Shown here: piece after piece, positions 1 through 64,000 of the stretch
Layout of the letters: every line of letters begins with the position of its first letter
How positions within the stretch are numbered: the first letter of the stretch is position 1
Source: a virus
IMG/VR virus record: IMGVR_UViG_3300028840_003497
Span: 32,001 to 96,000 of that record
Length of the DNA stretch: 64,000 nt
Direction: 5' to 3' (one strand)
The notes under the pieces: generated by a model
Database searches by the model: none
What the model was told of the DNA's origin: nothing
The model's input: only the letters and a program-made list of their open reading frames with translations
Program-made: the position numbers and the translations under genes

Positions 1-1430
1 ATGATGTTGACATCGAGTTCTGTAGCTGAAGCTGCGAAACCTACACGGATAAATCGACCCGGCCTCGGTACGGAGCCGTGAACCACCAGAGCACCTGCCG
101 CACCCAGGTAATACGCTGTCCTCTGCGTCAGCCCTGTCAGGCCAGAACAGAGTCCGCACTTGACAACCTCTGCATCGGAACCGGCACCGGCACCCACTCT
201 GGCAACACCAATAATCTGCGAGGTGTAGTCCGCACTATTGTCTCCGTGCTCGATCTCGTCAGCCGTGTCACTCCAGCAAACTGCCCTGCTAGTCGTGACA
301 GCCGTCTTGCAAGTGTGCGTGTCCTCTACCTTCGGAGCCTCAGTTGAAGGCTGCGAAGCATGTGTATGCAGAGAGTCAGCGTTGGATGCCGAACCAGCAG
401 TTAATGTGTCCAGATTAGGAGCCGTGACCTGCCCCGTGCCAGCGTCATCGTAGTGAGTTGCGACATCATTGATCTTGAAGTCTTCGGGCAGACCCACAAC
501 CTTCAGACCGTCCGCATCAACATCCAACGTGTCTGGAGTATCGTCGATCTCGATCTCGATACCAGAAGCACCCAGCACAAGACCGTGAGCGCCGTCCACC
601 TTCGCTTGGAGCGTCTTATCTGGAGTAGTCCCCGCCAATTCCAGTCCCGGATTGGACGCCGACAACTCTACAGCCACGTAATCCGACGCCTCGGTAATAC
701 CATCACCGAAGTTAACTCCGATGGTATTGCCAGCCTTGTACAGACCGGGGCCAGCCGTAATGTTTCCAGCTCCCGTGAACTGGACCCACACACCGGAGGG
801 AACGGTTCCGTCAAATACGAATCCGTCGTTCTCCCAGTACGCGCCCTCTCCATTTACCAGAACACCGTTGCCGTCCACTGCATCGCCAGTATCAGCACCT
901 GTCAAGGTCGTACCGTCGAAGTCCATGATCTTGCCGTCGTCAGTAGCATCTGTATATGGAGAAACCAGAGCCGTTGCTGTTGACAAGATGACTCGGGTCG
1001 TGTCAGGAGGAAAGCCTCCAACTGCGTCTACGACCAGCACCCAATTGGTTCCATCGAACTCTACGATGTCACCAACTGTGACTGCAACCGAACCGGCAGT
1101 AAGAGTACCCGAGTCAGTCACAACATAAGCATCTGCCGCTGCGGGTGTCAGCGCGTTAATCGCCGCAACCGCGAGGTTTCCAACCAGACCATTGACTGCC
1201 ACAGGCTCCTTCCATCGGATTCCAGCCGCAATGTTGTCAACGTAGTTCTTGTTGACAGCATCCGTGCCAGCACTCGGTATATCTGGAACACCAGTGATCT
1301 TGTTGCTCCCCATTGCCAAGTTGCCAGCGCCGATGGTGACTCCGTACATCGTGAAGGTGTCAGACGTTAAATCCTGCTCCTCTGGATAGGAATAGTTGTC
1401 GTCCATGTAAAGTGCTCTGCGTTCAGTCAT
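1..1430 (-). CDS. Virion structural protein (fibre/decoration-like), 3' end runs off the window
   Basis: Absent from the ORF track because it has no stop in the window. ATG at 1430 after GGAGAG. Reads MTERRALYMDDNYSYPE...DAVNKNYVD...GDIVEFDGTNW...AYYLGAAGAL...GFAASATELDVNI and stays in frame to the edge. G/T/D/V-rich, and DAVNKNYVD is typical of fibre/adhesin necks. Confidence 0.7.
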   Translation of the reverse strand, partial: MTERRALYMDDNYSYPEEQDLTSDTFTMYGVTIGAGNLAMGSNKITGVPDIPSAGTDAVNKNYVDNIAAGIRWKEPVAVNGLVGNLAVAAINALTPAAADAYVVTDSGTLTAGSVAVTVGDIVEFDGTNWVLVVDAVGGFPPDTTRVILSTATALVSPYTDATDDGKIMDFDGTTLTGADTGDAVDGNGVLVNGEGAYWENDGFVFDGTVPSGVWVQFTGAGNITAGPGLYKAGNTIGVNFGDGITEASDYVAVELSASNPGLELAGTTPDKTLQAKVDGAHGLVLGASGIEIEIDDTPDTLDVDADGLKVVGLPEDFKINDVATHYDDAGTGQVTAPNLDTLTAGSASNADSLHTHASQPSTEAPKVEDTHTCKTAVTTSRAVCWSDTADEIEHGDNSADYTSQIIGVARVGAGAGSDAEVVKCGLCSGLTGLTQRTAYYLGAAGALVVHGSVPRPGRFIRVGFAASATELDVNI

Positions 1431-1453
1431 TGTTCTCTCCTCTTCTCAGGATG

Positions 1454-1867
1454 CTACTCTTCGGGCGTAGGCTCGTCGGGCAGCGGGTTATACACCAGAT
1501 ATCCATCTGGCTCGATAGAATAGTCCTTCAGGGCAATACCAAGCCCACTCTCCAAATCTGAAATGAACTGATTGTGCTCCTGTTTTATTTTCTGCAAACT
1601 GTCATTCGTAGACCGTATACGTGCCTTGATCGCAGCCATCTGATTCCTGTACTCAGCGGTTATAGCATCACCCTTCAGCCGAAGGTTCTCTGCAACCACC
1701 TGCTGCATCTGACCACGCGCCTCAAACAGATCCAGACTCTTCATCTGAACCTCTGTCAGAGAGATCTCTTTTGGAGCCACGCTCTCTTTTGGACCCGCAC
1801 TCTCTTTCAAGGCTTTCACAATCTTTTTCTTCGTTGTCTTTTTCGTCTTCGCTTTCGACATAATCAT
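1454..1867 (-). CDS. Hypothetical protein (basic N-terminus, coiled coil)
   Basis: ORF with AAGGAG RBS, within the structural operon. Confidence 0.7.
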   Translation of the reverse strand: MIMSKAKTKKTTKKKIVKALKESAGPKESVAPKEISLTEVQMKSLDLFEARGQMQQVVAENLRLKGDAITAEYRNQMAAIKARIRSTNDSLQKIKQEHNQFISDLESGLGIALKDYSIEPDGYLVYNPLPDEPTPEE

Positions 1868-1880
1868 CTCCTTTTTCAGC

Positions 1881-2300
1881 TTACAGCTTTCTCAACACCA
1901 TCCACGATTCCCCTGTCAAGCGTAACACGTTAGACGCCGTTGGGAATCCCATTTTTTGAACCCATACATTAGAACCAACCGACGGGACAGGAGCCGGATT
2001 AACCAGCCCCCCATCATCGCCAACATAATAATCATCATCCACTTGTAACCCGCTAAATATATCAGAAACATCTCCAACTACTCTCATTATACCAGTAGTA
2101 GGTGTCTGCTTACTAATCAAAATTCCAATCCCAGGCATAAAAATCCTGTCGGTTGGCTGCGCCTTTGTCACCCTCCACCGTCCAGCTAACGTCTGCACAT
2201 CTCTGATGCACATTATATTGCCAACAGCATCCGTCACCAAGCACGCGACACGAACGTCGGAACTGAATGGGCTGGTGCCGAATTTCCCGATGAGCGACAT
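1881..2300 (-). CDS. Putative capsid decoration/cement-like structural protein
   Basis: GGAG RBS; beta-rich; motif GL..DDDYYVGDDGGL...KMGFP resembles the C-terminal domain of the 1-1430 protein. Confidence 0.5.
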   Translation of the reverse strand: MSLIGKFGTSPFSSDVRVACLVTDAVGNIMCIRDVQTLAGRWRVTKAQPTDRIFMPGIGILISKQTPTTGIMRVVGDVSDIFSGLQVDDDYYVGDDGGLVNPAPVPSVGSNVWVQKMGFPTASNVLRLTGESWMVLRKL

Positions 2301-2312
2301 CAGTCAACTCCA

Positions 2313-2714
2313 TCAGTTCTGTTCGCCGAACAGCGGGATTCGTTTCTCCTCGAATGTCCTCACCACCCGGGGGTTACTCAACTGGTCACGCAAGATATCC
2401 ATGCAAGTCTTGTCTGCATGCTTACGATTTTTGCACACGCCTACCATCCCCTTACCGTGGATCGCGACGCAGGCATCCGGCTCACCTCCACAGATGTAAC
2501 AAAAACTATCAAGATGCCCCTTCATTGGCCCCTCATACTCAGGGAATGCCATCCCCTGCATCGGTCCACCGCATGGCCTCGCGGACTGGCATCTATACGA
2601 ACTTGAGTTCGCATCGTCATGTCCTCTTGCATTCCAGTACTTCAGACACCACGCACAAACTGCACTTATTCCGTTTTTTTTGATCTCCAACTCAACCTTC
2701 ATCTTATCCAGCAT
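2313..2714 (-). CDS. Cys-rich (zinc-binding) hypothetical protein
   Basis: CAWC, C..C, CYIC, C..H motifs; the likely start MLDKMK at 2714 abuts the upstream stop. Confidence 0.6.
   Translation of the reverse strand: MLDKMKVELEIKKNGISAVCAWCLKYWNARGHDDANSSSYRCQSARPCGGPMQGMAFPEYEGPMKGHLDSFCYICGGEPDACVAIHGKGMVGVCKNRKHADKTCMDILRDQLSNPRVVRTFEEKRIPLFGEQN
2597..2612. repeat. Dispersed palindrome copy 1 (ACGAACTTGAGTTCGC), intragenic
   Basis: Matches GCGAACTYRAGTTCGC. Confidence 0.8.
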
Positions 2715-2715
2715 A

Positions 2716-3264
2716 TCACACCTTCCTGTCCGGGGTATACTGGGTACGCTTCCGCAATTCGAGCCGGTACCCAACAAACTCTGGTGAATCAAGAATGTAC
2801 CCACTTCGACCAGCTTTTACAACATCCCACCACTCACCGAACAAATAGAGCACATCACCCTCCTTCGGTTCGCGGCCTGCACACATTAAATCCTCCCAGG
2901 CACATTCCCAGTGATTTCTGGAAATCGCAATAATCGAATCATACTCGTAAACGAACCCCTCAGTCCTTACCGATGGAGTCCGGTTGTCGGATTCCTGATA
3001 TTCAATCGAGCAAGGGAACACAACGGGCTCCTCACCGGCGTCAACGTCTGGGCAGAAGTTCCATGCCTCGTCGGACACGGACGGCGCTCCACGGGCCGAG
3101 GAGCCCCCGTACAGAGGATCATTCGTGGGCTCGCCATACAGCGCATCCACATTCTTACCTCTGTTTAGAGAATAATACTCGCAGGGGGGTCCGACCAGCT
3201 CGATTCTTTCCTCTTCGAGTGATCTCAGATATGTTGCATCTTCATCAAAATATACCCGGGCCAT
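2716..3264 (-). CDS. gp14: Neck/head completion protein, T4 gp14-like
   Basis: VDALYGE motif, PKEGDVLY, position near the gp13-like gene. Confidence 0.65.
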   Translation of the reverse strand: MARVYFDEDATYLRSLEEERIELVGPPCEYYSLNRGKNVDALYGEPTNDPLYGGSSARGAPSVSDEAWNFCPDVDAGEEPVVFPCSIEYQESDNRTPSVRTEGFVYEYDSIIAISRNHWECAWEDLMCAGREPKEGDVLYLFGEWWDVVKAGRSGYILDSPEFVGYRLELRKRTQYTPDRKV

Positions 3265-3297
3265 TGACTCTCCGCTCTCTTGCCAAATATCAGCCTA

Positions 3298-4380
3298 TTA
3301 CGGAAGCAAATATACTACGCCCGCCCCTGCCTTCTTTCCCGCTTTAAGAGCGGCTTTCTTGGCGTCCTTAAGCGAACCATTGAACTTGAAAATCTCGTCG
3401 TTTGTCGGATACTTCTCATCGAATCCGAACATCCACATGGCAGATCCACCACCGCGAGGCTTCGCTCCGTGGTTATTTACATACGGGGAGATATCCACCT
3501 TAGCCTCGGTCATGTTTTCATCGTCCTTCGGATCTCCCATAGGACCTTTGCCATCCCCGCGAGCAAACCCCTTACCCTTTCCTTTGGATTTCTTCTTTTT
3601 ACCAGGAGTCTTGCAAGCCTCGCCAAACTCATCCTCTACGATCTTCGCCATCTCATTGATGTGTTTGACAGCCTCCAGCATCGCATTCAACTCGTCATCG
3701 GTGATGCGCTCATTATTGATGCGCCTGCTCATCACATTCGCCAGCTTGAGACCAATTTCCTTCTTGCCCTCCCAGCAGCGAATGCCCTTGCCATTGTGTC
3801 TGGTAGATCGCGCGCCTGGTTTTTTTGTCGAATAAAACCGGACAACGGTGTCTTCAGATTTGACCTTTACTTTGGGAACCCCAGACATATTGACGATAAC
3901 GTCAGCAATATTTTCGGCCAGCGCATGAAAAGCCTCTTTGCTACTCTCTTCAACGCTGTCGTAATAGGCCAGCATCGCAGCCTGAAGAACCTCTGGCTTC
4001 ATCACCAGGACATGGGACGCGAAGTGAACGGACGCCTGATTCTCGATCATCTTGATCTTGATTTCGCCAGGCTCCAATAACCCCAAGTTCACCACGAAAT
4101 CGTACAACTGCTGCGCGTCCATGATGCTCTCAAAATTAAAAGCTATCTCTGAGTCCGATTCCTTGCCCTGCCAAGGGTAGAGCGTGCGCTTGTCGACCAT
4201 TCGAACCAGTGGTTCCAGGGTAACAGACTGACCCAGGTTACCCTCGACAAGCCCTCTGACCCTAGATTCAAGCTTTGCGGGGTCGTTCCTTGGATCAAAC
4301 CCCATGGCCTTCCGATCCTCTGGAGTGAGGATCCCATCGACCTTAAGGGACAATTTCTTGAGTTCTTCCAAATCTAACAT
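3298..4380 (-). CDS. Hypothetical protein, possible internal head protein
   Basis: 360-aa ORF with AAGGAG RBS between the neck genes; Lys-rich segment. Confidence 0.6.
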   Translation of the reverse strand: MLDLEELKKLSLKVDGILTPEDRKAMGFDPRNDPAKLESRVRGLVEGNLGQSVTLEPLVRMVDKRTLYPWQGKESDSEIAFNFESIMDAQQLYDFVVNLGLLEPGEIKIKMIENQASVHFASHVLVMKPEVLQAAMLAYYDSVEESSKEAFHALAENIADVIVNMSGVPKVKVKSEDTVVRFYSTKKPGARSTRHNGKGIRCWEGKKEIGLKLANVMSRRINNERITDDELNAMLEAVKHINEMAKIVEDEFGEACKTPGKKKKSKGKGKGFARGDGKGPMGDPKDDENMTEAKVDISPYVNNHGAKPRGGGSAMWMFGFDEKYPTNDEIFKFNGSLKDAKKAALKAGKKAGAGVVYLLP

Positions 4381-4394
4381 TACTATTTCTCCTT

Positions 4395-4410
4395 GCGAAC
4401 TCGTGTTCGC
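4395..4410. repeat. Dispersed palindrome copy 2 (GCGAACTCGTGTTCGC, variant)
   Basis: Intergenic, 14 nt before the ATG at 4380. Confidence 0.75.
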
Positions 4411-5132
4411 TACTCCGCAAAGAACCCCACCGGGGCCTGTAATTGACGAGCCTTCTCTTCCATGTCAGCTTCGAGGGCTTCGGCATTCGCCCAGAGGGTG
4501 TCGCCATCCATCGAAAACTCACCAGTCGCCCCCGGCTTCCCGGCGTACTTCATCCGAATCATTCCAAGGGTCTTCATCGCTTGCGAAAGCGCATAATTAC
4601 GGAAGACTCGCATTTCGTAGTTCGTGATGTATTCCATCTGTACCGTCGTTGATATGTACGTTATCAACACCTTCGCCCCGGCGTCTGGCTTCGGTGATAT
4701 AATAACAGACCGTTTCGCCCGGTCCCAGTCCCAGTCTTTATCCGACGATGATATCTGCTTCGACATCTCTCGATACTGCATATACTGCACCAGCGTAGAG
4801 TACCCCGAATTCTCGTTACCACCATAGATCCATGTATACGGATTGATCTCCACACCTGCCCAACTGAACAGGTTCGAAAAACTCTGCGATGACAACTCAA
4901 AAACGACGTCCACAACAGAATCAATATCTGAAGCAATCAAAGTCTCGTGATACTCGGTGGTTCCTGTAAGCGTGAACAATACGGATTTGCACTGCCCCAC
5001 CCACATTTGCCACCATTCCTTGGAGTCTCGGACCGCGTCGTCCAACTGCTCATCTGTCAATTCAACATTCACCACCCCTTTGCCGAGGCGACGACATATC
5101 CATTCCTTGACCTGGGCCTCAGTGAATCTCAA
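4410..5132 (-). CDS. gp13: Neck protein, T4 gp13-like
   Basis: N-terminus KEWICRRLGKGVVNVELTDEQLDDAV matches the gp13 signature; C-terminal KY...G...DG..L..EA pattern. Confidence 0.8.
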   Translation of the reverse strand: MRFTEAQVKEWICRRLGKGVVNVELTDEQLDDAVRDSKEWWQMWVGQCKSVLFTLTGTTEYHETLIASDIDSVVDVVFELSSQSFSNLFSWAGVEINPYTWIYGGNENSGYSTLVQYMQYREMSKQISSSDKDWDWDRAKRSVIISPKPDAGAKVLITYISTTVQMEYITNYEMRVFRNYALSQAMKTLGMIRMKYAGKPGATGEFSMDGDTLWANAEALEADMEEKARQLQAPVGFFAE

Positions 5133-5135
5133 CGC

Positions 5136-5852
5136 CTACTCCTTCTTTTCTGATGGCTTCTTGCCCGTTAGAACCTCAAAGGCTGCGTCATTTATCTTCT
5201 GCACGATCGAAAAGACCTCCCGCTCAGAAACACCATTCCTTTTCAACCCCTTTAGCGTCACATCAGAAATATCACTGAGGACACCATTGAGCTGCGTCTC
5301 GTCCATGTCCTTGGTCGAGATGATAGCTTTCTTGATGTCGTCTGGAAGGTTGTCAGTTTCAATCGAGGACTCTGGATCGGCAACGGCCTTCTTCTTGCCT
5401 TTGTCGTCGTCCTTCTTTTTTTCGGGATCGTCCTTGTCCTTGTCGTCGTCACCACCGTCCTTATCCTTCTCGCCGTCCTTATCCTTATAGTCAGCGTCGG
5501 ATGCGTTGGGATCGAGTGGCTTCGCGCCTGTGTCCGCAGGGGTAGGATCCCCTGCCTCCCCCATCGCGATCAGTTTCTGCTGCACACGAGCATCCAAAGA
5601 TGTGTCGTGCAACTGATCCTGGACCACAGTGGGTGGATCCACTTCCAATGAAGCAAACAGGTAAAGATCCGATTTGTAGAACTTGGTATCGCCTGTAGAC
5701 TCGCGCACAATTAAACCGAACGGCGTAACCGAAAACACAGTCCCACGAGCATGGGCCACTCCCATTTTCGTGCGAATTTCGACCGCCTCTCCGTCTCCAA
5801 ACTTCCCAGCCGGAATCGTATCATCCAGCCGTCTTTCGTGATCCAGACCCAT
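5136..5852 (-). CDS. Hypothetical protein with D/K low-complexity linker
   Basis: AGGAGG RBS; DKD repeats. Confidence 0.65.
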   Translation of the reverse strand: MGLDHERRLDDTIPAGKFGDGEAVEIRTKMGVAHARGTVFSVTPFGLIVRESTGDTKFYKSDLYLFASLEVDPPTVVQDQLHDTSLDARVQQKLIAMGEAGDPTPADTGAKPLDPNASDADYKDKDGEKDKDGGDDDKDKDDPEKKKDDDKGKKKAVADPESSIETDNLPDDIKKAIISTKDMDETQLNGVLSDISDVTLKGLKRNGVSEREVFSIVQKINDAAFEVLTGKKPSEKKE

Positions 5853-5861
5853 TGACTCCTC

Positions 5862-6410
5862 CTAGCGGTGCTTGTCCTCGATGTGATCAATAATCCCCTT
5901 CTCGGTTTTGAGGATCTTCTCTTCACCTTCGCGTTTACACACGAGACATTCGAAGCGACCGTCGTCCGTCTCTTCGTAATCGAAATCGCCGTTCCCATTG
6001 GGAGAGATAGTTACCTCGTCATCCTCAGTCCCAAGCTCTCCGTCTTCACCTGGATCGATCTCCGCCGTCATCGCCCCTACGTCAACCGTGATGGGCTTGT
6101 CGTCCCCTTTGGGCTCGTCATCGACATCCATCTCGGGCTCGTCGACTGGATCCTCAGACTTCGGCGCTACAAGGGCCTCCTCTTTGATCTCACGGAATTT
6201 GTCAGTATTGACCTCTACGATAAAACCGGCATCGACCGCTGCGCTCATATCCACATTGACATCAACATCGGAAATCTTGCCAGGAATGAACGGAACATAT
6301 CGTTGCATCATCACGTCCGGCTGATTGCCAGGCTTCGGAATGACTTCGATCCCGAGATGAGTACATGGTTTTTTCTGCTGCCGGGTCAACATGAATTGCT
6401 TATTCGGCAT
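5862..6410 (-). CDS. Acidic hypothetical protein with C-terminal C2H2-like zinc finger
   Basis: Start MPNKQ after GAAGGAG; CLVC...HIEDKH at the C-terminus. Confidence 0.65.
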   Translation of the reverse strand: MPNKQFMLTRQQKKPCTHLGIEVIPKPGNQPDVMMQRYVPFIPGKISDVDVNVDMSAAVDAGFIVEVNTDKFREIKEEALVAPKSEDPVDEPEMDVDDEPKGDDKPITVDVGAMTAEIDPGEDGELGTEDDEVTISPNGNGDFDYEETDDGRFECLVCKREGEEKILKTEKGIIDHIEDKHR

Positions 6411-6425
6411 GATAATTTCTCCTTC

Positions 6426-6467
6426 AAAAAAAAGGGGCCGCGCCGGTTGAGTTACCGACCCGGCCCC
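6426..6467 (-). terminator. Rho-independent terminator after the major capsid gene
   Basis: GGGGCCG...CGGCCCC stem followed by T8 on the minus strand. Confidence 0.85.
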
Positions 6468-6505
6468 TGGATTCACACGTCTATCTGACGTCCTACCTCA
6501 ACCCC

Positions 6506-8131
6506 CTACAGAGTTGTGGTTACAACCGGCAGACCAGATACTGTGATCGTGCCATAGTACTCTGGACGTAGCATCCGAGTTGCATACCGAGTCCTCACGC
6601 CCTTGCGGAACGTGAAATCATTTGGATCGAGGAAGGTCGGGGTGACCTGCAGCGGCACGTAGGGTGCGTAAACGTACCCAGCGTCGATGAAGGAATTACC
6701 CTTGAGACCGACCAGGATCTGGTTGGCAGGCATGTACGGATCTTGGTAAACTGCATACTTGCGCAGCAGCGTTCCGATCCGGGCAATACCGTAGTTGGCA
6801 GTAACAGGACCGTAGCTCGCAGCCTGTACATTCTGCTCGATGCTGGCAAAGTCTCCATGCGTCGAGAGCTGATCAAGCAACCCACCAATGCCCGGGGGTA
6901 CAACAATAAAGTTGGCCGGGGCACGTCCTGATGTCCTGTGGATCTCTGCCGAGAGCGCACTGATCTGCGTGATCAACTGACGGATGCTCTCAATCTCACC
7001 CGGGATACCTGGAGCATAAGTGTACGGAATCGAATGCGCCGCCCCATTGACGAGGTCAGTAATGATCTCGCGGTCCACTTCCAGCATAACCTCATTGGAG
7101 AATGTGCTTACCAACTCAGCCTCTGCGTCCATCCCGTGCAATGCACGAAGATCATCCACAGCCTCTACTGTCCAGCGAGCCTTCAGTTTGCGACTCTCAG
7201 CCTGCACAGTGTGAAGAGCGATATCCAAGCTGATGCTGGGAATCTCCGCTCCATCGGTGTAGCCAACCAATTCCCAATTCACAAAGTACTGGAAATAGAT
7301 GACTGTGTTGTTGGTGAAGTTGGAAGCCGATCCACCGGATCCGAGAGGAGTAACCGCCCACTGACCGTTGGTCACATCAAACGTACCACAGACCTGAGTT
7401 CCCGATGGGTTCAGATCGTCGATGAGGTTACCAGCATCGTTCATCGTTGCTTCGACCTCTGTCGGAGCATTTGCATTGTCCGCATCGTTGCAGCGGAAGA
7501 ATGCCTTCACGTAGAACGTGCGCTGTCCAGCAGTTCCGTTTGCACGGATTGGCGACCAGTCGGTCACTGCACAATTGGTCGAACCCTGGTTCAGGGTCGC
7601 CGTGGCAGTTCCAGTGTCTGTACAGACAGCATCGTAGTCGTTGAACTCAGAGCTGTAGTACTTCGCAAAGTTCTGGTTAAGATTGTCCCCAGCTTCCAAC
7701 TCGCCACCATAAGCCATGTCGGTCGGGTTGTTGGCGATCGCAGCCTGTGGCAGTTTGGTGCCTTTGCGTCCGTCATACTTTTTCTCGTAGTAGAAAACGC
7801 CTCCAATGGGGGACGTCATCGGCTGAACCGATACCAGCTGGTTGGCGATCAAGTTCGGGAAAACCCGACGCAGGATCGGGAACACATATTTCGTGAACGC
7901 GCCAGCGTTTGTGCTCAGGGTGTCCTCATGGAAAGACTTGATGTGCTCCATCTCGTTTTCCAGAAGAATCGCCGTCGCTTTTTTGGTGTATCCGTTGTCG
8001 TGTTGAACCGGAATACCCTCCAGAAGATCGCCCCATTTGCCAACGCATGCGCCAGCGTAGCTGTTATCGTGGATGGTTTTCGGTCCGGCTTGCTCCAGGA
8101 TTGCCCTGGCTTCTGTGCTTTCGATGCCCAT
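6506..8131 (-). CDS. gp23: Major capsid protein, T4 gp23-like
   Basis: KW..LLEG, LLEN, RRVFPNLIA..LVSVQPMTSP.G..FY, SRKLKARWT.E...DL.A.HGMDAEAEL, DAGYVYAPYVPL, TRY. Confidence 0.95.
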   Translation of the reverse strand: MGIESTEARAILEQAGPKTIHDNSYAGACVGKWGDLLEGIPVQHDNGYTKKATAILLENEMEHIKSFHEDTLSTNAGAFTKYVFPILRRVFPNLIANQLVSVQPMTSPIGGVFYYEKKYDGRKGTKLPQAAIANNPTDMAYGGELEAGDNLNQNFAKYYSSEFNDYDAVCTDTGTATATLNQGSTNCAVTDWSPIRANGTAGQRTFYVKAFFRCNDADNANAPTEVEATMNDAGNLIDDLNPSGTQVCGTFDVTNGQWAVTPLGSGGSASNFTNNTVIYFQYFVNWELVGYTDGAEIPSISLDIALHTVQAESRKLKARWTVEAVDDLRALHGMDAEAELVSTFSNEVMLEVDREIITDLVNGAAHSIPYTYAPGIPGEIESIRQLITQISALSAEIHRTSGRAPANFIVVPPGIGGLLDQLSTHGDFASIEQNVQAASYGPVTANYGIARIGTLLRKYAVYQDPYMPANQILVGLKGNSFIDAGYVYAPYVPLQVTPTFLDPNDFTFRKGVRTRYATRMLRPEYYGTITVSGLPVVTTTL

Positions 8132-8162
8132 TTCTTTTCTCCTCGTTCGTGGTTGTGACAGC

Positions 8163-9788
8163 CTAATCCAGATTTCCTAGACCGGCCAAGCGCTTCATGT
8201 AGGACATATCGTTCCCTAGATCATCGCTCCTACGACGCATGGAAACTTTACTTTCGTCCTCATTCAGCTGTTCCTGCTCCTGCCGCTCACCCATGCCACG
8301 CTGTAGTTTTCTGCGCGCATCCATGAGTTGCTGCTCAGAGACATCTCGGACTCCCTTCTCCGTCACCAACTTGTCAACCACGGCCTCCGAGGATACATCC
8401 TCTAATAGACCAAGCAACTGTCTACCATTTGCCAACCCAACAACCTTGTCGTGCTTATAGACCTCAATCTTGAGCGTGCGCTTTGCCTCTTCGGCTTCCT
8501 CCAGCGCCTTTGCCCGAGACTCCTCAGCCTCTTGCACGCGGCTCTCAGCATCTGAACGCTGAGCATCTGCCTCCATACCTACTTCTACAGCTTTCTTCAG
8601 TTTCGCATTCAACGATTCTACCCTCTCCGTGAGGAGGGACAATTTCTCTATCATTACTGCGTTTTCTGCCAGCAGTTCGGCATCTTCTTTTGTAACCATT
8701 CCCTCGTCGGTCCTCTCGGGCAGGTCCGCGAGGATCGTAGCGAGTTTCTCTTTGGCATCGTCCAGGTCTACAAATTTATGCTTCGCGACCAATTTACGAA
8801 TAGACTCTGCCATCGGATGCCCACCAATTTCGCGCTCTATGTACTCCATGCACTCAGCACGGACAGCACGCTCTTCATTCTTCTCTGCCGACTCCATAGC
8901 CTCGGCAACTTCGATATCTTTGGCTTTCGCTGCATCCGCCAATGCTCGCTCGTCCTCAGTCGCCTGGAACGGAGCTACCATCTCCCAAATAGCCGAGAGA
9001 ATCGCTTTCGATCCTCCAATGTCCGGATCGGATGCATACTCCTCGCGCAACTCGCTAGAGATGTCTTCCTTGGCCTCCAAGAGCCCCTCAGCGAGCTGTT
9101 TCTGGAACGCCTCGGACATCTCATCTCGCACACGCTGTTCGGCCTCAGCAACCGCCTCGTCGACGCCCTTGTTGACCTTGATCTTCGCCTTGGAAATCGC
9201 ATCCTCTTGCAGGGATGAAGCTACCTCGGGAAACTCGTCAAGAAACATCTGCGCGATGTCAGGCTGGTTCTCGTCAACATCCTCAGTAAAAATACCAGGA
9301 ACCGCCGACTTTACCGCTGGATCGGCCACGAAGTCCCAGGTCTTTAGAACGAAATCATCCTGAACAACCTCTCCCTCTGTCTTGGGATCATGGGACGGCT
9401 TGGTAGATCCAAAGCCACGAGATGAAATGCCTATCTGCACGTTTGCTTCGATCAACGCCTTCAGAGTCTTTCCCTCTGGAGTGTTCAGGATCTCAGCCTC
9501 TCCGACAACGACACCATCCTTTATCTTAAGACCAGTAATAACGTGTGACACACGCTTCAGACTCGTCTTGCCATCTGTTGGATGATCCAATTCACCCAAG
9601 ACCCTCCGTGAAGATATATCCTCGGACAGGCGTTTAATCTCGCGAAGCATCAGTGTCTCTGGATAAATACGGCCATTCTGTGTGGGAACACCAACACGAC
9701 CAAATTCACCGCGAGCTATTACTTTGCCGCCAGCCGCCTCGGTAAGGGTAAGCTGTACTGGACTCGATTCGATTAAAAGATTCGGCAT
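8163..9788 (-). CDS. gp21: Prohead protease (gp21-like) fused to acidic coiled-coil scaffold (gp22-like)
   Basis: NGRIYP, LGELDHP, VSH.I, GISSRGFG, WDFVADP, followed by about 370 aa of E/A/K-rich helix. Likely start MPNLLIE at 9788 after AAAGGA. Confidence 0.85.
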   Translation of the reverse strand: MPNLLIESSPVQLTLTEAAGGKVIARGEFGRVGVPTQNGRIYPETLMLREIKRLSEDISSRRVLGELDHPTDGKTSLKRVSHVITGLKIKDGVVVGEAEILNTPEGKTLKALIEANVQIGISSRGFGSTKPSHDPKTEGEVVQDDFVLKTWDFVADPAVKSAVPGIFTEDVDENQPDIAQMFLDEFPEVASSLQEDAISKAKIKVNKGVDEAVAEAEQRVRDEMSEAFQKQLAEGLLEAKEDISSELREEYASDPDIGGSKAILSAIWEMVAPFQATEDERALADAAKAKDIEVAEAMESAEKNEERAVRAECMEYIEREIGGHPMAESIRKLVAKHKFVDLDDAKEKLATILADLPERTDEGMVTKEDAELLAENAVMIEKLSLLTERVESLNAKLKKAVEVGMEADAQRSDAESRVQEAEESRAKALEEAEEAKRTLKIEVYKHDKVVGLANGRQLLGLLEDVSSEAVVDKLVTEKGVRDVSEQQLMDARRKLQRGMGERQEQEQLNEDESKVSMRRRSDDLGNDMSYMKRLAGLGNLD

Positions 9789-9792
9789 TGTA

Positions 9793-9990
9793 TCATCCTT
9801 TTTTGCCAGTCTTGCTTCTCCAACGCCGGATGCGTGTTCTAGCAAGCGGGTTCCTGTCGAGCTTACGCTTGGCTTCCGGGGAGACTCGTCGATCTGTCTT
9901 TTTCCCATCACCGCGAGCAGCTTTCTTGAGCGACTCAAACCCTACCAGCTCCTTTCGCCCCGACGGAGTTCCCGTGCGACGTCGCCACAC
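9793..9990 (-). CDS. Small very basic protein (possible core/DNA-binding peptide)
   Basis: Fills the gap exactly between the 10011 stop and the protease start; R/K-rich. Confidence 0.45.
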   Translation of the reverse strand: MWRRRTGTPSGRKELVGFESLKKAARGDGKKTDRRVSPEAKRKLDRNPLARTRIRRWRSKTGKKG

Positions 9991-10010
9991 GGCTTCACCG
10001 AGACGGCTTG

Positions 10011-11003
10011 TCAGTTTCCCAACGTGTCCTCACCACCGATTCGATCCAAAGATTTATGGATCAGAGTGAGCACAGGTTTGATCTCCGATATGAACTCGTC
10101 CACTTCCATCACATCTTCGTCGATCCTACCGGCATCCCAGGACGCCAAGACAGGCTCGTAAGCCTCTGTGAAAACGCGGGTCACGGCCTCGTCGTTGAAC
10201 TCCTCGGAAAGGAGATCGAACACATTGCCGATCATCTCAATCAACTCATCGCGCAGAGTCTCGGATGCTTCCTGGCTGTCCTCCATGAGACCCATCAGCT
10301 CGGCTGCGAACGGAGACTCGACTCCCTCTCGCCTGGCCGCCACACGAGCAGATTTGCGCTCAGATTTCTTGCCAGCGCCACCCTTCGCCCACTTTTTCTT
10401 TTTGCGACTTTCCTTGGCCACTTTACCTGCTCCGCCCATCGCCTTCACGGTGGGCTCACATCCTGGTTTCCCCTTCTTGGCGCGAGTACCCTCGGGACAC
10501 TGCCTGGATTTCTTTTTCGTAGTCTTGCCAGCCACGTGACGCCTGACAACCTTGGCGGCCCTCTCGGCAATCAGGAAGTCGACGACCTCCTCGGCCCGCT
10601 CCTTCAGCTCATCAGAAGCATCCTCTGGGAGTTCCTTGGACTTTAGTGCCTCCAGGATCTCATCGATGTCCTCAGACTTGAGACCCTCAAAAGGAATCTC
10701 CATAATAGCATCGAAAAGCTCGATGTTGACCCCGACAGCCTCCAAGGGATCGATGCTTTCATCCTGATCGTCGCCCTCTTGGTCATCGTCCTCGGCCTTC
10801 TTGTACCCACACTTTGTACACTTGCCGTCCTTCATGTCGGCCTTGCACTTCGGGCACATCTTGTCCTCTTCCTCAACAGAATCATTGGTGCCCTCGGTCA
10901 GCGGGATGCCGCCGAGTAGTGCTTGCTCCTGCATGTTGAATCCTGGAATACCAAGGCCCTGCAGATCCTCATCGAGAGAGGTGTTGATGGTACGCTTTCC
11001 CAT
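10011..11003 (-). CDS. Putative prohead core protein (Zn ribbon, acidic and very basic segments)
   Basis: GAGGAG RBS; CPKC...CTKC; K/R-rich RQCPEG segment; lies between portal and protease like T4 gp67/68. Confidence 0.55.
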   Translation of the reverse strand: MGKRTINTSLDEDLQGLGIPGFNMQEQALLGGIPLTEGTNDSVEEEDKMCPKCKADMKDGKCTKCGYKKAEDDDQEGDDQDESIDPLEAVGVNIELFDAIMEIPFEGLKSEDIDEILEALKSKELPEDASDELKERAEEVVDFLIAERAAKVVRRHVAGKTTKKKSRQCPEGTRAKKGKPGCEPTVKAMGGAGKVAKESRKKKKWAKGGAGKKSERKSARVAARREGVESPFAAELMGLMEDSQEASETLRDELIEMIGNVFDLLSEEFNDEAVTRVFTEAYEPVLASWDAGRIDEDVMEVDEFISEIKPVLTLIHKSLDRIGGEDTLGN

Positions 11004-11007
11004 TGTT

Positions 11008-11871
11008 CTACTCCTCATTGTTGGTGGGCTGTGACCTTATTTTCATGTAGGTGGTCACGACAGCCATTGTTTTTGCTCGCTCAGCAAGCCTGTCATGTGC
11101 TTCTGCCATGCGCCCGACATCTTCGGTTCGCATCAACTTTTCGGCCTTGCCGAGCAAGCCACCAATGACCTGCGCTTCAACTTTCAACGATCCACAGATA
11201 GCACTAAAAAACTCATCTTGATCCTGATCAAACACCATCTTGGCACATTCGTCAACCATCTCCGTTACCAAGTTAGCAACGAGAGTTAACCCTTCGCGCA
11301 ACTCCCCTTCAAATTCCGGGAGCTTAGATGATGCTATTTTTTTAAATTTTGTAGACGGGAATGGAGCCTCGATCTCGCGAATTTTTCCATACAAGGTCGT
11401 GCGAATTTGCTCCGCGTTAGCCTCGTACATTCCAAACCAATCCGCATTGACAATAGCCTCGTCAATCTGATCCAGCACTTCTGATACCCAGTAATGTTCG
11501 TCTTTGGTCAGAAGCTGAGACACTTCGCGAACTTGAGTTCGCGACAATCCTTTTCCCTTTGCAACCCCTTCAGACAATACTCGCAACCGATCAGCAACGA
11601 AACGCGGGATGTCCTCATCCTCGATGACTGGAATATCCTTCGTAGGCTTCGCCTTGATGCCCTTCACGTCGTCACCCTCGATTTCATAAGTAACCTTTAA
11701 AATCTGACCATCGGAATCCATTGCATAGGCATGCTTGGCGTGGGATGCGATAACACGCACTGGGGAATCCCCGAAATGCTCGGTGATAGAATTCTGAATA
11801 ATCAGAGATCGGTGCTCCAGGCTGTTTTTGAACTTTTTATCGATCGCTGAACCCTGAATATACGGCATCAT
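11008..11871 (-). CDS. Hypothetical head-module protein
   Basis: 287-aa helical ORF directly downstream of the portal. Confidence 0.65.
   Translation of the reverse strand: MMPYIQGSAIDKKFKNSLEHRSLIIQNSITEHFGDSPVRVIASHAKHAYAMDSDGQILKVTYEIEGDDVKGIKAKPTKDIPVIEDEDIPRFVADRLRVLSEGVAKGKGLSRTQVREVSQLLTKDEHYWVSEVLDQIDEAIVNADWFGMYEANAEQIRTTLYGKIREIEAPFPSTKFKKIASSKLPEFEGELREGLTLVANLVTEMVDECAKMVFDQDQDEFFSAICGSLKVEAQVIGGLLGKAEKLMRTEDVGRMAEAHDRLAERAKTMAVVTTYMKIRSQPTNNEE
11527..11542. repeat. Dispersed palindrome copy 3 (extends to 20 bp), intragenic
   Basis: TCGCGAACTTGAGTTCGCGA. Confidence 0.85.
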
Positions 11872-11877
11872 TAACCC

Positions 11878-14800
11878 CTATCCCGAGATTGCCCTTTTCC
11901 GAATAGTCTTCTCAATTTCGACCATCCTTCGATCGAGCTTCTCAAATCTTTTTAACACTTCTGGAAACGTTTGACCAGCCTCTTGTAATACCTTCTTCAG
12001 GCCAATCAACTCACTACCCATCTTTGATTCTTGTGATAAACCAGCAGCACCTTTCCCCTCGGGCATGTCCTGAAGCTGCGGATACATACGCATTATATCT
12101 GCCTGCGTCGACGCTTCCTTCTTCATTTCACCGTCGACCTCATCCTCTTTGTCCTTAGAAATAAGACTCGCGTCATCATCTGTGAAGTGGAAGACATGCT
12201 GCAGGATCCATGGTTTGCTCGCCCACTCTGCCATCGAGGACGCGAGGGCCGCCTGTGCATTCATCACTTCAATTTGCTGCATTTCGAAGATCGCACTCGG
12301 AACGGTCATTTTAAGCTTCCACTCAATGGAGTCCGGATCAATGTTCAACGCCGCCATGTGGATCCGCAGAACCTTCCGCATCCCCATTATAAACTCACGC
12401 TGAACCCTCATGCACGCTCTCGCGAACCGTACATCCGCAGCCGACAGAGTCTTATCCGTCTCGCCACGATCATCACCAATCCCCAGATATCCCCTGGGAA
12501 CTTTGACTGCCGTGACGAGTTTACCCTGGAAGTACTCGACGTCATCCATCATCTGAACATCTGGCCCAGCAATGGTCTCGATCCTCGTAGATTCCTTGCC
12601 ACCCCGCGTAGGGATCCAGAAATCCTCATGTGGGCTGTTGCATACGACGACGCCAGCAGCAACACCGAAGTTATGACACCCATCAACAGTCAACGTGTAG
12701 GTATCTTCACGCTCCTTCAAGCGCTCGACAGAGACAACCTTGTGGTTAAAGGAACAAACACTCTCCTTAAATTCTGAAAAATCCTTGTAACCATGCGACC
12801 GATATGCCTTCAGAAGTAAATGGCGATGCGCTTTTTCAATCTTTCGAGGACTACCATCATTCAGCAATCTAAGTGCTTCCTTGTCCGAGCTTACAAACCC
12901 AGCAACAGCGTCCGCACTCGAACCCGGATTCTGACGCACAAATCTCTCTATTACATCTATGAATTCGCGAGAATACGATATTGTCCTAAATTCAGAATAC
13001 GCTTCTCTCGCATCATCAGTCCAGTACGCCTTCATCGCATCACTGCGAATCGCATTGTCCTGGGCGTGTTTCGGAGATCTGTTGTACTCCCGGATATGCC
13101 TCGCGCTATCCCTCCTCCGGTTCGTCTCGCTAATCATAGCAGACTTGCGATCCCTGTACCCAGGATCTTCGTGTAGCTTTTTCAAAGTTCGTGAAGCCGC
13201 GTCCTTGAGTCGCTGATCAAGGGCAGGATCATGTTTACGAGCCTCCGCAAGAGCCGCTCCTCCCATCTGACCAAGACGACAATGGTGCTCTGAATGCTCC
13301 TTGCGGGTCATGCTCTTCAGGAACCGAGGATCGTTGTTCAACTTACCCTGGTCGTGATGGATCAGTTTCCCCTTCTCGTAGATGCCACATGCACGAGCCA
13401 CCATGCGGTGCGTGTAAACATACTTCTTGGTCGCCGGATCGTAGACCTTTTCATACCCATCCAGACTGTCACCCTTGTCGAAAGAGGAAGCCGTTCGACG
13501 AAGCGGCATCAGCGAATCACCACATGCCAGATCCTCAGCATCCCGAACCTCGCCGCTCCTAAGAACGCATTTATGATCGGGCGTAACACGGAAAGATTCA
13601 CCATTATCCAATGTAACCCGGACCAACTCTGCATTTTTTCTGGTCTTGCCAGCCCAGACAACCTTGCCCGGAACAATCTTGTTACCATTCTTTCGGTCAA
13701 CACCATAGACCCACTGATCATCGCCAGATTTAAACGCTTCGGCCATCTCCACAACGGTCTTCTGCGTTCCATCCAGCATCGGAATCTCAGTATCCGCCGC
13801 GACGCAAAGAGGATTGTATCGAAAGTCCAATTTGCCAGTCGATGGATCGACCAGCTTAACCTTCTTGTATCCTCTCTTGACTTTCTTGACGAGCGCCATC
13901 GCTTCCTTCGGTGGGAGGTCTCCAGTGTCTACATAGAATGCAAACCGGCCAGGTGCCCTAGTCAACTTCTGGACGAGCGCAGTGTCCTCCATCAGCATGA
14001 GCCGCTTCCAGATCCAACGCGCCGAATCGAGTACGCTGTACCCATACTGCGCTCTCATCATCTTGGATCGGAGACGCCAATGAACAACCTGCCACGGATG
14101 AAAGAACGTAACTTTGGCCTTGCCTGGCTCGTCTTCCTTTTCCGTCGGAAGCTGCCCCTTCTTCATATGTTCAACGACAACGCCATACTCGAAATTAAAA
14201 GCCCCGCTCGCGTCCTGCACGAAACCAACGAGAGATCCCTTCTCGTCAACAATGCGTCGCATCGTCGGAACCGGCAACCAGTTCAAACCTACGACACCCT
14301 TCTCGTTGACTAATATCTCGGCGAAACAATTGCCGTACTTACTCAACGTCCGAACAGCAACCCAGATGTCTTCCTCGATGCGACACCTCCGATGCATACA
14401 GTCGTCAACAATATCACGGATCACTCTGTCGCGGGATATCCCCCAGATGGTCTTGCCATGAACACTGTCAGGAATCGTGGAGTCGTCGGAGTAGTAGTCC
14501 AGGGCCGCCGAATTGTGAACCACAACACCGTTGCAGACAAAGTTCGCATACCCCGGAACCGTCAAGTCGTACACCGGTTCGCCTCCTTCGATAGGCTCCA
14601 CCGACATCACACGATGATTTGCAGAGGCGCTCAGAAGATCATGTTCAACAGCTGCACGCTTTGCCTTGCTCCAGGAAACACCAAGAATCCTGGCCGCCCC
14701 AGCAATGTTTCCACCAGACTCAAGAGCAGCCTCAACATCTTCTCGGCCTAGATCGATACGATTCGGCTGTGCAAGACCGATCTTCTTCCGCCACTCCTCA

Positions 14801-15747
14801 TCCTTGGGTTTCCCTCTATTGGAATCTGATATCTTGCGACGAGCCTCATCGCTCATCACAGATCCTCTCCGATATGTGTTTCCACGCATTCGGAGGGCCA
14901 TAGCTGCCCGACGTCCCTCGGTCCACTCTGGGAAATATTCACTATTATCCAGGTCTGCGATATGACGATGAGCGTGTTCCGACAAACTCACACCCTCCAG
15001 ATTCTCCGGAGCATTATTGAGTTGATTCCCGTCCTTGTGATGGACGTGAGGAGCACCAACATCCCCATTGATCAACTCCGCCACCAGACGATGAACCCAC
15101 GTCCACCTCTGCTGCCTATCCTTGCGACCACCCTCGATCTTGGAATCGGCATGAGGCTGATGCACCTGCCAGTACGGTTGACTCTCAGCCGAGTTCAAAC
15201 TCCGCATCCTGACAGCCCCTGGCATCAACCGATCCCCACGCGACAGATTCCCAGCCTCAACCCAGAATCCATCTTTCCCCATGAAAAGATGATCGGCTGT
15301 GCAACGAATCGCCCTCCCATCATCAAGAATCACACGAACCATTGGCTTGTTGTGCCCAGGCTTCCCCGTCATCCTCGCGTCGCACGCCTTTGCAGGAACC
15401 AGAGACTTCAGATCCTGATCATAGGCCAAGACATGGAAGTTTTCCTGCGTCTCAACCAATTCATGAATCTGCACCCACCCTCGTTCGACAGTAAAAATGA
15501 GCGAATCCCCAGCGAGACATGTCTCCACATAGTCATCCATGTTCTCGTAGTCGGCGTAGCGCCGCATAAGGTCAGAGTCAACAGCGAGTTCTTGATGGAG
15601 CGCGGTGTATCCCTCATTGCCCGACACACCCCACGAGGATCCTGCTTCCGAAGGTGCCGCCCCTATCGACACACCACGCGCCTCATCAGCAATCTGCTGA
15701 TCCTTGTCGCGTTTAGCGAATATGCTTATCCAGTCACGCCATCCCAT
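11878..15747 (-). CDS. gp20: Portal protein, T4 gp20-like, with two inteins (spliced ~563 aa)
   Basis: YG.SVLD.AR..WK.L.LMED..LV..LTRAP.RFAFYVDTG.LP, EDFWIP.RGG...T.IETI.G, DVEYF..KL..A.KVP. Confidence 0.92.
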   Translation of the reverse strand: MGWRDWISIFAKRDKDQQIADEARGVSIGAAPSEAGSSWGVSGNEGYTALHQELAVDSDLMRRYADYENMDDYVETCLAGDSLIFTVERGWVQIHELVETQENFHVLAYDQDLKSLVPAKACDARMTGKPGHNKPMVRVILDDGRAIRCTADHLFMGKDGFWVEAGNLSRGDRLMPGAVRMRSLNSAESQPYWQVHQPHADSKIEGGRKDRQQRWTWVHRLVAELINGDVGAPHVHHKDGNQLNNAPENLEGVSLSEHAHRHIADLDNSEYFPEWTEGRRAAMALRMRGNTYRRGSVMSDEARRKISDSNRGKPKDEEWRKKIGLAQPNRIDLGREDVEAALESGGNIAGAARILGVSWSKAKRAAVEHDLLSASANHRVMSVEPIEGGEPVYDLTVPGYANFVCNGVVVHNSAALDYYSDDSTIPDSVHGKTIWGISRDRVIRDIVDDCMHRRCRIEEDIWVAVRTLSKYGNCFAEILVNEKGVVGLNWLPVPTMRRIVDEKGSLVGFVQDASGAFNFEYGVVVEHMKKGQLPTEKEDEPGKAKVTFFHPWQVVHWRLRSKMMRAQYGYSVLDSARWIWKRLMLMEDTALVQKLTRAPGRFAFYVDTGDLPPKEAMALVKKVKRGYKKVKLVDPSTGKLDFRYNPLCVAADTEIPMLDGTQKTVVEMAEAFKSGDDQWVYGVDRKNGNKIVPGKVVWAGKTRKNAELVRVTLDNGESFRVTPDHKCVLRSGEVRDAEDLACGDSLMPLRRTASSFDKGDSLDGYEKVYDPATKKYVYTHRMVARACGIYEKGKLIHHDQGKLNNDPRFLKSMTRKEHSEHHCRLGQMGGAALAEARKHDPALDQRLKDAASRTLKKLHEDPGYRDRKSAMISETNRRRDSARHIREYNRSPKHAQDNAIRSDAMKAYWTDDAREAYSEFRTISYSREFIDVIERFVRQNPGSSADAVAGFVSSDKEALRLLNDGSPRKIEKAHRHLLLKAYRSHGYKDFSEFKESVCSFNHKVVSVERLKEREDTYTLTVDGCHNFGVAAGVVVCNSPHEDFWIPTRGGKESTRIETIAGPDVQMMDDVEYFQGKLVTAVKVPRGYLGIGDDRGETDKTLSAADVRFARACMRVQREFIMGMRKVLRIHMAALNIDPDSIEWKLKMTVPSAIFEMQQIEVMNAQAALASSMAEWASKPWILQHVFHFTDDDASLISKDKEDEVDGEMKKEASTQADIMRMYPQLQDMPEGKGAAGLSQESKMGSELIGLKKVLQEAGQTFPEVLKRFEKLDRRMVEIEKTIRKRAISG
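12637..13806 (-). mobile_element. Intein 2 in portal (390 aa) with HNH endonuclease
   Basis: RYNPL|CVAADT...TPDH...VVVCN|SPHED; HNH motif THRMV...IHHDQGKLNND...EHSEHH. Confidence 0.9.
14512..15519 (-). mobile_element. Intein 1 in portal (336 aa) with HNH endonuclease and NUMOD3-like motifs
   Basis: DYVET|CLAGDS...TADH...VYDL...VVVHN|SAALD; VHRLVA...VHHKDGNQLNNAPENL...EH...H. Confidence 0.92.
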
Positions 15748-15750
15748 GCA

Positions 15751-18700
15751 TTAATCTCCAAACAGGATAGGCAAAAAATCCGAATCATCCACCGCTTCTT
15801 CTGCCATTGCTTTCGCATCTTCAAGGCCAACTTGAGAAACTGGAATCATTGGACTCACCCATGCATGCTCATGCCTACCCTTCTTATGACTATCAGTTCC
15901 GAGACCGATTGGCAAGCGCGCTGTTCCCTGAGACAAACCGTAAACAACTCCAGCCACAGCATCACTAACATCTTTGGATCCAGCCTGCGGGTGATCGATT
16001 TTCCCCCTCAACCTGTCATATTCTAGGGCCTTCATCTCATCAATAAATGGCTCATACCTGTGATATCGAATGCGATCCTCGTAAATAGCGCTCTTCAGTT
16101 CATCGTAGGGATCTGTCTTCTCATCCATGGAAATAAGCTCGCAATGAATCCCTCGCCGCTTAACTTGTTGGTGCATCTCCACATACTGATATTTATCTGT
16201 GCTGAACCCCATAAAAGAATACCCATGGGCCTGCAATTCATATACGAGCCTTCGCAAATCTGGCATATAGATCTGTTCGCCAGGTGGAGGGTTAATTCTC
16301 AAGAGCACATCAATGTGATAAAACGGTTCGTAATCGGTGAAACGAACCCCATCACCATCCCGACGAACAACCTCCACCCACCGATCAATATGCCCCACCG
16401 AGAAACCGGTACAGTCTCCGGAGAGAGATGTATCAATATGACACCATCTAAGCTTGTTTGGATTAATCCGTGGAATGTGCCCCGTCTCAATAAACCCCCC
16501 TGGAATACGCCGCTCGAACTCCTTGCACATCTCTCCCCATTTGAACTTGCCAGGGCCACCGGCTGTCCACTCACCCATTGAAAACGCATGTCTCACACGA
16601 TCATCAGCACAACTATCCACAGCTTCCACTCGCTGAATGTATGCCGAGATCGCCTGCGTCGAAATGCCACCAATATCACGAAGAGCGTTCTCGATGTCCG
16701 TCTCGAAGTCATTGAGATATTCAATCGGGATATCAATCAGCCACGCATCATTGTCCCTTAGATAGTCATCAGTAACATCATCATATTCGTCCTCCTCCAG
16801 TATCCGAGCCTTCATCGAGGACGAAGAACAGACGACCCAGAACTTCTCTCCGCAGAAATCCGTCTCAGGTTTGGCCGTCCATGGGGTGTGGTCGCGCACG
16901 AAAACATTCGGATCATTCACGCTCTCTTTTATCTTGCGCTCAGTAAAGCTCTCCAACGTGGCCGCAGACGAAGCGAGAATAACCATTCCAGGAAAGTCCC
17001 CACCGGCCTTCTGGAATCTGGATTTGATCCGGCGCAGAAGATTCCGGTAAACTTTTTCAACAGGATCGAAGTGGGCCGCCGTCTTGCGCTGACCAATCGT
17101 CGTGGTGATCTGCTGAGAACGACGTACAGGTGGAAAGTTGGTCTCGTCCAGCCCAACTGCGAACACGTTAGACCCGAGTATTCTTTCCGATCCGTATGAC
17201 CCAATGATCACCTTTATATTATTGGGGAAAACAGTGCTCTCTTTGGATATCTTAGGAGCGAACTTCTCCATAAAATAGATCGACTCGCGGACCTTGTCAT
17301 CTACGGCAGTCTTCATCACCTCCCGGGCCAGAATCAAGTTCTTGGAGATAAGAGGAATCACCATATCGGTACCGGACGACAGACCGAATGTCTTCTGTGG
17401 ATTCACGAGGCACGATAACTCGTACAGCACCCTACACAGAGCAATAGACAGCACGAAGGTGTTGTGAACAATGATTCCGTGAGCTGCAAAGTTTTGTGTC
17501 CCTGGCACCTCGATATCGTACACCGGCTCTAGAACTTCACTTTGGTCATAGCGCTCAACGCGATCCCAGAACACATTTCCCCACCACGAACACCAATCAG
17601 GGAGATCATATTTCTCGGCAAACCGCACAAAAACACCGTGCCCCATCTGCGATTTCATGGCAGGACGTGGCCACCATGCTGCACGGGGGAACGGCCCTAT
17701 TTCATTCCTTAGTCGCTTCATCACTGTTCTGTTCATCGGTGTGATGTCCACATTGGAATTCGGCTTCACGAACTCAAGTTCACGAACGGCATCCCTGCAC
17801 GCATCCTCCTTCCCTAATACCTCTCCGATCGATTCCACGAACCTCAGCACGTTATCACTTCCCAGGATCGACAAAGACCATGCCTCTGATGTCCGACTCT
17901 CACCGTCGTGCGAGTACGTCATCATCCGAGGCCGCACCCTTGAATGAATACCAAATCGCAACATCAACTGCTGAATGTCGAAGATGAATTTTTCGCTGGC
18001 AAGGGCAATCCCCACCTCCCAGTCACCGCCCTCCCTGCGACAAACCCAGCCATCACACGCCCATACCCTATTAAAAAACAACGCAAGTTGCCGATCATCA
18101 AGTCCATAAAATCCAGCAGGCACCCTCTTTTCAGTCGCCTTCTTGTGCAAACCATACTTCTCACGCATCCAAAGCGTAGAGAGCGGTCTAACCGTCCACG
18201 CACTTCCGGCGTTCTCAACGAAAGAACACCCTCTCCGCCCAGATCCACCGAACGCCAACCTCGCCGTCACGCTTTCAAACTCACAATGAATTTCAAAATT
18301 CTCGTTAGTGAAAGCCATACTATTTGTCGTGGTTCCTCCATCGGTCAGCATGTACGCAACCCACATCACCTCATCGTCTGACACGACAGGAGGCGATGAT
18401 GGTGCTGGCATCTCACGCGCAGTGGCAACCAGATCGCCGGGACGCAGATCGCCAACAGCGACGTACCCATCCGGCGTCAACACAGGATGATCAGGAGAGA
18501 GGCCCAGCCTCTTTCCGCTCGCCAATGTCAGATCACCACACTTCTTTAATCCGCTCTGCACCACGACACATCCGCGCTCACCCGTTACTCGACCATCAAA
18601 TGAAGCACAAGCGGACCCTCCAGTGGCCAGTGTCGCATCTTTTACATTGACCCTACTGCCTCTCACGGGATCGTAGATCTCCGTATCCCCACGGAGACAC

Positions 18701-19041
18701 TTACCAACTCCGATCCCGCCTGTCAGCACCACCTCTCGGTACGGGAAGTCAAAAAGATCGATCAAATCCTTCCTCAACTCCGGATACAGCGTCGAGCACG
18801 ACTCGCCCAGATAATAAGGATCTTCCAGGAACTGTTCCATGGATACCGGTCGCGTATGGTACCGGTGTTCGATCATTGTCTCGGTGACCAATATCTGCTC
18901 TTCTGGGTCGTCGTCGAGCATCCCAAACAGCAAGTCTTGTTCTTGATGAGTCAATGTAGAGATGATATCACCAGCCCGATTTTCGATTTCATCTGGGGTA
19001 AGCACAGACTTCTTGCGCCCGTGTTTGTTGGTGATAATCAC
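15751..19041 (-). CDS. terL: Terminase large subunit with intein (spliced ~683 aa)
   Basis: Walker A GGIGVGK|T split by the intein; Walker B VGLDE; RNase H-like HIDTS...D; DHP..GSKDVSDA; directly upstream of the portal. Confidence 0.9.
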   Translation of the reverse strand: MIITNKHGRKKSVLTPDEIENRAGDIISTLTHQEQDLLFGMLDDDPEEQILVTETMIEHRYHTRPVSMEQFLEDPYYLGESCSTLYPELRKDLIDLFDFPYREVVLTGGIGVGKCLRGDTEIYDPVRGSRVNVKDATLATGGSACASFDGRVTGERGCVVVQSGLKKCGDLTLASGKRLGLSPDHPVLTPDGYVAVGDLRPGDLVATAREMPAPSSPPVVSDDEVMWVAYMLTDGGTTTNSMAFTNENFEIHCEFESVTARLAFGGSGRRGCSFVENAGSAWTVRPLSTLWMREKYGLHKKATEKRVPAGFYGLDDRQLALFFNRVWACDGWVCRREGGDWEVGIALASEKFIFDIQQLMLRFGIHSRVRPRMMTYSHDGESRTSEAWSLSILGSDNVLRFVESIGEVLGKEDACRDAVRELEFVKPNSNVDITPMNRTVMKRLRNEIGPFPRAAWWPRPAMKSQMGHGVFVRFAEKYDLPDWCSWWGNVFWDRVERYDQSEVLEPVYDIEVPGTQNFAAHGIIVHNTFVLSIALCRVLYELSCLVNPQKTFGLSSGTDMVIPLISKNLILAREVMKTAVDDKVRESIYFMEKFAPKISKESTVFPNNIKVIIGSYGSERILGSNVFAVGLDETNFPPVRRSQQITTTIGQRKTAAHFDPVEKVYRNLLRRIKSRFQKAGGDFPGMVILASSAATLESFTERKIKESVNDPNVFVRDHTPWTAKPETDFCGEKFWVVCSSSSMKARILEEDEYDDVTDDYLRDNDAWLIDIPIEYLNDFETDIENALRDIGGISTQAISAYIQRVEAVDSCADDRVRHAFSMGEWTAGGPGKFKWGEMCKEFERRIPGGFIETGHIPRINPNKLRWCHIDTSLSGDCTGFSVGHIDRWVEVVRRDGDGVRFTDYEPFYHIDVLLRINPPPGEQIYMPDLRRLVYELQAHGYSFMGFSTDKYQYVEMHQQVKRRGIHCELISMDEKTDPYDELKSAIYEDRIRYHRYEPFIDEMKALEYDRLRGKIDHPQAGSKDVSDAVAGVVYGLSQGTARLPIGLGTDSHKKGRHEHAWVSPMIPVSQVGLEDAKAMAEEAVDDSDFLPILFGD
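17461..18699 (-). mobile_element. Intein in terminase P-loop (413 aa), LAGLIDADG type
   Basis: GVGK|CLRGDT...SPDHP...VAYMLTDG...RVWACDGW...VYDIEV...IIVHN|TF. Confidence 0.92.
17768..17783. repeat. Dispersed palindrome copy 4 (ACGAACTCAAGTTCAC), inside the terminase intein
   Basis: 12-bp core intact. Confidence 0.6.
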
Positions 19042-19042
19042 C

Positions 19043-20113
19043 CTATTTCTTCTTTCTGGTGTTGTTGCTCGTTAGGCGACTCTTCACATTTCCTCGAACA
19101 CTCGGCTTCCTTGGTCCAGGTGGAAGATTTGGCTTCGGAGCCCTGCGAATCGGCTCCATCTCCACCTCTTTCTCCTTTGGTGGAGGTGCTGGAGCTTCAG
19201 CCTCTTCCAGATCGTCATCTTCTTCTTTTCCGTCATCGTCATCGTCGTCCGTATCCAAAGCCTCCACGCGCTCGTCCATCCCCTCATCAGGCTTGCTAAA
19301 GTCCTCGCGTACATCACTCCAGTCCGGATCCTGTGGGGCTTCCTCCTCATGGTCTGCCCCGTTGTCACCGTCAAACTCGTCGGGCACGTCGTCGGCGTCT
19401 GTGGCCTCGTACTCAACGTCCACGATTTGTGACTCATCATCTTCAAGATTCATGTGATCCCCTAACTGCATTGGAGTTCCGTCTTGATTGCGAAGATTCC
19501 CGGCCCGTTTGATAGCCCCAAGAGCAGCCAGTACGCGCCCGCGAGACACGGGATCCTTGAACGCATCCGACGCCCCAGCCCCGTATTTGTTTTTGATGTA
19601 TTCGACACGCTCCGCCGAAACCGTGATCGTGCCCAAGTCCCGCGATCCCACCAATCCCAGGTCCATCTTGATGCTGTGGATCCTGGTAATGATCGACTCC
19701 ATCCGTTTGTCAATTTTGTCGACCTGCGGGTTGATATTTCCGGTCATCCGCTCCTCGGCATGGAGCACGTCGAATCGATACTGCTGGGCGTTATACTGAT
19801 CCTCCAGCCGCTCCAACTCCTTCATCTTATTGGCGAACTTCTTCTCTGCGGTGGCGAACACACGAGGGAGCGTGGAATGGATCATTCCACCCTCTCGCAT
19901 AGACTGCCTGAATCTCTTTAACATTTCGATCAGAGATGAACGTTTGACGTCGCGGTACTCGTTCATCCTGCTCTGGATAAAATTCGCTACCGCAGATGGA
20001 GGATACCCTGCATACAGCATCTCTTCGACCTGAACATAGCATTTTAGACTACGTATTCTCTTGAATTTGTCGATCGATCTGCTCGCTGTCTCAGCCTTTA
20101 CGCAGCTTCCCAT
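19043..20113 (-). CDS. Probable terminase small subunit with long acidic tail
   Basis: Immediately upstream of terL; helical N-terminus, D/E-rich then basic C-terminus; start uncertain. Confidence 0.5.
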   Translation of the reverse strand: MGSCVKAETASRSIDKFKRIRSLKCYVQVEEMLYAGYPPSAVANFIQSRMNEYRDVKRSSLIEMLKRFRQSMREGGMIHSTLPRVFATAEKKFANKMKELERLEDQYNAQQYRFDVLHAEERMTGNINPQVDKIDKRMESIITRIHSIKMDLGLVGSRDLGTITVSAERVEYIKNKYGAGASDAFKDPVSRGRVLAALGAIKRAGNLRNQDGTPMQLGDHMNLEDDESQIVDVEYEATDADDVPDEFDGDNGADHEEEAPQDPDWSDVREDFSKPDEGMDERVEALDTDDDDDDGKEEDDDLEEAEAPAPPPKEKEVEMEPIRRAPKPNLPPGPRKPSVRGNVKSRLTSNNTRKKK

Positions 20114-23006
20114 CAAACACACCTAGCAACTTCCTGCGATTGCCTTTCCCAGGCAACGCCTTCAACCGTGTACCGTTTATCCTATCCGCTTTCGGAGTTT
20201 TTTTCCACCTCCCATTTTTTTCCACCTTTAATTTGTCCACCAGGATGTTGATCCGGTTTGCAGCACGCTCCTCCGCTTCCTTCTGATCCTCTAGACTCTC
20301 AGGTTCATCACCCATAAGCCCAACGAACTGCCCTGTCTTTACCCCAAGCACATCCAACATCAACTCGTCGTACCCAACGCTGGCCACGCAGTAGTAGCTC
20401 GGAACATCCTGAAGAGCATCGTCCACTCCGATCCGAGAAATCCGTGTCTCACATTGAGAATTTCCAGTGACTGACACCTTGCCGTTCCTCCTCATCACCA
20501 GCGTTCCAAGTTCATTATTCAGACACCACACTCGCTTGCCGGGACTAACAGACTCATCCCGCCTAAATGAATTCTCCCGCATCGGACTGTCCTGAAGATA
20601 TGCATCCTGCCTATCGCTAATGTAAATATCATAGACAATATTGCCAGCAGACGTCCTATCCTTTCTTGTTGAAATGTTTGCACAAAAACCTCTCCGAACA
20701 CAAAGAGACTGCAGTCTCTCAAACATCACGATATTCGTGTTCGTTATTCTCCTGACAGACGAATCCCATTTCTTCTTTGCTCCGTCTCCAAGCCAAAGAC
20801 CATGAATAAAACACTCCAACTGTTCTCTGGTGCAACCTTCAAGAAGCGGACTCATATTCTTGTCGAGATAACGACGCAGGTCGCACCAACCCTTCAAAGG
20901 CTTATCGCGATCCAACCTGCTACGCCTCGACCCAGTCGGGATTCCATACCAAAGCATCCCTCGGATACGATTAACCCACCACTGAACCCCTGCCCCGTTG
21001 AGAATTTCAACGATATCCTTATTCCATGGTTGATGCTCAGCCTGGTAAATCGTGACCTGCCTACCGTTGAAGTTCCCATCGCTCACAAAAAGACCTATCA
21101 GTCTCAACTCATCATCTGACAGGTCAACACCAGGGGCATCCTGTATACCGCACACTGGAACATACCGCCTCTTCACACCTGATAATTTTTCAGCCGTCCC
21201 AACACCCCACTCAGATCTCACCGTTCCTTCCGTCGTCCTTCTGTTGCTTCTGTACACCATTCTGTGGTCACCAGTAACAAGCAGGTCGAGAGTTACAGAA
21301 TTTATCCGGTACATTTCCTCGTCGTCACCAAGTGAGCGATCCACCTTACCCAAAGCAGGAATCCATCTTATTCTCCCACTATCAACCTCAAACCCAGCCA
21401 CCAGATCACCAACGGCGACATCATCAACGCCTCTGAACCCGTCTTTTGTCAAAACCTCTGTTTTCTCATCAAAGCAATGAATAGCAGGTGACCAGTCCAG
21501 TTCCCCAAACACGCACATTGTTGCTCTATGCTGAAGGCCATCCAGCCCAGCCGCAGATCTCAAGCTCAGCAGCCCGAGGTCTGTTTTCCCATCCATGAAC
21601 CGACGTAGATTCACATCCTTCTGCGCCGTCGTCTGCCTGCCAGTAAAAATGGCAGGTTTGAATTCCTTCAGTCTCTCCTGAAAAATATCGTGAACATCAT
21701 GATGCCAAGCATACACCAAAGGACGCTCTCCACCCTCAATTAGGCTCGCCACAAACTCAGCAACGTACTTGGCCTTCGCCACACCAGTCGCCTTGCGAGA
21801 CTCGCGCTCAATCATACGAGCCATCTGCCCTTTCACATGAAACCGCGCTGTGTCGTATCCTTTTGCCTGCTGCTTAGCCGCACCAATCAGCTTGTCATAC
21901 ATGGCCTCGTCATGATGCAAATCCTCGATCTTCCTCGCTATCTTGGGCAGATCAATCGCCACCTCATCATCAGAAGCTCGGCGACGCAAAAGTAGTCCCT
22001 CGCGAGACAAGTGACCGTTCAATGCCTTCGGGTCAGATACTATCTTCTCGCCGTACCCCGTACACCACTCTCTCGTGAATGCCTCGTGGGATCCCAGAGA
22101 GTGAAAATCGATCGCGTTCATGACAGACCATATCTCTTGCCCATACCCGTACACAGGTGTACCAGATAGCCCCCACACATTCTCTGCTGCCTGGGATGCA
22201 AGCGATGCAGCCGAATACTTCGCTGTCCCAGTGTGCCTTAATTCCTGGACCTCATCAAAGATCACCGTTTTAAACCCACGCGCCAGGATTGTCTTTCTCC
22301 ACCAAGAGATTAACCCGTAATGAATGATCGCAAACGGGGCGTCCGGGATCTTGTACGGCGTCTGCGTCTTGAGGATCGGGGCCAGCTTCTCGCCGCGCTT
22401 CGTCGCCAACTCAAACGGACCCATGTCGCGCTGCCCCTTCAGCCCAGGGAGATCGAACAGCGTGCCCACCATCCGCTGCCACTGCTTCTGGACGTGGGTT
22501 TGGCAGACGATCAGGACAGGATACTTGTTTGCCGTCGCTGCCGAGGCCAACCCGCTCCACGTCTTACCAAGCCCCATCCCATCCCCGAGAACACAGCGAC
22601 GATTGGACGTCAAAAAAGTAACAGCCGACTCCTGAAATGGATACAAATCTCCAAGAAAGTCCGCTGGAGGAGTTGTTCGACGACGATCCGCCCCTGACAC
22701 CCTTTTGTTAATCTGGTCTATCGCGCTCTGCCGAGCATCGTCCAGAACGGATCGACACTGGTCAATATTCACAGGGAAACGCATCAGGAGCCAGTTAAGA
22801 TCGGCAATCTCCCGGCGCGTAGAATGAAATTCCAAATACCCGCCGCCGCCCCTCGTTACCCGCGCGCCTGGGAATATCCTCTTCGCATACTCCAGCAGAA
22901 GAGCCTCTCCGCTCAGCCGGAACATGTTCAGTTTATCAATAAACACCAGCTTGCCGTAGATGTGCCCATCCATGCTCGGCTCTTTGAGGTAATCAGGGAC
23001 CATCAT
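20091..23006 (-). CDS. SNF2/HARP-like SF2 helicase with intein (spliced ~632 aa)
   Basis: LYPFQ, GDGMGLGKT, DEVQ, LSGTP, GLDGLQ, ELDWSP..H|SQCETRI.RIG. Confidence 0.9.
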   Translation of the reverse strand: MMVPDYLKEPSMDGHIYGKLVFIDKLNMFRLSGEALLLEYAKRIFPGARVTRGGGGYLEFHSTRREIADLNWLLMRFPVNIDQCRSVLDDARQSAIDQINKRVSGADRRRTTPPADFLGDLYPFQESAVTFLTSNRRCVLGDGMGLGKTWSGLASAATANKYPVLIVCQTHVQKQWQRMVGTLFDLPGLKGQRDMGPFELATKRGEKLAPILKTQTPYKIPDAPFAIIHYGLISWWRKTILARGFKTVIFDEVQELRHTGTAKYSAASLASQAAENVWGLSGTPVYGYGQEIWSVMNAIDFHSLGSHEAFTREWCTGYGEKIVSDPKALNGHLSREGLLLRRRASDDEVAIDLPKIARKIEDLHHDEAMYDKLIGAAKQQAKGYDTARFHVKGQMARMIERESRKATGVAKAKYVAEFVASLIEGGERPLVYAWHHDVHDIFQERLKEFKPAIFTGRQTTAQKDVNLRRFMDGKTDLGLLSLRSAAGLDGLQHRATMCVFGELDWSPAIHCFDEKTEVLTKDGFRGVDDVAVGDLVAGFEVDSGRIRWIPALGKVDRSLGDDEEMYRINSVTLDLLVTGDHRMVYRSNRRTTEGTVRSEWGVGTAEKLSGVKRRYVPVCGIQDAPGVDLSDDELRLIGLFVSDGNFNGRQVTIYQAEHQPWNKDIVEILNGAGVQWWVNRIRGMLWYGIPTGSRRSRLDRDKPLKGWCDLRRYLDKNMSPLLEGCTREQLECFIHGLWLGDGAKKKWDSSVRRITNTNIVMFERLQSLCVRRGFCANISTRKDRTSAGNIVYDIYISDRQDAYLQDSPMRENSFRRDESVSPGKRVWCLNNELGTLVMRRNGKVSVTGNSQCETRISRIGVDDALQDVPSYYCVASVGYDELMLDVLGVKTGQFVGLMGDEPESLEDQKEAEERAANRINILVDKLKVEKNGRWKKTPKADRINGTRLKALPGKGNRRKLLGVFDGKLRKG
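20460..21476 (-). mobile_element. Intein in SNF2 helicase (339 aa), LAGLIDADG type
   Basis: PAIH|CFDEKTEV...TGDHRM...IGLFVSDG...GLWLGDG...VWCL...SVTGN|SQ. Confidence 0.9.
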
Positions 23007-23349
23007 ATCCGGAACCTCCGATACAGATGACAGGATAATAACATGAATTAATCTCCGGCATTTTCGGCCTCTCGATTTTTAAATCAAGGGGTAGCAAAAA
23101 CGAAGTCCTGTCAAACGAATCCACCCCAAACACCTCGGCCATCCCACCGTACATCTTGATAATCAAGGGGCAAAGCCTGAGAGTATTCACGTACGCCCTC
23201 ACCTTCGAAACGTACTCGGCCCTGCTCTTTGCCGCTTTTTCTGCCATTTCCATCAGATCCTCAAGATTCAAAACACTCTCATCCCAGGATCGCACATCGG
23301 AATACGTATTCCTTTCACCCGTTTTGTTGTTCATATCGTCAGTCCCCAA
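22993..23349 (-). CDS. Hypothetical protein
   Basis: ORF overlapping its neighbours in the operon. Confidence 0.55.
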   Translation of the reverse strand: MGTDDMNNKTGERNTYSDVRSWDESVLNLEDLMEMAEKAAKSRAEYVSKVRAYVNTLRLCPLIIKMYGGMAEVFGVDSFDRTSFLLPLDLKIERPKMPEINSCYYPVICIGGSGYDGP

Positions 23350-23720
23350 TTCTTCGCCAGCGCCACGTATTTAATAGGCTTCCCGTGCGCCTCTTCTATA
23401 TGGTAATGCAGCCCCCGCTCGCTCACCAGGACAACCGTCTCAACCATCTCACTAGATGCGTAACGGGCCACCTGAGAAGCCACAGACTTCGCATTAGGCT
23501 TCCCTTTCTTCACCTCGACGGCCACAGCGCCCTCCACGAGCAAGTCCACCCTGCAACGCGGGGCAATGGTCACCTCGCGTTCATAGGCCAACCCTGCGCC
23601 CTCCAGGGCCTTTATAATCGCCACCACAACCTCAGACTCCAACCGGACCACTGGGATACGGATGCTTCGAGTGGCAACCAAGACTCGATCAACGAGAGAG
23701 AGTTCGGGTTCGTGGGTCAT
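23331..23720 (-). CDS. PD-(D/E)XK nuclease
   Basis: E...RE....RVDLLV...AVEVK...Q..RY. Confidence 0.75.
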   Translation of the reverse strand: MTHEPELSLVDRVLVATRSIRIPVVRLESEVVVAIIKALEGAGLAYEREVTIAPRCRVDLLVEGAVAVEVKKGKPNAKSVASQVARYASSEMVETVVLVSERGLHYHIEEAHGKPIKYVALAKNWGLTI

Positions 23721-23733
23721 CAGCCCTCCTGGA

Positions 23734-23749
23734 ACGAACTTGAGTTCGC
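23734..23749. repeat. Dispersed palindrome copy 5
   Basis: Intergenic, 13 nt before the ATG at 23720. Confidence 0.85.
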
Positions 23750-23750
23750 G

Positions 23751-24212
23751 CTATTTCTTCAACGATGACAATTTACTATGATCGACCGCCACGAAATTAC
23801 GCATCGGTCCAAGCCTTAGATTCATTCCACAATGAGGACACGGATCCCCAACTGCACCAATGTCCTTCTGGGGATCCAGTTTGCAGTTCGCGCACACCAC
23901 CTCAAACACCGCAGCAATGGCACCAAACCCTGTCCTCTCATCTATCCCGAAGAGACCATTCAGCACCCCGAGAAAGCCAACTTTGTAAACTTTCCTGCCG
24001 CCAACTTCTACCGGCTCGTCATCCTCCCACACGTCGTGGACGGCCCCTGGGATTTGATCCATACTAACCTGGATCTCCTCATCTTTGGCCAATTCATCAT
24101 TACAAGGAACCTTTGCTGCTCGCAACGCAGCCATCGCCTCCGGATCAGCCTTGACCGCCCGATTGAGAACATTCAATGCGTCAGCGATACTGATGTTCTT
24201 TCTAATAGTCAC
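23751..24212 (-). CDS. Hypothetical protein with C-terminal Zn ribbon
   Basis: VG.LGVLNGLFG; CANC...CPHC. Confidence 0.6.
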   Translation of the reverse strand: MTIRKNISIADALNVLNRAVKADPEAMAALRAAKVPCNDELAKDEEIQVSMDQIPGAVHDVWEDDEPVEVGGRKVYKVGFLGVLNGLFGIDERTGFGAIAAVFEVVCANCKLDPQKDIGAVGDPCPHCGMNLRLGPMRNFVAVDHSKLSSLKK

Positions 24213-24810
24213 TCCGCCACCTTACAGAAGATTTGCACCCAGTCATGACCATTGGAGCATTCGGAAGATTAACATGGTCTTCATCTTGCTTCACCAAGGG
24301 CCTGTCCAAGATTTCATCGATCCACCCCATCATCTCGTCGGACATACCTGTGCCGATCTGTTTCATCAGCGCCGCCTTGAGATTGTCACGCTGGTAGATC
24401 ACCTCGGCGAGCTTGATACCTGTCGACTCTTGGATCGCCATTTTGTGTGTCACAAATTGAGACCGAACCAGCCGCAATTCCTCCCGGACCTCATCCAGTT
24501 TTTCGCGAAGCAATTTATTGTCTTCGTTTTTAGACGACGCCTCTGTTGCCAATCTAACAAACTCGTCACGATTGATATGAACGCGCTCCCCCCCATCAAA
24601 ACGGGCATCCATCAACACGGCAACCAACGTGGACATCCCTATCTGCTTGCGCTTGAAATCATGCCGCTCATCAGACAACTGTGTCTCCAGTTCTCTGATA
24701 TGCAACCCGAGCTTATCATTTTCGTTCTGCAAATCTCTCTTCTCCAGCAATACACGCCGAACATCCTGTCCCACCACGTCCTCTTTTGACTTTTTTTCTT
24801 CGTCTGACAT
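24202..24810 (-). CDS. Coiled-coil hypothetical protein
   Basis: AAAGGAG RBS before MSDEEKK. Confidence 0.6.
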   Translation of the reverse strand: MSDEEKKSKEDVVGQDVRRVLLEKRDLQNENDKLGLHIRELETQLSDERHDFKRKQIGMSTLVAVLMDARFDGGERVHINRDEFVRLATEASSKNEDNKLLREKLDEVREELRLVRSQFVTHKMAIQESTGIKLAEVIYQRDNLKAALMKQIGTGMSDEMMGWIDEILDRPLVKQDEDHVNLPNAPMVMTGCKSSVRWRSDY

Positions 24811-25337
24811 CACAATCTCCTTTGTTCCTTTATTTTCTGCAGGCACTCCCACGCATGCTTATTCCATCTTGCATCGATCAACGCATTGTGCGCGCCATCT
24901 GGATCCTTGGGCAACTCAGAACGCTCCACATTCATCCAGAACATCTCCTGTTTAATGTCGAGCGTGTACCAGGGCATCCCTTTGGGCAGATCGATCATCA
25001 TCCCGAAGATCCAGCACAGGAGGACGTGATCGTAGTCGGCGTAATAGCCCCACAGCTCGACCGGATCTTCTTTGCTAGGCTTCAAGAAGTCTAACAAAGC
25101 ACTTCGGATCTCGGGCATGCGCTTCCAGGCTGGATTGTACCCACATGCGATGTCGCCCTTGTCTGGCAATTTGCAAATGACGTTTTTACGCACCCACTCG
25201 TTCGCCCTGCTCATGTCAGCGTCTAGATTGATCGCGTAGAACTCGCTATTATCCTCGCCAACCACACCGATCGATATCATCTCCAGAAAACCGGGCTCCT
25301 CCATAAACTCAAAATCGTAAAAAAACCGTCTACTCAT
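24810..25337 (-). CDS. DEDDh 3'-5' exoribonuclease, RNase AS/Rv2179c-like
   Basis: FFYDFEF, ISIG.V.ED..EFYA, WV..NV, LWGYYADYD.V, HNAL.DARW. Confidence 0.85.
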   Translation of the reverse strand: MSRRFFYDFEFMEEPGFLEMISIGVVGEDNSEFYAINLDADMSRANEWVRKNVICKLPDKGDIACGYNPAWKRMPEIRSALLDFLKPSKEDPVELWGYYADYDHVLLCWIFGMMIDLPKGMPWYTLDIKQEMFWMNVERSELPKDPDGAHNALIDARWNKHAWECLQKIKEQRRL

Positions 25338-25620
25338 CGTACTCCTCCCATTTCGCAATCACGGGCTGAACCTCAATATTCTCCCGCTCTTCTTTATCGG
25401 TCACGCCGCCCCAGAAACTCTCCCCAGATGAGCAATACACGTCGCTGTTGTTCCCCATGGCCCATCTAATCTCCGGCCCAGGAACATTCGTCGAACCAAC
25501 CGCTTCAAACTGTCTATACTCCGTTTTGAAGCACAGACTGTCGCCGTGTAAGAAGAACCCAGGCGGACACTCCCGAATCGAGCAAGGCCAACCATCCGGC
25601 TCAAGAATCAACCGTCTCAT
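25330..25620 (-). CDS. Hypothetical protein
   Basis: GGAAGG RBS before MRRLILEP. Confidence 0.6.
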   Translation of the reverse strand: MRRLILEPDGWPCSIRECPPGFFLHGDSLCFKTEYRQFEAVGSTNVPGPEIRWAMGNNSDVYCSSGESFWGGVTDKEERENIEVQPVIAKWEEYDE

Positions 25621-26002
25621 CTGTTGCCTTCCGCGAACTTGAGTTCGCAACCTTGAGTTTGCATACCGGACACCTTTCATCCATCCTTGAATACCGATCC
25701 CCGCATGATCGGCACGTCTCTATCGCCTCATCCTGTCGATGCAGCAAATCCAACAATGCCTCTCGCGCTTTGGCTCGCGGAACAACTTCAACATCCCACC
25801 CTGGAGTCAGGAACAGAACCGTCACGTTCTTCCCGGTGGACTTATTGACCTCACGGATCCCCTTTCGGAGCCTATTCCACAGCGCCTTCTGCCACTGGTA
25901 GCTCGGCTCTTCCACCCGGATGACGATCAGATCGCCGTCTCCCAGGTTGTGGGACTCGGAGTTCTCCTCCAGCCATGCCCGGATCTCAGATTCCTGCCCC
26001 AT
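25601..26002 (-). CDS. Hypothetical protein with C-terminal Zn ribbon
   Basis: CRSC...CPVC; AAGGAG RBS. Confidence 0.6.
   Translation of the reverse strand: MGQESEIRAWLEENSESHNLGDGDLIVIRVEEPSYQWQKALWNRLRKGIREVNKSTGKNVTVLFLTPGWDVEVVPRAKAREALLDLLHRQDEAIETCRSCGDRYSRMDERCPVCKLKVANSSSRKATDETVDS
25633..25648. repeat. Dispersed palindrome copy 6
   Basis: 12 nt before the ATG at 25620. Confidence 0.85.
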
Positions 26003-26483
26003 GCTCCATCTCCTTGATTTGGTGTGCCGTATTGATGAGTATTTTCATCAGTTGTGGGCTCATCCCAAAACGCACCTTATTCTTCCGGAGGCTTTCGAAA
26101 ATATCCCCGTCGCCACGTTTTACTGCCGCCATCCAGTCGCAAATCATCTCAACTATCGCAAACAAACCCATGTCTTCCAGGTCGTCTCCGTGCTCGGGAT
26201 GATGATCGTTGTTCGCGTAGTGGTGTTCCAGCGCCGGTCCCATGTCCTGCAACACAACCTTGTACTCAGGAGATCCGTACGTCAGTAGCCGCAACAATGG
26301 CGTCACCCTGATAAATGTCTCACGCTCCGGATCCTCCATTTTTGAAGCATCGTGAACCATAGCTCTCCGTAAAAGCTCCTGCGCGAACATCATCATTATC
26401 TTAGACACCTCCTGCTGGTGCTTGCGTGTCTCGGCCTCGAAGAATAGTTCCTCTTTGCTCATATCTTCATTCGATTTCGTCAT
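25986..26483 (-). CDS. HD-superfamily protein, DUF5662-like
   Basis: H...V, HDASK, HHY..N.HHPEH, EMICDW.AA. Confidence 0.8.
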   Translation of the reverse strand: MTKSNEDMSKEELFFEAETRKHQQEVSKIMMMFAQELLRRAMVHDASKMEDPERETFIRVTPLLRLLTYGSPEYKVVLQDMGPALEHHYANNDHHPEHGDDLEDMGLFAIVEMICDWMAAVKRGDGDIFESLRKNKVRFGMSPQLMKILINTAHQIKEMEHGAGI

Positions 26484-26916
26484 AAAATTCTCCCACGTTA
26501 ATAGCCTGCGGAACAAAATCGAGAGATCCCTCTTCAATAACATCCACGCAAGTCTCGTTGATTCTAGGACGATATGTCCTGACGAACAGAAATCCATCCT
26601 TCTCCATCGCCCACACGGGAACATTGAATTTGTCCCACTCTGGAAGGAACCCGCTATCCTTCGGCCAGCACAAGATCCACATCTGGTTGTGCTTGTCGGT
26701 CCATTCCTTCGCTAGAGGCATATGACCAGCACGATTAAAACCAGTCGGAAGCCCTATAGCAAAACTGCCAATCTGCGGCGACATAGTACCAACGACATGA
26801 TTCCTACAACCTGCAGCCTCGCCCCATTCAATCGGCTTATAATGCCCACACGTCGTGTCCATTCCTGAAGCACATCCAGGGCACACGAATTTCTTAATCA
26901 TCTCAACATCATTCAT
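26467..26916 (-). CDS. Hypothetical protein
   Basis: GAGGAG RBS; CPGC motif. Confidence 0.6.
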   Translation of the reverse strand: MNDVEMIKKFVCPGCASGMDTTCGHYKPIEWGEAAGCRNHVVGTMSPQIGSFAIGLPTGFNRAGHMPLAKEWTDKHNQMWILCWPKDSGFLPEWDKFNVPVWAMEKDGFLFVRTYRPRINETCVDVIEEGSLDFVPQAINVGEFYDEIE

Positions 26917-26947
26917 CCGTCAACTCCTCAGCAGCAACAAAAACGAC

Positions 26948-27130
26948 TCAGTCTTCATATCGAATGGTCACAGTTAACACTTTGTCGTCTTTCTTCTTCT
27001 TGACCTTCTCCGCCCAGGCCATAATCGTCCCTGTCCTGGTGTCGGAATCAAACACGCGCACCTTGTCATAACGAACCTCGCGGCAGTTCCATCCGTAGAG
27101 CGCAGTGGCGATGATTTTCTTAGGTTCCAT
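26948..27130 (-). CDS. Small hypothetical protein
   Basis: GGAGG RBS. Confidence 0.55.
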   Translation of the reverse strand: MEPKKIIATALYGWNCREVRYDKVRVFDSDTRTGTIMAWAEKVKKKKDDKVLTVTIRYED

Positions 27131-27131
27131 T

Positions 27132-27560
27132 TCAGCCCTCCACCGGATTTACGTCGAGCACGATGAGGTGCATGTACTGCACGTCGCTGACCTGCCTGGA
27201 GTAACGATGGTACGCCTTTATCTGCTCGCGCTCCCTGCACGTCACATCGACCGTGACGCAGACGTACGGCTTGCCCGTCTCGGGATCCCATTCGATCTCC
27301 GCCTTGGGATCACCAATCACCTCGAATGCCTTCCTAGCAGCCTCTACGTGCGCATCGACAGCATCTTTCCACTTCGAAGCCCCAGCTATCACCCGTCGAT
27401 TGTGCCGCATCTCACGCTTCAACTGCTCGTTCCTGCTCTCCATCGCTTCCCTCAACTCTTCAACACCGATCATATCATCCTCCTTACACACCTCAGTCAG
27501 GTGGTTATTTAGCAATTCTTTTTTTCTTCCTCGTCCAATAACTTCTCTACGTACCGCCAT
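27132..27560 (-). CDS. Hypothetical protein
   Basis: ORF in operon; start uncertain. Confidence 0.55.
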   Translation of the reverse strand: MAVRREVIGRGRKKELLNNHLTEVCKEDDMIGVEELREAMESRNEQLKREMRHNRRVIAGASKWKDAVDAHVEAARKAFEVIGDPKAEIEWDPETGKPYVCVTVDVTCREREQIKAYHRYSRQVSDVQYMHLIVLDVNPVEG

Positions 27561-28372
27561 ACTCTCATCATCAAGTCAACAACCGGAGGCTCGATAAACA
27601 TCATCGCAAAACTCTCGTCCTGGGGCCTCAGATCACTGACCGCATCAATGGCAAGCCTCCGCTTCCTCTTCTTCCAACATTTGAGACCCTCGTCCATCTC
27701 CCACCCGTGAGCCTGAAGTGCTCGAAATTTACACTCGAAGAAAACTCGCGATCTGACCATAACAGCATTGAGATCTCCATCACGCCAATGTCCATCTGTA
27801 TAGATACTTAAGGCCATCTTCTTGGCTCGGACAGTGGCCACCTCATCTAACGCAACGGCCTTCTCTCTCCCTTCGAGTTCCACCTCTCCAGGAGTTCCAG
27901 CAGTGTCACTTGTCTCCACCCTGGCCCCTTCGTCCTCGCAGCTTCCAGGATCTGATTCACAGTCGGATTCGCCCCCACTCTGCTCCGAAACTCCGTCACA
28001 CCTTTCCGTGCAAACCCCTCGATCAATGTCATCTGCTCCTGGCCTATAGTCTTCATTCTCAACCTCCGCTTGGTAAAGCAAGTCGTTAATCATCATGATA
28101 AAATTGGACACATCAGCGCATTCCTCGCGAACCGATCTGATATTCTCCAACTGGACATGCGCCAAAATGCGACCCTGACCATCGATCACCTTCGGAAGCA
28201 CAAGAGACAATTCACGAACCTCATCGTAAACCCTCGCCAGGAGCGACCCAGGAAGATCTCTGGCCCACCCGCGCTCTCCGCGCAGTTTGTCGTGTTTTCT
28301 CAGCTTAGCTTCCTGCAACAAAGCCAGCCGAATCACCGGCTCCCGAATATCGCCAACAGTCAACTTCTTCAT
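27509..28372 (-). CDS. MazG-like nucleotide pyrophosphohydrolase domain protein
   Basis: GW......LLARVYDEVREL...EECADVSNF.MM in the N-terminal ~100 aa, then an acidic linker. Confidence 0.6.
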   Translation of the reverse strand: MKKLTVGDIREPVIRLALLQEAKLRKHDKLRGERGWARDLPGSLLARVYDEVRELSLVLPKVIDGQGRILAHVQLENIRSVREECADVSNFIMMINDLLYQAEVENEDYRPGADDIDRGVCTERCDGVSEQSGGESDCESDPGSCEDEGARVETSDTAGTPGEVELEGREKAVALDEVATVRAKKMALSIYTDGHWRDGDLNAVMVRSRVFFECKFRALQAHGWEMDEGLKCWKKRKRRLAIDAVSDLRPQDESFAMMFIEPPVVDLMMRVWRYVEKLLDEEEKKNC

Positions 28373-28689
28373 TTACTCACCTTCTTCTCAGCGCGTCGGA
28401 TTCGCGCTTTGATCCGCTTCTCTTCAGCTGCCAAATCCTTCACGCGATGTTGAATATCGTCCAGAGCCTCTCGGCGGTAGCGAAACTGGCGCTCTTTGTT
28501 AGCGTACTGAAGGAGCACCTCGACAGGATCAAGTATTTCCTCGCAGTCCCGGCACTCTACACGCCGCAGCTTTGGATCCACCCGCACCCGGGTATGCCTG
28601 CACTCATTGATCATACGCGGCTTAATGTCGAGTCGCGCCGAGCCGAAGTTGCCAACGACAACCTCCGCCAGCTTATCTTCATCGCTCAT
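28369..28689 (-). CDS. Zn-binding hypothetical protein
   Basis: C.H...VECRDC..LDP, coiled-coil tail. Confidence 0.6.
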   Translation of the reverse strand: MSDEDKLAEVVVGNFGSARLDIKPRMINECRHTRVRVDPKLRRVECRDCEEILDPVEVLLQYANKERQFRYRREALDDIQHRVKDLAAEEKRIKARIRRAEKKVSK

Positions 28690-29222
28690 GTGTACCCCTC
28701 AAACAAAACGGGCCGTAGAGACTTCTTCAAATAAAGAGGATGCTTTGGATGGCCAGCAGCAGTAATTCCGAAACAATACATCTCCATATCCTTCGCAGCC
28801 AACAACATTGCAACTTGGCGACCACGATCAAGATGGCCACCATGAGATCCCCAGCATAATACAATCAGATCACTCTGCTTTGCAACATCAATGATCGCGT
28901 TGTCATTGTCCGGACCAACCGGATCAGGCTCTGCCTTCATCACCTTCGGGTCAGTAGCCCGGAACGAGAAAATGTTCAGCATCACCATCCTGCCATACCC
29001 CCACGCCTTCGCATAGTTGACACAACGTCTAACAGTGGGGTCGTTCTTCTTTTCGTCAGCGGTCGACGGGTTGAGACCCACAAATACCGCGCAGCCCTTG
29101 GTGCTATCCCACTCGCGCCACAGCCTATAACGGTGCCGACGATCAATGCTGAAATCGGCACCTTCCCCCGCAACGTCGAGCAGGTCTAGCTGTCTATCAA
29201 TGGAGTTTCTTCTCACACTCAT
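28686..29222 (-). CDS. DUF1643 family protein
   Basis: RYRLWR.W, VGLNPSTAD...DPTVRRC...A..WGY, N.F..RAT.P, WG..G, P.HPLY. Confidence 0.9.
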   Translation of the reverse strand: MSVRRNSIDRQLDLLDVAGEGADFSIDRRHRYRLWREWDSTKGCAVFVGLNPSTADEKKNDPTVRRCVNYAKAWGYGRMVMLNIFSFRATDPKVMKAEPDPVGPDNDNAIIDVAKQSDLIVLCWGSHGGHLDRGRQVAMLLAAKDMEMYCFGITAAGHPKHPLYLKKSLRPVLFEGYT

Positions 29223-29329
29223 GTCCTGGCCCCGGACCATGGTATCCGTACCGATGACAAGTCCCGATACTGTTCACTGGCAATTCTGCGGCCTCCCACA
29301 CGGGAGCTTTTCCAGATCGAACTCACCCG

Positions 29330-29800
29330 TCATGACACGTACCGGGCAAATCGCCTCGCAGCTGTCTTGGCTTGTCCGAGTTTCTCTATCTTGATCTTGC
29401 CAGCCTTTACGAACGGGGTCTTGTCAGTCTTGAGGTACCGCTCCGCAAACATCATATCACCAATCCCAAACCCACAAGCTGCTCTGTGGCTCCAACCGTA
29501 CCACTTCTGCTCTTCCTCATTAAATCCAATTGAACAACAATTGTTCACTGCCCCTTTTGGGTCGGCTAGTTGTACCTGCCTGATGCCGTGCTTGATGCAC
29601 AGATAGCGAGCCATCTTTGCGTCCCCCATGTATTGCCCATTGAAGTCAGAGTAACAGCAGACCATATCCAGCTTGCCGTCGCCCCCATACGCAGAAGTGT
29701 CGCGCAACTCCCGGCAGTAGAAATACCCCGGATAGTGCCTGCAAAACAACGTCTCTATAACATTCGGCAAATGTTTAATTTCCTCTTTCTTAATCGTCAT
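29330..29800 (-). CDS. Conserved phage hypothetical protein
   Basis: SIGF...EQKWYGWSHRA..GFGIGD motif; GGAGG RBS. Confidence 0.65.
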   Translation of the reverse strand: MTIKKEEIKHLPNVIETLFCRHYPGYFYCRELRDTSAYGGDGKLDMVCCYSDFNGQYMGDAKMARYLCIKHGIRQVQLADPKGAVNNCCSIGFNEEEQKWYGWSHRAACGFGIGDMMFAERYLKTDKTPFVKAGKIKIEKLGQAKTAARRFARYVS

Positions 29801-30140
29801 TTTCTGCCTCCATCGAATCATATGTCGCATCAAAGATATCCGGCTTGCACGGATATCTCTCACCTTGGACCCCGGTAATAATCCAGTCTCCAGGACAAAC
29901 AATGTGTCCACCCTCCAGCGTATCAACCCATCCGTGACGACGCATAATCTCTCCGCACTTCTCACATTTTTTATCACCATCGCATTCCGGCCTACGATAG
30001 CGCCTTACAACCTTCCCCTCGGGTATGAACCCTTCCTTATCGTTCACATAGATAGGCTCAGAATCGTCCTCCGGATGATCTCCGTTCTTGAACCACTGCG
30101 TAGCATCAATTACAACCGGCTTCTTTCTAAACTTTGACAT
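29790..30140 (-). CDS. PGDYG-like phage protein
   Basis: KFRKKPVVI.A.QW...TLEG...V.PGDWIITGV.GE.YPCKPDIF..TY. Confidence 0.8.
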   Translation of the reverse strand: MSKFRKKPVVIDATQWFKNGDHPEDDSEPIYVNDKEGFIPEGKVVRRYRRPECDGDKKCEKCGEIMRRHGWVDTLEGGHIVCPGDWIITGVQGERYPCKPDIFDATYDSMEAENDD

Positions 30141-30480
30141 CTTTCGACACTCCCTTTTCATTAATAATCGACATTACCTGATTGCCCTTCTTCTTGATAC
30201 TAAGCGACACGGCAAACAACTCTTCGGCAATCCACTTGATCGCCTGATCTCGCGTCTCACACAACCAAAGAGCATTGACTACGTGCACATTGCCATCCGA
30301 CTTGAATGCCACTTGAGCCCTCTGGGCATCCCCTTCTTTCGTGGCAATAAAACGAAGGAAAACCACCTCCTTCGGACGATAGTCAGCCTCCCAGATCAGA
30401 GAGGGACTATCTGAACCAACATGCATTACCCACATCCGATCCCCAAACTCCATCGCTTTCAATTTCTCTTCACACATCAT
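30127..30480 (-). CDS. Hypothetical protein
   Basis: ORF in operon. Confidence 0.55.
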   Translation of the reverse strand: MMCEEKLKAMEFGDRMWVMHVGSDSPSLIWEADYRPKEVVFLRFIATKEGDAQRAQVAFKSDGNVHVVNALWLCETRDQAIKWIAEELFAVSLSIKKKGNQVMSIINEKGVSKDVKV

Positions 30481-30494
30481 GAGCCTGCCTTTCC

Positions 30495-30510
30495 GCGAAC
30501 TTAAGTTCGC
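30495..30510. repeat. Dispersed palindrome copy 7 (perfect: GCGAACTTAAGTTCGC)
   Basis: 14 nt before the ATG at 30480. Confidence 0.85.
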
Positions 30511-30561
30511 TCTTCATTGCTGATTTCAACAATTTTCTGGACTATCTCGTTCGACCGCCCC

Positions 30562-30774
30562 TCACGCCTCTTGTTCTCCATGACTCCGTGCTCCTCTAAT
30601 CTTGGGCTTAAATAACGACCTACGTAAGAGATTGATACTAGTAACAACTGCATCTTTAGGCCAACCCCTGTCACGGATGATATCCTCAATATCAGGAACA
30701 GGTCCTATTTGGGTATGTATCGAATTCCCTATTTCACTACCATTGCGCCATGCAATAAAATACGTGTACCACAT
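30562..30774 (-). CDS. Small hypothetical protein
   Basis: GGAAGG RBS. Confidence 0.5.
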   Translation of the reverse strand: MWYTYFIAWRNGSEIGNSIHTQIGPVPDIEDIIRDRGWPKDAVVTSINLLRRSLFKPKIRGARSHGEQEA

Positions 30775-30804
30775 CTAAACGCCTTCCTTTCTCATACACA
30801 GTCA

Positions 30805-31119
30805 TCAATCCTCCTTCACAAAATCAGCATCATCTAAGGATCCTGCAAATACGTTACGTCCACGAAGATTCAACGGTGCCCCATTATCCGATGGCATAAA
30901 CCATGATTCGCGTGGAACTGTGCCCTTCTGAACGTAGAAGCCGAACCTGTCCGAAAGCTGCATTCCACATGACTTACATTCCCAATGAACGATACTAGCT
31001 GGCGTAGGCAACAATTTTCCCATACGGTTTCCCGTACAGTTCTCCATGCACGTAATTTCGGAGCCGACCCTATTCATCGAGGCACCGCACTTGCACTTTC
31101 TGGTGTCTATCTCAACCAT
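30805..31119 (-). CDS. Cys-rich hypothetical protein
   Basis: CKCG...C..C...CKSC. Confidence 0.55.
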   Translation of the reverse strand: MVEIDTRKCKCGASMNRVGSEITCMENCTGNRMGKLLPTPASIVHWECKSCGMQLSDRFGFYVQKGTVPRESWFMPSDNGAPLNLRGRNVFAGSLDDADFVKED

Positions 31120-31405
31120 CTTTCGCCATCGGAACCTCGATGCCGCGCTTCACGCACTCACGCCTACTCTCACTATCGAACATAAGCTGCTCCCCTCTCC
31201 GCGTGACAATGATCGGCTCGCCCTCCGGGAACTGGTCGCCTAAGTTGCGGAGGATCTCCCCGACAATCTTCACGCCTCCCAGCCAGTAGACGTCCGTGTC
31301 CGGATCGTAGTTGAGGCCCCCGTCCCGAACCTCCATTATGCGCTCACGCGCAGCCTCATCGACCATCTCCCCGTACAGTGCGTCGAACTTGGTTCTCTTT
31401 GCCAC
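31112..31405 (-). CDS. Hypothetical protein
   Basis: AGGAGG RBS, GTG start. Confidence 0.55.
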   Translation of the reverse strand: MAKRTKFDALYGEMVDEAARERIMEVRDGGLNYDPDTDVYWLGGVKIVGEILRNLGDQFPEGEPIIVTRRGEQLMFDSESRRECVKRGIEVPMAKDG

Positions 31406-31414
31406 AGTGTCCTC

Positions 31415-31735
31415 CTACCTGCGCCACCCGGCGCGATGGGCTGTGACGATTATCTCGCACAGCTCTCTTGCCGCGTCCCCGGTGAGCGCGGTGATGTTCT
31501 CTTCGCTCGAATGAAAGACGTCCTCGTGTGCGCCCTCGTCGGACACCGCGAAAAACCAGTCGCCAATCAGCGTCGCCCCGCACGACTCACACTCTCCATC
31601 GGGACCTTCATTCTCATGGCCGCACTCGTCGCAGGGGTGGTGCCCCATGCTCTCAACGTGAGCCAGGTACTTGTCTTCGGTAGTGAACGAGCAGTCGTCG
31701 TTCAAGTCCCCGTTCCATTTAAAATCAGTCGCCAT
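31415..31735 (-). CDS. Zn-ribbon hypothetical protein
   Basis: CDECG...CESCG; AGGAGG RBS. Confidence 0.6.
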   Translation of the reverse strand: MATDFKWNGDLNDDCSFTTEDKYLAHVESMGHHPCDECGHENEGPDGECESCGATLIGDWFFAVSDEGAHEDVFHSSEENITALTGDAARELCEIIVTAHRAGWRR

Positions 31736-31744
31736 CCAGCCCTC

Positions 31745-32146
31745 CTAGTCGTCTGCTATTGCCTTATCGACATCCCATCTCAGTAACCAGCATCTGCTCA
31801 TCATGAAATCGGCTGCGTCCACTCGCTCACGACCATAGAGTTCACTAATAGAATCGCCAATGATCTCACAAGCCTCTGCGAGAGTGTCCCTGGTGATATC
31901 TCTATCGCACGTCGGGCGCTCTGGACAAACGGGACACTGGACTTTTTCCGGCACCTGTGAACACTCTGGAAACACCCTATCCCCTCCGACTACCGTCAAC
32001 CCGACTCCAATGGTCAGCGTCAGGATAACACCTAACGATATCAACAATGAAGTCGCTGTAAGAACAACCCCCAGCGATATAACCACCATTGCCCTTGCTC
32101 CTTCAGCCTTCTTGTTTTCCTGTTCTCGTTCTTGCTCTTCATTCAT
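31745..32146 (-). CDS. Membrane protein with Cys-rich C-terminal region
   Basis: Long hydrophobic stretch aa ~19-53; CPVCP. Confidence 0.6.
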   Translation of the reverse strand: MNEEQEREQENKKAEGARAMVVISLGVVLTATSLLISLGVILTLTIGVGLTVVGGDRVFPECSQVPEKVQCPVCPERPTCDRDITRDTLAEACEIIGDSISELYGRERVDAADFMMSRCWLLRWDVDKAIADD

Positions 32147-32410
32147 CTAGTCCTCCTTTATTATTGCAGACATTTCCAGTTTTATTCGTGACTTCTTCTC
32201 CCGGTACACCACCTCGATCAGATCGCGGTGAATCACCTCGTCTCCGTCCAATTTTGAGGACGCATGCGCGTAGTACTTTAGCTGTCCCAGCTTCTGCCGG
32301 TCGGACAGGATTGCCAGCGCCCCACGGATCGACGCCGTGTTCCAGTTGTGAACCTTCTCTGAAACCACCGGAGCCTCATCCGACCCTATCTTAAAATTAG
32401 ATCCGACCAT
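32147..32410 (-). CDS. Hypothetical protein
   Basis: RBS and abutting genes. Confidence 0.5.
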   Translation of the reverse strand: MVGSNFKIGSDEAPVVSEKVHNWNTASIRGALAILSDRQKLGQLKYYAHASSKLDGDEVIHRDLIEVVYREKKSRIKLEMSAIIKED

Positions 32411-32514
32411 GTCATCCTTCCTTTACAACTCTAGACTGACGATGCTTCCGCCACTTCTCGAACGCCTCCAGAAGACCAACATCACTGGGTCGCAGATCAA
32501 AAAGACCATTCGTT

Positions 32515-32721
32515 TCATCGAACTCGATTTCGGAACCAGTAATCTTCCGTGCCGTGCTTCTTCGTAAACCCACGATGGTACATCAGTCCACACCCAGGGC
32601 AATGATATGTGTTGTACGCAGCAACTAGCCGGTTGGGGATCTTCGTAAAGCCGCGCAGGGTGTACTCGCACGATACATCCCCGTCGATCCACTCCATCTT
32701 GCCGCCGCACTTACACTTCAC
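32515..32721 (-). CDS. Small Zn-ribbon protein
   Basis: CKCGG...CPGCG; GTGA overlap. Confidence 0.55.
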   Translation of the reverse strand: MKCKCGGKMEWIDGDVSCEYTLRGFTKIPNRLVAAYNTYHCPGCGLMYHRGFTKKHGTEDYWFRNRVR

Positions 32722-32939
32722 CCCGAAATCCCGCGCAGGATGATGTCATTTTTCGTGATCTTGCGGACCCTGAACCTGCCGCCATTCACCTCGACGATCT
32801 GATTGACACGAAATAGTGCCACGCCCTTGCGGACCGCCGTCCCGTTCCCATGGACCACGCCTTCGACTTCACCCTTTTTCAGCTTATCGTAGATCTCCTG
32901 GTTGATCATCTCCATACGACCCGTCTCCGGATTCTGCAT
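32718..32939 (-). CDS. Small hypothetical protein (paralog of 35353-35595)
   Basis: AAGGAGG RBS; MQN...F.V...E..G..FRV..I.K.DI.LR. Confidence 0.65.
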   Translation of the reverse strand: MQNPETGRMEMINQEIYDKLKKGEVEGVVHGNGTAVRKGVALFRVNQIVEVNGGRFRVRKITKNDIILRGISG

Positions 32940-33525
32940 TTATCTCCTCCTTATGTATCCATCCCCAGACCTTTTTGGCCCAGCGTTTTCCCTTCCAACG
33001 GCGGACATGAAACCCGCTCACGGACCCCGGCTGAAACTCCACCCGATCAATGGTGCTGAAATAATGACAGTGCGAGTTCTCCTCGATCGTCTTCCGCATT
33101 GAAATCATAAACCCAGCCGTCCCCTCCACCAGCAATGGTGGACCTACCCAGTAGCATTCTTTGCCCCTTAGACGGTACGACAGCGCCCTCACATGCCTCG
33201 CGTAAGTCTTCGGCGGAGTTCGGCACGAGTTCATCCCCAGGGACACCACAACGGCATCCACGCGGCTCTCCGCGAGGTACATCTCGAAGTCGGCATCCTT
33301 GGCCCAGGAACTTGCACGACCACCAATAGTTGCCTTGGTCGTGACGTGCGCCCCGGCATCCTCGAATCTCTTCCGAAGCCCCATCTCCAGACCCGATCCC
33401 TCTCCAACGAGAGAATCGCCCAGGATTAGGATGTCCTCGTTTTTCCACCGGGAAACGTCTCCTGCCAACGCAATGCTGACCGCCAGCATTATCGCCACGC
33501 ACATTACCATACTCAACCGCGTCAT
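32884..33525 (-). CDS. Secreted SGNH/GDSL hydrolase
   Basis: Signal-peptide-like N-terminus, ILILGDSL, G, SLGMN, WVGPP, GFH. Confidence 0.75.
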   Translation of the reverse strand: MTRLSMVMCVAIMLAVSIALAGDVSRWKNEDILILGDSLVGEGSGLEMGLRKRFEDAGAHVTTKATIGGRASSWAKDADFEMYLAESRVDAVVVSLGMNSCRTPPKTYARHVRALSYRLRGKECYWVGPPLLVEGTAGFMISMRKTIEENSHCHYFSTIDRVEFQPGSVSGFHVRRWKGKRWAKKVWGWIHKEEINAESGDGSYGDDQPGDLR

Positions 33526-33540
33526 CTCAACACCTCTCTC

Positions 33541-33786
33541 TCAGTACCTAGCGTTTTGCCGTCGAATCATATCGGCCCACGGCTCGTCGTAGAGCACCTT
33601 CTCGATCTCGGCGAGACGCTCCTCGATCGACAGCGCAGCCAACCCGGCAAGATGCATTCTTTTTTCCTTGTCCGCCTTCTCGGCTCGGCACTGGCCACAC
33701 ACCGATGGAGGCGGATAACCAGATCCCACTGGCTCATACTTTGTCTTCCCACACTCCAAGCAGGTTATTTGCACAATCATTGCCAT
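33541..33786 (-). CDS. Zn-ribbon hypothetical protein
   Basis: CLEC...CGQC; GAGGAGG RBS. Confidence 0.6.
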   Translation of the reverse strand: MAMIVQITCLECGKTKYEPVGSGYPPPSVCGQCRAEKADKEKRMHLAGLAALSIEERLAEIEKVLYDEPWADMIRRQNARY

Positions 33787-33801
33787 CTCAATCCTCCTCT
33801 T

Positions 33802-33817
33802 GCGAACTTGAGTTCGC
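33802..33817. repeat. Dispersed palindrome copy 8
   Basis: Intergenic, 15 nt before the ATG at 33786. Confidence 0.85.
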
Positions 33818-33855
33818 GTTCACTATCGAAGTGGTGGCCCCAAGACAAAAGAAGG

Positions 33856-34527
33856 TTACTTACGAACCGGCTTGTCGAGCTTCTTTCGGCCAACTCCTCC
33901 ACACTCCTCACAAGGCACACCCTTTTCAAAACCACGCGTCTCGCACTTCGTACAGTCCTCGTGCGTAGCCATGATCCCGTGACGCAACATATAGGCCGCA
34001 AGATCACCGGCCATCTCTTCTATCACGGCCTCCTGCTTGAGAATCTTATCCGTCAGACCGACTTGCTCCGCATCTAGCCGTTGGCTATTCTCGACCTCCT
34101 CCTGGATCCGGTTCCCGAACTCGTGCTTGGCATCCATCCAATCAGCGACGTGAGCCTCAGCCTTGCGCTCTGCAAAGTCCAGCCTCTTCTCCAAATCATA
34201 AATCCTGTCCCGGCGCTCCTCGGCAATCTGCAGGGCATCATCACGGCGCTTCCGGACGATCTCAAGTTCGTTAAGCACCTCAAAATACCTCTTCACGAAA
34301 CCATCCAAATGCTCGGCAGACTTCAAATCAACACGCACTCCTTCGGAGGTCTGGTTGTCTCCAAAGCAGTACACGTTAAAAAACTCTTCAATAAAACCAA
34401 GGTTTCCTGTAGCTACTTCATCCCGTAACTGCCTAAGATGTCCAAGAAGTTCATCGAGAACAAACCTGTTCTCGCTGCTCAATCTCATGTTCCTAATCGA
34501 ATTCTCAATATTGATACGCATGTTCAT
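33856..34527 (-). CDS. Coiled-coil protein with C-terminal DnaJ-type Zn finger
   Basis: CTKCETRG...CEECGGVG. Confidence 0.6.
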   Translation of the reverse strand: MNMRINIENSIRNMRLSSENRFVLDELLGHLRQLRDEVATGNLGFIEEFFNVYCFGDNQTSEGVRVDLKSAEHLDGFVKRYFEVLNELEIVRKRRDDALQIAEERRDRIYDLEKRLDFAERKAEAHVADWMDAKHEFGNRIQEEVENSQRLDAEQVGLTDKILKQEAVIEEMAGDLAAYMLRHGIMATHEDCTKCETRGFEKGVPCEECGGVGRKKLDKPVRK

Positions 34528-34535
34528 GTTTCCTC

Positions 34536-35348
34536 CTACAAGTACTTCTTCAGCATCTCCACAACTATCTTGGAAACATTGAGGACGTACTTTTTGTCAT
34601 TCTTTTCTAGGGCCTGGAGCGCGTCCCGATGATCCTTGAGAAAGTCCCCCCGAGCATCATCAATGAAGAACCTGATATACTCCCCCAACTGTGACGGTTT
34701 ATCAATCTCCCCCTCCTTGGAAAATATGCCCTGCAGCCTCTCATCGGTCAGGTAGGACTCGAACTCATCACGGACAACCTGGACCTCGGGAGCAATTTCC
34801 ACCGGAGGTTTCTTTGCCTTGGCTTGCTGTTTTTCCTTAAAGTCCTCGCCCTTCTTCTTGATCATAAAGACCGACCCCTGCTCGGTGGAGAACATCTTGT
34901 GCAGTGGCTTAATCACCACGCCTTCGCACAGGTTCTTCCCAGCCTGAACATCACTTGGCCCCTCCCGAGAATCAAAAGCAATGTCAAACTCCATCGCCTC
35001 CTCCAAACCATCGACCGTCGCCATGATTGGAACAAGAAACTTCTCCAACCCCAGAATTTTCATGATCTCGATCATGTCGCCTGATGGCTGCATCTCCTCG
35101 TCCTTGCAGAGATCATAAAACAGGATCCTTTTCTCGGGACCGTAATCAACACCCTTCTGGACACCAGCACCGAACAACTCCCCGTACAAATGGTAGGTCG
35201 CATCGTCGAAGACCGCCTTGTCACTCCAGGTCCTAATCAAATTCTTGTAATCATCTCTTCCCAGGATGCCACGGGACGGGATTACGCTGCTCCTAATCCC
35301 CTCCCATTTATAGATGGAGTCTTTAATTGCTTCTGTTTCTTTTGACAT
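34536..35348 (-). CDS. Rnl2-family RNA ligase lacking the canonical motif I
   Basis: YGELFGAGVQKGVDYG, FYDL, EGVVIKP, IKKK...F.EK and YLT..RL....SKEG match T4 Rnl2 motifs III-V and the C-domain; no KxHG. Confidence 0.75.
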   Translation of the reverse strand: MSKETEAIKDSIYKWEGIRSSVIPSRGILGRDDYKNLIRTWSDKAVFDDATYHLYGELFGAGVQKGVDYGPEKRILFYDLCKDEEMQPSGDMIEIMKILGLEKFLVPIMATVDGLEEAMEFDIAFDSREGPSDVQAGKNLCEGVVIKPLHKMFSTEQGSVFMIKKKGEDFKEKQQAKAKKPPVEIAPEVQVVRDEFESYLTDERLQGIFSKEGEIDKPSQLGEYIRFFIDDARGDFLKDHRDALQALEKNDKKYVLNVSKIVVEMLKKYL

Positions 35349-35352
35349 TATT

Positions 35353-35595
35353 CTACCTCTCCTTTTTTTTAACCCTTCTCAAAACAATGTCCTTCTTTTT
35401 TATCCTGTGGACGCGAAACAGGCTCCCTTTTAATTCAATCTCTTCTCCAACTCGAAAAGTCACTGTCCCTGCTGGAATTTTTGACACGTCACTGAAAAAA
35501 GCACCTCTTGCATATTGCCCTTCTTGCAGCTTTTCGATTTGGTTGTACAAATCTTCTGATATTCCTTCGAAATTTTTCGTTTTATGATTCTGCAT
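35353..35595 (-). CDS. Small hypothetical protein (paralog of 32718-32939)
   Basis: Shared sequence pattern with 32718-32939; AAGGAG upstream. Confidence 0.65.
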   Translation of the reverse strand: MQNHKTKNFEGISEDLYNQIEKLQEGQYARGAFFSDVSKIPAGTVTFRVGEEIELKGSLFRVHRIKKKDIVLRRVKKKER

Positions 35596-35761
35596 TTTCT
35601 CTCTCCTTATTCCGTCTTATTGTATAAAACTTCCCACCAAGACACATATCAATACCTGTCTTAGCTTTGTATTCTATTTCTTGTCTATGACACCAACTGC
35701 AAAAAATCGAAGTGGCCACAAAACCTACCAAAATACCAATTACAAAACATTCAACCATCAT
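35582..35761 (-). CDS. Small membrane protein (59 aa, below the ORF-track cutoff)
   Basis: MMVECFVIGILVGFVATSIFCSW...; GGAGAG RBS; fills the gap. Confidence 0.5.
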   Translation of the reverse strand: MMVECFVIGILVGFVATSIFCSWCHRQEIEYKAKTGIDMCLGGKFYTIRRNKERENAES

Positions 35762-35793
35762 ACACTCTCCAACTTCTCTTCATACCAAGGTCC

Positions 35794-36306
35794 CTAAACC
35801 TCACCGCATTCACTACATCGCGGCCAACCGTCATAACCCGCATGAACGTCGTCCCCAGACTGAACGGTGTCTGTCGAAAAGCACCTGGGACACTGCTTAT
35901 AGGTATCTATCGCCTCTTTGTGCGGCATCTTGTCTATCTTCTTTTCCAGGCACATGTGTTCCCTGTTAGCGTCCTCCTTGTTGTCAAAGAATTTGGTACC
36001 CGCTTTCAATCTACTTTTATACCAAAACAGATTCCCTTCCTTAACAAAGAAATCCTCACACGCCTCCTCAAATGTCCTAGCAACTTGTTTGCCGTGGAGT
36101 CTTGCTGAGCCTGACTTGCCACAACCGGCAAAGTTATAGCTTTCCTGCCAAATCTCGAAAGTTGGCCACTCCTCGGCGCTTAACGCTTTTTGCTCCTGTA
36201 GAGCGGCACGCAGATCAGCCTTCAGTTTTTCGACTTTAGTATTAACTCCTCGAAGTCGAGGAGATTCTTTGATTTCTTTTCTACCTGTTCTACTTACCAT
36301 CAACAT
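35794..36306 (-). CDS. Hypothetical protein with C-terminal Zn ribbon
   Basis: CPRC...CSEC. Confidence 0.55.
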   Translation of the reverse strand: MLMVSRTGRKEIKESPRLRGVNTKVEKLKADLRAALQEQKALSAEEWPTFEIWQESYNFAGCGKSGSARLHGKQVARTFEEACEDFFVKEGNLFWYKSRLKAGTKFFDNKEDANREHMCLEKKIDKMPHKEAIDTYKQCPRCFSTDTVQSGDDVHAGYDGWPRCSECGEV

Positions 36307-36533
36307 CACCCATCTGCACGATCCACGAAAGATTTTGAATTGCATCGTCGACAATCGTTCACAAACCTCCGCATCCAATAATGCGACAATCGTTTCGCCT
36401 TCTTGGGATCATTCGTATAGCCCCAGTCAACACCCCCCTCACCCGGAATCTCAGAAACATAATGAATACTATTATCCCCCAAGAACCTGCTGCAAATATA
36501 ACTATCCACTCTTGTTTTCATCGCTTCCTCCAT
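36306..36533 (-). CDS. Small hypothetical protein
   Basis: GGVDWGYT motif; overlapping operon. Confidence 0.5.
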   Translation of the reverse strand: MEEAMKTRVDSYICSRFLGDNSIHYVSEIPGEGGVDWGYTNDPKKAKRLSHYWMRRFVNDCRRCNSKSFVDRADG

Positions 36534-36745
36534 TTAAGAATGATGTCGCAGGACTCCTCGGGGGTTCCCACATCCCGCACATTCAGTGGCCACAACTCCC
36601 GACACTCGCTCGATGTACCGTCGCCGTTGTCCAGCCACACCTCCGTGTCATCACCCATCCCATTCACCTCGGGCAGATCCTTGACCCACTTTTTGAGCTG
36701 GCGAACTGTAATACAACCGTCAACCTTCAGAAATTCAGGCAACAT
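36518..36745 (-). CDS. Small hypothetical protein
   Basis: GGGAG RBS; ITV.QLK.WV.DLPE. Confidence 0.55.
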   Translation of the reverse strand: MLPEFLKVDGCITVRQLKKWVKDLPEVNGMGDDTEVWLDNGDGTSSECRELWPLNVRDVGTPEESCDIILKWRKR

Positions 36746-37073
36746 TCACTCCCTCTTTATTGTCGCTTTCCTTTTCCTTGTCACTATCCAGAGCAAGCTG
36801 CGCGATACACACTTGCATCATGGCGCATGGCTCGCAAACTGTTACTGTCACCGGTTCCATCAGCGGCATCGTCATCTCCTCATCTGTACCCATGACGCTG
36901 GCAATCGCACTACTGCCAAGCAGTGCAGCCAGCCCGTCTTGACGTTGGATCACGTCGGATTTTAATCCGTGACGTTCTATGCGTACTGTCCAGAACATCG
37001 GCAGTCCCGTATGTCCAATTCTCTTCTTACATACTCCACACTGTGCATGTTTCCGTAGTTCTTTTTCTTTCAT
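36735..37073 (-). CDS. Zn-binding hypothetical protein
   Basis: CGVC...CEPC; GGAGG RBS. Confidence 0.6.
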   Translation of the reverse strand: MKEKELRKHAQCGVCKKRIGHTGLPMFWTVRIERHGLKSDVIQRQDGLAALLGSSAIASVMGTDEEMTMPLMEPVTVTVCEPCAMMQVCIAQLALDSDKEKESDNKEGVNVA

Positions 37074-37358
37074 TTTCCCCTCCCCGTGGTTTTCAATGTT
37101 GCATTTGTGATTACTTGCTACAGTCCTCTGTTAGCCCTGCCACACACTGCTATTCCCCTCGCCCAAAGATCGCCTTGATCTCTCGCCTCCGTCTCCGCAT
37201 ACGGCGACCACATGCTTTCCGGTCCAAGCACTCGCACGGCTTCCCGTGATGTATGACAGCCTCAATGTTCAGCAAAACTTCTGGATATTTACTACCACAC
37301 CGAGCACACTTCTTTCCTGCATGCACCTCGGACTTGCAAAGATTTTCATTGGACCCCA

Positions 37359-37730
37359 TCAGATGTCCACATTCGCCAGAAGGCACATCAGCGTATCCTT
37401 CACGTGAACTTCGGCAACATTGCCTGCATACGTGGCGACCTTATCCCGCAGGTCCTGCATGGCCTCTCGGTATCGCTCGATAGTCTTTAGCAACTTGTCG
37501 TTTTCTTTTTCCAGTTCCAAGAACGCATCTGCCAACGGCTCGAAATCATCATAGGCATCACCAATATTATCCCACAACTGCGCATACTTACTGGTACAGT
37601 CAAACTGATCACGGACCACGTCATCATCCCAATCGTCTTCGATTTCCTCTGGATAGTCCTCGCGCAGACCTTGGACATAATCCGCATCTACTAACTTCGG
37701 ATACCAAAATTCTTTTTTATACTTTGACAT
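37359..37730 (-). CDS. Hypothetical protein (Ead/Ea22-like coiled-coil tail)
   Basis: ORF overlapping the upstream stop. Confidence 0.55.
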   Translation of the reverse strand: MSKYKKEFWYPKLVDADYVQGLREDYPEEIEDDWDDDVVRDQFDCTSKYAQLWDNIGDAYDDFEPLADAFLELEKENDKLLKTIERYREAMQDLRDKVATYAGNVAEVHVKDTLMCLLANVDI

Positions 37731-38398
37731 TACTTACCTTTCGCAATTGCAAGATCGGCTCGCAGGTTATTGACCGCGTTCTCTACATGCATAACCGCAT
37801 GCACATAGCTCTTGTCCTCCCATTCAAACAAATCAGCCAGTACCCTCACTAATTCGTTCCTCTGCTTCTCGATCTCCCCCCAGGACTCAGCAACCTCTCT
37901 CAAGTGATCCGCAACATACTGTGAACCCTTCCCTCGCATGAAAGCCTGCAGCCCAGCCACATCCATACAGCGCCGTAACCGCTCCACCTCTGCCTCCAGC
38001 CCCGCCACCTCACGCTTTGTAGCGTGGATCTCGTAGTCCATACAGACCGTCGCCGAGCGCCCCTTGCAGAACGGGTTCTTGTCAGTATTTTCATGCTTAC
38101 ACGTTGCACACAGGAACTTTTCAGCCCTCTCTCGGTCCTCGTCCTCCTCAACAGCAGCGACAAACTCATCCTTAGAGACCTGCTTTGGACCGTCCCCCGT
38201 TTCCACGATATGCATCAGAGGCTTGTCGGTAGAGACCCCCTTCATCATGCACGACTCACACTGGAGCGGATCCCCTTCGTTACCGTAGAAGTCGAACGAC
38301 GGAATACACCTGGTAACAATGCCACAATCGGCACACTTACACATCTGGTGCCGCAGATCTCCTGTCCTGTGTGTAAAAATCTTCTCCTCGCTCATCAT
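37730..38398 (-). CDS. Cys-rich mosaic hypothetical protein
   Basis: CADC, CESC, CATC; LEAEVERL coiled coil. Confidence 0.6.
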   Translation of the reverse strand: MMSEEKIFTHRTGDLRHQMCKCADCGIVTRCIPSFDFYGNEGDPLQCESCMMKGVSTDKPLMHIVETGDGPKQVSKDEFVAAVEEDEDRERAEKFLCATCKHENTDKNPFCKGRSATVCMDYEIHATKREVAGLEAEVERLRRCMDVAGLQAFMRGKGSQYVADHLREVAESWGEIEKQRNELVRVLADLFEWEDKSYVHAVMHVENAVNNLRADLAIAKGK

Positions 38399-38468
38399 CT
38401 GCCTCCGTAAATCAGCTCACAAACCTTCGCGCACTTCGCCACACCGCACCAGCATCTAATCCTCCGCG

Positions 38469-38912
38469 TCAAAAACCCTCCGACCTAATGGCACCCATCA
38501 AATCCTCGATACGGATCCTCTTCTCATTCAAATAGGCCAGCGCACTCACCTTCGCTGATTCGTAAGTCTTGAAGATATGAATATAATCCATGTAGATCCG
38601 CTCCTGAGCATCCATTGACGCCTTCGCCTGCATCGGAACCGTAACCAAAAGATCGGCGTTCCATGAGCGCGCCATCGACTCGTACTCCTTCACCCGATCC
38701 TCAATCTCCTTCCGGATCTTTTCAAGATGCTCTTCGACGCACTCACTGTCGGGCACACTGATCTGCGAGGACGGCACAAAGACAGGCCCCTGCGGAACCC
38801 TCGACACCAGCCGGTACTTGCAAATTACCACCGTCGGCTCGGGCCATCCTCTCACCCTGCGATTCACCACAAACACAATATCGCCAACCTTCAACTCTTC
38901 TTTCCAACTCAT
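38469..38912 (-). CDS. Hypothetical protein
   Basis: GGAGG RBS. Confidence 0.6.
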   Translation of the reverse strand: MSWKEELKVGDIVFVVNRRVRGWPEPTVVICKYRLVSRVPQGPVFVPSSQISVPDSECVEEHLEKIRKEIEDRVKEYESMARSWNADLLVTVPMQAKASMDAQERIYMDYIHIFKTYESAKVSALAYLNEKRIRIEDLMGAIRSEGF

Positions 38913-39028
38913 TCTGCAACCTCCAACACCAACAACATTGCTCCATCTTAGAGCCGTTCATCAACACGATCTTTTTTTTCAGCCCAAACATCCCCTTCTG
39001 GCAGACCCAATTAACAAAAACACTGGTT

Positions 39029-39526
39029 TCAGCCACCTGGGTTTTGTTGTGGTGGCGGAAGTCCCAGGAGGTCTCTTCCTCTTTGCACGAGGTACGCCCT
39101 GACAGACTGAGGCATTGTTCCGTCGGGATAGACCAAGTGATTCTGCTTAATGGTAAGAAGTACTCCACTCTCTAGATTTCTTGGTACGCGCGCAGCTTCC
39201 ATCCAAAGGCCCGGCGCGAACCAGATCATATCCCAGGGGTCCTTCTCGTCCCCCGCATCCACCAGGATCTCCCGGGGCACAGAGGGCCACGCAGAGACCG
39301 CCCGCGCCACCACAGGATCGGTCAACAGATTGACCTGCATCAGGCTCCCTCCGTGCTCGCTCTTGAGCACAGCCACAGCCTCCTTGAAGGCAGCCTCAGC
39401 CCGGTCCCTAATCTCCTTGAGATACTCGGGATCTACTTCAATATCTTCTTCTTCCACCGTGTTGTTTTCCGCAACTTTAGGATCTTCCATTATGCCCTCC
39501 ACCACCATCTTGATGGCGTTCGTCAA
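39029..39526 (-). CDS. Hypothetical protein downstream of the methyltransferase
   Basis: 165-aa ORF; start uncertain. Confidence 0.6.
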   Translation of the reverse strand: MTNAIKMVVEGIMEDPKVAENNTVEEEDIEVDPEYLKEIRDRAEAAFKEAVAVLKSEHGGSLMQVNLLTDPVVARAVSAWPSVPREILVDAGDEKDPWDMIWFAPGLWMEAARVPRNLESGVLLTIKQNHLVYPDGTMPQSVRAYLVQRGRDLLGLPPPQQNPGG

Positions 39527-39532
39527 CAGGCT

Positions 39533-41902
39533 CTATTTCTCGGGTTTCCTCGTCTTCGGCTTGCCGGTGTCCTTGTCCTGATCTAATGCAAGATCCACCC
39601 ACTGAGCACTGTCCCCCTCGCGGATCGGGCTCACGCTTGTCAGATCAAAATACCTCTGGCAAATAACGTCACAGTATCTGGGATCCATCTCAGATCCAAA
39701 ACCGCGCCTCCCTGTGCGCTCTGCCGCAATGATCGTCGTGCCACTACCCATAAATGAATCCAGCACAATATCGTCCCGCAAGGAGCTGTTTTTGATCGCC
39801 CGCTCGACCAACTCGATGGGCTTCATGGTATTATGGGACATGCCAATCGCTGTCTGAAACGTATGACATCCTTCAACAACCAAGTTGCACACAACACCAT
39901 TATATGGAGATTTCTCGACGCTCATGATACGCCGCGTGAAACACTCCACACCATCGTATTCGAAGAAATGATACGCTGGACACTTGCTCCGCTGAGGCGA
40001 AACAAAAACAACATAGCAAGGCAGCGTCTCTTTAAAAATCCTATCACCAATTCCAGCCCCAGGAGGAGCATTGTGAATATTTGTCGTCGTCCTGAAACCG
40101 AGAGACTCTGCCAACATAGCCACCTGAGCCGCAAGGAAAGGAGACACTGTCTTGCACACACGGTAGTGCCGTATATTGCTCCCGTCTCCAGCCATATACC
40201 CATCCAACATCGCAGATCGAGTCTCCTCCGACCACTGGTCAAAGCGAGGGAACATCTTATTTGCTGCCCCACGCCCGCACATTTTCTCAAGACGATCCCC
40301 CCAATCACTGTCGAAGAAAACAACATTCATCCCATTGCCGTGATTGTCATACACGGAGGCCTTCGCCTTAAATGCCAACTCCAATAACTTCACCAGATGA
40401 CCCTCTTTGACATGCAACGAAAAACGAGGAAACTGCTTCTTCCCGTTCCCAGCCTTTAGGAATGATCCTTCTGCAGCAAATAATCCTATGGCCCAAGCTT
40501 CATCAACAGAAGGGCTACGCCCAACACCGCACTCTAGTTTCGGCGTCAAAACATAGTCTCCAGCCAGAAGATCCGAAGCCTCAACAAATCTCGGATCATC
40601 ATACTGCCCACTCCCTACACGCCTACGAATCAGGAATGGGTGATTATGTGTTGCCGAAACCGACAAGGAAGACCCAGAAACCGAGATATGAAAAATATCC
40701 TCTTTATACTCGTGCACCGTCACATTCTTTACAGAATGAAACTTGCCATCGTGACCAAACACAGAATCACCAATGCCAACGTCAGATATCGGCTGATATC
40801 CCTTGTCTGTTACAATCATGCTATCCGGAGAGAGACACGGATGTAAATCGTTCTTTCTCGGCTTGTCGTAATTCCAAACGTCCGCCTGATCCCGATCCCC
40901 ACACCAGTGTCGATCCGTAGCTCCCTCTCTCCATCCGTACAAGATCGGCTCGTACTGCCGCTGATAGTCCGAGCGACCTATCGTAAATGTATTCTTGGCC
41001 CAGATGATGAACGTGGACCAGTGTCCACCGGCCTCTCGGAACGTTCCCTGCAAAGTATCCAGCTCCGACGAAGACATGCAAATATAGATCGCGCCTTCAC
41101 AGACCGGCAACATCGCCTGCATAGTCTTCAGCAAGAACGGACGGAATTCCTCACCGAGATCGTCATTCTCGATCTCCCGATGATTCCCGCGCAGTTTATC
41201 CTTCATTGTCTTGCCATAGGCCACGTTATACGGAGGATCCGTGAAAATCATCTTGGCAGCCTCTCCATCCATAACCTTGTCAATCACCGCGCGGTCCGTC
41301 GAGTCTCCACAAATCAACCTGTGAGGCCCCATCTTCCAAACGTCTCCCAGGCTCGTGATAGCAGGGACTGTGTCCGGGTCCGGAGGATCTGGCGGCTCTG
41401 CGCCCCCCTCACCCTGGCCGTCCTTGTACTCGGAGATTAACCATTCGACCTCCTCGCGCTCGAACCCGATCCCAGCAATGGCCTCGTCACCCTCTTTCAA
41501 CATGGCTTGCAAGTGAACCGCCAAAGCATCGTCGTCCCACTCCGACACAATCTCACCTAAGCGGTTGTCAGAGATATTGAACCCGGCAGCCGTCACGTTG
41601 TCATCATCGGCCCAGATCACCGGAATATGCATCAGACCAATGTCCTGACAAGCATACAAACGCTGATGCCCCGCCTCAATAATCCCGGTCCTTTTGTTAA
41701 CCAAAATAGGCCAACGAACTCCAAACCTCTGAATCCCGGCAACCAGCGTCTCCAACGACACAGTCTTCCGGGGATTCGACGGATCAGGCTTCACTTCGCC
41801 AATCGGCTTAAGCAACGGAATCAAATCCGGAAGCACTTCAATGTCACGCTTTGCACCCTTCAAATAAAAACGCTCTCCGCGCTTATCATACGGTTCACCC
41901 AT
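39533..41902 (-). CDS. ParB-like N-terminal domain fused to N6/N4 DNA methyltransferase, with intein (spliced ~453 aa)
   Basis: P...NPR, FG...PI, AGHQR, DNRL.E; GD.W..G.HRLICGDS, TDPPY, HP|TMKP, LDSFMGSGTT, E.DP.YCDVI..R. Confidence 0.92.
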   Translation of the reverse strand: MGEPYDKRGERFYLKGAKRDIEVLPDLIPLLKPIGEVKPDPSNPRKTVSLETLVAGIQRFGVRWPILVNKRTGIIEAGHQRLYACQDIGLMHIPVIWADDDNVTAAGFNISDNRLGEIVSEWDDDALAVHLQAMLKEGDEAIAGIGFEREEVEWLISEYKDGQGEGGAEPPDPPDPDTVPAITSLGDVWKMGPHRLICGDSTDRAVIDKVMDGEAAKMIFTDPPYNVAYGKTMKDKLRGNHREIENDDLGEEFRPFLLKTMQAMLPVCEGAIYICMSSSELDTLQGTFREAGGHWSTFIIWAKNTFTIGRSDYQRQYEPILYGWREGATDRHWCGDRDQADVWNYDKPRKNDLHPCLSPDSMIVTDKGYQPISDVGIGDSVFGHDGKFHSVKNVTVHEYKEDIFHISVSGSSLSVSATHNHPFLIRRRVGSGQYDDPRFVEASDLLAGDYVLTPKLECGVGRSPSVDEAWAIGLFAAEGSFLKAGNGKKQFPRFSLHVKEGHLVKLLELAFKAKASVYDNHGNGMNVVFFDSDWGDRLEKMCGRGAANKMFPRFDQWSEETRSAMLDGYMAGDGSNIRHYRVCKTVSPFLAAQVAMLAESLGFRTTTNIHNAPPGAGIGDRIFKETLPCYVVFVSPQRSKCPAYHFFEYDGVECFTRRIMSVEKSPYNGVVCNLVVEGCHTFQTAIGMSHNTMKPIELVERAIKNSSLRDDIVLDSFMGSGTTIIAAERTGRRGFGSEMDPRYCDVICQRYFDLTSVSPIREGDSAQWVDLALDQDKDTGKPKTRKPEK
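39830..40837 (-). mobile_element. Intein in DNA methyltransferase (336 aa), LAGLIDADG type
   Basis: DLHP|CLSPDS...ATHNHPF...IGLFAAEG...DGYMAGDG...VCNLVV...GMSHN|TMKP. Confidence 0.92.
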
Positions 41903-41985
41903 TATGTTCTCCTGTTATTAGAGGGGGGAAGGAACTCAAAAAAAACACAACATAAATCAACATTCAACAATCTCCAGCTTGGAAG

Positions 41986-42014
41986 ACGTTACGCTTCCAC
42001 CGCGCATTTGTCAA
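41986..42014 (-). promoter_or_regulatory. sigma70-like promoter upstream of the methyltransferase
   Basis: TTGACA-17 nt-TAACGT in an intergenic gap. Confidence 0.65.
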
Positions 42015-42035
42015 CAAGAATCAAAAAATGAAGAT

Positions 42036-42051
42036 GCGAACTCAAGTTCGT
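42036..42051. repeat. Dispersed palindrome copy 9
   Basis: Intergenic, 21 nt upstream of the methyltransferase promoter -35. Confidence 0.85.
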
Positions 42052-42057
42052 CGCTCA

Positions 42058-42498
42058 TCACTCCTTCTTAGGGATATTCATCTTCTCACGAATCGCAGAC
42101 AGATCGTCTTTCTGGTCATCAATCTTGTCGCCGAGCTTCTTGACGTTCTCTTTTAATTCCCCCTGGACTTCCTTGATGGTGTCGAGCTTCGTCTCGTGGA
42201 CACTTTGATCAGTATGCATCTCCTGTTGCTGATCACCAATCCTCTGAATCCCGTCCGAATTCCTTGAAACGCGAACGTTCATATTTTGAAAACTGAAAAA
42301 CAGCGCTCCAGAAGCAAAAACAATAGGAATAAACCAAACGATTAGCTTGGCCCATGTGTCACGAGACAACCCGAGGGGACCTTTGTCATTCTTTGGAGGG
42401 AGATAGTTGCACGACGTGCAGTGTTCGGAGTTATGGTTTGATTCGTAATGCCCGACATCAGAAGGGGAAAGAGCAACGGATTCTGGGGAACCTTTCAC
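42058..42498 (-). CDS. Single-TM coiled-coil membrane protein (holin/XhlA-like architecture)
   Basis: TAAGGAGG RBS with GTG at 42498; TM LIVWFIPIVFASGALFF, then coiled coil. Confidence 0.55.
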   Translation of the reverse strand: MKGSPESVALSPSDVGHYESNHNSEHCTSCNYLPPKNDKGPLGLSRDTWAKLIVWFIPIVFASGALFFSFQNMNVRVSRNSDGIQRIGDQQQEMHTDQSVHETKLDTIKEVQGELKENVKKLGDKIDDQKDDLSAIREKMNIPKKE

Positions 42499-42607
42499 GT
42501 CGACCTCCTTATCAATAAGAGTATCCACAATTAGATACGAAGTCCACATAAAATATGTATCAGGGAATGATGTTAAGCGCAATCAAAAAAACAGAACAGG
42601 TCGCGAA

Positions 42608-43465
42608 CTACTCCTCGGGCTCGTCACCATCGTATTCGGCATTTTCGGATGTGCCATCGCCTTTGTCCCGACTCTCCAACTCCTCGATCAGACCGGCACC
42701 GTACGCTACACTGTCGTCTTCCTCAACGTATGCGATGAGCCGAACACCGAGGTTCTTCTCCATCTTGCGGAACACGTCTTGGATCGACTCGATTCCGGCA
42801 TTCGTTCCCAAATACTCCGTGCAAATAAGATCGAGGTTGTTGCCTGGCTTCTCGCTTCCCGAGATTTCCCCAGCCTTTTCCAATGCCCGGCTGACGTTCT
42901 TGTGTTGCTCGGGGAAGAGTTTGAAATTCATTGGTTTCGGCTTCTCCTCGCCGCCCTCATCTCCTTCTCCGTCTCCACCTCCGCCACCCTCACCCTTGGC
43001 ATCTTTGAGCATCTTGTCGATCTCGACAACAGATTTCCCGGCGACCTTATTGCGCCATTCAGATGCGTTCTCGACAGTCACAATGTGCATGAGCATACGA
43101 GCTTTCGTCCACCCAAGACCCCGCATCCACTGCTGAATATTGGCTGGCATTTTCTTGAACCACTCCTGCAACTGCACAAGAAACTGAGCCTTTCGGATAT
43201 GAATCTGCAGTTCTTTCTCGACATATTCGCGAAAGGAATCAAAGCCCCAGTCCCGATACATATCCTCGTCGTAAGCGGTCTCCAGCACGACAGCCAGATC
43301 CCAATTCTTGTCTTCGGTCTCAGCAAGTAACCGCAGAATTTTGTCTCTGATCTCCTTGTTACCGTACTTGCTTTCCTCGTTTTCACCCTCACCAACTACA
43401 GCCAGATCCAAACCATCCTTGGTTTCGTCAACCTTAGCTTTCTTTACTTTCTTCTTTGCCACCAT
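42608..43465 (-). CDS. Putative helical DNA-binding protein
   Basis: Y..WGF.SF.EY...EL....RKA..L...LGWTKA..L pattern seen in phage HTH-like proteins. Confidence 0.5.
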   Translation of the reverse strand: MVAKKKVKKAKVDETKDGLDLAVVGEGENEESKYGNKEIRDKILRLLAETEDKNWDLAVVLETAYDEDMYRDWGFDSFREYVEKELQIHIRKAQFLVQLQEWFKKMPANIQQWMRGLGWTKARMLMHIVTVENASEWRNKVAGKSVVEIDKMLKDAKGEGGGGGDGEGDEGGEEKPKPMNFKLFPEQHKNVSRALEKAGEISGSEKPGNNLDLICTEYLGTNAGIESIQDVFRKMEKNLGVRLIAYVEEDDSVAYGAGLIEELESRDKGDGTSENAEYDGDEPEE

Positions 43466-44000
43466 TGTCTATCTCCTTGTTTTGCAACCGTAAACATTCA
43501 GCAATCACATATGCATCTGCAATATTGTCATCGCTTACCTTGAAACCGCGCTCACACACGGCTTTGATTATTTCTTTCTTGCCCTTCCTCCCTTTGGAGA
43601 AGCGGCCCTTTCCAAGCACTCTCTTCCTGGCAGAAGAGGCCACGATCATAGTAGGAATGAGACCCAGAGCAAGCCACAACTGCGATTTGACAGTACCCTG
43701 AATCTCTCCGAGGTCGTTCTGTTTTCCACTCGCACCGAAAGCATACTGCTCAATGGCTATTTCGATGACATCTGCCACACGAACATGCCGTGTCTCCACC
43801 GACCGACACATTTTAACGATACCATTGGCAATATAGACCAGCCTTTCGATTTTTTTCTTGACAGATGCATCCCTCGGAAGCTCCCAGCCCCAGAGCCCAT
43901 GGTCTACAACCTTACCATCCTGGTTAACCACCACCGCAGCAGCTGCCCTGACCGACAAGTCAAGCCCAATGAAAAATCGCTCTTTGCACACCATGATCAT
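43434..44000 (-). CDS. RuvC-like Holliday junction resolvase
   Basis: IGLDLS, IEQYAF, LGE..G, GKG...K..I, D.NIADA. Confidence 0.85.
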   Translation of the reverse strand: MIMVCKERFFIGLDLSVRAAAAVVVNQDGKVVDHGLWGWELPRDASVKKKIERLVYIANGIVKMCRSVETRHVRVADVIEIAIEQYAFGASGKQNDLGEIQGTVKSQLWLALGLIPTMIVASSARKRVLGKGRFSKGRKGKKEIIKAVCERGFKVSDDNIADAYVIAECLRLQNKEIDNGGKEESKES

Positions 44001-44581
44001 CAATACGTCCCGCAAGACAACCGGATACCCTTCGCCAGCACATGCGGCATCCCGCCAGGATCTATGGTCACTCTCTCTAGCAACCGGTGCCAAACAAAAA
44101 CTTGTTCATAAATGTCGTCACTCGGGATCACGCCAACAAAGGCATACCTCGGATCGTTTCTATTGATACGGTCGAGCAGGTTCCGGCGTGCCCTCTCGCG
44201 AGAAAACAATTTCCTGTCCTTGCTCGTGCATACCGAGAAGTATGCGTTGACATATTTTCCGTACAAATCCTCACGCACCACCTTGTAGGCCACAGCGATC
44301 ACAAAGTTACCAACCTCCTCGTAAAAAAGGTTGTATCCCTTGCTCAGGATCGCATCAAACACTGACTTCCTTTCTGCCTTGCGGGCATCACGAGCAACCT
44401 GCACCTCCATGTCACGTTCAATCTTGCGCCGGTAATGGATCAAGGAAAGGATCATCGCCCCTTCCTGCTTATCCTCCGGAACATTGTGGAGCCACAATGG
44501 AACTTCGAAAGGAATCTCCAACTCGTCAGCCTTCTCTCTCCCCGCCGCTATAACGGCATCTCTAATTGTTTGATTCGTCAT
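44000..44581 (-). CDS. Hypothetical protein
   Basis: Start MTNQTIR; CT.KD..LFSR..AR motif. Confidence 0.55.
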   Translation of the reverse strand: MTNQTIRDAVIAAGREKADELEIPFEVPLWLHNVPEDKQEGAMILSLIHYRRKIERDMEVQVARDARKAERKSVFDAILSKGYNLFYEEVGNFVIAVAYKVVREDLYGKYVNAYFSVCTSKDRKLFSRERARRNLLDRINRNDPRYAFVGVIPSDDIYEQVFVWHRLLERVTIDPGGMPHVLAKGIRLSCGTY

Positions 44582-45188
44582 CGTCTCTATCCTTATGTCG
44601 AGACGCCGAGATCGCAACCAAATCGTGCCCACCTCGCATCTCAGTACAAATCGCCAGCGCGTCTTCCAGGAGCACCGGCTTGTAATTCCACACGTCGACA
44701 CCAACATCGACGATATTATCGAGAGATCGATACATCCCGTGAAGATGCCCATGAAGTACCGGCTTGTCCTTCGGCCACACAGTCGCGTCCGCAGGATCGT
44801 GTGTCACGAGTATCCCTCCCGGCAAGACGAGCGAAGTCGCAGCCAAAACGAAACCGCGATTCAAATACCACTTCGGCTTGAATCGATCATGGTTTCCAAA
44901 CACAAGCACCTTAACACCTGGCATTTTCGAGATGATCTTCTCCACGTAATTGTCCCGCATGGGGCCAAACAATGTAAGATCCCCAGCAATAATAAACAGA
45001 TCGTTCTCGCCAACACAATCGTTCATATTGCGAATCAGACCCTCATCCATCTTGGCCAAGTTCGCCCACGGACGATTACCCTTCTTCCACACAGTCTCGT
45101 GGCCAAAGTGCAAATCAGCCGTGAGCCAGATCTTATCGAACCCCATCTCTGTATAGTCAAGCGTTGGCAACATCATAGCATCCCCCAT
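44562..45188 (-). CDS. Calcineurin-like metallophosphoesterase
   Basis: DLHFGH, GD, GNHD, H.P, HGHLH, DVGVD. Confidence 0.9.
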   Translation of the reverse strand: MGDAMMLPTLDYTEMGFDKIWLTADLHFGHETVWKKGNRPWANLAKMDEGLIRNMNDCVGENDLFIIAGDLTLFGPMRDNYVEKIISKMPGVKVLVFGNHDRFKPKWYLNRGFVLAATSLVLPGGILVTHDPADATVWPKDKPVLHGHLHGMYRSLDNIVDVGVDVWNYKPVLLEDALAICTEMRGGHDLVAISASRHKDRDDDESNN

Positions 45189-45189
45189 A

Positions 45190-46257
45190 TCAACCTGCCT
45201 TTTTCTTTCGCTTTCTGACACCAAAACAAAGATCACGCCCGTCGCAGAACTTTGGTTTTCCCTTCGATTTCATCTGGCATTCCGTAAGCCGAGGCATCTC
45301 CTCTGCCGCAGCCCGCATAACAAGACGCACGCTTTCCATTGCCTCGGACTCAAGATCCTTAAAGGCCACCGTGTTCTCATCACAAACCAACGCAGTCTGA
45401 TCATCACGGATCCTGTCAATAGCCGCGACCGCCAAGATGCAAGACCGAAACCTGTCCTGGATCTCCTCGATGATCGACTCGTCACGATTGACGAGATGTT
45501 CGATCATCCCAGATGCCAAACTGCGATCTCCTTTAAAAATGTAAATAATCCTAGCCTTCTGGATCCCAGTCGCCCACATCCCAATGTGAGCCTGCTCGAT
45601 ATGCTGAGACCTCGGCCTCCCTCCGAACTTCGGATTCAGGTCATCCTTAGCATCCAACTTCTCCGTCTTGATCTCAACAACCTCCAAGCCTTCATCAGGC
45701 CAATCGAAAATAGCGTCGATCTTCACAACCGCCCTGTAACCAGGAATCCTCAATTTCGGCTCGTCGTACTCCCACCCATCACCGGCTGGTCTCGGACCCC
45801 ATCCACGCTCCAGAGATACACCATCAGGGACCTTGTTCTCAAAACCAACTACTTCCCTCTTAAATTTAGAGGTGTCATCTTCGTCGATCTGCACCCAGCG
45901 CTTCCAACGACCAAGCATGACACCATCCGGGAAGGACGCCAGAGCCTTTTGCTGCATCAGATCGTGATAAGCATGCCCCTGGTCGAAGTTCCAGAGTGTC
46001 TCAGATCGAAACATCACCTTCGGAGCATCAGCCTTCTCCTGTTGAGACGCCATCAGCGCAAACATTCTCGGACACACTTTGTGAACACCCGAGGCTCCGA
46101 TCCACCATTCTTTCCAGATCGGATCGTTCTTGTCGAGGGTGACATTCGCAGCCCCTCTCTCCTCGATCCAATGCTCCTTGAGGGCCTCCACAACTTTGGT
46201 CGAGGCAATACTAATCGGTGGCAGCTCTCTTTGCTGCCTCATATGCTGACCCAACAT
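45190..46257 (-). CDS. Cas4/RecB-like exonuclease with putative Fe-S cysteines
   Basis: AS....CPR, G...H, KIDAI...VEIKT, Q...Y/M, C-terminal C..C.....C. Confidence 0.7.
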   Translation of the reverse strand: MLGQHMRQQRELPPISIASTKVVEALKEHWIEERGAANVTLDKNDPIWKEWWIGASGVHKVCPRMFALMASQQEKADAPKVMFRSETLWNFDQGHAYHDLMQQKALASFPDGVMLGRWKRWVQIDEDDTSKFKREVVGFENKVPDGVSLERGWGPRPAGDGWEYDEPKLRIPGYRAVVKIDAIFDWPDEGLEVVEIKTEKLDAKDDLNPKFGGRPRSQHIEQAHIGMWATGIQKARIIYIFKGDRSLASGMIEHLVNRDESIIEEIQDRFRSCILAVAAIDRIRDDQTALVCDENTVAFKDLESEAMESVRLVMRAAAEEMPRLTECQMKSKGKPKFCDGRDLCFGVRKRKKKAG

Positions 46258-46302
46258 TCAACCTCCTCCGGCAATCTATGCCGACATCAACTCTACATTT
46301 TT

Positions 46303-46686
46303 TCAACCGGACTTCTGCATCCCAGCCTTTTTGTCAATTTCATTAACCCGGAAAGTAATATGACATACGGATTCGTCATCACTGATTCCTCCGTAAAACT
46401 GCGAGAGATGCCCGAACCACACCTCACCATTGGCAAATCCATCCGTAATAGGTAGCCTTTTGTCCTTGCGAAACTGTGCCACCGTACCCGGACGCACACT
46501 GACTACTGTTGCCTTCCCAAAGGGGATCGGCTTGCCATCATCCGGGGTCCATGGAAGAAACTTCGAGGTGAAAACCAACTCTCCATTCGCAGAATGCGGA
46601 CATGTGCCTTTGGGATATCTTCTAACAATCCCAGCACATTTTCCTTCCATGATTAAGCGAGTTTCGGTACGTGTGCAACTAAACAT
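46303..46686 (-). CDS. ASCH/PUA-like domain protein
   Basis: I.EGK....RR, FG.A.V..V, DGF......F..L..FY, ITF. Confidence 0.55.
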   Translation of the reverse strand: MFSCTRTETRLIMEGKCAGIVRRYPKGTCPHSANGELVFTSKFLPWTPDDGKPIPFGKATVVSVRPGTVAQFRKDKRLPITDGFANGEVWFGHLSQFYGGISDDESVCHITFRVNEIDKKAGMQKSG

Positions 46687-46704
46687 CTATCAACTCCTTC
46701 ATCT

Positions 46705-46720
46705 GCGAACTTGAGTTCGC
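46705..46720. repeat. Dispersed palindrome copy 10
   Basis: Intergenic, 18 nt before the ATG at 46686. Confidence 0.85.
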
Positions 46721-46755
46721 AGCAGCGGGATCGTAATCCCCAACAAAAAACCAGC

Positions 46756-47469
46756 TTAACTCTTTCCGCTCAGCCTGTCCAGACCTAGAAACCTCGATCC
46801 AACCTTACTCAGCAAACGCACAAACGCCAAATCATTCTCCAGCGCATCAAGCCTAGCATCAGCCCCAATGTTAGTACGCGACACACTGGGCGCACCAAAA
46901 GGAGGAGCATCTTCGTGTTCTCTTACCCCAGGATTGGCCTCACATGCCCGCATTCGCTCCAACTCGGCCAAGCGTCCCCGCATACGCTCTAGCTCGGCCT
47001 CTGCGGCCTGCATCAGCGGAGCCTGCGACTGAAGGCGAACCAGCGCCCCTGTAGTGCGTTCCACTACATTCTCCCAGTTCAGATCGTCCCCGTATGCGGC
47101 TTGCATCTTGGACAGCGCCTTGGAAGCCCTTACAACAACGTCCGAGCCTGAAAGGCTTTTCTGTCTGGACTGGATCAGTTCAGTTTGAATCCTGTCCACA
47201 TTCGTATTAGCAACTCCAATCTGAGTCTTCAAATCTGTGTTTTCTAATTGGAGCTTCTGGGATCTCTCTATAAGGAGAGTCAATTCTGCAAGAACAAGTG
47301 CCTGGTTAATTGCCCCATCCTCCGGACAAGTCCCAAGCACCAGCTTCGTTACATCCGAGACAAACGCCTCCAGCCCAGACTGATCACAGCACTTATCATC
47401 CGAGCAATCATTACGATCGCATGAGTGATCCACACCAGATTCACTTCCACATTCAACTTTGTTCTTCAT
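46756..47469 (-). CDS. Coiled-coil hypothetical protein
   Basis: 237-aa ORF. Confidence 0.6.
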   Translation of the reverse strand: MKNKVECGSESGVDHSCDRNDCSDDKCCDQSGLEAFVSDVTKLVLGTCPEDGAINQALVLAELTLLIERSQKLQLENTDLKTQIGVANTNVDRIQTELIQSRQKSLSGSDVVVRASKALSKMQAAYGDDLNWENVVERTTGALVRLQSQAPLMQAAEAELERMRGRLAELERMRACEANPGVREHEDAPPFGAPSVSRTNIGADARLDALENDLAFVRLLSKVGSRFLGLDRLSGKS

Positions 47470-47695
47470 TATTCAACCCTTCCACAATCTTTTCCAGCAA
47501 TGAGCAGATAACCTCTGCCTGTGTCTTGTTTTTCATATCCACCGAATCAACGTAATTGGCAACTGAAGCAAAAATGTTGTCAATATCATTCTGAAGTTCC
47601 TTTATCTTGCCACCCTGCACGTACCACCCAGCCCAGAACCCTAACAATACTGACAAAATAAAGAAAACAACCACTACGATAGCAACTACTCCCAT
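47453..47695 (-). CDS. Small membrane protein
   Basis: AGGAGG RBS; N-terminal TM helix. Confidence 0.6.
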   Translation of the reverse strand: MGVVAIVVVVFFILSVLLGFWAGWYVQGGKIKELQNDIDNIFASVANYVDSVDMKNKTQAEVICSLLEKIVEGLNNEEQS

Positions 47696-48474
47696 GGTAC
47701 CTCCTGCACACGCGCCCACTCGGGCCACGTTTCCATATCCTTGCCCTTACCTTTTTCTCCGTTCGACTTGGCCCAGCCAGATCCGAACTGCTTCATGAAC
47801 ACTTTCACACCCGCCATTTGGCACTGTTCAATGATGTCAAGAGCCCAATGCGGATACATCATCCGCGCCCCAGGTCCAGACTCTCCACCAATAATGACCC
47901 AATTCAAACTATCCGAATCCAGCCACTGCCAGCGCCCCGGCATCACCCCTCCAAAGCCAATGTCCAACTCCTCCAAGAGGGGCTCGCAGCTGAGAAAACG
48001 AACCTGCGACGGACAGTCCAACAGCACGGGCACCCGCGCCATGGCCACCTCGTTGTTCTCCACCGTTGCCCCGTGATAGATGTGCCCGTAGTCCTGCGGG
48101 TAGCCCTGGCGACCCTTCAAGAAGTCCCGCATCCGCTCCGGACGCTTCGTGAGAACCTGAAAGATGTGCCTCGGGTTATTCTCCATCTCGACGTACACGT
48201 CCTCGATGAAGCTCGTCGGGATCGCCCGGTGGAACAGGTCCCCCATCGAGCAAACGAACACCTTCCTCGGCCTCGTCCACCTCGACGGCTGGTCGAGCCG
48301 ATCCGGATGCGTCGTGGGCTTGAACCCGTTCTTGTAGCCCTCCTGCCCCATCGCCTTCAGCCGCCTGGACATCTTCTCGGCGTAGCAGTTGTCGCACCCG
48401 GGGCTGACCTTCGTGCAACCGGTCACCGGGTTCCATGTCGCATCCGTCCACTCAATATTGCTCTTGTCACCCAT
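47686..48474 (-). CDS. DUF5131 (phage Gp37/Gp68) radical-SAM-like protein
   Basis: IEWTD.TWNPVTGCTKVSPGCDNCYA, FVCSMGDLFH, LTKRP, SCEPLL, WVI.GGESG, FMKQ. Confidence 0.92.
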   Translation of the reverse strand: MGDKSNIEWTDATWNPVTGCTKVSPGCDNCYAEKMSRRLKAMGQEGYKNGFKPTTHPDRLDQPSRWTRPRKVFVCSMGDLFHRAIPTSFIEDVYVEMENNPRHIFQVLTKRPERMRDFLKGRQGYPQDYGHIYHGATVENNEVAMARVPVLLDCPSQVRFLSCEPLLEELDIGFGGVMPGRWQWLDSDSLNWVIIGGESGPGARMMYPHWALDIIEQCQMAGVKVFMKQFGSGWAKSNGEKGKGKDMETWPEWARVQEVPWE

Positions 48475-48727
48475 CTACATGCCTCATCATTGTCCTCATA
48501 AAAATCGTAGAATACGCATCTTCAAGAATCAGCCTCAATTCATCCTTAGTATTAGCTCTTCCAATCTCCATCTTCTCACCACGTTCAATAAGACTGAGCA
48601 CGTACAGATCGCCATCCATAACAACCTCCACACCTAATCCCATCTTGTCTTCAATTTCGAACAAGGCCCACCATAACTTAGATAGTCGTTCAACGTGGGG
48701 GCCGAAATTAGGTGTCTTGTCACCCAT
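48467..48727 (-). CDS. Hypothetical protein
   Basis: ORF in operon. Confidence 0.5.
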   Translation of the reverse strand: MGDKTPNFGPHVERLSKLWWALFEIEDKMGLGVEVVMDGDLYVLSLIERGEKMEIGRANTKDELRLILEDAYSTIFMRTMMRHVDG

Positions 48728-48989
48728 TATGACAGCCAGAAATCGGGACAGCATCAACACACCTTTTCTCAGAGCACGGATGGATCTCTCTATCACCGCT
48801 CCACGGATGAGGATCACTCATGGCTATGAACTCAGCCTCCGCTCCGTTCTTTCCTTTCCAGTAAACAGGCTTAGTCTTATCTGAGTCCTCAAACATACGG
48901 AAAACATCGCCTTTTTTCACGTCACAGATCCCTTTGACACTAATCCATCCGTCACCATTCTTTACCTCAACAATACGTTTTTCACTCAT
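48720..48989 (-). CDS. Hypothetical protein
   Basis: GAGGAG RBS. Confidence 0.55.
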   Translation of the reverse strand: MSEKRIVEVKNGDGWISVKGICDVKKGDVFRMFEDSDKTKPVYWKGKNGAEAEFIAMSDPHPWSGDREIHPCSEKRCVDAVPISGCHNG

Positions 48990-49058
48990 CTCTGCTCCTC
49001 GATTCCTTTAGCCTCAGCACCCACGGATCGCACTCCATCTTATTCTCTGGATCAAAAC

Positions 49059-49328
49059 CTATTTGATACTCCTACACGGCGGTGGCTCAGGAGGCTCGGG
49101 TGGATCTAGCAACTTTGATCTGCCTTCTACGTCATATCCGTTATTCGGGGCTCCACACTCTGAGCATCTGTCTCTGTTCAGATTGAACTTCTCGCAATAC
49201 GGACACTTCCACGGATTGTTTTCTTCCCGCGTATCAACGTAGAAAACAACCCTACTCGGCCTATGAGCCTGTAGAGGTTTCGGTCGCGGAACCATTGGTG
49301 GTCCATTTATACCCATATCGACTCCCAT
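49059..49328 (-). CDS. RanBP2-like Zn finger, Pro-rich protein
   Basis: WKCPYC...N....CSECGAP. Confidence 0.55.
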   Translation of the reverse strand: MGVDMGINGPPMVPRPKPLQAHRPSRVVFYVDTREENNPWKCPYCEKFNLNRDRCSECGAPNNGYDVEGRSKLLDPPEPPEPPPCRSIK

Positions 49329-49337
49329 CTCATCATC

Positions 49338-49973
49338 TTAGATGCCAGATTCCACGCCACGACTGAGAACAGCTCTTCGCTGCCATTCAGCCGCTACTTT
49401 CAAAAACACCATGTACTCCTCAATTTGACTAGTAGTGTACCCGTATCCAACTGCAAGGTTTTCAAAATTTTTCAACCATTCTTCCGTGTCGTGTAAAATG
49501 CTATTTACTATAATCTGTGTCGAACTCACGACGCAGAGCGGCCCATTCGACGCAATGATGCACAAAGGACGAATCTTCCAATGATCATCAATTACCTCGG
49601 ACTCGCCGCATACCACTACTTTTCCTGAAACACGTGCCTGCCCGGAAACACGTGCCTGCCCACATATCCGAACTGCCCCAGAGATCCTCGCCTGGTCGCA
49701 CACCCAAGACATGCCTGAAACCCAGACTGAGCCAGAAATACTAGCTTCGCCAGAAACACGCGCCAAGTTGTACACACTCACGTCATCAGAAATCCAAGCA
49801 GAACCTTCCTGGGACAAATTGTGCTCAGACTCAATCCAACCACCAAGATCACCAGCCTTTACACCAACGGATGGAATATCAATCAACGCCTGAATTCGGT
49901 GCAATGTACGAGACTTCATATCACCAACAATAATTTTATACTCTTCAGTGAGAGTATACTTTCTATTTTCCAT
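49338..49973 (-). CDS. Left-handed beta-helix (hexapeptide repeat) phage protein
   Basis: LHRI.AL....V.AGDLGGWIE...NLSQ.G.AW, then (A.VSG.)n repeats. Confidence 0.8.
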   Translation of the reverse strand: MENRKYTLTEEYKIIVGDMKSRTLHRIQALIDIPSVGVKAGDLGGWIESEHNLSQEGSAWISDDVSVYNLARVSGEASISGSVWVSGMSWVCDQARISGAVRICGQARVSGQARVSGKVVVCGESEVIDDHWKIRPLCIIASNGPLCVVSSTQIIVNSILHDTEEWLKNFENLAVGYGYTTSQIEEYMVFLKVAAEWQRRAVLSRGVESGI

Positions 49974-50418
49974 CAGAATCTTCCTCCTTAGCCATTCGAC
50001 AGCGAGGATCTACCAATTGATCTTCGCTCACAACACTTACCGTCTTTAATTCAAAATCTTCGATCACGCGAATCCCATCTTCTCGCATGTGCGACTTTTT
50101 GATCGTTCCACTTGGCGCGAACATCGGCTGAACAGGAATAATGTCTTCAGTCTTCACCGGCATCTTCACCTCATCACACTTGGCAATTTCTTCTGGCGTC
50201 ATCGGGCGACTTTCAAAAAAATCTTCTACGAAATTATGATGCCTGATCAGTGGCCTAATCAAACTCCTCGCAAACGCACGCTTCTTTGGAGAAAGATGCT
50301 GTAACGATTCGCGCAATTCTTTCCACTTCTTACGACGAATCTTGCGCTTTACCTTGTCACGCATTCTCTGATTAGAGGTTCTACGTCTCATCTCTGGCCT
50401 CCTTGCTATCAAACTCAT
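49963..50418 (-). CDS. Hypothetical protein with basic N-terminus
   Basis: ORF in operon; contains IIPVQPM..PSG, reminiscent of a capsid-protein segment. Confidence 0.5.
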   Translation of the reverse strand: MSLIARRPEMRRRTSNQRMRDKVKRKIRRKKWKELRESLQHLSPKKRAFARSLIRPLIRHHNFVEDFFESRPMTPEEIAKCDEVKMPVKTEDIIPVQPMFAPSGTIKKSHMREDGIRVIEDFELKTVSVVSEDQLVDPRCRMAKEEDSDGK

Positions 50419-50569
50419 CCAGTAAGTCGTCGTCCATTGATTTTCCGTATAGCTTTATGAAACTCCTCACCTCATCTCTCGTGGCCATCCCAGGCTTTCC
50501 CCTGCGAGCGTTTATTGCCTTTCGATATCTATCAGGGACTTCAACGGTGTAACTAATCCTAATCTTCAT
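50381..50569 (-). CDS. Small hypothetical protein
   Basis: Overlapping operon. Confidence 0.5.
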   Translation of the reverse strand: MKIRISYTVEVPDRYRKAINARRGKPGMATRDEVRSFIKLYGKSMDDDLLDEFDSKEARDET

Positions 50570-51059
50570 CGCTTGCCTCTTCCAACACTTTTATGACTCG
50601 TTTCATTTGCGCTCCCCTAACTTCTTCCCAGGCTGCTTCCCAGGCTGCTCCCCAGGCTGCTCTCCTGGCTGCTTCCCAGGCTACTTCCCAGGCTGCTTTC
50701 CTGGCTGCTACCCTGGCTATTTCCAACTCTCTATCGGTGATCTTGCCAGCTACCCAGTCTCGTTTAGCCTGTATAGCCACTAGACTGCGAGGATCAGGAT
50801 TCTTCACAGAAGCCAGTGCATCGTCGGCAAAATCGCAGGCAAGCAAATGAAGCTTTTTCTCAGGGATTATTTCGTTGCGTAGCAGTACCCAAAGCCGATC
50901 TTTTGCCGGTATATCCAAGGCGGCGATTTCAAGCGGTGCTAGACTCTTACGCCCTGCCCATAATTTCTCTACTATTTTTCGGGTGTATTCTGCACATGGT
51001 TTCCATTTCATTATTTGTTTAACTGTAATTTCTTTTAGCGTGGACCTATTCATCAACAC
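50559..51059 (-). CDS. Imm5-like helical protein with AAW-repeat tail
   Basis: L.ACDFA..AL.....DPRS..AI.AKR.W..G.IT..EL..AR.AA. Confidence 0.6.
   Translation of the reverse strand: MLMNRSTLKEITVKQIMKWKPCAEYTRKIVEKLWAGRKSLAPLEIAALDIPAKDRLWVLLRNEIIPEKKLHLLACDFADDALASVKNPDPRSLVAIQAKRDWVAGKITDRELEIARVAARKAAWEVAWEAARRAAWGAAWEAAWEEVRGAQMKRVIKVLEEASDED
50625..50720. repeat. 12-bp tandem repeat x8 (TTCCCAGGCTGC consensus) encoding AAW(E/R)
   Basis: Directly visible, with degenerate units. Confidence 0.85.
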
Positions 51060-51795
51060 TCCCTATCCCTACCATCGGGCGATTCTTTATGCTCTGTCTG
51101 CTAGTAGCTTTAAGTCTCTCTACCTCGGCCTCCAACTCCTTCACGCGAACCCTCTCCTGTTCCAAGAGCCTGTCCATTCCCCGGTAGTGTTTACCGGCAC
51201 AAAGCCAACACATCCATTCGTCCTTATAAATATCTGGTTTGAAGGCATTCTTAGCCAACCTTGCCTGGCCACAACGACAACACGTCACAGGATCATCACT
51301 CCAACCACCTGAACGCTCAGTCTTGGCGTTCAGTTCAGTCTCTAACCGCTCCACCTCGGCCTTGAGATCGTCGCGTTCACAGACCAGTTCCACCTTTTCT
51401 ATGAGCAATTCGTTGCGTTCTTCTTCTAGCAGTTGATGCTCATGCGGATTGTCTTCACCCCAAACAAATTCTTTGCAAAACGCCCTAAGTCTCTCCACCT
51501 CAGCCTTTAGTTGCTCATCATCACACTCAAGACTTGTTTCAGATCCCAATGCCCTAATGTTTTTGACACCCCATCCGGGCACATCCGCATCCATTTCCCA
51601 CCCTATATATGGTTTCATCTTTGGTGGTAAAAAATGATTCAAATGAAAACGCTTCTTTTCGCCATCTGGCAAGTAAACGGAAGCACAACAACCTTCTTCG
51701 TAATCTTCGGCTATCATGCACCTGAGCATGATTTCTTTACCTTTTTTTATTCTTGCATCAGGACTGTATTGCCTATGTCTTTCTTCTGCCTTCAT
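51046..51795 (-). CDS. Mosaic hypothetical protein with three L.AEVERL coiled-coil modules
   Basis: LKAEVERL x2, LEAEVERL; CCRC...CWLC. Confidence 0.6.
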   Translation of the reverse strand: MKAEERHRQYSPDARIKKGKEIMLRCMIAEDYEEGCCASVYLPDGEKKRFHLNHFLPPKMKPYIGWEMDADVPGWGVKNIRALGSETSLECDDEQLKAEVERLRAFCKEFVWGEDNPHEHQLLEEERNELLIEKVELVCERDDLKAEVERLETELNAKTERSGGWSDDPVTCCRCGQARLAKNAFKPDIYKDEWMCWLCAGKHYRGMDRLLEQERVRVKELEAEVERLKATSRQSIKNRPMVGIGSVDE

Positions 51796-51798
51796 CTC

Positions 51799-52062
51799 TC
51801 AGTTCCCCTTGTAATGTGGACATGTATTTAAGTGACTCGACTCAGGAACGACTATCCCGTCAGGATCCACTAATGTTACAAATCCGCACTCGGGACAGTA
51901 TTTGCCCTCAATATCGACATGTTCTGGAGGCTCGATTCGTACCGGATCTATGGTGCGTGGGTTTCCTCCTAGAACCTTGTCAACTAAAGCAGTAACACTT
52001 TCGACCCCGTTCCCCTCCAACACAATATGAATATCAACTCTGTTATTATCGTCGCTCATCAA
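51799..52062 (-). CDS. Zn-ribbon hypothetical protein
   Basis: GAGGAGG RBS; CPECG. Confidence 0.55.
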   Translation of the reverse strand: MMSDDNNRVDIHIVLEGNGVESVTALVDKVLGGNPRTIDPVRIEPPEHVDIEGKYCPECGFVTLVDPDGIVVPESSHLNTCPHYKGN

Positions 52063-52089
52063 TCCTCCTCAATCCGGCCCACTGGCTAA

Positions 52090-52311
52090 TTATTCTTCTC
52101 CACGTTTATAATCGCGCATCGCCTGCGCCATATCCTTCAGCGCCTCGGAAAGCGCCATACATCCTGCTGGACTCGTAGCCACAATTGGAGGTGTCTGCCC
52201 GTTCCCCTTGCGATCGTCCACGACAACCACGCTCCGCCCCAGTTCGTTAACGCGCAGGACCAGGGTTAAAGGGCCACCTGTGCCGACTGGAATTGTAGTA
52301 ATCGTTCCCAT
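52090..52311 (-). CDS. Small hypothetical protein
   Basis: GAGGAGG RBS. Confidence 0.55.
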   Translation of the reverse strand: MGTITTIPVGTGGPLTLVLRVNELGRSVVVVDDRKGNGQTPPIVATSPAGCMALSEALKDMAQAMRDYKRGEE

Positions 52312-52312
52312 T

Positions 52313-52723
52313 TCAGTCCTCCTCTATCTCATCGGAACAGATCGGTCTCTCGGCCTTAACGGACCTGTACGCTATGCTACTCTCCACAAAGCACACCTGA
52401 TCGCAAGCGGAACAATCCTGAAGACCGGCCAGCAAATGATGAGGGATCCCGACCTTCTCTCCACACCACGGACAGACCGGATGAAAGCGCCACGCGTTCT
52501 TCTTCGGTGCCCCCTTGATTTCCGTAACCTGCAACCCGACTATCGGCGCAACGTGATCGCCCATGCCGCTCATCTCAATTCCATCGATCACGAATATCGT
52601 GTTTTCGTGAGACACATGCATCCCGGCGGTGAACGGTACCGGGTACTTGCGCGTATCCACAGCGATCACGGTCCCGCGACCATTGATCTGGTCAATACTC
52701 TCAACATCGTGTAAATTAATCAT
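52313..52723 (-). CDS. Hypothetical protein with Zn ribbon
   Basis: CPWCG...CSAC. Confidence 0.55.
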   Translation of the reverse strand: MINLHDVESIDQINGRGTVIAVDTRKYPVPFTAGMHVSHENTIFVIDGIEMSGMGDHVAPIVGLQVTEIKGAPKKNAWRFHPVCPWCGEKVGIPHHLLAGLQDCSACDQVCFVESSIAYRSVKAERPICSDEIEED

Positions 52724-52727
52724 TGAC

Positions 52728-53204
52728 TTAACGCTCCACCTTATATACCACGTCAACTTTTTTTGATAATTGCATCCCGGCATCTAGGCATTCCACAGAC
52801 GCCCTGTCATCATCAAGACTTGTGAGATCACACCCACTCTTGCCCCCCGATAACAACCTGTCGGCTAAATCAATCTCCTGCTGGGGAGACATGACAAGCA
52901 AAGTTCTCCCGTTTATCAATTCAGCATCTCTTTCAAGACGGGCCTTCAGCTCCTCTTTATTGACATATTCTCTCCGTCGAATAACGGCCTCAAACTCCGC
53001 ATGACGCCTATCTGATTCCTTCTTAATCTCCCGATCAACCTCCTCCGCTGTCCCCATAATAACAACAGAACTAAAACAACGAAACTGACCCTCGTTGCTC
53101 CACTGCTTCGCCTCCTCTTCGCTCGAAACAGCATATCCGACAGGCTCCGGAGATGATCTCATTGTCAGATCCTGGTCCTCCATCAAAACATAAACTTCAT
53201 TCAT
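52728..53204 (-). CDS. Hypothetical protein
   Basis: ORF in operon. Confidence 0.55.
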   Translation of the reverse strand: MNEVYVLMEDQDLTMRSSPEPVGYAVSSEEEAKQWSNEGQFRCFSSVVIMGTAEEVDREIKKESDRRHAEFEAVIRRREYVNKEELKARLERDAELINGRTLLVMSPQQEIDLADRLLSGGKSGCDLTSLDDDRASVECLDAGMQLSKKVDVVYKVER

Positions 53205-53205
53205 C

Positions 53206-53475
53206 TCATAACCCCGCTTTCTTGATCCGCTCACATAAGGCTACAAGCTCATTTTGCAGTTTGAACAATTCCCTAGAGTGCTCGGCAAGCTCTTTAGAAT
53301 ATTCAGACAATTCTGTCTTGAGATCATCCCGTTCCGCCTCCGCTTTATCAGCCCTGGCAGTCTCTGCGTCGATATCCCTTGCATCGTTAATCGCCAAAAG
53401 AAGCAGCATTTGCTCCGCCACGGGCTCAAGCTCGTCTGCCCACTCTTCCAGTTCTTTTATATCCCTTTCAAGCAT
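53206..53475 (-). CDS. Coiled-coil hypothetical protein
   Basis: GGGAG RBS. Confidence 0.55.
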   Translation of the reverse strand: MLERDIKELEEWADELEPVAEQMLLLLAINDARDIDAETARADKAEAERDDLKTELSEYSKELAEHSRELFKLQNELVALCERIKKAGL

Positions 53476-53488
53476 CTCCCACCTCTCG

Positions 53489-54850
53489 TCACCCCGCCTT
53501 CATGTTGAGGATCGGCTTCACCCGCTCAATAATCTTCGCCGTCGGGCCAATGGCCGCCTCTATCACCTCAGAGGGCTTGTACGCTCCCGGAGATTCGTCC
53601 AGAGGAAGCACCGAGGAGTAGATGCCCTCCATCTGCTTCTTGGCGTCAGAAAGCGCCAGGGTTCGCTTAGCCTCGGACCTGGAGAACAACCGTCCGGCCC
53701 CATGGGGAGCTGATCGATTCCACTCATGGTTTCCGAGCCCCTCGCAGATCAACGTGCCGTCCCGCATATTGAAAGGCAGGATCACCTGTTCACCCTCGTG
53801 CGCGCGTATGGCCCCTTTCCGAATTACCAAATCCTTGAAGTCAATATAATTGTGGACCGTCTCGATCCGGGCCTGTCTATTGTCACTCTTAACGCCAAGA
53901 ATATCGAGGCATTCGCGCATGATGCAGTCACGGTTACGCTCTGCATACGCCTGCGCGAAAACCATATCCCAAAGGTACCCGTAAAAATCATCGCCCTCTA
54001 AGAAATCAAGAGTGGATCCCTTCACATTGTGCAAGCCCAGACTCTCGCGAAGATCCTTGATCGCCTTCGGGATCGCTGACCGTGGCTTCGTCGTTTCTCG
54101 GATCTTGGCAATCTTAGCCTCGTAGTCCGGTGTCATTTTTGTCTTGCGGTTCTCGGTCGCTTTCTTTTGCCAATACCGACAGATCTTCTCGCCCAGCTGC
54201 CGCGACCCGCAGTGAACAATCAGCCAGTAATCATCCCCGCCATCGACACGTCCCAGCTCAATGAAGTGATTACCTCCGCCGAGGGTTCCCTGGCTGGCCT
54301 GCGCCCGAGTAAAATCCATCCCTACTCGCTTACACATCTGCTCGAACCAAAAAGCGTTCATCTCGGGAGGGTTCGGCACATCAACAGACTCGTCCCTCGC
54401 CACCAACCCTCGCCGAAGACTATGAACCGCCCCATCGACCAAACTCCAAAACACCTCCCGTGGCCCACGAACAAGGAAACCATGAGTCCGCGAATCCTCA
54501 TGAACATTAAACCCCATCGGAACACGCTCCCGAATCTCATTGTCCAGATGCGCCATTTCAAATTGACCACTGTGGCGAAATCGTGTGCCCAACATTCCGC
54601 ACCCGATATCAACGCCAACAACAGAAGCAACAACTAGGTTCTGCAATGGCATTGTAAATCCAATGACAGAACCTTTACCAGCATGGGTATCAGGCATTAT
54701 TGCAATATGATCACCCGTATCACGAAGATCAAAAGCAGGATGATTTGTCATGGCAGTAATCTGCGAAACGCACCCCGGATCAACCTGATCTGCAAAAACC
54801 TTCGCAGATGAATATTTTCCATCTATCTCAAACATCATCTTCCTCTCCAT
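53489..54850 (-). CDS. rtcB: RtcB RNA ligase (3'-P/2',3'-cyclic-P to 5'-OH)
   Basis: MPDTH.G.G..IG, VGVDIGCGM, GTLGGGNHFIE, H.GSR..G, HNY, RKGA, HGAGR, DESP.AYK. Confidence 0.95.
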   Translation of the reverse strand: MERKMMFEIDGKYSSAKVFADQVDPGCVSQITAMTNHPAFDLRDTGDHIAIMPDTHAGKGSVIGFTMPLQNLVVASVVGVDIGCGMLGTRFRHSGQFEMAHLDNEIRERVPMGFNVHEDSRTHGFLVRGPREVFWSLVDGAVHSLRRGLVARDESVDVPNPPEMNAFWFEQMCKRVGMDFTRAQASQGTLGGGNHFIELGRVDGGDDYWLIVHCGSRQLGEKICRYWQKKATENRKTKMTPDYEAKIAKIRETTKPRSAIPKAIKDLRESLGLHNVKGSTLDFLEGDDFYGYLWDMVFAQAYAERNRDCIMRECLDILGVKSDNRQARIETVHNYIDFKDLVIRKGAIRAHEGEQVILPFNMRDGTLICEGLGNHEWNRSAPHGAGRLFSRSEAKRTLALSDAKKQMEGIYSSVLPLDESPGAYKPSEVIEAAIGPTAKIIERVKPILNMKAG

Positions 54851-54879
54851 CCGCCATCTTAGCGACGATCACACAAGGG

Positions 54880-54908
54880 ACATTACCATGCTACGCAGGG
54901 TTTATCAA
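54880..54908 (-). promoter_or_regulatory. sigma70-like promoter upstream of rtcB
   Basis: TTGATA-17 nt-TAATGT. Confidence 0.5.
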
Positions 54909-55261
54909 CCTACCTGCTCAAAGTTTACGGTCACCATTTCCCCCTCCCAAACGAGACCGACACGCGATAAGTCGAGAGAGTCCTGTTCGAAGTGGAACGG
55001 TGGAATATCTCCACTGACCCACCCAGTGCTGCACGCCTCTAACCACGCATTTTGCATGATCTGTGGGAGTCTCCCGTGGAGAAAGGCCGTTGTGATTAAA
55101 TCGTACCGGAAGCCAGCGTCGTTCAGCTTCTGCTCGAACAGATGGAACATCTTCCACAACTCGCCAGGATGTAAGAGCCACTGATCGAGGAGCGCCGCAG
55201 GGACCGACATGACCCCACGCACTCTCGTTTTTCCGTCCAGTATTTCATCCATCGTCGGCAT
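54905..55261 (-). CDS. Hypothetical protein
   Basis: ORF in operon. Confidence 0.55.
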   Translation of the reverse strand: MPTMDEILDGKTRVRGVMSVPAALLDQWLLHPGELWKMFHLFEQKLNDAGFRYDLITTAFLHGRLPQIMQNAWLEACSTGWVSGDIPPFHFEQDSLDLSRVGLVWEGEMVTVNFEQVG

Positions 55262-55481
55262 CGACTACCCCTTTCCTTAAGGCCCGCATATGCGCGAGCC
55301 TCTTCGAGAATTGCATCTTTCTTTCATCCGGCCAATCCGCGCTCACAGTCCGAAGATGCTGATGCACTGAATTAAACAGAACTGCATACACATCCACGTT
55401 TGCGATCTCGGCAAACGCTACAATATTCTCAAACACATCACGCGGTATCATTAAATACGGCTGGTCATTAACATAGGCCAT
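55245..55481 (-). CDS. Small hypothetical protein
   Basis: GGAGG RBS, directly downstream of a palindrome copy. Confidence 0.6.
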   Translation of the reverse strand: MAYVNDQPYLMIPRDVFENIVAFAEIANVDVYAVLFNSVHQHLRTVSADWPDERKMQFSKRLAHMRALRKGVVDADDG

Positions 55482-55491
55482 CCAACCTCCA

Positions 55492-55507
55492 GCGAACTCA
55501 AGTTCGC
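55492..55507. repeat. Dispersed palindrome copy 11
   Basis: Intergenic, 10 nt before the ATG at 55481. Confidence 0.85.
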
Positions 55508-55509
55508 AG

Positions 55510-55893
55510 TTATTTATTGGTCAAACGCTCAAAAACCCTCAAGGGAATCGCAATCCAGTTCCGATCACACATGGGATCGTTGTACCCGCCCTGGATCTCG
55601 ATCGCCAGCGCAGGCTCCTTCTGGACCGCATTCGCCTCGCGCGTAATTTTTCTCAGCCATTCCCACTTGATCGGAAGACTTGCATGGATTGTTTTCTTGC
55701 ATTCGATCAGGAATCCGATCGAATCCTCCTCACAGACGGCCTCTACGCCTCTTACATCCCCCTTGGAAAAGACAGAAGATCCAGACCCGGCAACCTTCTT
55801 ACCGCCCAGCCTGCGCGCTACACGAGCCTCCTGATCATCCGGAGTTCCGTCGTCCTTCGGTAGAAACCTGTTCGGTTTGTGTCTCGCCATCAT
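55510..55893 (-). CDS. Hjc-like PD-(D/E)XK resolvase/endonuclease
   Basis: QEARVA..LGG.....SGS....KGDV....FLIECK.T. Confidence 0.75.
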   Translation of the reverse strand: MMARHKPNRFLPKDDGTPDDQEARVARRLGGKKVAGSGSSVFSKGDVRGVEAVCEEDSIGFLIECKKTIHASLPIKWEWLRKITREANAVQKEPALAIEIQGGYNDPMCDRNWIAIPLRVFERLTNK

Positions 55894-56107
55894 TGCTCCA
55901 AACATCCGCCTCATACGGATCATCATTGTCGCCACACTTCTCAACTGCAACCAGCAGATCACTCTTGCGGATATATGTCCTGGGACCGTTGTTCTGCTGA
56001 ATAATCACCCCATCCTCTGGGGCCAAAAAAGAAACAAAAGATTGCCCTTCCAGTTTCCTAACAATCGAGTCCCCCTTCTTTACACCCTTAATACATGTAT
56101 TCATCAT
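55835..56107 (-). CDS. Hypothetical protein
   Basis: ATGA overlap. Confidence 0.5.
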   Translation of the reverse strand: MMNTCIKGVKKGDSIVRKLEGQSFVSFLAPEDGVIIQQNNGPRTYIRKSDLLVAVEKCGDNDDPYEADVWSNDGETQTEQVSTEGRRNSG

Positions 56108-56304
56108 CCATCCTTTTCAATATCCACGAGCGATACCGTGACCGAAGAAGGAAATTCGCTACTGGGATTTAGCGCCTTTAAAACCACCATCCTGCGAGAC
56201 GGAAATCTCTCGATTATATACTTATCTGTCGTTCCGATATTCTTCACGACAACCTTGTCATCGACCGAAAAATCACCAACACGCTTCCTTCTGCCTTTCG
56301 TCAT
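56104..56304 (-). CDS. Small hypothetical protein (SH3-like)
   Basis: GGAGG RBS, overlapping the recA stop. Confidence 0.55.
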   Translation of the reverse strand: MTKGRRKRVGDFSVDDKVVVKNIGTTDKYIIERFPSRRMVVLKALNPSSEFPSSVTVSLVDIEKDG

Positions 56305-58499
56305 TACTCCTCCGCGTCTATGCCCTCCAGCATATACTTCATAAGAACCTTCTTCATTTTATCGAACACCTCTGGATTCTCAATTCTCGCGAGCGCCGAA
56401 CCCTTTTTCTGGAACTCCTCGTCACCTACAAACCATGTTTTTTTACTACCATCCTTCTTCTCACGAAAGAGGCCGTACTTCATGGCCTGATCAAGCACGT
56501 ATTTTAATTCCTCTACCATCCCCTGTCGAGCCCCGACAACACGCATAACGTAACTACCGGTAGCCTGCGAAGCCGCAGTCTTGTTCTTGATAATCTTAAA
56601 GTTCATCTGAACTTCCTTGCCAACCTCCAGTTGAAAGTTTTTCTTAAGATCTGAGTCAAACGTCTCCTTCTCCCAATTCGACGGCCACATCGAAACGATC
56701 ACTGAGGATCCAAACTTCTGCCCCATCCCAGCTGGCATGATGCTCCCTGGGCCAAACTTCGCCATCGACATACGCTCCTGGTTGATCCATATTTGTGTAA
56801 CAAGCTTTCCAAAATCACGTTTCACATCAATAACTGACGCCGTAACCTTTCTCACGAATTTATTAATCAGCTTGGCCTGCGCCGCTCTCTGCTCGTCCTC
56901 CGTGCTTGCCTCCACCTCGATGCTCGGTGTCATCGCCGCTACCGAATCCAAGATAAAGAGATCAATCGCTCCAGTTCTCATCATTTCGTCGTAGAGGTCG
57001 ATTCCCTCCTCTGCCGTCGAAGGGTCAACGACAAGCAGAAGCCGCGTATCCACTCCAACGCGCTTAGCCCATGCAAGATCTAGGGTACCCTCGTGATCGA
57101 AGAACGCAACTCGAAACTCCTCGTAACTGTTTTCCTCGTACCGCTTGATGCGCTCCTTGAACGCAGTGGTCTTTTTATTCTTGGTCTTTCCGGTTTTCTC
57201 GTCGGTGACCTCGACCTCGATCTGCTTATGAGTCCCTTTCTCCCGGTTGGAGAAATCCTCCGGATACGGTACCGGCTTGAAGATTCCATTTTTATAACAG
57301 TCGCATGTTCCATGCGCCTCGTATTCAATCTCTCCTGTGTCCTCGTCAAAGCCGGTCTCCACAACCGTAATGTCATCGACGAACCGAAGGCAATTCGCAC
57401 ACAGCTTCTGAGCTATGGCACCAACGCGAAGCGCCTGCGTAGTCTTCCCAGAATTATGAACAACCAGACCATTAGCCACGTAATTATTATAGGGATATGC
57501 ACACTTGAGATCATAGGTTTCAAACTCACCCACTCTCTCGATTTTAGTAATTTCAGACTCGGCAACAACAAAACTCAAATTAGCCAGTCGATCCACTATG
57601 TGCAACGCCCCATGCTCGGACGGATCAATCAACCTAAGATTGTCAATACCATTATTATTGAAATCCTCATCCTCATGATGAACATGAATATGATCAGGAA
57701 GAACAACCAATCCATCGATCTCTGTTTTGGATTTTGTATTTAAGAAATCACGATATTTCTCAAAAGACATGCCATTCAAAAACGCCTCATATACCATCCT
57801 GGACTTCTGGATACGACGGTATGGATAATCCTTGCCCATCTTGGAACAATGAACAATCTTCACGGGAGCAATCGGGTGATACTTGACACATACACCATTC
57901 CTCGTTGTCGCTTTTTTTCTACCAACTTTTCTTGTATTATTATGCACAAAAACTTTCGAACCAACCTTTAATTCACCCAATGGACTAAACCCATCTGGCG
58001 TCATATATTTGTGATCCATTGTGCTTATCAAAAATTCCCCTGTTGACACCTCAACTCGATAGCACATTTTAACACCTGTCCTGACCACATCCAACACCTT
58101 GTTTCTCACAATACAACCATCGTGGTTCACGGACTTCACATAAAAATCAACATCCCCCCTCAGTGCAACCTTGCCGCGCATGTCCGATGCATCCACAAGT
58201 TCACCACTGAACCTCTCGTATAACCTCCGAATCGTGCCCCCTTTTTTGTTTACTACCTCCCCATCCATGGAAACAACATCATATCTCAAAAAACTATCTC
58301 CAGAGATGCACGACTCAGCACCACGAAAAATAGTCAACCTGCCAACAGGGACACCACCACCAAGAGCTACGTCAAAATTCAAGCTACCGGTCAGAAGACG
58401 ATCCATGTCATGAGGCTTCATATTAGCAGCCAACCCAATGGTTCGACCGAGCTTGTTGTTGACGGATTTTTTGAACGCTTTCAGTATCTTACCACGCAT
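56304..58499 (-). CDS. recA: RecA/UvsX recombinase with P-loop intein and Cys-containing insertion (spliced ~445 aa)
   Basis: TGSL.FD.ALGGG.P.GR, GAES|SGKTT, FFD.EG.LD..WA...GVD, LDSVAAM.P..E, A.QA.L, INQ.R. Confidence 0.92.
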   Translation of the reverse strand: MRGKILKAFKKSVNNKLGRTIGLAANMKPHDMDRLLTGSLNFDVALGGGVPVGRLTIFRGAESCISGDSFLRYDVVSMDGEVVNKKGGTIRRLYERFSGELVDASDMRGKVALRGDVDFYVKSVNHDGCIVRNKVLDVVRTGVKMCYRVEVSTGEFLISTMDHKYMTPDGFSPLGELKVGSKVFVHNNTRKVGRKKATTRNGVCVKYHPIAPVKIVHCSKMGKDYPYRRIQKSRMVYEAFLNGMSFEKYRDFLNTKSKTEIDGLVVLPDHIHVHHEDEDFNNNGIDNLRLIDPSEHGALHIVDRLANLSFVVAESEITKIERVGEFETYDLKCAYPYNNYVANGLVVHNSGKTTQALRVGAIAQKLCANCLRFVDDITVVETGFDEDTGEIEYEAHGTCDCYKNGIFKPVPYPEDFSNREKGTHKQIEVEVTDEKTGKTKNKKTTAFKERIKRYEENSYEEFRVAFFDHEGTLDLAWAKRVGVDTRLLLVVDPSTAEEGIDLYDEMMRTGAIDLFILDSVAAMTPSIEVEASTEDEQRAAQAKLINKFVRKVTASVIDVKRDFGKLVTQIWINQERMSMAKFGPGSIMPAGMGQKFGSSVIVSMWPSNWEKETFDSDLKKNFQLEVGKEVQMNFKIIKNKTAASQATGSYVMRVVGARQGMVEELKYVLDQAMKYGLFREKKDGSKKTWFVGDEEFQKKGSALARIENPEVFDKMKKVLMKYMLEGIDAEE
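57453..58310 (-). mobile_element. Intein in RecA Walker A (286 aa) with HNH endonuclease
   Basis: GAES|CISGDS...TMDHKY...HVHHEDEDFNNNGIDNL...EH...H...TYDL...VVHN|SGKT. Confidence 0.92.
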
Positions 58500-58526
58500 T
58501 ACAACTCCTCCGTTTTGGGGAAAACC

Positions 58527-58556
58527 ATCTTACCTCCATGGGCTGTGTTTTAGCAA
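58527..58556 (-). promoter_or_regulatory. Possible sigma70-like promoter for recA
   Basis: TTGCTA-18 nt-TAAGAT in an intergenic gap with AT-rich upstream sequence. Confidence 0.4.
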
Positions 58557-58590
58557 GAAAATGATAAATAGAATTGGTCATAAATGATTG

Positions 58591-59574
58591 TCAGACCTTT
58601 ACACAAACCGACAAGTATGGCGCTGTCTTTGCCGCTTCGGACAAGACCATCTGGCCTGCCATAGCAGTCGAGCCTGGCGACCCGACCGTCAAAAACTTGT
58701 AGCCCTGCATCTGATCGTCGACGGTTCCGAGCAAGAACTTATCCTCGCGCAACTTTCCGACCAGCCGTTTGGTCCTGTCCTCGGCCACGCGCATCGACGC
58801 CTGCAACGCCGCACGAATACCGTCAAGGCTCTTTTCTTCGATCTCCAAAGGCCCCCTACCCGGCTGCGACTCTCCGGCGTACCGAATCGCAAACGATCCG
58901 TAGCACACTCGAACCAGCGGGTTCCACAGGGCCTTCCAGAATTCGACCGTAGGAGCCATCTCGACACCAACAAGCTTCCCGTTGACCAGAATTACCGCAC
59001 CGATCTGATTAGGCACCAGTTCAAACTCAGCAACGAACTCGTCAAGCTGCTTTGAATAATTATTCAGAAACAGGACAAGGTTCGAGGATCCGTGTGAGAG
59101 ACCATACCCATGGATAAACTCACCTATGGCACCCCACAGCTTGTTGTACTGCTTCTGCTTCCGCATGGCGAGAGCACTCGCACGCAACTGCGCCGGAAGA
59201 ATGAGCATATCGTGATCACCGTGAGAGATCAGACCTCCCTGGCTCTGCTGGATACACATCGCTGTGTCGATTCGCTTGGACGAGTTCCCATCCACAAATC
59301 CACCACTCCCCAGCGCGTGATCCTGCGCGGCCTGCTTAACAACCCAACCAGCCCCTGTCGGGATGATCGTCGGATTCTCACCAGGATGACGCAAATCTAC
59401 GGTACCATAATCGGATGTTCCGACACTTATTCCGCTGGGAGGATCGAAACTATCGTCCTGTACTCCACCCTCGTCAACCAGCGGAATCACCTCCATGTTT
59501 CCTACGCTCTGAGAACGCCCATGTCCGACTCCGAACAGGATGTCTTCCATCGATACGCTTTGACGTGTCGTCAT
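58591..59574 (-). CDS. ARPP-like (DUF6569-type) protein
   Basis: G..Q.VGNM.VIPL, Y..V.L, K.AAQD, CIQ.SQ, LW..I, EFE.VP.Q.GAV.L.NG..VG.E..P...FW; ATGA overlap with the upstream vWA gene. Confidence 0.55.
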   Translation of the reverse strand: MTTRQSVSMEDILFGVGHGRSQSVGNMEVIPLVDEGGVQDDSFDPPSGISVGTSDYGTVDLRHPGENPTIIPTGAGWVVKQAAQDHALGSGGFVDGNSSKRIDTAMCIQQSQGGLISHGDHDMLILPAQLRASALAMRKQKQYNKLWGAIGEFIHGYGLSHGSSNLVLFLNNYSKQLDEFVAEFELVPNQIGAVILVNGKLVGVEMAPTVEFWKALWNPLVRVCYGSFAIRYAGESQPGRGPLEIEEKSLDGIRAALQASMRVAEDRTKRLVGKLREDKFLLGTVDDQMQGYKFLTVGSPGSTAMAGQMVLSEAAKTAPYLSVCVKV

Positions 59575-61175
59575 GACTCACCTCCAATCAGGGCTAGACT
59601 CTCGATGGTCGAGCCCTTCAAAGCATTCCTGACCAGGGTGTTAATGCCTGTCTCTGGATCCGTCTCCAACAGCCCGCGCAACATAGTCGTTGCGAGCGCC
59701 GCCGGGGTCCTCACCGGCATCGTAGTTGCACCCTCGATCTTATCACATAATTGCCGCACTGCGCCTCCCTCGGCAGCGAACACCGGGTTCATATGAAACA
59801 CTGGTGTCTTGATCCCGACACCACGAGCCGCCACCAGAACATCCTGGAAGCGCCCTGCAGGCGCGTTCTCGTACCCGTCCGACAGGACGTAAACCACCTC
59901 GGGCTCTCGCCCCAGAACGGCCAGGAGACCCTCAGCAAGCGAAGTGTCTCCTTGCGGCCTAACGATCCGATGATCCTCTCCAAGAACCCCTCCGCAGTAC
60001 ACAACCTCGCACTGAGACGCCGTCTTCTCCAGCATATCCCGCAGCGCCAGAGTGGCAGCCAACGGACGCAGATGCTGAGTCCTGTCCCCAGCCATAGATG
60101 CCGAACCGTCAACCACAATACCTACTCGATCATATTTGACCGGCAGAGCAGCCGCAGCAGCCTCCGCCTTCGTATCCAACGCATCGAACACCTTCTTGTC
60201 CGCTCCGTTTTCGAAAGCATATATGTATAAATCCACCGGATCGTACCGGGTGGGATCCATCTTAACTTCGACACCAGCAGCCTTGGCCCGCTTCTGAACC
60301 GTCCTACGCTCACCAGTTGTCATCGTGCCAGACGCAGCCTTCACCTTCAGAATATCCTCCGGCTTCACGCCCGGGTGGTACATGCTCCGAATACCCTCCA
60401 ACACCTCGGTCGGCAACTTCTCACCAGCCTTTATATCTATCTTCGCGTCCACGAATGCCTGGAACAACCGGATTGAAAGATCGACCCGCTTCCCGCTCAG
60501 AAAGGCCAAACACTCAACTACATACGGTTCCTTGTTCAATCCACGAAACTTGAACACGTGATCCTTGAAAATCGCTTTTTCCTTCGCCGTCCAGCGACGC
60601 CGATCCTTCTGAGCAATCGAACCGATGATACTGAACCGACGCTGCCCCCACGCATGCGCGAGTGCCCGTGCCATTTTGCCCCGGTACTTGAGCGTCCAAA
60701 GATCGAGCCGCTTCGCACCAATCAGCGAGGACAGAATAAGCTTCCGCGTCCTGGCATTGTTCGCCTTCGTGACGCCAAATTCATCTCCCTGTCCACGAAA
60801 CGCATCGAACAAACGAAACATCCTCGGTGCCGGAAGGTGATCGACCAAATGGACTAGTACTTCCCTCTCCAACTTCGGATTCAGAAAAACATCCGCATCT
60901 GGAGTACGCGGATTCGAAAGCAGCCTCCCAATTCCAATCTGACGGGCGTGGTCGGCCACCCCTGGCAGCAACAACATCGCCAAGTAAATGTCCCGGCTCA
61001 TCACGAACAACTCGCCGTGGACCGCCATCTCGGCAGCCTTCTGTTCTTCTTTCGTGTTGTAATGGGTCGCCCGGCCAAACGAAGTAGTCGCCGTGTCCAG
61101 AAAATTACACACTTTCTGGCTCGCCTCGACCGGCTGAATTTCATTCCCGCTTTTCCACAATGTGACGCTATTCAT
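59571..61175 (-). CDS. Ro60/TROVE-like helical domain plus C-terminal vWA protein
   Basis: Basic all-helical N-terminal ~345 aa; vWA MIDAS VVDGSASM, GDTSL, VLSDGYEN; GGAGG RBS. The vWA call is firm; TROVE is inferred from architecture and the neighbouring RNAs. Confidence 0.6.
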   Translation of the reverse strand: MNSVTLWKSGNEIQPVEASQKVCNFLDTATTSFGRATHYNTKEEQKAAEMAVHGELFVMSRDIYLAMLLLPGVADHARQIGIGRLLSNPRTPDADVFLNPKLEREVLVHLVDHLPAPRMFRLFDAFRGQGDEFGVTKANNARTRKLILSSLIGAKRLDLWTLKYRGKMARALAHAWGQRRFSIIGSIAQKDRRRWTAKEKAIFKDHVFKFRGLNKEPYVVECLAFLSGKRVDLSIRLFQAFVDAKIDIKAGEKLPTEVLEGIRSMYHPGVKPEDILKVKAASGTMTTGERRTVQKRAKAAGVEVKMDPTRYDPVDLYIYAFENGADKKVFDALDTKAEAAAAALPVKYDRVGIVVDGSASMAGDRTQHLRPLAATLALRDMLEKTASQCEVVYCGGVLGEDHRIVRPQGDTSLAEGLLAVLGREPEVVYVLSDGYENAPAGRFQDVLVAARGVGIKTPVFHMNPVFAAEGGAVRQLCDKIEGATTMPVRTPAALATTMLRGLLETDPETGINTLVRNALKGSTIESLALIGGES

Positions 61176-61214
61176 AACGCACCTCCAGCTCTGAAACTGT
61201 CATCAGATGTTGTG

Positions 61215-61300
61215 GGGATTGATAAATCCGAGGGAGCGTGGAAGTCGATCTATGTTTTAATGTAACTGAAACGACTTCTCAGTCCTCGAACGTTTAATCA
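61215..61300 (-). ncRNA. Structured RNA 2 (Y-RNA-like hairpin, no tRNA module)
   Basis: UUCGAGG/CCUCGGA stem, internal loop ACUGA/CACGCUC, GAAGUCG/CGACUUC stem, apical region UUUCAG-UUACAUUAAAACAUAGA; shares motifs with RNA 1. Confidence 0.55.
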
Positions 61301-61301
61301 G

Positions 61302-61436
61302 AAAAAAAGCGCCGAGAGAGTGGGTGAGGCATTGTGGTTGACAAAACAAGATTTGAACTTGCTACTGTCGGATTTAATGTCCGATGCTCTACCAAATGAG
61401 CTATTCGCCTGAAATGTCTCTCTAGTCCTCAGCGCC
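61302..61436 (-). ncRNA. Structured RNA 1: tRNA mimic (anticodon UUA, 61335-61410) inside a Y-RNA-like closing stem, ending in U7
   Basis: GCGCUGAG/CUCGGCGC terminal stem; cloverleaf GGCGAA-UA-GCUC AUUUGGUA GAGC-A-UCGGA CAUUAAA UCCGA-CAGUA-GCAAG UUCAAAU CUUGU-UUUGUC-AA-CCA. Confidence 0.75.
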
Positions 61437-61441
61437 TGGGG

Positions 61442-61470
61442 AATCTAACTCCGCCCACAGCATTTGTCAA
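61442..61470 (-). promoter_or_regulatory. sigma70 promoter driving the ncRNA/TROVE-like operon
   Basis: TTGACA-17 nt-TAGATT with A-rich UP element at 61474-61488; predicted +1 near 61436 coincides with the 5' end of the RNA 1 stem. Confidence 0.75.
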
Positions 61471-61521
61471 CATGTTTTTTTGTTTTTTCTCCTAATCAAC
61501 TGAGCGCACGCTCTCCGCTCA

Positions 61522-62550
61522 TCATCCAGCCTTCCAACTCTTCGACATCTTCAACAGGGCTTTAGCATCAGCCTTCCCCTCCGGGGTGAGCCTGTGCATG
61601 TGTTTGTCCAGAAAGTCTTTCAATATCGAATTCGGTTTCTTCTTTCGGACAAGGCTAAACTTCAGTTTTGCCACCCGATTCTGATTCACCGGCATCTCCA
61701 TCAATTTATCAGTAACCCTCTGTGGAGCTTGGATCGCGCCAGACCGAAAAACAACCTGGCCACTAACCATCGAAGGCTTGAATTTCTTCGCGATCCGCAT
61801 GGGCACTTTGTCCATGTACCCAGCGTCCTTGGCAACCACATCCTTGACCTTCAACTTATCCCAACTCTCCAAAATCTTGGACGCCGTGTACACCACATCG
61901 AAATCCCTCGGAACCTTCCGATCCCGGTCCAACTCGATAAATTCCGGCTTGAAGTTGTACGCATACTGCAGCCCATCCACCACCGACACAAAGTGGCCTC
62001 CGACGTAGACCTCACCCCTGGGTCGATCCAAAACATCTCCGTATTCGGTCGAGTGCAAAACGTCAATTTCAGGATCCAACTGCTTCTCCCTGTAGACTAT
62101 GAAATCATTACGAGGAACCTGAAACTCAATCTCGAATCCATGCAAAGTATGATCCATATCATAGACCCTGTACCCGAAACACTCGCCGAGATACGGATCG
62201 TCGTAGAACATACCGGCCAGCTTTGTGGACCCGTACCGAATAATAACATTGCAATCGTTCCGCAACAGAACCATGGAGGCCATCTTGAGACCCTCACCAT
62301 GCTTCCCGACGGCACTCGCATCTCCGCGCTTCCCGGATTCTCCGATCTTCATAAACCCGTGATCGTCAGGCAAATAGTCGTTTATCATCTTGACGCTGCA
62401 CAGTTTTGGATCCCCATCGACATCATTAACCCTCTGATCGAACGATCCAAAGTCCATAAAGTTCTGGTTAATCTCCCGAAGTGCCTCAGAAAAACCCCAG
62501 TCGGGGAGGTAGTTCCTGCTCATCCCGTACTTTATAACGTGATCATCCAA
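61522..62550 (-). CDS. GHKL (HSP90/MutL-like) ATPase
   Basis: Y..DWG..EALREI.QN..D, IG.S.K......GKHGEGLK.A..VL.R; TTG start after AAGGAG. Confidence 0.8.
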   Translation of the reverse strand: MDDHVIKYGMSRNYLPDWGFSEALREINQNFMDFGSFDQRVNDVDGDPKLCSVKMINDYLPDDHGFMKIGESGKRGDASAVGKHGEGLKMASMVLLRNDCNVIIRYGSTKLAGMFYDDPYLGECFGYRVYDMDHTLHGFEIEFQVPRNDFIVYREKQLDPEIDVLHSTEYGDVLDRPRGEVYVGGHFVSVVDGLQYAYNFKPEFIELDRDRKVPRDFDVVYTASKILESWDKLKVKDVVAKDAGYMDKVPMRIAKKFKPSMVSGQVVFRSGAIQAPQRVTDKLMEMPVNQNRVAKLKFSLVRKKKPNSILKDFLDKHMHRLTPEGKADAKALLKMSKSWKAG

Positions 62551-62554
62551 AGTC

Positions 62555-62890
62555 CTACTCCTTGTCAATACTGATCTCGGTGATCCGATCCTTGGACGCC
62601 TTGATCTTGAGAAAAACCAACCCGTCCCGGATACCTGCCTTGATCGTCCGCAGGTCGAACTGCGGAGAAACCGATATCTTCTCCGTAATGGAGAGGTCAA
62701 CCTTCTCCTCAAACTCCTCGGGAAGATCCGGAACACCGACCTCTAAATGGATCGTTCCACCACAAACCTCACTCGTCTTCGGACCGACATCCGTGTGAAT
62801 CGTCGTGTTGTCCTTGGTCGCTCCAGGCGCGGCCACCATAATTGTCAGCTCCTTGAGAGTCTCCACCCTCACCACATTGCTGTCGCTCAT
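62555..62890 (-). CDS. Small heat-shock protein (Hsp20/alpha-crystallin)
   Basis: ET.KEL.I.V..PG..K, D...IKA...DGL..L.I, C-terminal ISI motif; AAAGGAG RBS. Confidence 0.65.
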   Translation of the reverse strand: MSDSNVVRVETLKELTIMVAAPGATKDNTTIHTDVGPKTSEVCGGTIHLEVGVPDLPEEFEEKVDLSITEKISVSPQFDLRTIKAGIRDGLVFLKIKASKDRITEISIDKE

Positions 62891-63009
62891 CTTTTTCTCC
62901 TTTGGAAACGTTTTGTTTTCGTAGTCAATTGATTCATGATCATATCGCGGCATCTCACCGCGCCTCTTTGTATCCAGCCAGCAGTATCTCACTGCGATCT
63001 ACAACGGTC

Positions 63010-63037
63010 ATGTTACTCACATGCGGGAGTTTGTCAA
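63010..63037 (-). promoter_or_regulatory. sigma70-like promoter upstream of the Hsp20/GHKL genes
   Basis: TTGACA-16 nt-TAACAT. Confidence 0.5.
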
Positions 63038-63038
63038 C

Positions 63039-63605
63039 CTATTTTATAACTGCCGTCAACTCAGGCGTCAACTCCTCGTATTCAATCTCACAGCAATCAA
63101 ACGCTCCGCATTTCGGACACACCCTGTCCGACCAAGTATCGTCGTCAATTTCATCCGAATCCAACTCCGAATGATCAAACCGCTCGTGGCATTCTTTACA
63201 CTCCACAACCGCCTGAACGTATTGAAACAGGAAATCAGGATCCGGAGTCATCGTCCGGCACATATTCACTGTCTGCTCCAGTTTAGATTCGATTGACATG
63301 TAGATCATGTGTGGATCGTTGTCGATCTCCCTCTTGATCCGATCACAGATTTCATTGGCATCGATCCAAGAGCCCAAACCCGCATCAATGTTAACAATTA
63401 AATTCTCGCACCCGTAGGATTTCATACAACACTCCTCGTATTCCATCAACTTGATAAGATGCTCAGCCTTCTCTTGCGCCTTGTCTGAACAGCATCCGAA
63501 CCGAACCGAAATTGAACCATGCTGCACCCCGGGAACAAGAAATTCCGTACGCCCGGCAGTCGGGTTCTTACGAATCGAAAAACGATCGATTTTAACTAGT
63601 GTCAT
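63039..63605 (-). CDS. Hypothetical protein with C-terminal Zn ribbon
   Basis: AGGAGG RBS before MTLVKID; CKEC...CPKC. Confidence 0.6.
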   Translation of the reverse strand: MTLVKIDRFSIRKNPTAGRTEFLVPGVQHGSISVRFGCCSDKAQEKAEHLIKLMEYEECCMKSYGCENLIVNIDAGLGSWIDANEICDRIKREIDNDPHMIYMSIESKLEQTVNMCRTMTPDPDFLFQYVQAVVECKECHERFDHSELDSDEIDDDTWSDRVCPKCGAFDCCEIEYEELTPELTAVIK

Positions 63606-63640
63606 TGCAACCTCCTGCGCCATCATTAGCGCCATCTTTG

Positions 63641-63716
63641 TGCACTGAGTTGGAATTGAACCAACGACCTGTCGATTATCGATCGACTGCTCTAAACCTA
63701 TCTGAGCTACCAGTGC
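63641..63716 (-). tRNA. tRNA-Ile(GAT), atypical U32-C33, CCA not encoded
   Basis: GCACTGG TA GCTC AGATAGGTTTA GAGC A GTCGA TCGATAA TCGAC AGGTC GTTGG TTCAATT CCAAC TCAGTGC A. Confidence 0.85.
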
Positions 63717-63885
63717 ATTCTGCCAAATCCTCTGCCAAATCACGACGCTGAAACTGCCTCCGCTTGTAGTCTGAAAACGCCTCTGACCCTTGCGCGTTTT
63801 TCCCGACACCATTGATCTTCCAAGGCTTGCACTGTTTGCATCCAGCTCGTTGATTTCTTGGCCTACGCCTCTTGTGGTGTGACAT
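63676..63885 (-). CDS. Small basic protein (HHKRRRP..RAGC..CKP.K), overlapping the tRNA 5' half
   Basis: AAGGAG RBS; CxxC motif. Confidence 0.5.
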   Translation of the reverse strand: MSHHKRRRPRNQRAGCKQCKPWKINGVGKNAQGSEAFSDYKRRQFQRRDLAEDLAECTGSSDRFRAVDR

Positions 63886-64000
63886 GACCTTCTCCTTTTT
63901 CTAGTCGGCCATGTGATCCTCCTTTCGCAATAGAAGCGGATGCTCCCTACACGGCAATCTTAGCGCTTTCATCTGCCCCTCTACCTCGTGGGATTCTATT

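What the first reader, a model, noticed from the sequence alone, without database searches (positions are those of the whole stretch)
58591..61490. Candidate phage ribonucleoprotein system: promoter, two related structured RNAs, TROVE-like/vWA protein and ARPP-like partner
Seen: a clean TTGACA-17-TAGATT promoter whose predicted +1 lands on the 5' end of a ~135-nt end-paired RNA. A second ~85-nt hairpin RNA follows, then a 534-aa helical+vWA gene, coupled by an ATGA overlap to a 327-aa ARPP/DUF6569-like gene. Known: Ro60/Rsr proteins are TROVE+vWA, bind adjacently encoded Y RNAs through an end-paired bulged stem, and are often linked to RtcB; rtcB lies about 4 kb downstream here. Inference: this is a divergent phage Ro-like RNP with its own RNA family and a dedicated partner protein, acting in RNA repair or as a decoy against host tRNA-targeting defences. 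I could not find the classical Y-RNA GGUCCGA motif, so the RNA class may be new.
Basis: partly seen in the sequence, partly recalled or inferred. Interest (0 to 1): 0.9.

Follow-up and report, generated by a model that had tools for sequence, protein, structure and literature searches.

The report
Diverged phage Ro60 particle, tRNA-mimic RNAs
A 176-kb phage carries a very diverged cousin of the RNA-surveillance ring protein Ro60, an enzyme-like partner (ARPP-1) that always accompanies it, and small RNAs that mount a tRNA look-alike on a shared stem. This looks like an undescribed branch of the known Ro60/Y-RNA machines, and it recurs in hundreds of phage and bacterial loci.

Summary
A TTGACA-17-TAGATT promoter starts a ~135-nt end-paired RNA (61436-61302). 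A ~70-nt second RNA (61290-61224) uses the same scaffold: stem P1, an internal loop with ACU, stem P2, then UUUCAG. The 534-aa protein matches no Pfam TROVE or Ro60-vWA model. Its AlphaFold model aligns end to end with Ro60 (Z 17.9; the ten best PDB hits are all Ro60/Rsr) and keeps an invariant MIDAS motif. The ARPP-1 gene, joined by an ATGA overlap, follows the Ro-like gene in all 25 viral loci and 30 of 31 bacterial loci within 32-50% identity with enough downstream DNA. The scaffold recurs upstream on the gene strand (44 units; 13 of 14 pairs with compensatory changes). Cargo anticodons are hypervariable (20 distinct in 22). RtcB linkage is not conserved; tRNA arrays are the usual neighbours.

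Verdict: a diverged Ro60/Y-RNA particle with a new partner and a new RNA handle. Its function (tRNA-centred conflict or repair) is inferred only. This scan noted the same module on at least 7 other genomes. I found no paper that describes it.

The parts
61442..61470 (-). Sigma-70-type promoter: -35 TTGACA (61470-61465), 17-nt spacer, -10 TAGATT (61447-61442). Predicted +1 at about 61436-61434.
   Evidence: (10 of 12 matches) and the sequence. The -35 TTGACA is kept at the same place in L001-L003 and before RNA3.
61302..61436 (-). Y-like RNA1 (~135 nt). P1 pairs 61436-61427 with 61317-61308. The 5' internal loop is ACUA. P2 pairs 61420-61415 with 61331-61326 (one A.C mismatch). UUUCAG follows, then the tRNA-like cargo, a 3' internal loop and a U7 tract.
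   Evidence: Family alignment A4: 94.8% of cells paired against 36-45% when partners are slid, and 22 of 27 pairs with compensatory changes. The scaffold model R1 matches it at 22.4 bits, E 0.003.
61335..61410 (-). Cargo of RNA1: a complete, unpermuted tRNA-like cloverleaf. Anticodon loop CAUUAAA (anticodon UUA, A33), A1:A72 mismatch, encoded A-CCA.
   Evidence: Rfam tRNA 52 bits over model positions 1-71; ARAGORN. Loop statistics across homologues.
61224..61290 (-). Y-like RNA2 (~70 nt). P1 pairs 61290-61284 with 61233-61227. The 5' loop is ACUGA. P2 pairs 61278-61272 with 61247-61241. UUUCAG follows, then a plain apical loop that contains ACAUUAAA, a 3' loop CACGCUC and a short U tract.
   Evidence: It seeded model R1 (80.8 bits). 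A9: 92.2% paired and 13 of 14 pairs compensatory.
59571..61175 (-). Ro60-like protein, 534 aa: helical TROVE-like ring (about residues 15-342) plus vWA domain (348-530) with MIDAS residues D356-x-S358-x-S360, T411 and D433. GGAGGT Shine-Dalgarno sequence at 61186-61181.
   Evidence: No Pfam TROVE or vWA_Ro60 hit. 676 clusters at 50% identity in 1.84 billion proteins.
58591..59574 (-). ARPP-1 partner, 327 aa, translationally coupled by an ATGA overlap, with a GGAGGTG Shine-Dalgarno sequence inside the end of the upstream gene. Invariant residues include Q84, H86, C107, E185 and E205.
   Evidence: AlphaFold pLDDT 91.2. No solved fold relative (best Z 4.2).

Best explanation
The stretch is one minus-strand cassette that encodes a diverged Ro60-type ribonucleoprotein. 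A host-type promoter drives two small RNAs and, by read-through of their U tracts, the two protein genes.

Both RNAs share a 'handle': terminal stem P1, an asymmetric internal loop that begins with ACU, stem P2, then UUCAG. By analogy with Y RNAs, I infer that this handle is the binding site for the Ro-like ring protein. The handle carries exchangeable cargo. In RNA1 the cargo is a whole tRNA look-alike; in RNA2 it is a plain loop. A third RNA just beyond the window carries a circularly permuted tRNA look-alike.

The ARPP-1 protein is translationally coupled and always co-inherited. I take it to be the particle's effector or partner subunit, probably docked on the vWA/MIDAS face (inferred). 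The tRNA-like cargo presents a tRNA body with a freely varying anticodon loop to factors that recognise tRNA.

The most likely role is in tRNA-centred conflict or quality control during infection. The particle could bait or sequester enzymes that act on anticodon loops, or it could bring ARPP to damaged tRNA. This fits the phage's tRNA, tmRNA and RtcB region.

Shown: the fold, the gene coupling, RNA structure conservation and co-occurrence. Inferred: RNA-protein binding, ARPP docking and the biological role.
For: Protein fold
- AlphaFold model pLDDT 84.7.
- The Foldseek top 12 are all Ro60, Rsr or TROVE entries.
- VIA-align Z 17.9 over both domains against Xenopus Ro60, 16.2 against phage phiLo Ro60 and 12.6 against D. 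radiodurans Rsr. The next hits are vWA-only, Z 11.7 or lower.
- The BFVD top hits are phage 'Ro-like RNA binding' or TROVE proteins.
- The MIDAS residues are invariant.

Partner
- ARPP-1 matched in 21 of 21 downstream genes.
- It lies directly downstream in all 25 viral loci and in 30 of the 31 bacterial loci at 32-50% identity whose held DNA runs past the Ro-like gene. The exception, L046, has its ARPP-like frame overlapping the Ro frame by about 550 nt and was not looked at further. Three more loci of that range end at the Ro-like gene (L037, L048, L050).
- No other protein neighbour is conserved.
- The ATGA overlap is confirmed.

RNAs
- A4, 22 tRNA-cargo units: 94.8% of cells paired against 36-45% when slid, and 22 of 27 pairs compensatory. 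P2 and the three tRNA stems were not used to pick the units.
- Scaffold model R1, built from 5 short units, finds 44 full-length matches in 56 sources, 43 of them on the gene strand. 13 of 14 pairs are compensatory.
- R1 finds nothing convincing within 1.5 kb of canonical Rsr genes.
- Some bacterial homologues carry the YrlA-like order T arm, closed acceptor hairpin, D arm. So does RNA3 of this phage, with its own promoter and terminator.

Cargo
- 20 distinct anticodons in 22 units; 7 of 22 lack U33.
- Anticodon entropy is 1.93 bits against 0.44 for the T loop.
- In nine near-identical Pirellulaceae units, 5 of 7 anticodon-loop columns vary against 11 of 109 elsewhere (Fisher p 5e-4).

Context
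- tRNA arrays flank the module in phages and bacteria.
- A tmRNA and further tRNAs lie next to RNA3.
- Precedent: Ro60 with Y RNAs in phages, and tRNA-like YrlA (PMC4201824, PMC12135203, PMC7824862).
Against: - No sequence-level link to Ro60. No Pfam TROVE or vWA_Ro60 hit at E<=1 in 40 family members and none in the whole phage genome. Profile-profile comparison with two canonical Rsr proteins gave only a weak vWA match (probability 1.6%, E 0.03). The assignment therefore rests on a predicted structure plus context.
- The known Ro-binding motifs (GGUCCGA, GNCGAAN0-1G, CGAA) are absent.
- No binding, expression or processing data exist, and the host is unknown.
- The window's own RNA1 has an A.C mismatch in P2, and its minimum-energy fold uses a slightly different register.
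- P1 pairing was a selection criterion in my first unit search, so the P1 pairing percentage in A4 is partly circular.
- RtcB linkage is not conserved.
- ARPP has no solved relative and no assayed activity.
Confidence: 0.8

Rival explanations
1. RNA1 is simply the precursor of a working ochre-suppressor tRNA (anticodon UUA). RNase P and RNase Z would cut it from long flanks, and the phage would use it to read UAA codons. On this reading, the neighbouring genes are unrelated to it.
For: Rfam scores it as a full tRNA (52 bits). ARAGORN calls it tRNA-Stop. A73-CCA is encoded. Large phages are known to carry suppressor tRNAs (general knowledge).
Against: - It has A33 instead of the near-universal U33, and an A1:A72 mismatch.
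- 30 of 126 long ORFs of this phage end in TAA, and table-11 ORFs of at least 200 aa cover 79% of the genome, so there is no sign of UAA recoding.
- The same positions in homologues carry 20 different anticodons, and 7 of 22 lack U33.
- The flanks are a conserved, covarying scaffold. RNA2 shares it without any tRNA, and permuted cargoes that cannot yield a tRNA share it too.
Confidence: 0.04
2. The structured RNAs are cis-acting leader elements (attenuators or sensors) that control transcription of the Ro-like/ARPP operon. They would not be stable trans-acting partners of the protein.
For: RNA1 and RNA2 lie between the only predicted promoter and the genes, and each ends in a U tract. Gene expression therefore needs read-through. 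No separate promoter-like site was found for the genes.
Against: - RNA3 of the same phage has the same handle with its own promoter and U8 terminator, about 3 kb away and not in front of the genes.
- Other loci have 1-4 tandem units, some more than 500 nt upstream.
- The cargo is tRNA-like, as in YrlA RNAs, which are stable Ro60 partners and in Salmonella are encoded within the rsr-yrlBA-rtcBA operon (PMC4201824).
- Both roles could coexist.
Confidence: 0.08
3. The two proteins are a vWA-ARPP conflict module of the kind seen in ARG (ADP-ribosylglycohydrolase)-centred systems. It would act on ADP-ribose or peptides. The helical N-terminal domain would not bind RNA, and the upstream RNAs would be by-products of the surrounding tRNA arrays.
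For: Iyer et al. 2022 (PMC9503650) describe ARPP and vWA proteins in the same ARG-centred neighbourhoods and propose that ARPP acts on ribose moieties. There is no sequence similarity to TROVE. The loci sit in tRNA arrays.
Against: - The fold match covers the helical ring as well as the vWA domain, and only Ro60-family entries match both.
- The scaffold RNAs are not tRNA debris. They have a conserved non-tRNA handle with compensatory changes, and 43 of 44 lie on the gene strand.
- No ARG, phosphatase or other protein neighbour is conserved.
Confidence: 0.06

Closest known systems
Bacterial Ro60 (Rsr) with YrlA/YrlB Y RNAs (Salmonella rsr-yrlBA-rtcBA; M. smegmatis; mycobacteriophages; Chen et al. 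2014, PMC4201824)
   Same: A ring-plus-vWA protein is encoded next to two or more small RNAs whose 5' and 3' ends pair. One RNA carries a tRNA-like domain and a shorter one does not. Such loci occur in phages and can lie near RtcB.
   Different: - No Pfam TROVE or vWA_Ro60 signature.
- The handle motif is GRGR-ACU...UUCAG instead of GNCGAAN0-1G.
- RNA1's tRNA mimic is unpermuted and complete, with the stem on the acceptor end and an anticodon arm. YrlA has the order T arm, acceptor hairpin, D arm, with the Ro stem in place of the anticodon arm.
- An obligatory ARPP-1 partner, which was not found next to the canonical Rsr genes examined here.
- RtcB linkage is not conserved.
Thermus phage phiLo Ro60 with Yrl1/Yrl2 (PDB 9KOP, 9L5Y; PMC12135203)
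   Same: A phage-encoded Ro60-fold protein with Y-like RNAs directly upstream. Structural match Z 16.2-16.8. That study shows RNA binding and formation of a complex with host PNPase.
   Different: The phiLo RNAs use the CGAA bulge motif, and no tRNA cargo or ARPP partner is reported. Here binding and host partners are unknown.
Deinococcus radiodurans Rsr with Yrn1 and PNPase (the RYPER complex)
   Same: Yrn1 has the D-then-T order relative to its 5' end and a possible anticodon-like arm (PMC4201824). This is the same orientation as RNA1's cargo. Fold match Z 12.6.
   Different: Yrn1 is only partly tRNA-like (no full D arm, a 6-nt loop). Rsr there is a Pfam-positive TROVE protein, and there is no ARPP.
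ARPP-1/ARPP-2 proteins of ARG-centred conflict systems (Iyer et al. 2022, PMC9503650)
   Same: The partner matches PF20208 (E 1.4e-26) and keeps an invariant Cys and Gln residues. vWA proteins also occur in those systems.
   Different: That paper lists ARG systems plus three two-gene contexts for ARPP (HIRAN, WYL, deacetylase). A Ro60-like/Y-RNA context is not among them.

Membership tests
Ro60/Rsr (TROVE + vWA) | HEAT-repeat TROVE ring followed by a vWA domain (overall fold) | tested here: met
   The AlphaFold model (pLDDT 84.7) aligns over residues 20-505 with Ro60 residues 28-537: Z 17.9, 408-417 residues, rmsd 4.5. The Foldseek top 12 are all Ro60, Rsr or TROVE. This rests on a predicted structure, not a solved one.
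Ro60/Rsr (TROVE + vWA) | Sequence signature: Pfam TROVE PF05731 and vWA_Ro60 PF25045 | tested here: not met
   No hit at E<=1 in any of 40 family members, none in the phage genome and none in six distant members. Canonical Rsr proteins from the same bacterial genomes score 148-173 bits (TROVE) and 217-229 bits (vWA_Ro60). hhalign gives only a weak vWA match.
Ro60/Rsr (TROVE + vWA) | MIDAS motif in the vWA domain | tested here: met
   D356, S358, S360, T411 and D433 are invariant in 40 sequences. In hhalign they align with DVSGSM of canonical Rsr.
Ro60/Rsr (TROVE + vWA) | Adjacent small RNAs with a 5'/3' terminal stem interrupted by a bulge or internal loop | tested here: met
   (covariation; 43 of 44 units on the gene strand).
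Ro60/Rsr (TROVE + vWA) | Physical binding of the RNA by the protein | not testable with these tools
   Needs pull-down, gel-shift or structural work.
YrlA-type Y RNA | tRNA-like domain with T and D arms, encoded next to a Ro60 homologue | tested here: met
   Rfam tRNA 52 bits inside RNA1. The D and T stems covary across 22 units.
YrlA-type Y RNA | Permuted order (T arm, closed acceptor-like hairpin, D arm), with the Ro-binding stem at the anticodon-arm position | tested here: not met
   RNA1 has the normal tRNA order with the handle on the acceptor end and a full anticodon arm. The permuted order is seen in RNA3 of this phage and in the myxobacterial units, but those keep an anticodon arm.
YrlA-type Y RNA | 5' motif GNCGAAN0-1G / CGAA (PMC4201824, PMC12135203) | tested here: not met
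   The conserved 5' motif here is G-R-G-R-ACU, then 7-11 nt, then U-N-CAG (invariant G9, A11, C12, T24, C26 and G28 in A5). Rfam reports only the tRNA match.
Functional (suppressor) tRNA | U33, a paired 1:72 position, an anticodon conserved among orthologues, and a genome that needs the decoding | tested here: not met
   A33 and A1:A72. 20 anticodons in 22 homologous units. TAA ends 30 of 126 long ORFs.
ARPP-1 (PF20208) | Profile match above the curated cut-off, with the conserved Cys and Gln | tested here: met
   93.9 bits against a cut-off of 27. 21 of 21 partners match. C107, Q84 and Q22 are invariant.
ARPP-1 (PF20208) | Association with ARG or rhodanese-phosphatase genes (the context that named the family) | tested here: not met
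   The only conserved protein neighbour in the 58 loci compared is the Ro-like gene.

The most novel reading that the evidence does not exclude
The particle could be a programmable 'anticodon display' machine. The Ro-like ring holds a constant RNA handle, while the tRNA-shaped cargo shows an anticodon loop that diversifies quickly between lineages. Each variant would bait, titrate or report on a particular anticodon-directed nuclease or tRNA-modifying enzyme of a rival (host defence, or a competing phage or bacterium). The Cys/His/Gln enzyme-like ARPP subunit would then chemically act on the captured RNA or protein, for example by reversing or trapping a ribose-linked lesion. That would be a new kind of RNA-guided decoy or sensor, shared by large phages and tRNA-array islands of Myxococcota and Planctomycetota.
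Probability: 0.2. Interest if true: 0.85.

Novelty: new variant of a known kind. Interest (0 to 1): 0.72.

Why it matters
Ro60/Y-RNA particles are conserved from bacteria to humans, yet what they do in bacteria and phages is still poorly understood. This module would add three things:

- A whole sister family of Ro-like proteins that profile searches miss: 676 clusters at 50% identity, found in large phages and in Myxococcota and Planctomycetota.
- A second RNA 'handle' that can be compared with the classical Ro-binding motif.
- A fixed enzyme-like partner (ARPP-1) whose biochemistry is unknown and whose fold has no solved relative.

The cargo has a conserved tRNA body and an anticodon that varies almost freely. 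Together with the constant placement in tRNA arrays, this gives a concrete and testable link between Ro-type particles and conflicts over tRNA. It also warns annotators that some phage 'suppressor' or odd-anticodon tRNA calls are really Y-RNA cargo.

Tried and rejected
- Sequence routes to Ro60 all failed. Pfam on the protein and 40 relatives gave nothing. PDB sequence searches with the protein and with a profile gave no relevant hit. hhalign against two canonical Rsr proteins gave a weak vWA match only. PHROGs had no family for either protein.
- Rfam at gathering and at relaxed thresholds finds only 'tRNA'. No Y_RNA-like family matched in the window or in 12 loci.
- The RtcB association was rejected as a family feature. 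RtcB lies within 6 kb only in L001.
- An all-against-all search for conserved neighbours found nothing beyond the Ro-like/ARPP pair, apart from spurious overlapping frames.
- ARPP fold searches found no PDB relative (Foldseek best E 0.016; VIA-align wide best Z 4.2).
- The idea that RNA1's anticodon loop and RNA2's apical loop always show the same sequence was rejected. The shared ACAUUAAA is unique to this phage. Other same-locus pairs share 3-5 nt, no more than cross-locus pairs.
- Model R1 did not recover RNA3, even with filters off. RNA3 rests on direct reading and a fold.
- A loose regex scan of the whole genome gave mostly false positives and was dropped.
- The GenBank phage collection has no DNA match and only one protein match, an unannotated 462-kb uncultured phage.
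- The Burroughs & Aravind 2016 paper on RNA repair systems is not held in the library and could not be checked.


Full report
**What is there.** All features lie on the minus strand. ORF listing gives a 534-aa gene (59571-61175) and a 327-aa gene (58591-59574). They overlap by ATGA, and a GGAGGTG ribosome-binding site lies inside the end of the first gene. Upstream there is a -35 TTGACA (61470-61465), a 17-nt spacer and a -10 TAGATT (61447-61442). The promoter scan finds no excess of such sites in this region. However, the same -35 box sits at the same place in the three closest relatives and in front of a third RNA of this phage. The predicted start (~61436) is the first base of a 10-bp terminal stem, GGCGCUGAGG with UCUCGGCGCU, which is followed by U7. 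The window is part of a complete 176,267-bp virus record with terminal repeats.

**RNA1 contains a tRNA look-alike.** Rfam scores 61410-61338 as a full-length tRNA (52 bits, E 2.2e-10). ARAGORN calls it 'tRNA-Stop' with anticodon UUA. It has A33 instead of U33 and an A1:A72 mismatch. TAA ends 30 of 126 long ORFs of the phage, and standard-code ORFs cover 79% of the genome. A working ochre suppressor is therefore unlikely. RNA2 (61290-61224) has the same outer architecture as RNA1 but only a plain apical loop.

**The 534-aa protein is Ro60-like by fold only.** Pfam, PHROGs and PDB sequence searches gave nothing. None of 40 relatives reaches Pfam TROVE or vWA_Ro60, even at E<=1. An AlphaFold model built on 40 homologues (pLDDT 84.7) shows a helical domain (to about residue 342) plus a vWA domain. 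The Foldseek top 12 are all Ro60, Rsr or TROVE entries. VIA-align gives Z 17.9 over 408-417 residues spanning both domains against Xenopus Ro60. It gives 16.2-16.8 against Thermus phage phiLo Ro60 and 12.6 against Deinococcus Rsr. The best non-Ro hits cover only the vWA part (Z 11.7 or lower). The best viral predicted structures include a Gordonia phage 'Ro-like RNA binding protein' and TROVE proteins. The MIDAS residues D356, S358, S360, T411 and D433 are invariant.

Canonical Rsr proteins exist in the same bacterial genomes. In Minicystis rosea one lies about 4 kb upstream in the same tRNA array. A profile-profile comparison with these proteins found only a weak vWA match. The family is therefore a distinct, deeply diverged sister of Ro60 and not a mis-scored orthologue. 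It is sizeable: 676 clusters at 50% identity with E<=1e-3, and 343 at E<=1e-30. It occurs in 25 IMG/VR contigs of 37-436 kb and in 38 species genomes, mostly Myxococcota and Planctomycetota. GenBank phages hold only one unannotated match.

**The partner.** The 327-aa protein matches ARPP-1 (PF20208, E 1.4e-26). An ARPP-1 gene lies directly downstream of the Ro-like gene in all 25 viral loci. The same holds in 30 of the 31 bacterial loci at 32-50% identity whose held DNA extends past the Ro-like gene. The exception is L046, where an ARPP-like frame overlaps the Ro frame by about 550 nt; I did not examine it further. Three more loci of that range end at the Ro-like gene. The four most distant relatives (24-28% identity) lack ARPP. 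No other protein neighbour is conserved. RtcB lies within 6 kb only in the closest relative. The ARPP model is confident (pLDDT 91.2) but has no solved structural relative. Q84, H86 and C107 are invariant, which fits the conserved Cys and Gln that Iyer et al. noted when they proposed an enzyme acting on ribose moieties. That paper does not list a Ro-like context (PMC9503650).

**The RNA family.** Upstream of nearly every homologue, on the gene strand, lie 1-4 units. Each is built as follows:
- stem P1
- a 5' loop that starts with ACU
- stem P2
- U-N-CAG
- cargo
- the 3' strand of P2
- a 3' loop
- the 3' strand of P1
- usually a U tract

In an alignment of 22 units with tRNA cargo, 94.8% of cells pair, against 36-45% when the partners are slid. 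22 of 27 pairs show compensatory changes. This includes P2 and the D, anticodon and T stems, which played no part in choosing the units. A covariance model of the handle alone was built from five short units of related phages. It retrieved 44 full-length matches in 56 sources, 43 of them on the gene strand. The matches include the window's RNA1 and units from Planctomycetota and Myxococcota. 13 of 14 pairs are compensatory. The model finds nothing convincing beside canonical Rsr genes.

The known Ro-binding motifs (GNCGAAN0-1G, CGAA; PMC4201824, PMC12135203) are not conserved here. The invariant letters are G-R-AC and U-CAG.

**Cargo types.** The window's RNA1 and most phage units carry a normally ordered, complete cloverleaf. 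Several myxobacterial units carry the order T arm, closed acceptor hairpin, D arm, which characterises YrlA, while still keeping an anticodon arm. A third RNA of this phage does the same. It lies at about 96,700-96,850 on the minus strand of the genome, 0.7 kb beyond the window, and has its own TTGACA promoter and U8 terminator. This ties the family to YrlA-type Y RNAs and also sets it apart from them.

**Anticodon loops.** The loop keeps 7 nt and usually a purine at position 37, but the triplet is almost random: 20 different anticodons in 22 units, entropy 1.93 bits against 0.44 for the T loop, and 7 of 22 units lack U33. In nine near-identical units from different Pirellulaceae genera, 5 of 7 loop columns vary against 11 of 109 elsewhere (Fisher p 5e-4). 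Either the triplet is unconstrained or it is under diversifying selection. In both cases these RNAs are not ordinary decoders.

**Context.** The module sits in or beside tRNA gene arrays in both phages and bacteria. In this phage the order is RNA3, tmRNA (Rfam 96 bits), tRNA-Met, tRNA-Ile, a phage protein, RNA1, RNA2, Ro-like, ARPP, RecA with an intein, a resolvase, then RtcB.

**Reading.** The evidence supports a Ro60-type particle with its own RNA handle and an obligatory ARPP subunit. Several steps are inferred: that the ring binds the handle, that ARPP docks on the vWA/MIDAS face, and that the tRNA-like cargo engages enzymes that recognise tRNA. The biological role is also inferred; candidates are a decoy or sensor for anticodon-directed attack, or delivery of ARPP to damaged tRNA.

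**Prior art.** Phage Ro60 with Y-like RNAs and tRNA-like YrlA are published (PMC4201824, PMC7824862, PMC12135203). My searches found no paper that links ARPP to Ro-like proteins or describes this handle. Earlier notes of this scan report the same module on at least seven other genomes with the same reading. My analysis was done independently and agrees with them.

Noticed in passing
G000:C1 ~96700-96850 (-), i.e. L071 ~700-850; 0.7 kb beyond the window end: A third Y-like RNA of the same phage. It has an almost identical handle (GGCGCUGAGAACUAGAGAGAGACUUCAG ... CUCGGCGC-U8) and its own TTGACA-17-TATAAC promoter. Its cargo is a circularly permuted tRNA mimic: anticodon arm with GAU, T arm, closed acceptor hairpin, D arm.
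   Followed up: partly
L071:316-693 (-) = G000 96316-96693: A phage-encoded tmRNA (Rfam RF00023, 96.3 bits; also called by ARAGORN) lies directly downstream of RNA3, followed by tRNA-Met. The relative L001 also has a tmRNA call about 3 kb upstream of its cassette.
   Followed up: partly
window 61380-61373 and 61263-61256 (-): The anticodon loop of RNA1 and the apical loop of RNA2 share the 8-mer ACAUUAAA. No other locus shows such sharing, and about 1% of cross-locus pairs reach 7 nt or more. It is therefore either a lineage-specific feature or chance.
   Followed up: yes
window 56304-58499 (-): The RecA-like gene (731 aa) is interrupted by an intein with an HNH-type endonuclease segment (Pfam RecA 3.5e-32, Intein_splicing 2e-08, HNH_3 0.004).
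   Followed up: no
L065 / L027 (Minicystis rosea CP016211, ~8.2568-8.2634 Mb): A canonical Pfam-positive Rsr (TROVE 148 bits, vWA_Ro60 217 bits) and the Ro-like/ARPP pair lie about 4 kb apart inside one large tRNA array. The two Ro paralogues therefore coexist in one locus.
   Followed up: partly
L013-L017 (Ro-like ORFs of 709-760 aa): One viral clade has an N-terminal extension of about 190 aa on the Ro-like protein. The extension has no Pfam match (tested on L013:5626-6300).
   Followed up: partly
L038 (Stieleria magnilauensis) 3117-3704 and 8001-10334: The cassette is flanked by an Endonuclease V homologue and a HIT-PLD-helicase (ResIII) fusion protein, next to a DDE transposase. This suggests a mobile nucleic-acid repair or conflict island. 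Only one locus was examined.
   Followed up: no
window 61522-62736 (-): The 404-aa gene directly upstream of the promoter matches only phrog_6077 (unknown function, E 2.5e-42). It is syntenic only in the two closest relatives.
   Followed up: no

What the first reader, a model, noticed from the sequence alone, without database searches (positions are those of the whole stretch)
61302..61436. Complete non-permuted tRNA mimic with 'ochre' UUA anticodon locked inside a closing stem
Seen: 61335-61410 folds as a 76-nt cloverleaf with D arm, TTCAAAT T-loop and encoded ACCA. It has an A1:A72 mismatch, two G:U acceptor pairs, A33 instead of U33 and anticodon UUA. The 5' leader and 3' trailer pair (GAGACAUU/AAUGCCUC and GCGCUGAG/CUCGGCGC) and are followed by U7. 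Known: YrlA tRNA mimics are permuted, with the Ro-binding stem replacing the anticodon arm. Here the stem extends from the acceptor end and the anticodon arm is kept. Inference: this is either a non-translating decoy or tether, or a pre-tRNA released by processing.
Basis: partly seen in the sequence, partly recalled or inferred. Interest (0 to 1): 0.8.

Follow-up and report, generated by a model that had tools for sequence, protein, structure and literature searches.

The report
Phage Y-like RNA displaying whole tRNA
This is a small phage RNA in which a complete tRNA look-alike sits on a conserved closing stem next to a very diverged Ro60-type protein gene, so it is most likely one RNA of a new branch of the Ro60/Y-RNA particles, not a working stop-codon suppressor tRNA.

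Summary
Positions 61410-61335 form a cloverleaf (Rfam tRNA 52 bits; ARAGORN tRNA-Stop, anticodon UUA) with A33, an A1/A72 mismatch and an encoded CCA. Leader and trailer pair in two helices (P1, P2). A TTGACA-17-TAGATT promoter precedes them and U7 follows.

This is not a lone odd tRNA. The same handle (P1, loop RACUR, P2, YCAG) closes two more RNAs in this 176-kb phage. It also closes 2-3 RNAs upstream of every homologous gene pair I could read (8 loci), with compensatory changes in P1 and P2.

The adjacent 534-aa protein has no Pfam hit but folds as Ro60 (TROVE ring plus vWA; Z 19.8 to 1YVR). It is always followed by an ARPP gene. A complex model docks ARPP on the vWA MIDAS face (0.64, best control 0.00).

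Across orthologues the anticodon is not kept (UUA, UCA, ACG, CAU, ACA, UAG), and CCA occurs only here. A sister RNA carries a permuted tRNA and scores below threshold against Rfam YrlA.

Best reading: a Y-RNA-like tether or decoy. An ochre suppressor is unlikely, though processing is not excluded.

This scan has met the same module before on other DNA. I found no paper describing it.

The parts
61442..61470 (-). Sigma-70-like promoter TTGACA-17-TAGATT. The predicted +1 is about 61436-61435, the first bases of helix P1.
   Evidence: A TTGACA -35 element lies at the same place in L018, L019, L020, L031 and L032.
61302..61436 (-). RNA A, the finding: about 135 nt, handle plus a complete non-permuted tRNA-like cargo plus a U7 tail.
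61428..61435 (-). P1 5' strand, GCGCUGAG. It pairs with 61309-61316.
   Evidence: Covariation in the lower part of P1: GCGC/GCGC (window), GGC/GCC (L018), GUAC/GUAC (L019), GAACC/GGUUC (L020). The apical YGAG/CUCR changes to GGG/CCC, AAG/CUU and AGG/CCU in other copies.
61421..61427 (-). 5' internal loop GACUAGA, holding the conserved RACUR motif.
   Evidence: ACT is invariant in alignments A2 and A3. The handle regex matches only RNAs A, B and C on the minus strand of the 176-kb genome.
61413..61420 (-). P2 5' strand, GAGACAUU. It pairs with 61326-61333.
   Evidence: P2 covaries across the family (AGGUAC/GUGCUU, UGUCGG/CUGAUA, GGCCAG/CUGGCC, CUCCGU/GCGGAG and others).
61409..61412 (-). Junction UCAG (conserved YCAG). 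Its A and G are 'tRNA' positions 1 and 2, which explains the A1/A72 mismatch.
   Evidence: CAG is invariant in A2, A3 and A4. Pair 1:72 is unpaired in 5 of 6 orthologues.
61335..61410 (-). tRNA-like cargo: D, anticodon and T arms and a 5-nt variable loop. U8, A14, G18G19 and the UUCAAAU T-loop are kept.
61373..61379 (-). Anticodon loop CAUUAAA (A33; UUA at 61377-61375).
   Evidence: Not conserved in orthologues.
61326..61333 (-). P2 3' strand, AAUGCCUC.
61309..61316 (-). P1 3' strand, CUCGGCGC, followed by U7 (61302-61308). P1 plus the U-run looks like an intrinsic terminator.
   Evidence: A U-rich tail follows P1 in all copies.
61222..61292 (-). RNA B: the same handle with an 18-nt cargo that also contains CAUUAAA.
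   Evidence: Model R1 scores 77 bits. Alignment A3.
59571..61175 (-). 534-aa Ro60-like protein: helical ring plus a vWA domain with MIDAS residues D356, S358 and S360.
   Evidence: AF2 model with pLDDT 87. The Foldseek top 12 are all Ro60/TROVE. VIA-align Z 19.8, rmsd 4.5, 409 residues aligned to 1YVR. Invariant columns.
58591..59574 (-). ARPP-1 family protein, 327 aa. Its start overlaps the stop of the Ro60-like gene by 4 nt.
   Evidence: Pfam PF20208, 1.4e-26. It follows the Ro60-like gene in every locus with annotation. Complex model.

Best explanation
RNA A is one of three phage-encoded, Y-RNA-like noncoding RNAs. They are built on one conserved handle: terminal helix P1, an internal loop with RACUR, helix P2, and a YCAG junction. 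Shown here: the handle structure and its covariation, the fold of the neighbouring protein, and the co-occurrence of RNA genes, Ro60-like gene and ARPP gene. Inferred: the handle is the binding site for the adjacent, highly diverged Ro60-like ring protein, which in turn holds the ARPP protein on the MIDAS face of its vWA domain. Also inferred: the handle displays an L-shaped tRNA look-alike as a tether or decoy for tRNA-binding factors (modification, processing or repair enzymes, or host tRNA-targeting nucleases). On this reading the RNA works as the about 135-nt species, or as an RNase-P-nicked form still held together by the handle, as reported for M. smegmatis YrlA. It does not work as a free, charged ochre-suppressor tRNA. 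The UUA anticodon and A33 are incidental states of a fast-evolving anticodon arm.
For: (1) The handle is conserved and covaries. On alignment A4, 90% of cells are paired against 49% or less when partners are slid, 15 pairs change on both sides, and 0 of 500 shuffles reach this. On alignment A3, RNAalifold finds P1 and P2, and 9 of 12 pairs show compensatory changes. Manual table. (2) The same handle closes cargoes that cannot give a tRNA: RNA B has an 18-nt cargo; RNA C has a permuted tRNA with its acceptor closed by a loop; permuted cargoes also occur in L022 and L023. (3) RNA C matches Rfam YrlA over the full model at 32.7 bits, E 9e-6 to 9e-5, below the gathering score of 69. (4) The neighbouring protein has the Ro60 fold. 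All 8 homologous loci with DNA carry 2-3 handle RNAs just upstream. (5) Orthologous RNA A copies have different anticodons and no conserved CCA, while the D arm is 19/19 identical in L031 and L032. (6) Every long ORF, including capsid, portal, helicase and RecA, is open under code 11, and there is no sign of TAA reassignment. (7) The Ro60-like/ARPP complex model scores 0.64 against a best control of 0.00; this mark was reached by 58 of 80 solved complexes and 2 of 110 mismatched pairs (counts hold only roughly, because my own alignments were used). The three runs agree in at least 90% of contacts, the partner's pLDDT is 85-87, and the interface includes MIDAS residues 358-360 and 435-442. I know of no solved Ro60-ARPP complex.
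Against: Binding of the handle by the Ro60-like protein rests on gene adjacency and analogy. The protein has no detectable sequence similarity to TROVE. The handle lacks the GNCGAA motif of YrlA. RNA A has a 7-position acceptor, single-stranded junctions on both sides and, in this phage, an encoded ACCA, so RNase P and 3' trimming could free a tRNA. G3.U70 with A73 would fit recognition by AlaRS.
Confidence: 0.62

Rival explanations
1. RNA A is an ordinary monocistronic pre-tRNA. RNase P and 3' processing release a 76-nt tRNA that is charged and reads UAA as an ochre suppressor. The leader-trailer stem serves only as terminator and stabiliser.
For: Good tRNA score (52 bits). CCA is encoded. 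It has its own promoter and U-tract. The closest orthologue, L032, has a canonical U33 loop with UCA, also a stop-reading anticodon. Other A33/UUA tRNAs exist in metagenomic tRNA arrays (L010, L007).
Against: The anticodon differs in every orthologue. A33 replaces the near-universal U33 (established tRNA knowledge). Pair 1:72 is unpaired in 5 of 6 orthologues. CCA is absent elsewhere. The same handle carries non-tRNA and permuted cargoes. There is no TAA-interrupted gene; the one large in-frame TAA junction (15751-15753) is a normal SD-stop-ATG gene boundary.
Confidence: 0.12
2. The handle is a self-contained expression, stability or processing cassette, for example an RNase recognition element plus terminator used for small phage RNAs. 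It is unrelated to the Ro60-like protein; the adjacency reflects only a shared 'RNA island'.
For: P1 plus the U-run looks like a terminator. These modules often lie within tRNA arrays (L022, L024). There is no direct binding evidence.
Against: Handle RNAs lie immediately upstream of the Ro60-like gene in all 8 loci read, across 50-80% protein identity and in a bacterial genome. The conserved single-stranded RACUR and YCAG motifs suggest specific recognition. Ro60 genes classically have their Y RNAs next to them (PMC4201824, PMC12135203).
Confidence: 0.12
3. RNA A is a decaying pseudo-tRNA with no function. The flank pairing is fortuitous.
For: A33, the 1:72 mismatch and a stop anticodon are typical flags of pseudo-tRNAs. 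The folding z-score is only -2.0.
Against: Stems are maintained by compensatory changes in orthologues. Promoter, handle and elbow nucleotides are conserved.
Confidence: 0.03

Closest known systems
Bacterial and mycobacteriophage YrlA/YrlB Y RNAs with Ro60 (Rsr) (Chen et al. 2014, PMC4201824; Rfam RF02553)
   Same: Small RNAs are encoded next to a Ro60-fold gene. The 5' and 3' ends pair in a stem with a conserved internal-loop motif. One RNA carries a tRNA-like domain and a second, smaller RNA lies in tandem. RtcB is nearby (53489-54850), as in the Salmonella rsr-yrlBA-rtcBA operon. Sister RNA C gives a sub-threshold YrlA match.
   Different: RNA A carries a complete, non-permuted cloverleaf including the anticodon arm. 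The handle motif is RACUR...YCAG, not GNCGAAN0-1G. There is no Rfam YrlA hit for RNA A. The protein is not recognisable as TROVE by sequence. An obligatory ARPP partner gene is present.
Thermus phage phiLo Ro60 with Yrl1/Yrl2 (PMC12135203; PDB 9KOP, 9L5Y)
   Same: A phage-encoded Ro60 ring with two Y-like RNAs just upstream of the gene. It is a structural neighbour of the 534-aa model (Z 16.0-16.4).
   Different: The phiLo RNAs have a CGAA bulge, and that paper describes no tRNA-like domain in them. The phiLo protein is a recognisable Ro60 homologue. No ARPP partner is reported.
Phage-encoded suppressor tRNAs
   Same: A tRNA-shaped gene with a stop-reading anticodon in a tRNA-rich phage (29 tRNAs and a tmRNA).
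   Different: There is no recoding in this genome. It has A33, a variable anticodon in orthologues, and is locked in a conserved handle.

Membership tests
Canonical decoding tRNA (suppressor) | Cloverleaf with conserved tertiary nucleotides | tested here: met
   Rfam tRNA 52 bits. U8, A14, G18G19 and the T-loop are present.
Canonical decoding tRNA (suppressor) | U33 and an anticodon conserved among orthologues | tested here: not met
   A33 here and in L018. The anticodons are UUA, UCA, ACG, CAU, ACA and UAG.
Canonical decoding tRNA (suppressor) | Free, paired acceptor end with CCA; aminoacylation | not testable with these tools
   Pair 1:72 is unpaired in 5 of 6 orthologues. CCA is encoded only in the window. 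Charging and processing need experiments.
YrlA Y RNA (Rfam RF02553) | Scores at or above the Rfam gathering score (69 bits) | tested here: not met
   No YrlA hit on 61200-61550 at E<=1. Sister RNA C scores 32.7 bits.
YrlA Y RNA (Rfam RF02553) | GNCGAAN0-1G motif in the Ro60-binding stem (PMC4201824) | tested here: not met
   The handle loop is GACUAGA / RACUR. GGCGAA occurs only inside the acceptor stem of this one copy.
YrlA Y RNA (Rfam RF02553) | tRNA-like domain in T arm - acceptor - D arm order, without an anticodon arm | tested here: not met
   RNA A is non-permuted and keeps the anticodon arm. RNA C is permuted but also keeps an anticodon arm.
YrlA Y RNA (Rfam RF02553) | Encoded adjacent to a Ro60 orthologue and bound by it | tested here: inconclusive
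   Adjacency to a Ro60-fold gene is met in the window and in 8 other loci. Binding was not testable.
Ro60 / TROVE protein (the neighbouring gene) | Pfam TROVE (PF05731) sequence match | tested here: not met
   No Pfam family at E<=10. No TROVE match in the whole phage. hhalign against a true Ro60 gives probability 1.4%.
Ro60 / TROVE protein (the neighbouring gene) | HEAT-repeat ring plus C-terminal vWA with MIDAS | tested here: met
   Z 19.8, rmsd 4.5, 409 residues aligned over model residues 20-505 to 1YVR. The best non-Ro60 match is vWA only, Z 10.9. DxSxS is invariant.

The most novel reading that the evidence does not exclude
The handle displays full-length tRNA mimics whose anticodon arms diversify rapidly because they act as baits or sensors for host tRNA-targeting (anticodon) nucleases. 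The Ro60-like/ARPP particle would hold the cleaved mimic together and couple it to repair (RtcB lies nearby) or sequester the nuclease. That would make it a phage counter-defence ribonucleoprotein of a kind not yet described.
Probability: 0.15. Interest if true: 0.85.

Novelty: new variant of a known kind. Interest (0 to 1): 0.6.

Why it matters
Ro60/Y-RNA particles are conserved from bacteria to humans, yet the purpose of the tRNA-like module of bacterial Y RNAs is still unknown. This branch offers three things. Second, an obligatory enzyme-like partner (ARPP) predicted to sit on the MIDAS site, whose role in Ro60 is unexplained. Third, natural 'cargo swaps' on one handle: a whole tRNA, a permuted tRNA and a mini-hairpin. 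Together these make the tether/decoy question directly testable in phage-host systems. The result also warns annotators that some 'tRNA-Stop/Sup' or odd tRNA calls in phage genomes are domains of larger noncoding RNAs.

Tried and rejected
- BLASTN of the locus against 50,697 phage records gave only short tRNA-body matches and no relative.
- The search for related loci with the upstream 404-aa protein found nothing.
- Pattern scans for a D arm plus a CAUUAAA loop gave one intron-bearing tRNA in viral contigs. In metagenomes they gave 15 loci, mostly intron-containing tRNAs in arrays, plus two A33/UUA tRNAs (L007, L010). None carries the handle.
- Single-sequence AF2 of the 534-aa protein was useless (pLDDT 38.6).
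- Sequence searches of that protein against PDB gave nothing, and hhalign against a true Ro60 gave nothing.
- TAA reassignment or programmed read-through is rejected. Stop use in long ORFs (>=100 aa) is TGA 124, TAG 76, TAA 49. In-frame single-stop ORF junctions in a second scan (both sides >=70 codons) are not enriched for TAA. The 1096-aa/portal junction is an ordinary gene boundary.
- Model R1, built from short-cargo RNAs, finds several long-cargo copies but misses RNAs A and C, so genome-wide counts rest on a regex.
- RNAalifold on A4 proposed a local CUGGAG/UUCCAG hairpin in the leader instead of P2. I prefer P2 because it covaries family-wide. The invariant CUG...CAG could still form a pseudoknot-like contact.

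Full report
**Where the window lies.** The window is bases 32001-96000 of a 176,267-bp IMG/VR virus record with direct terminal repeats. All genes lie on the minus strand. They include major head, protease, portal, helicase, RecA and RtcB genes, several with inteins. ARAGORN finds 29 tRNAs in clusters plus a tmRNA.

**The observation.** The finding is on the minus strand.
- ARAGORN reports tRNA-Stop (tta) at 61335-61410.
- Rfam tRNA scores 52 bits (gathering score 29), with 1:72 as the only non-standard pair.
- The anticodon loop reads C-A-U-U-A-A-A, so position 33 is A.
- The acceptor has G3.U70 and G5.U68, then A73 and CCA.
- A sigma-70-like promoter (TTGACA-17-TAGATT, 61470-61442) puts +1 at the first bases of the leader.
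- GCGCUGAG/CUCGGCGC (P1) and GAGACAUU/AAUGCCUC (P2, one A.C mismatch) bracket the cloverleaf, and U7 follows.
- Folding energy alone is unimpressive: z = -2.0; the comparative structure is -32.9 kcal/mol against an MFE of -38.2.

**No sign of recoding.** Long ORFs are intact under table 11. Stop usage in ORFs of at least 100 aa is TGA 124, TAG 76, TAA 49. In a second scan (both sides at least 70 codons), ORF pairs separated by a single in-frame stop are not enriched for TAA. The only large TAA-separated pair (1096-aa ORF and portal) is a normal GGAG-TAA-N3-ATG gene junction.

**The lead from earlier notes.** Notes by first readers of this scan suggested that the downstream 534-aa gene might be Ro60-like and that neighbouring RNAs share a scaffold. 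I tested this.
- The protein has no Pfam hit even at E<=10, and no TROVE match exists anywhere in the phage.
- With a 60-sequence alignment, AF2 gives pLDDT 87 and pTM 0.81.
- The 12 best Foldseek matches in PDB are all Ro60/TROVE (1YVP, E 8e-8).
- VIA-align gives Z 19.8, rmsd 4.5 A, 409 residues aligned over model residues 20-505 to 1YVR. The best non-Ro60 hits are vWA domains only, at Z 10.9 or less.
- The MIDAS residues D356, S358 and S360 are invariant.
- The next gene is an ARPP-1 protein. Its start overlaps the stop of the Ro60-like gene by 4 nt, and it follows the Ro60-like gene in every annotated homologous locus.
- A complex model supports binding, but does not show it: score 0.64, best of 3 controls 0.00. 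The mark was reached by 58 of 80 solved complexes and 2 of 110 mismatched pairs; these counts hold only roughly because my own alignments were used. The runs agree in at least 90% of contacts and the partner's pLDDT is 85-87. The interface covers MIDAS-face residues 358-360, 408-411 and 435-442 and ARPP residues 20-25, 182-188 and 239-264.

**The RNA family.** Eight homologous loci with DNA (L018, L019, L020, L022, L023, L024, L031, L032) each carry 2-3 small RNA genes directly upstream of the Ro60-like gene. Those I read back to a promoter (L018, L019, L020, L024, L031, L032) start from a TTGACA promoter. All share one handle:
- P1, with an apical YGAG/CUCR and a freely covarying lower part;
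- a 5' internal loop beginning RACUR;
- P2, 6-8 bp, freely covarying;
- an invariant YCAG junction, then the cargo;
- an A/C-rich 3' linker, the P2 3' strand, a 7-10-nt 3' loop, the P1 3' strand, and a U-rich tail.

RNAalifold on six short-cargo copies finds P1 and P2, with compensatory changes in 9 of 12 pairs. On six orthologues of RNA A, the structure P1 + P2 + cloverleaf has 90% of cells paired, against 49% or less when partners are slid. Fifteen pairs change on both sides, and 0 of 500 shuffles reach any of the five measures.

In this phage the handle motif occurs exactly three times on the minus strand:
- RNA A, the finding.
- RNA B (61292-61222), with an 18-nt cargo.
- RNA C, 709 nt beyond the window end. 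Its cargo is a circularly permuted tRNA: anticodon arm with GAU, T arm, acceptor closed by a loop, D arm.

RNA C matches Rfam YrlA over the full model at 32.7 bits, below the gathering score of 69. Permuted cargoes also occur in L022 and L023. In the Minicystis genome locus L022 the module sits inside a 39-tRNA array together with a bona fide TROVE Ro60.

**What this means for the 'ochre tRNA'.**
- The invariant A and G of YCAG are 'tRNA' positions 1 and 2. This explains the A1/A72 mismatch; pair 1:72 is unpaired in 5 of 6 orthologues.
- The 3' linker is A/C-rich but differs in every copy (ACCAC here, ACACCA, ACCCAG, ACGAAAA, AUCAAA). The CCA here is therefore probably fortuitous.
- The anticodon arm is the fastest-evolving part. 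Against L031 (80% protein identity) the D arm is 19/19 identical but the anticodon loop only 1/7.
- The orthologous loops read UUA (A33), UCA, ACG, CAU (A33), ACA and UAG.
- Stems keep pairing, and the elbow nucleotides (G18G19, T-loop) are conserved.
- So an L-shaped tRNA mimic is under selection, not a particular codon reading.

**Mechanism.** Shown: the conserved handle, the tRNA-shaped cargo, the Ro60 fold next door, and strict co-occurrence with ARPP. Inferred by analogy with Ro60/Y RNA systems (PMC4201824, PMC12135203): the Ro60-like ring binds the handle. The tRNA domain then tethers or decoys tRNA-binding factors, and ARPP is the effector held on the MIDAS site. ARPP is predicted in PMC9503650 to act on ribose or ADP-ribose moieties through conserved Cys and Gln residues. 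RNase P nicking, as seen for M. smegmatis YrlA, is possible here. Full release of a tRNA cannot be excluded without experiments.

**Novelty.** Searches of the held paper library found no description of a Ro60-like/ARPP module or of this handle. Rfam 15 has no family for it. Earlier follow-ups of this scan reached the same module on other genomes. It is therefore a recurrent, apparently undescribed branch of a known kind of system. RNA A is its clearest example of a complete, non-permuted tRNA cargo.

Noticed in passing
beyond the window end: genome 96709-96851 (-), i.e. window coordinates 64709-64851: RNA C has its own TTGACA promoter and the same handle as RNA A. Its cargo is a permuted tRNA that keeps an anticodon arm (GAU). 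It scores 32.7 bits against Rfam YrlA (gathering score 69).
   Followed up: yes
genome 96316-96693 (-), just downstream of RNA C: A phage-encoded tmRNA (Rfam RF00023, 96.3 bits; ARAGORN gives a tag peptide), flanked by tRNA-Met and tRNA-Ile. Handle RNAs, tmRNA, tRNAs and RtcB together form an RNA/translation-maintenance island.
   Followed up: partly
window 61222-61292 (-): The 18-nt cargo of RNA B contains the same heptamer, CAUUAAA, as the anticodon loop of RNA A. This is not seen in the relatives I read (L018, L019, L031, L032).
   Followed up: partly
window 11878-15747, 15751-19041, 20091-23006, 39533-41902, 56304-58499 (all -): Inteins or homing-endonuclease insertions lie in the portal gene, a 1096-aa ORF of unknown family next to it, the SNF2 helicase, the ParB/DNA-methylase gene and RecA. 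That is an unusually intein-rich phage.
   Followed up: no
window 53489-54850 (-): An RtcB RNA ligase gene (Pfam 5.8e-57) lies about 4 kb downstream of the Ro60-like/ARPP pair, reminiscent of the Salmonella rsr-yrlBA-rtcBA operon.
   Followed up: partly
L022 (Minicystis sp. MAG contig, 11.6-kb locus): A true TROVE+vWA Ro60, the Ro60-like protein, ARPP and at least two handle RNAs all lie within an array of 39 tRNA genes in a bacterial genome.
   Followed up: partly
L010 1386-1459 and L007 5688-5760: Other metagenomic tRNAs have the same rare CAUUAAA loop (A33, UUA) but no handle; the L010 one lies next to another tRNA gene. Several other hits (L003, L004, L011, L012) look like tRNAs interrupted after CAUUAAA by intron-like inserts.
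   Followed up: partly
window 61424-61409 (-) and the same place in all handle copies: The invariant CUG (in RACUG) and CAG (in YCAG) flank the 5' strand of P2 and could pair with each other. That would form a pseudoknot-like closure, or an alternative conformer to P2. Both are invariant, so covariation cannot decide.
   Followed up: partly
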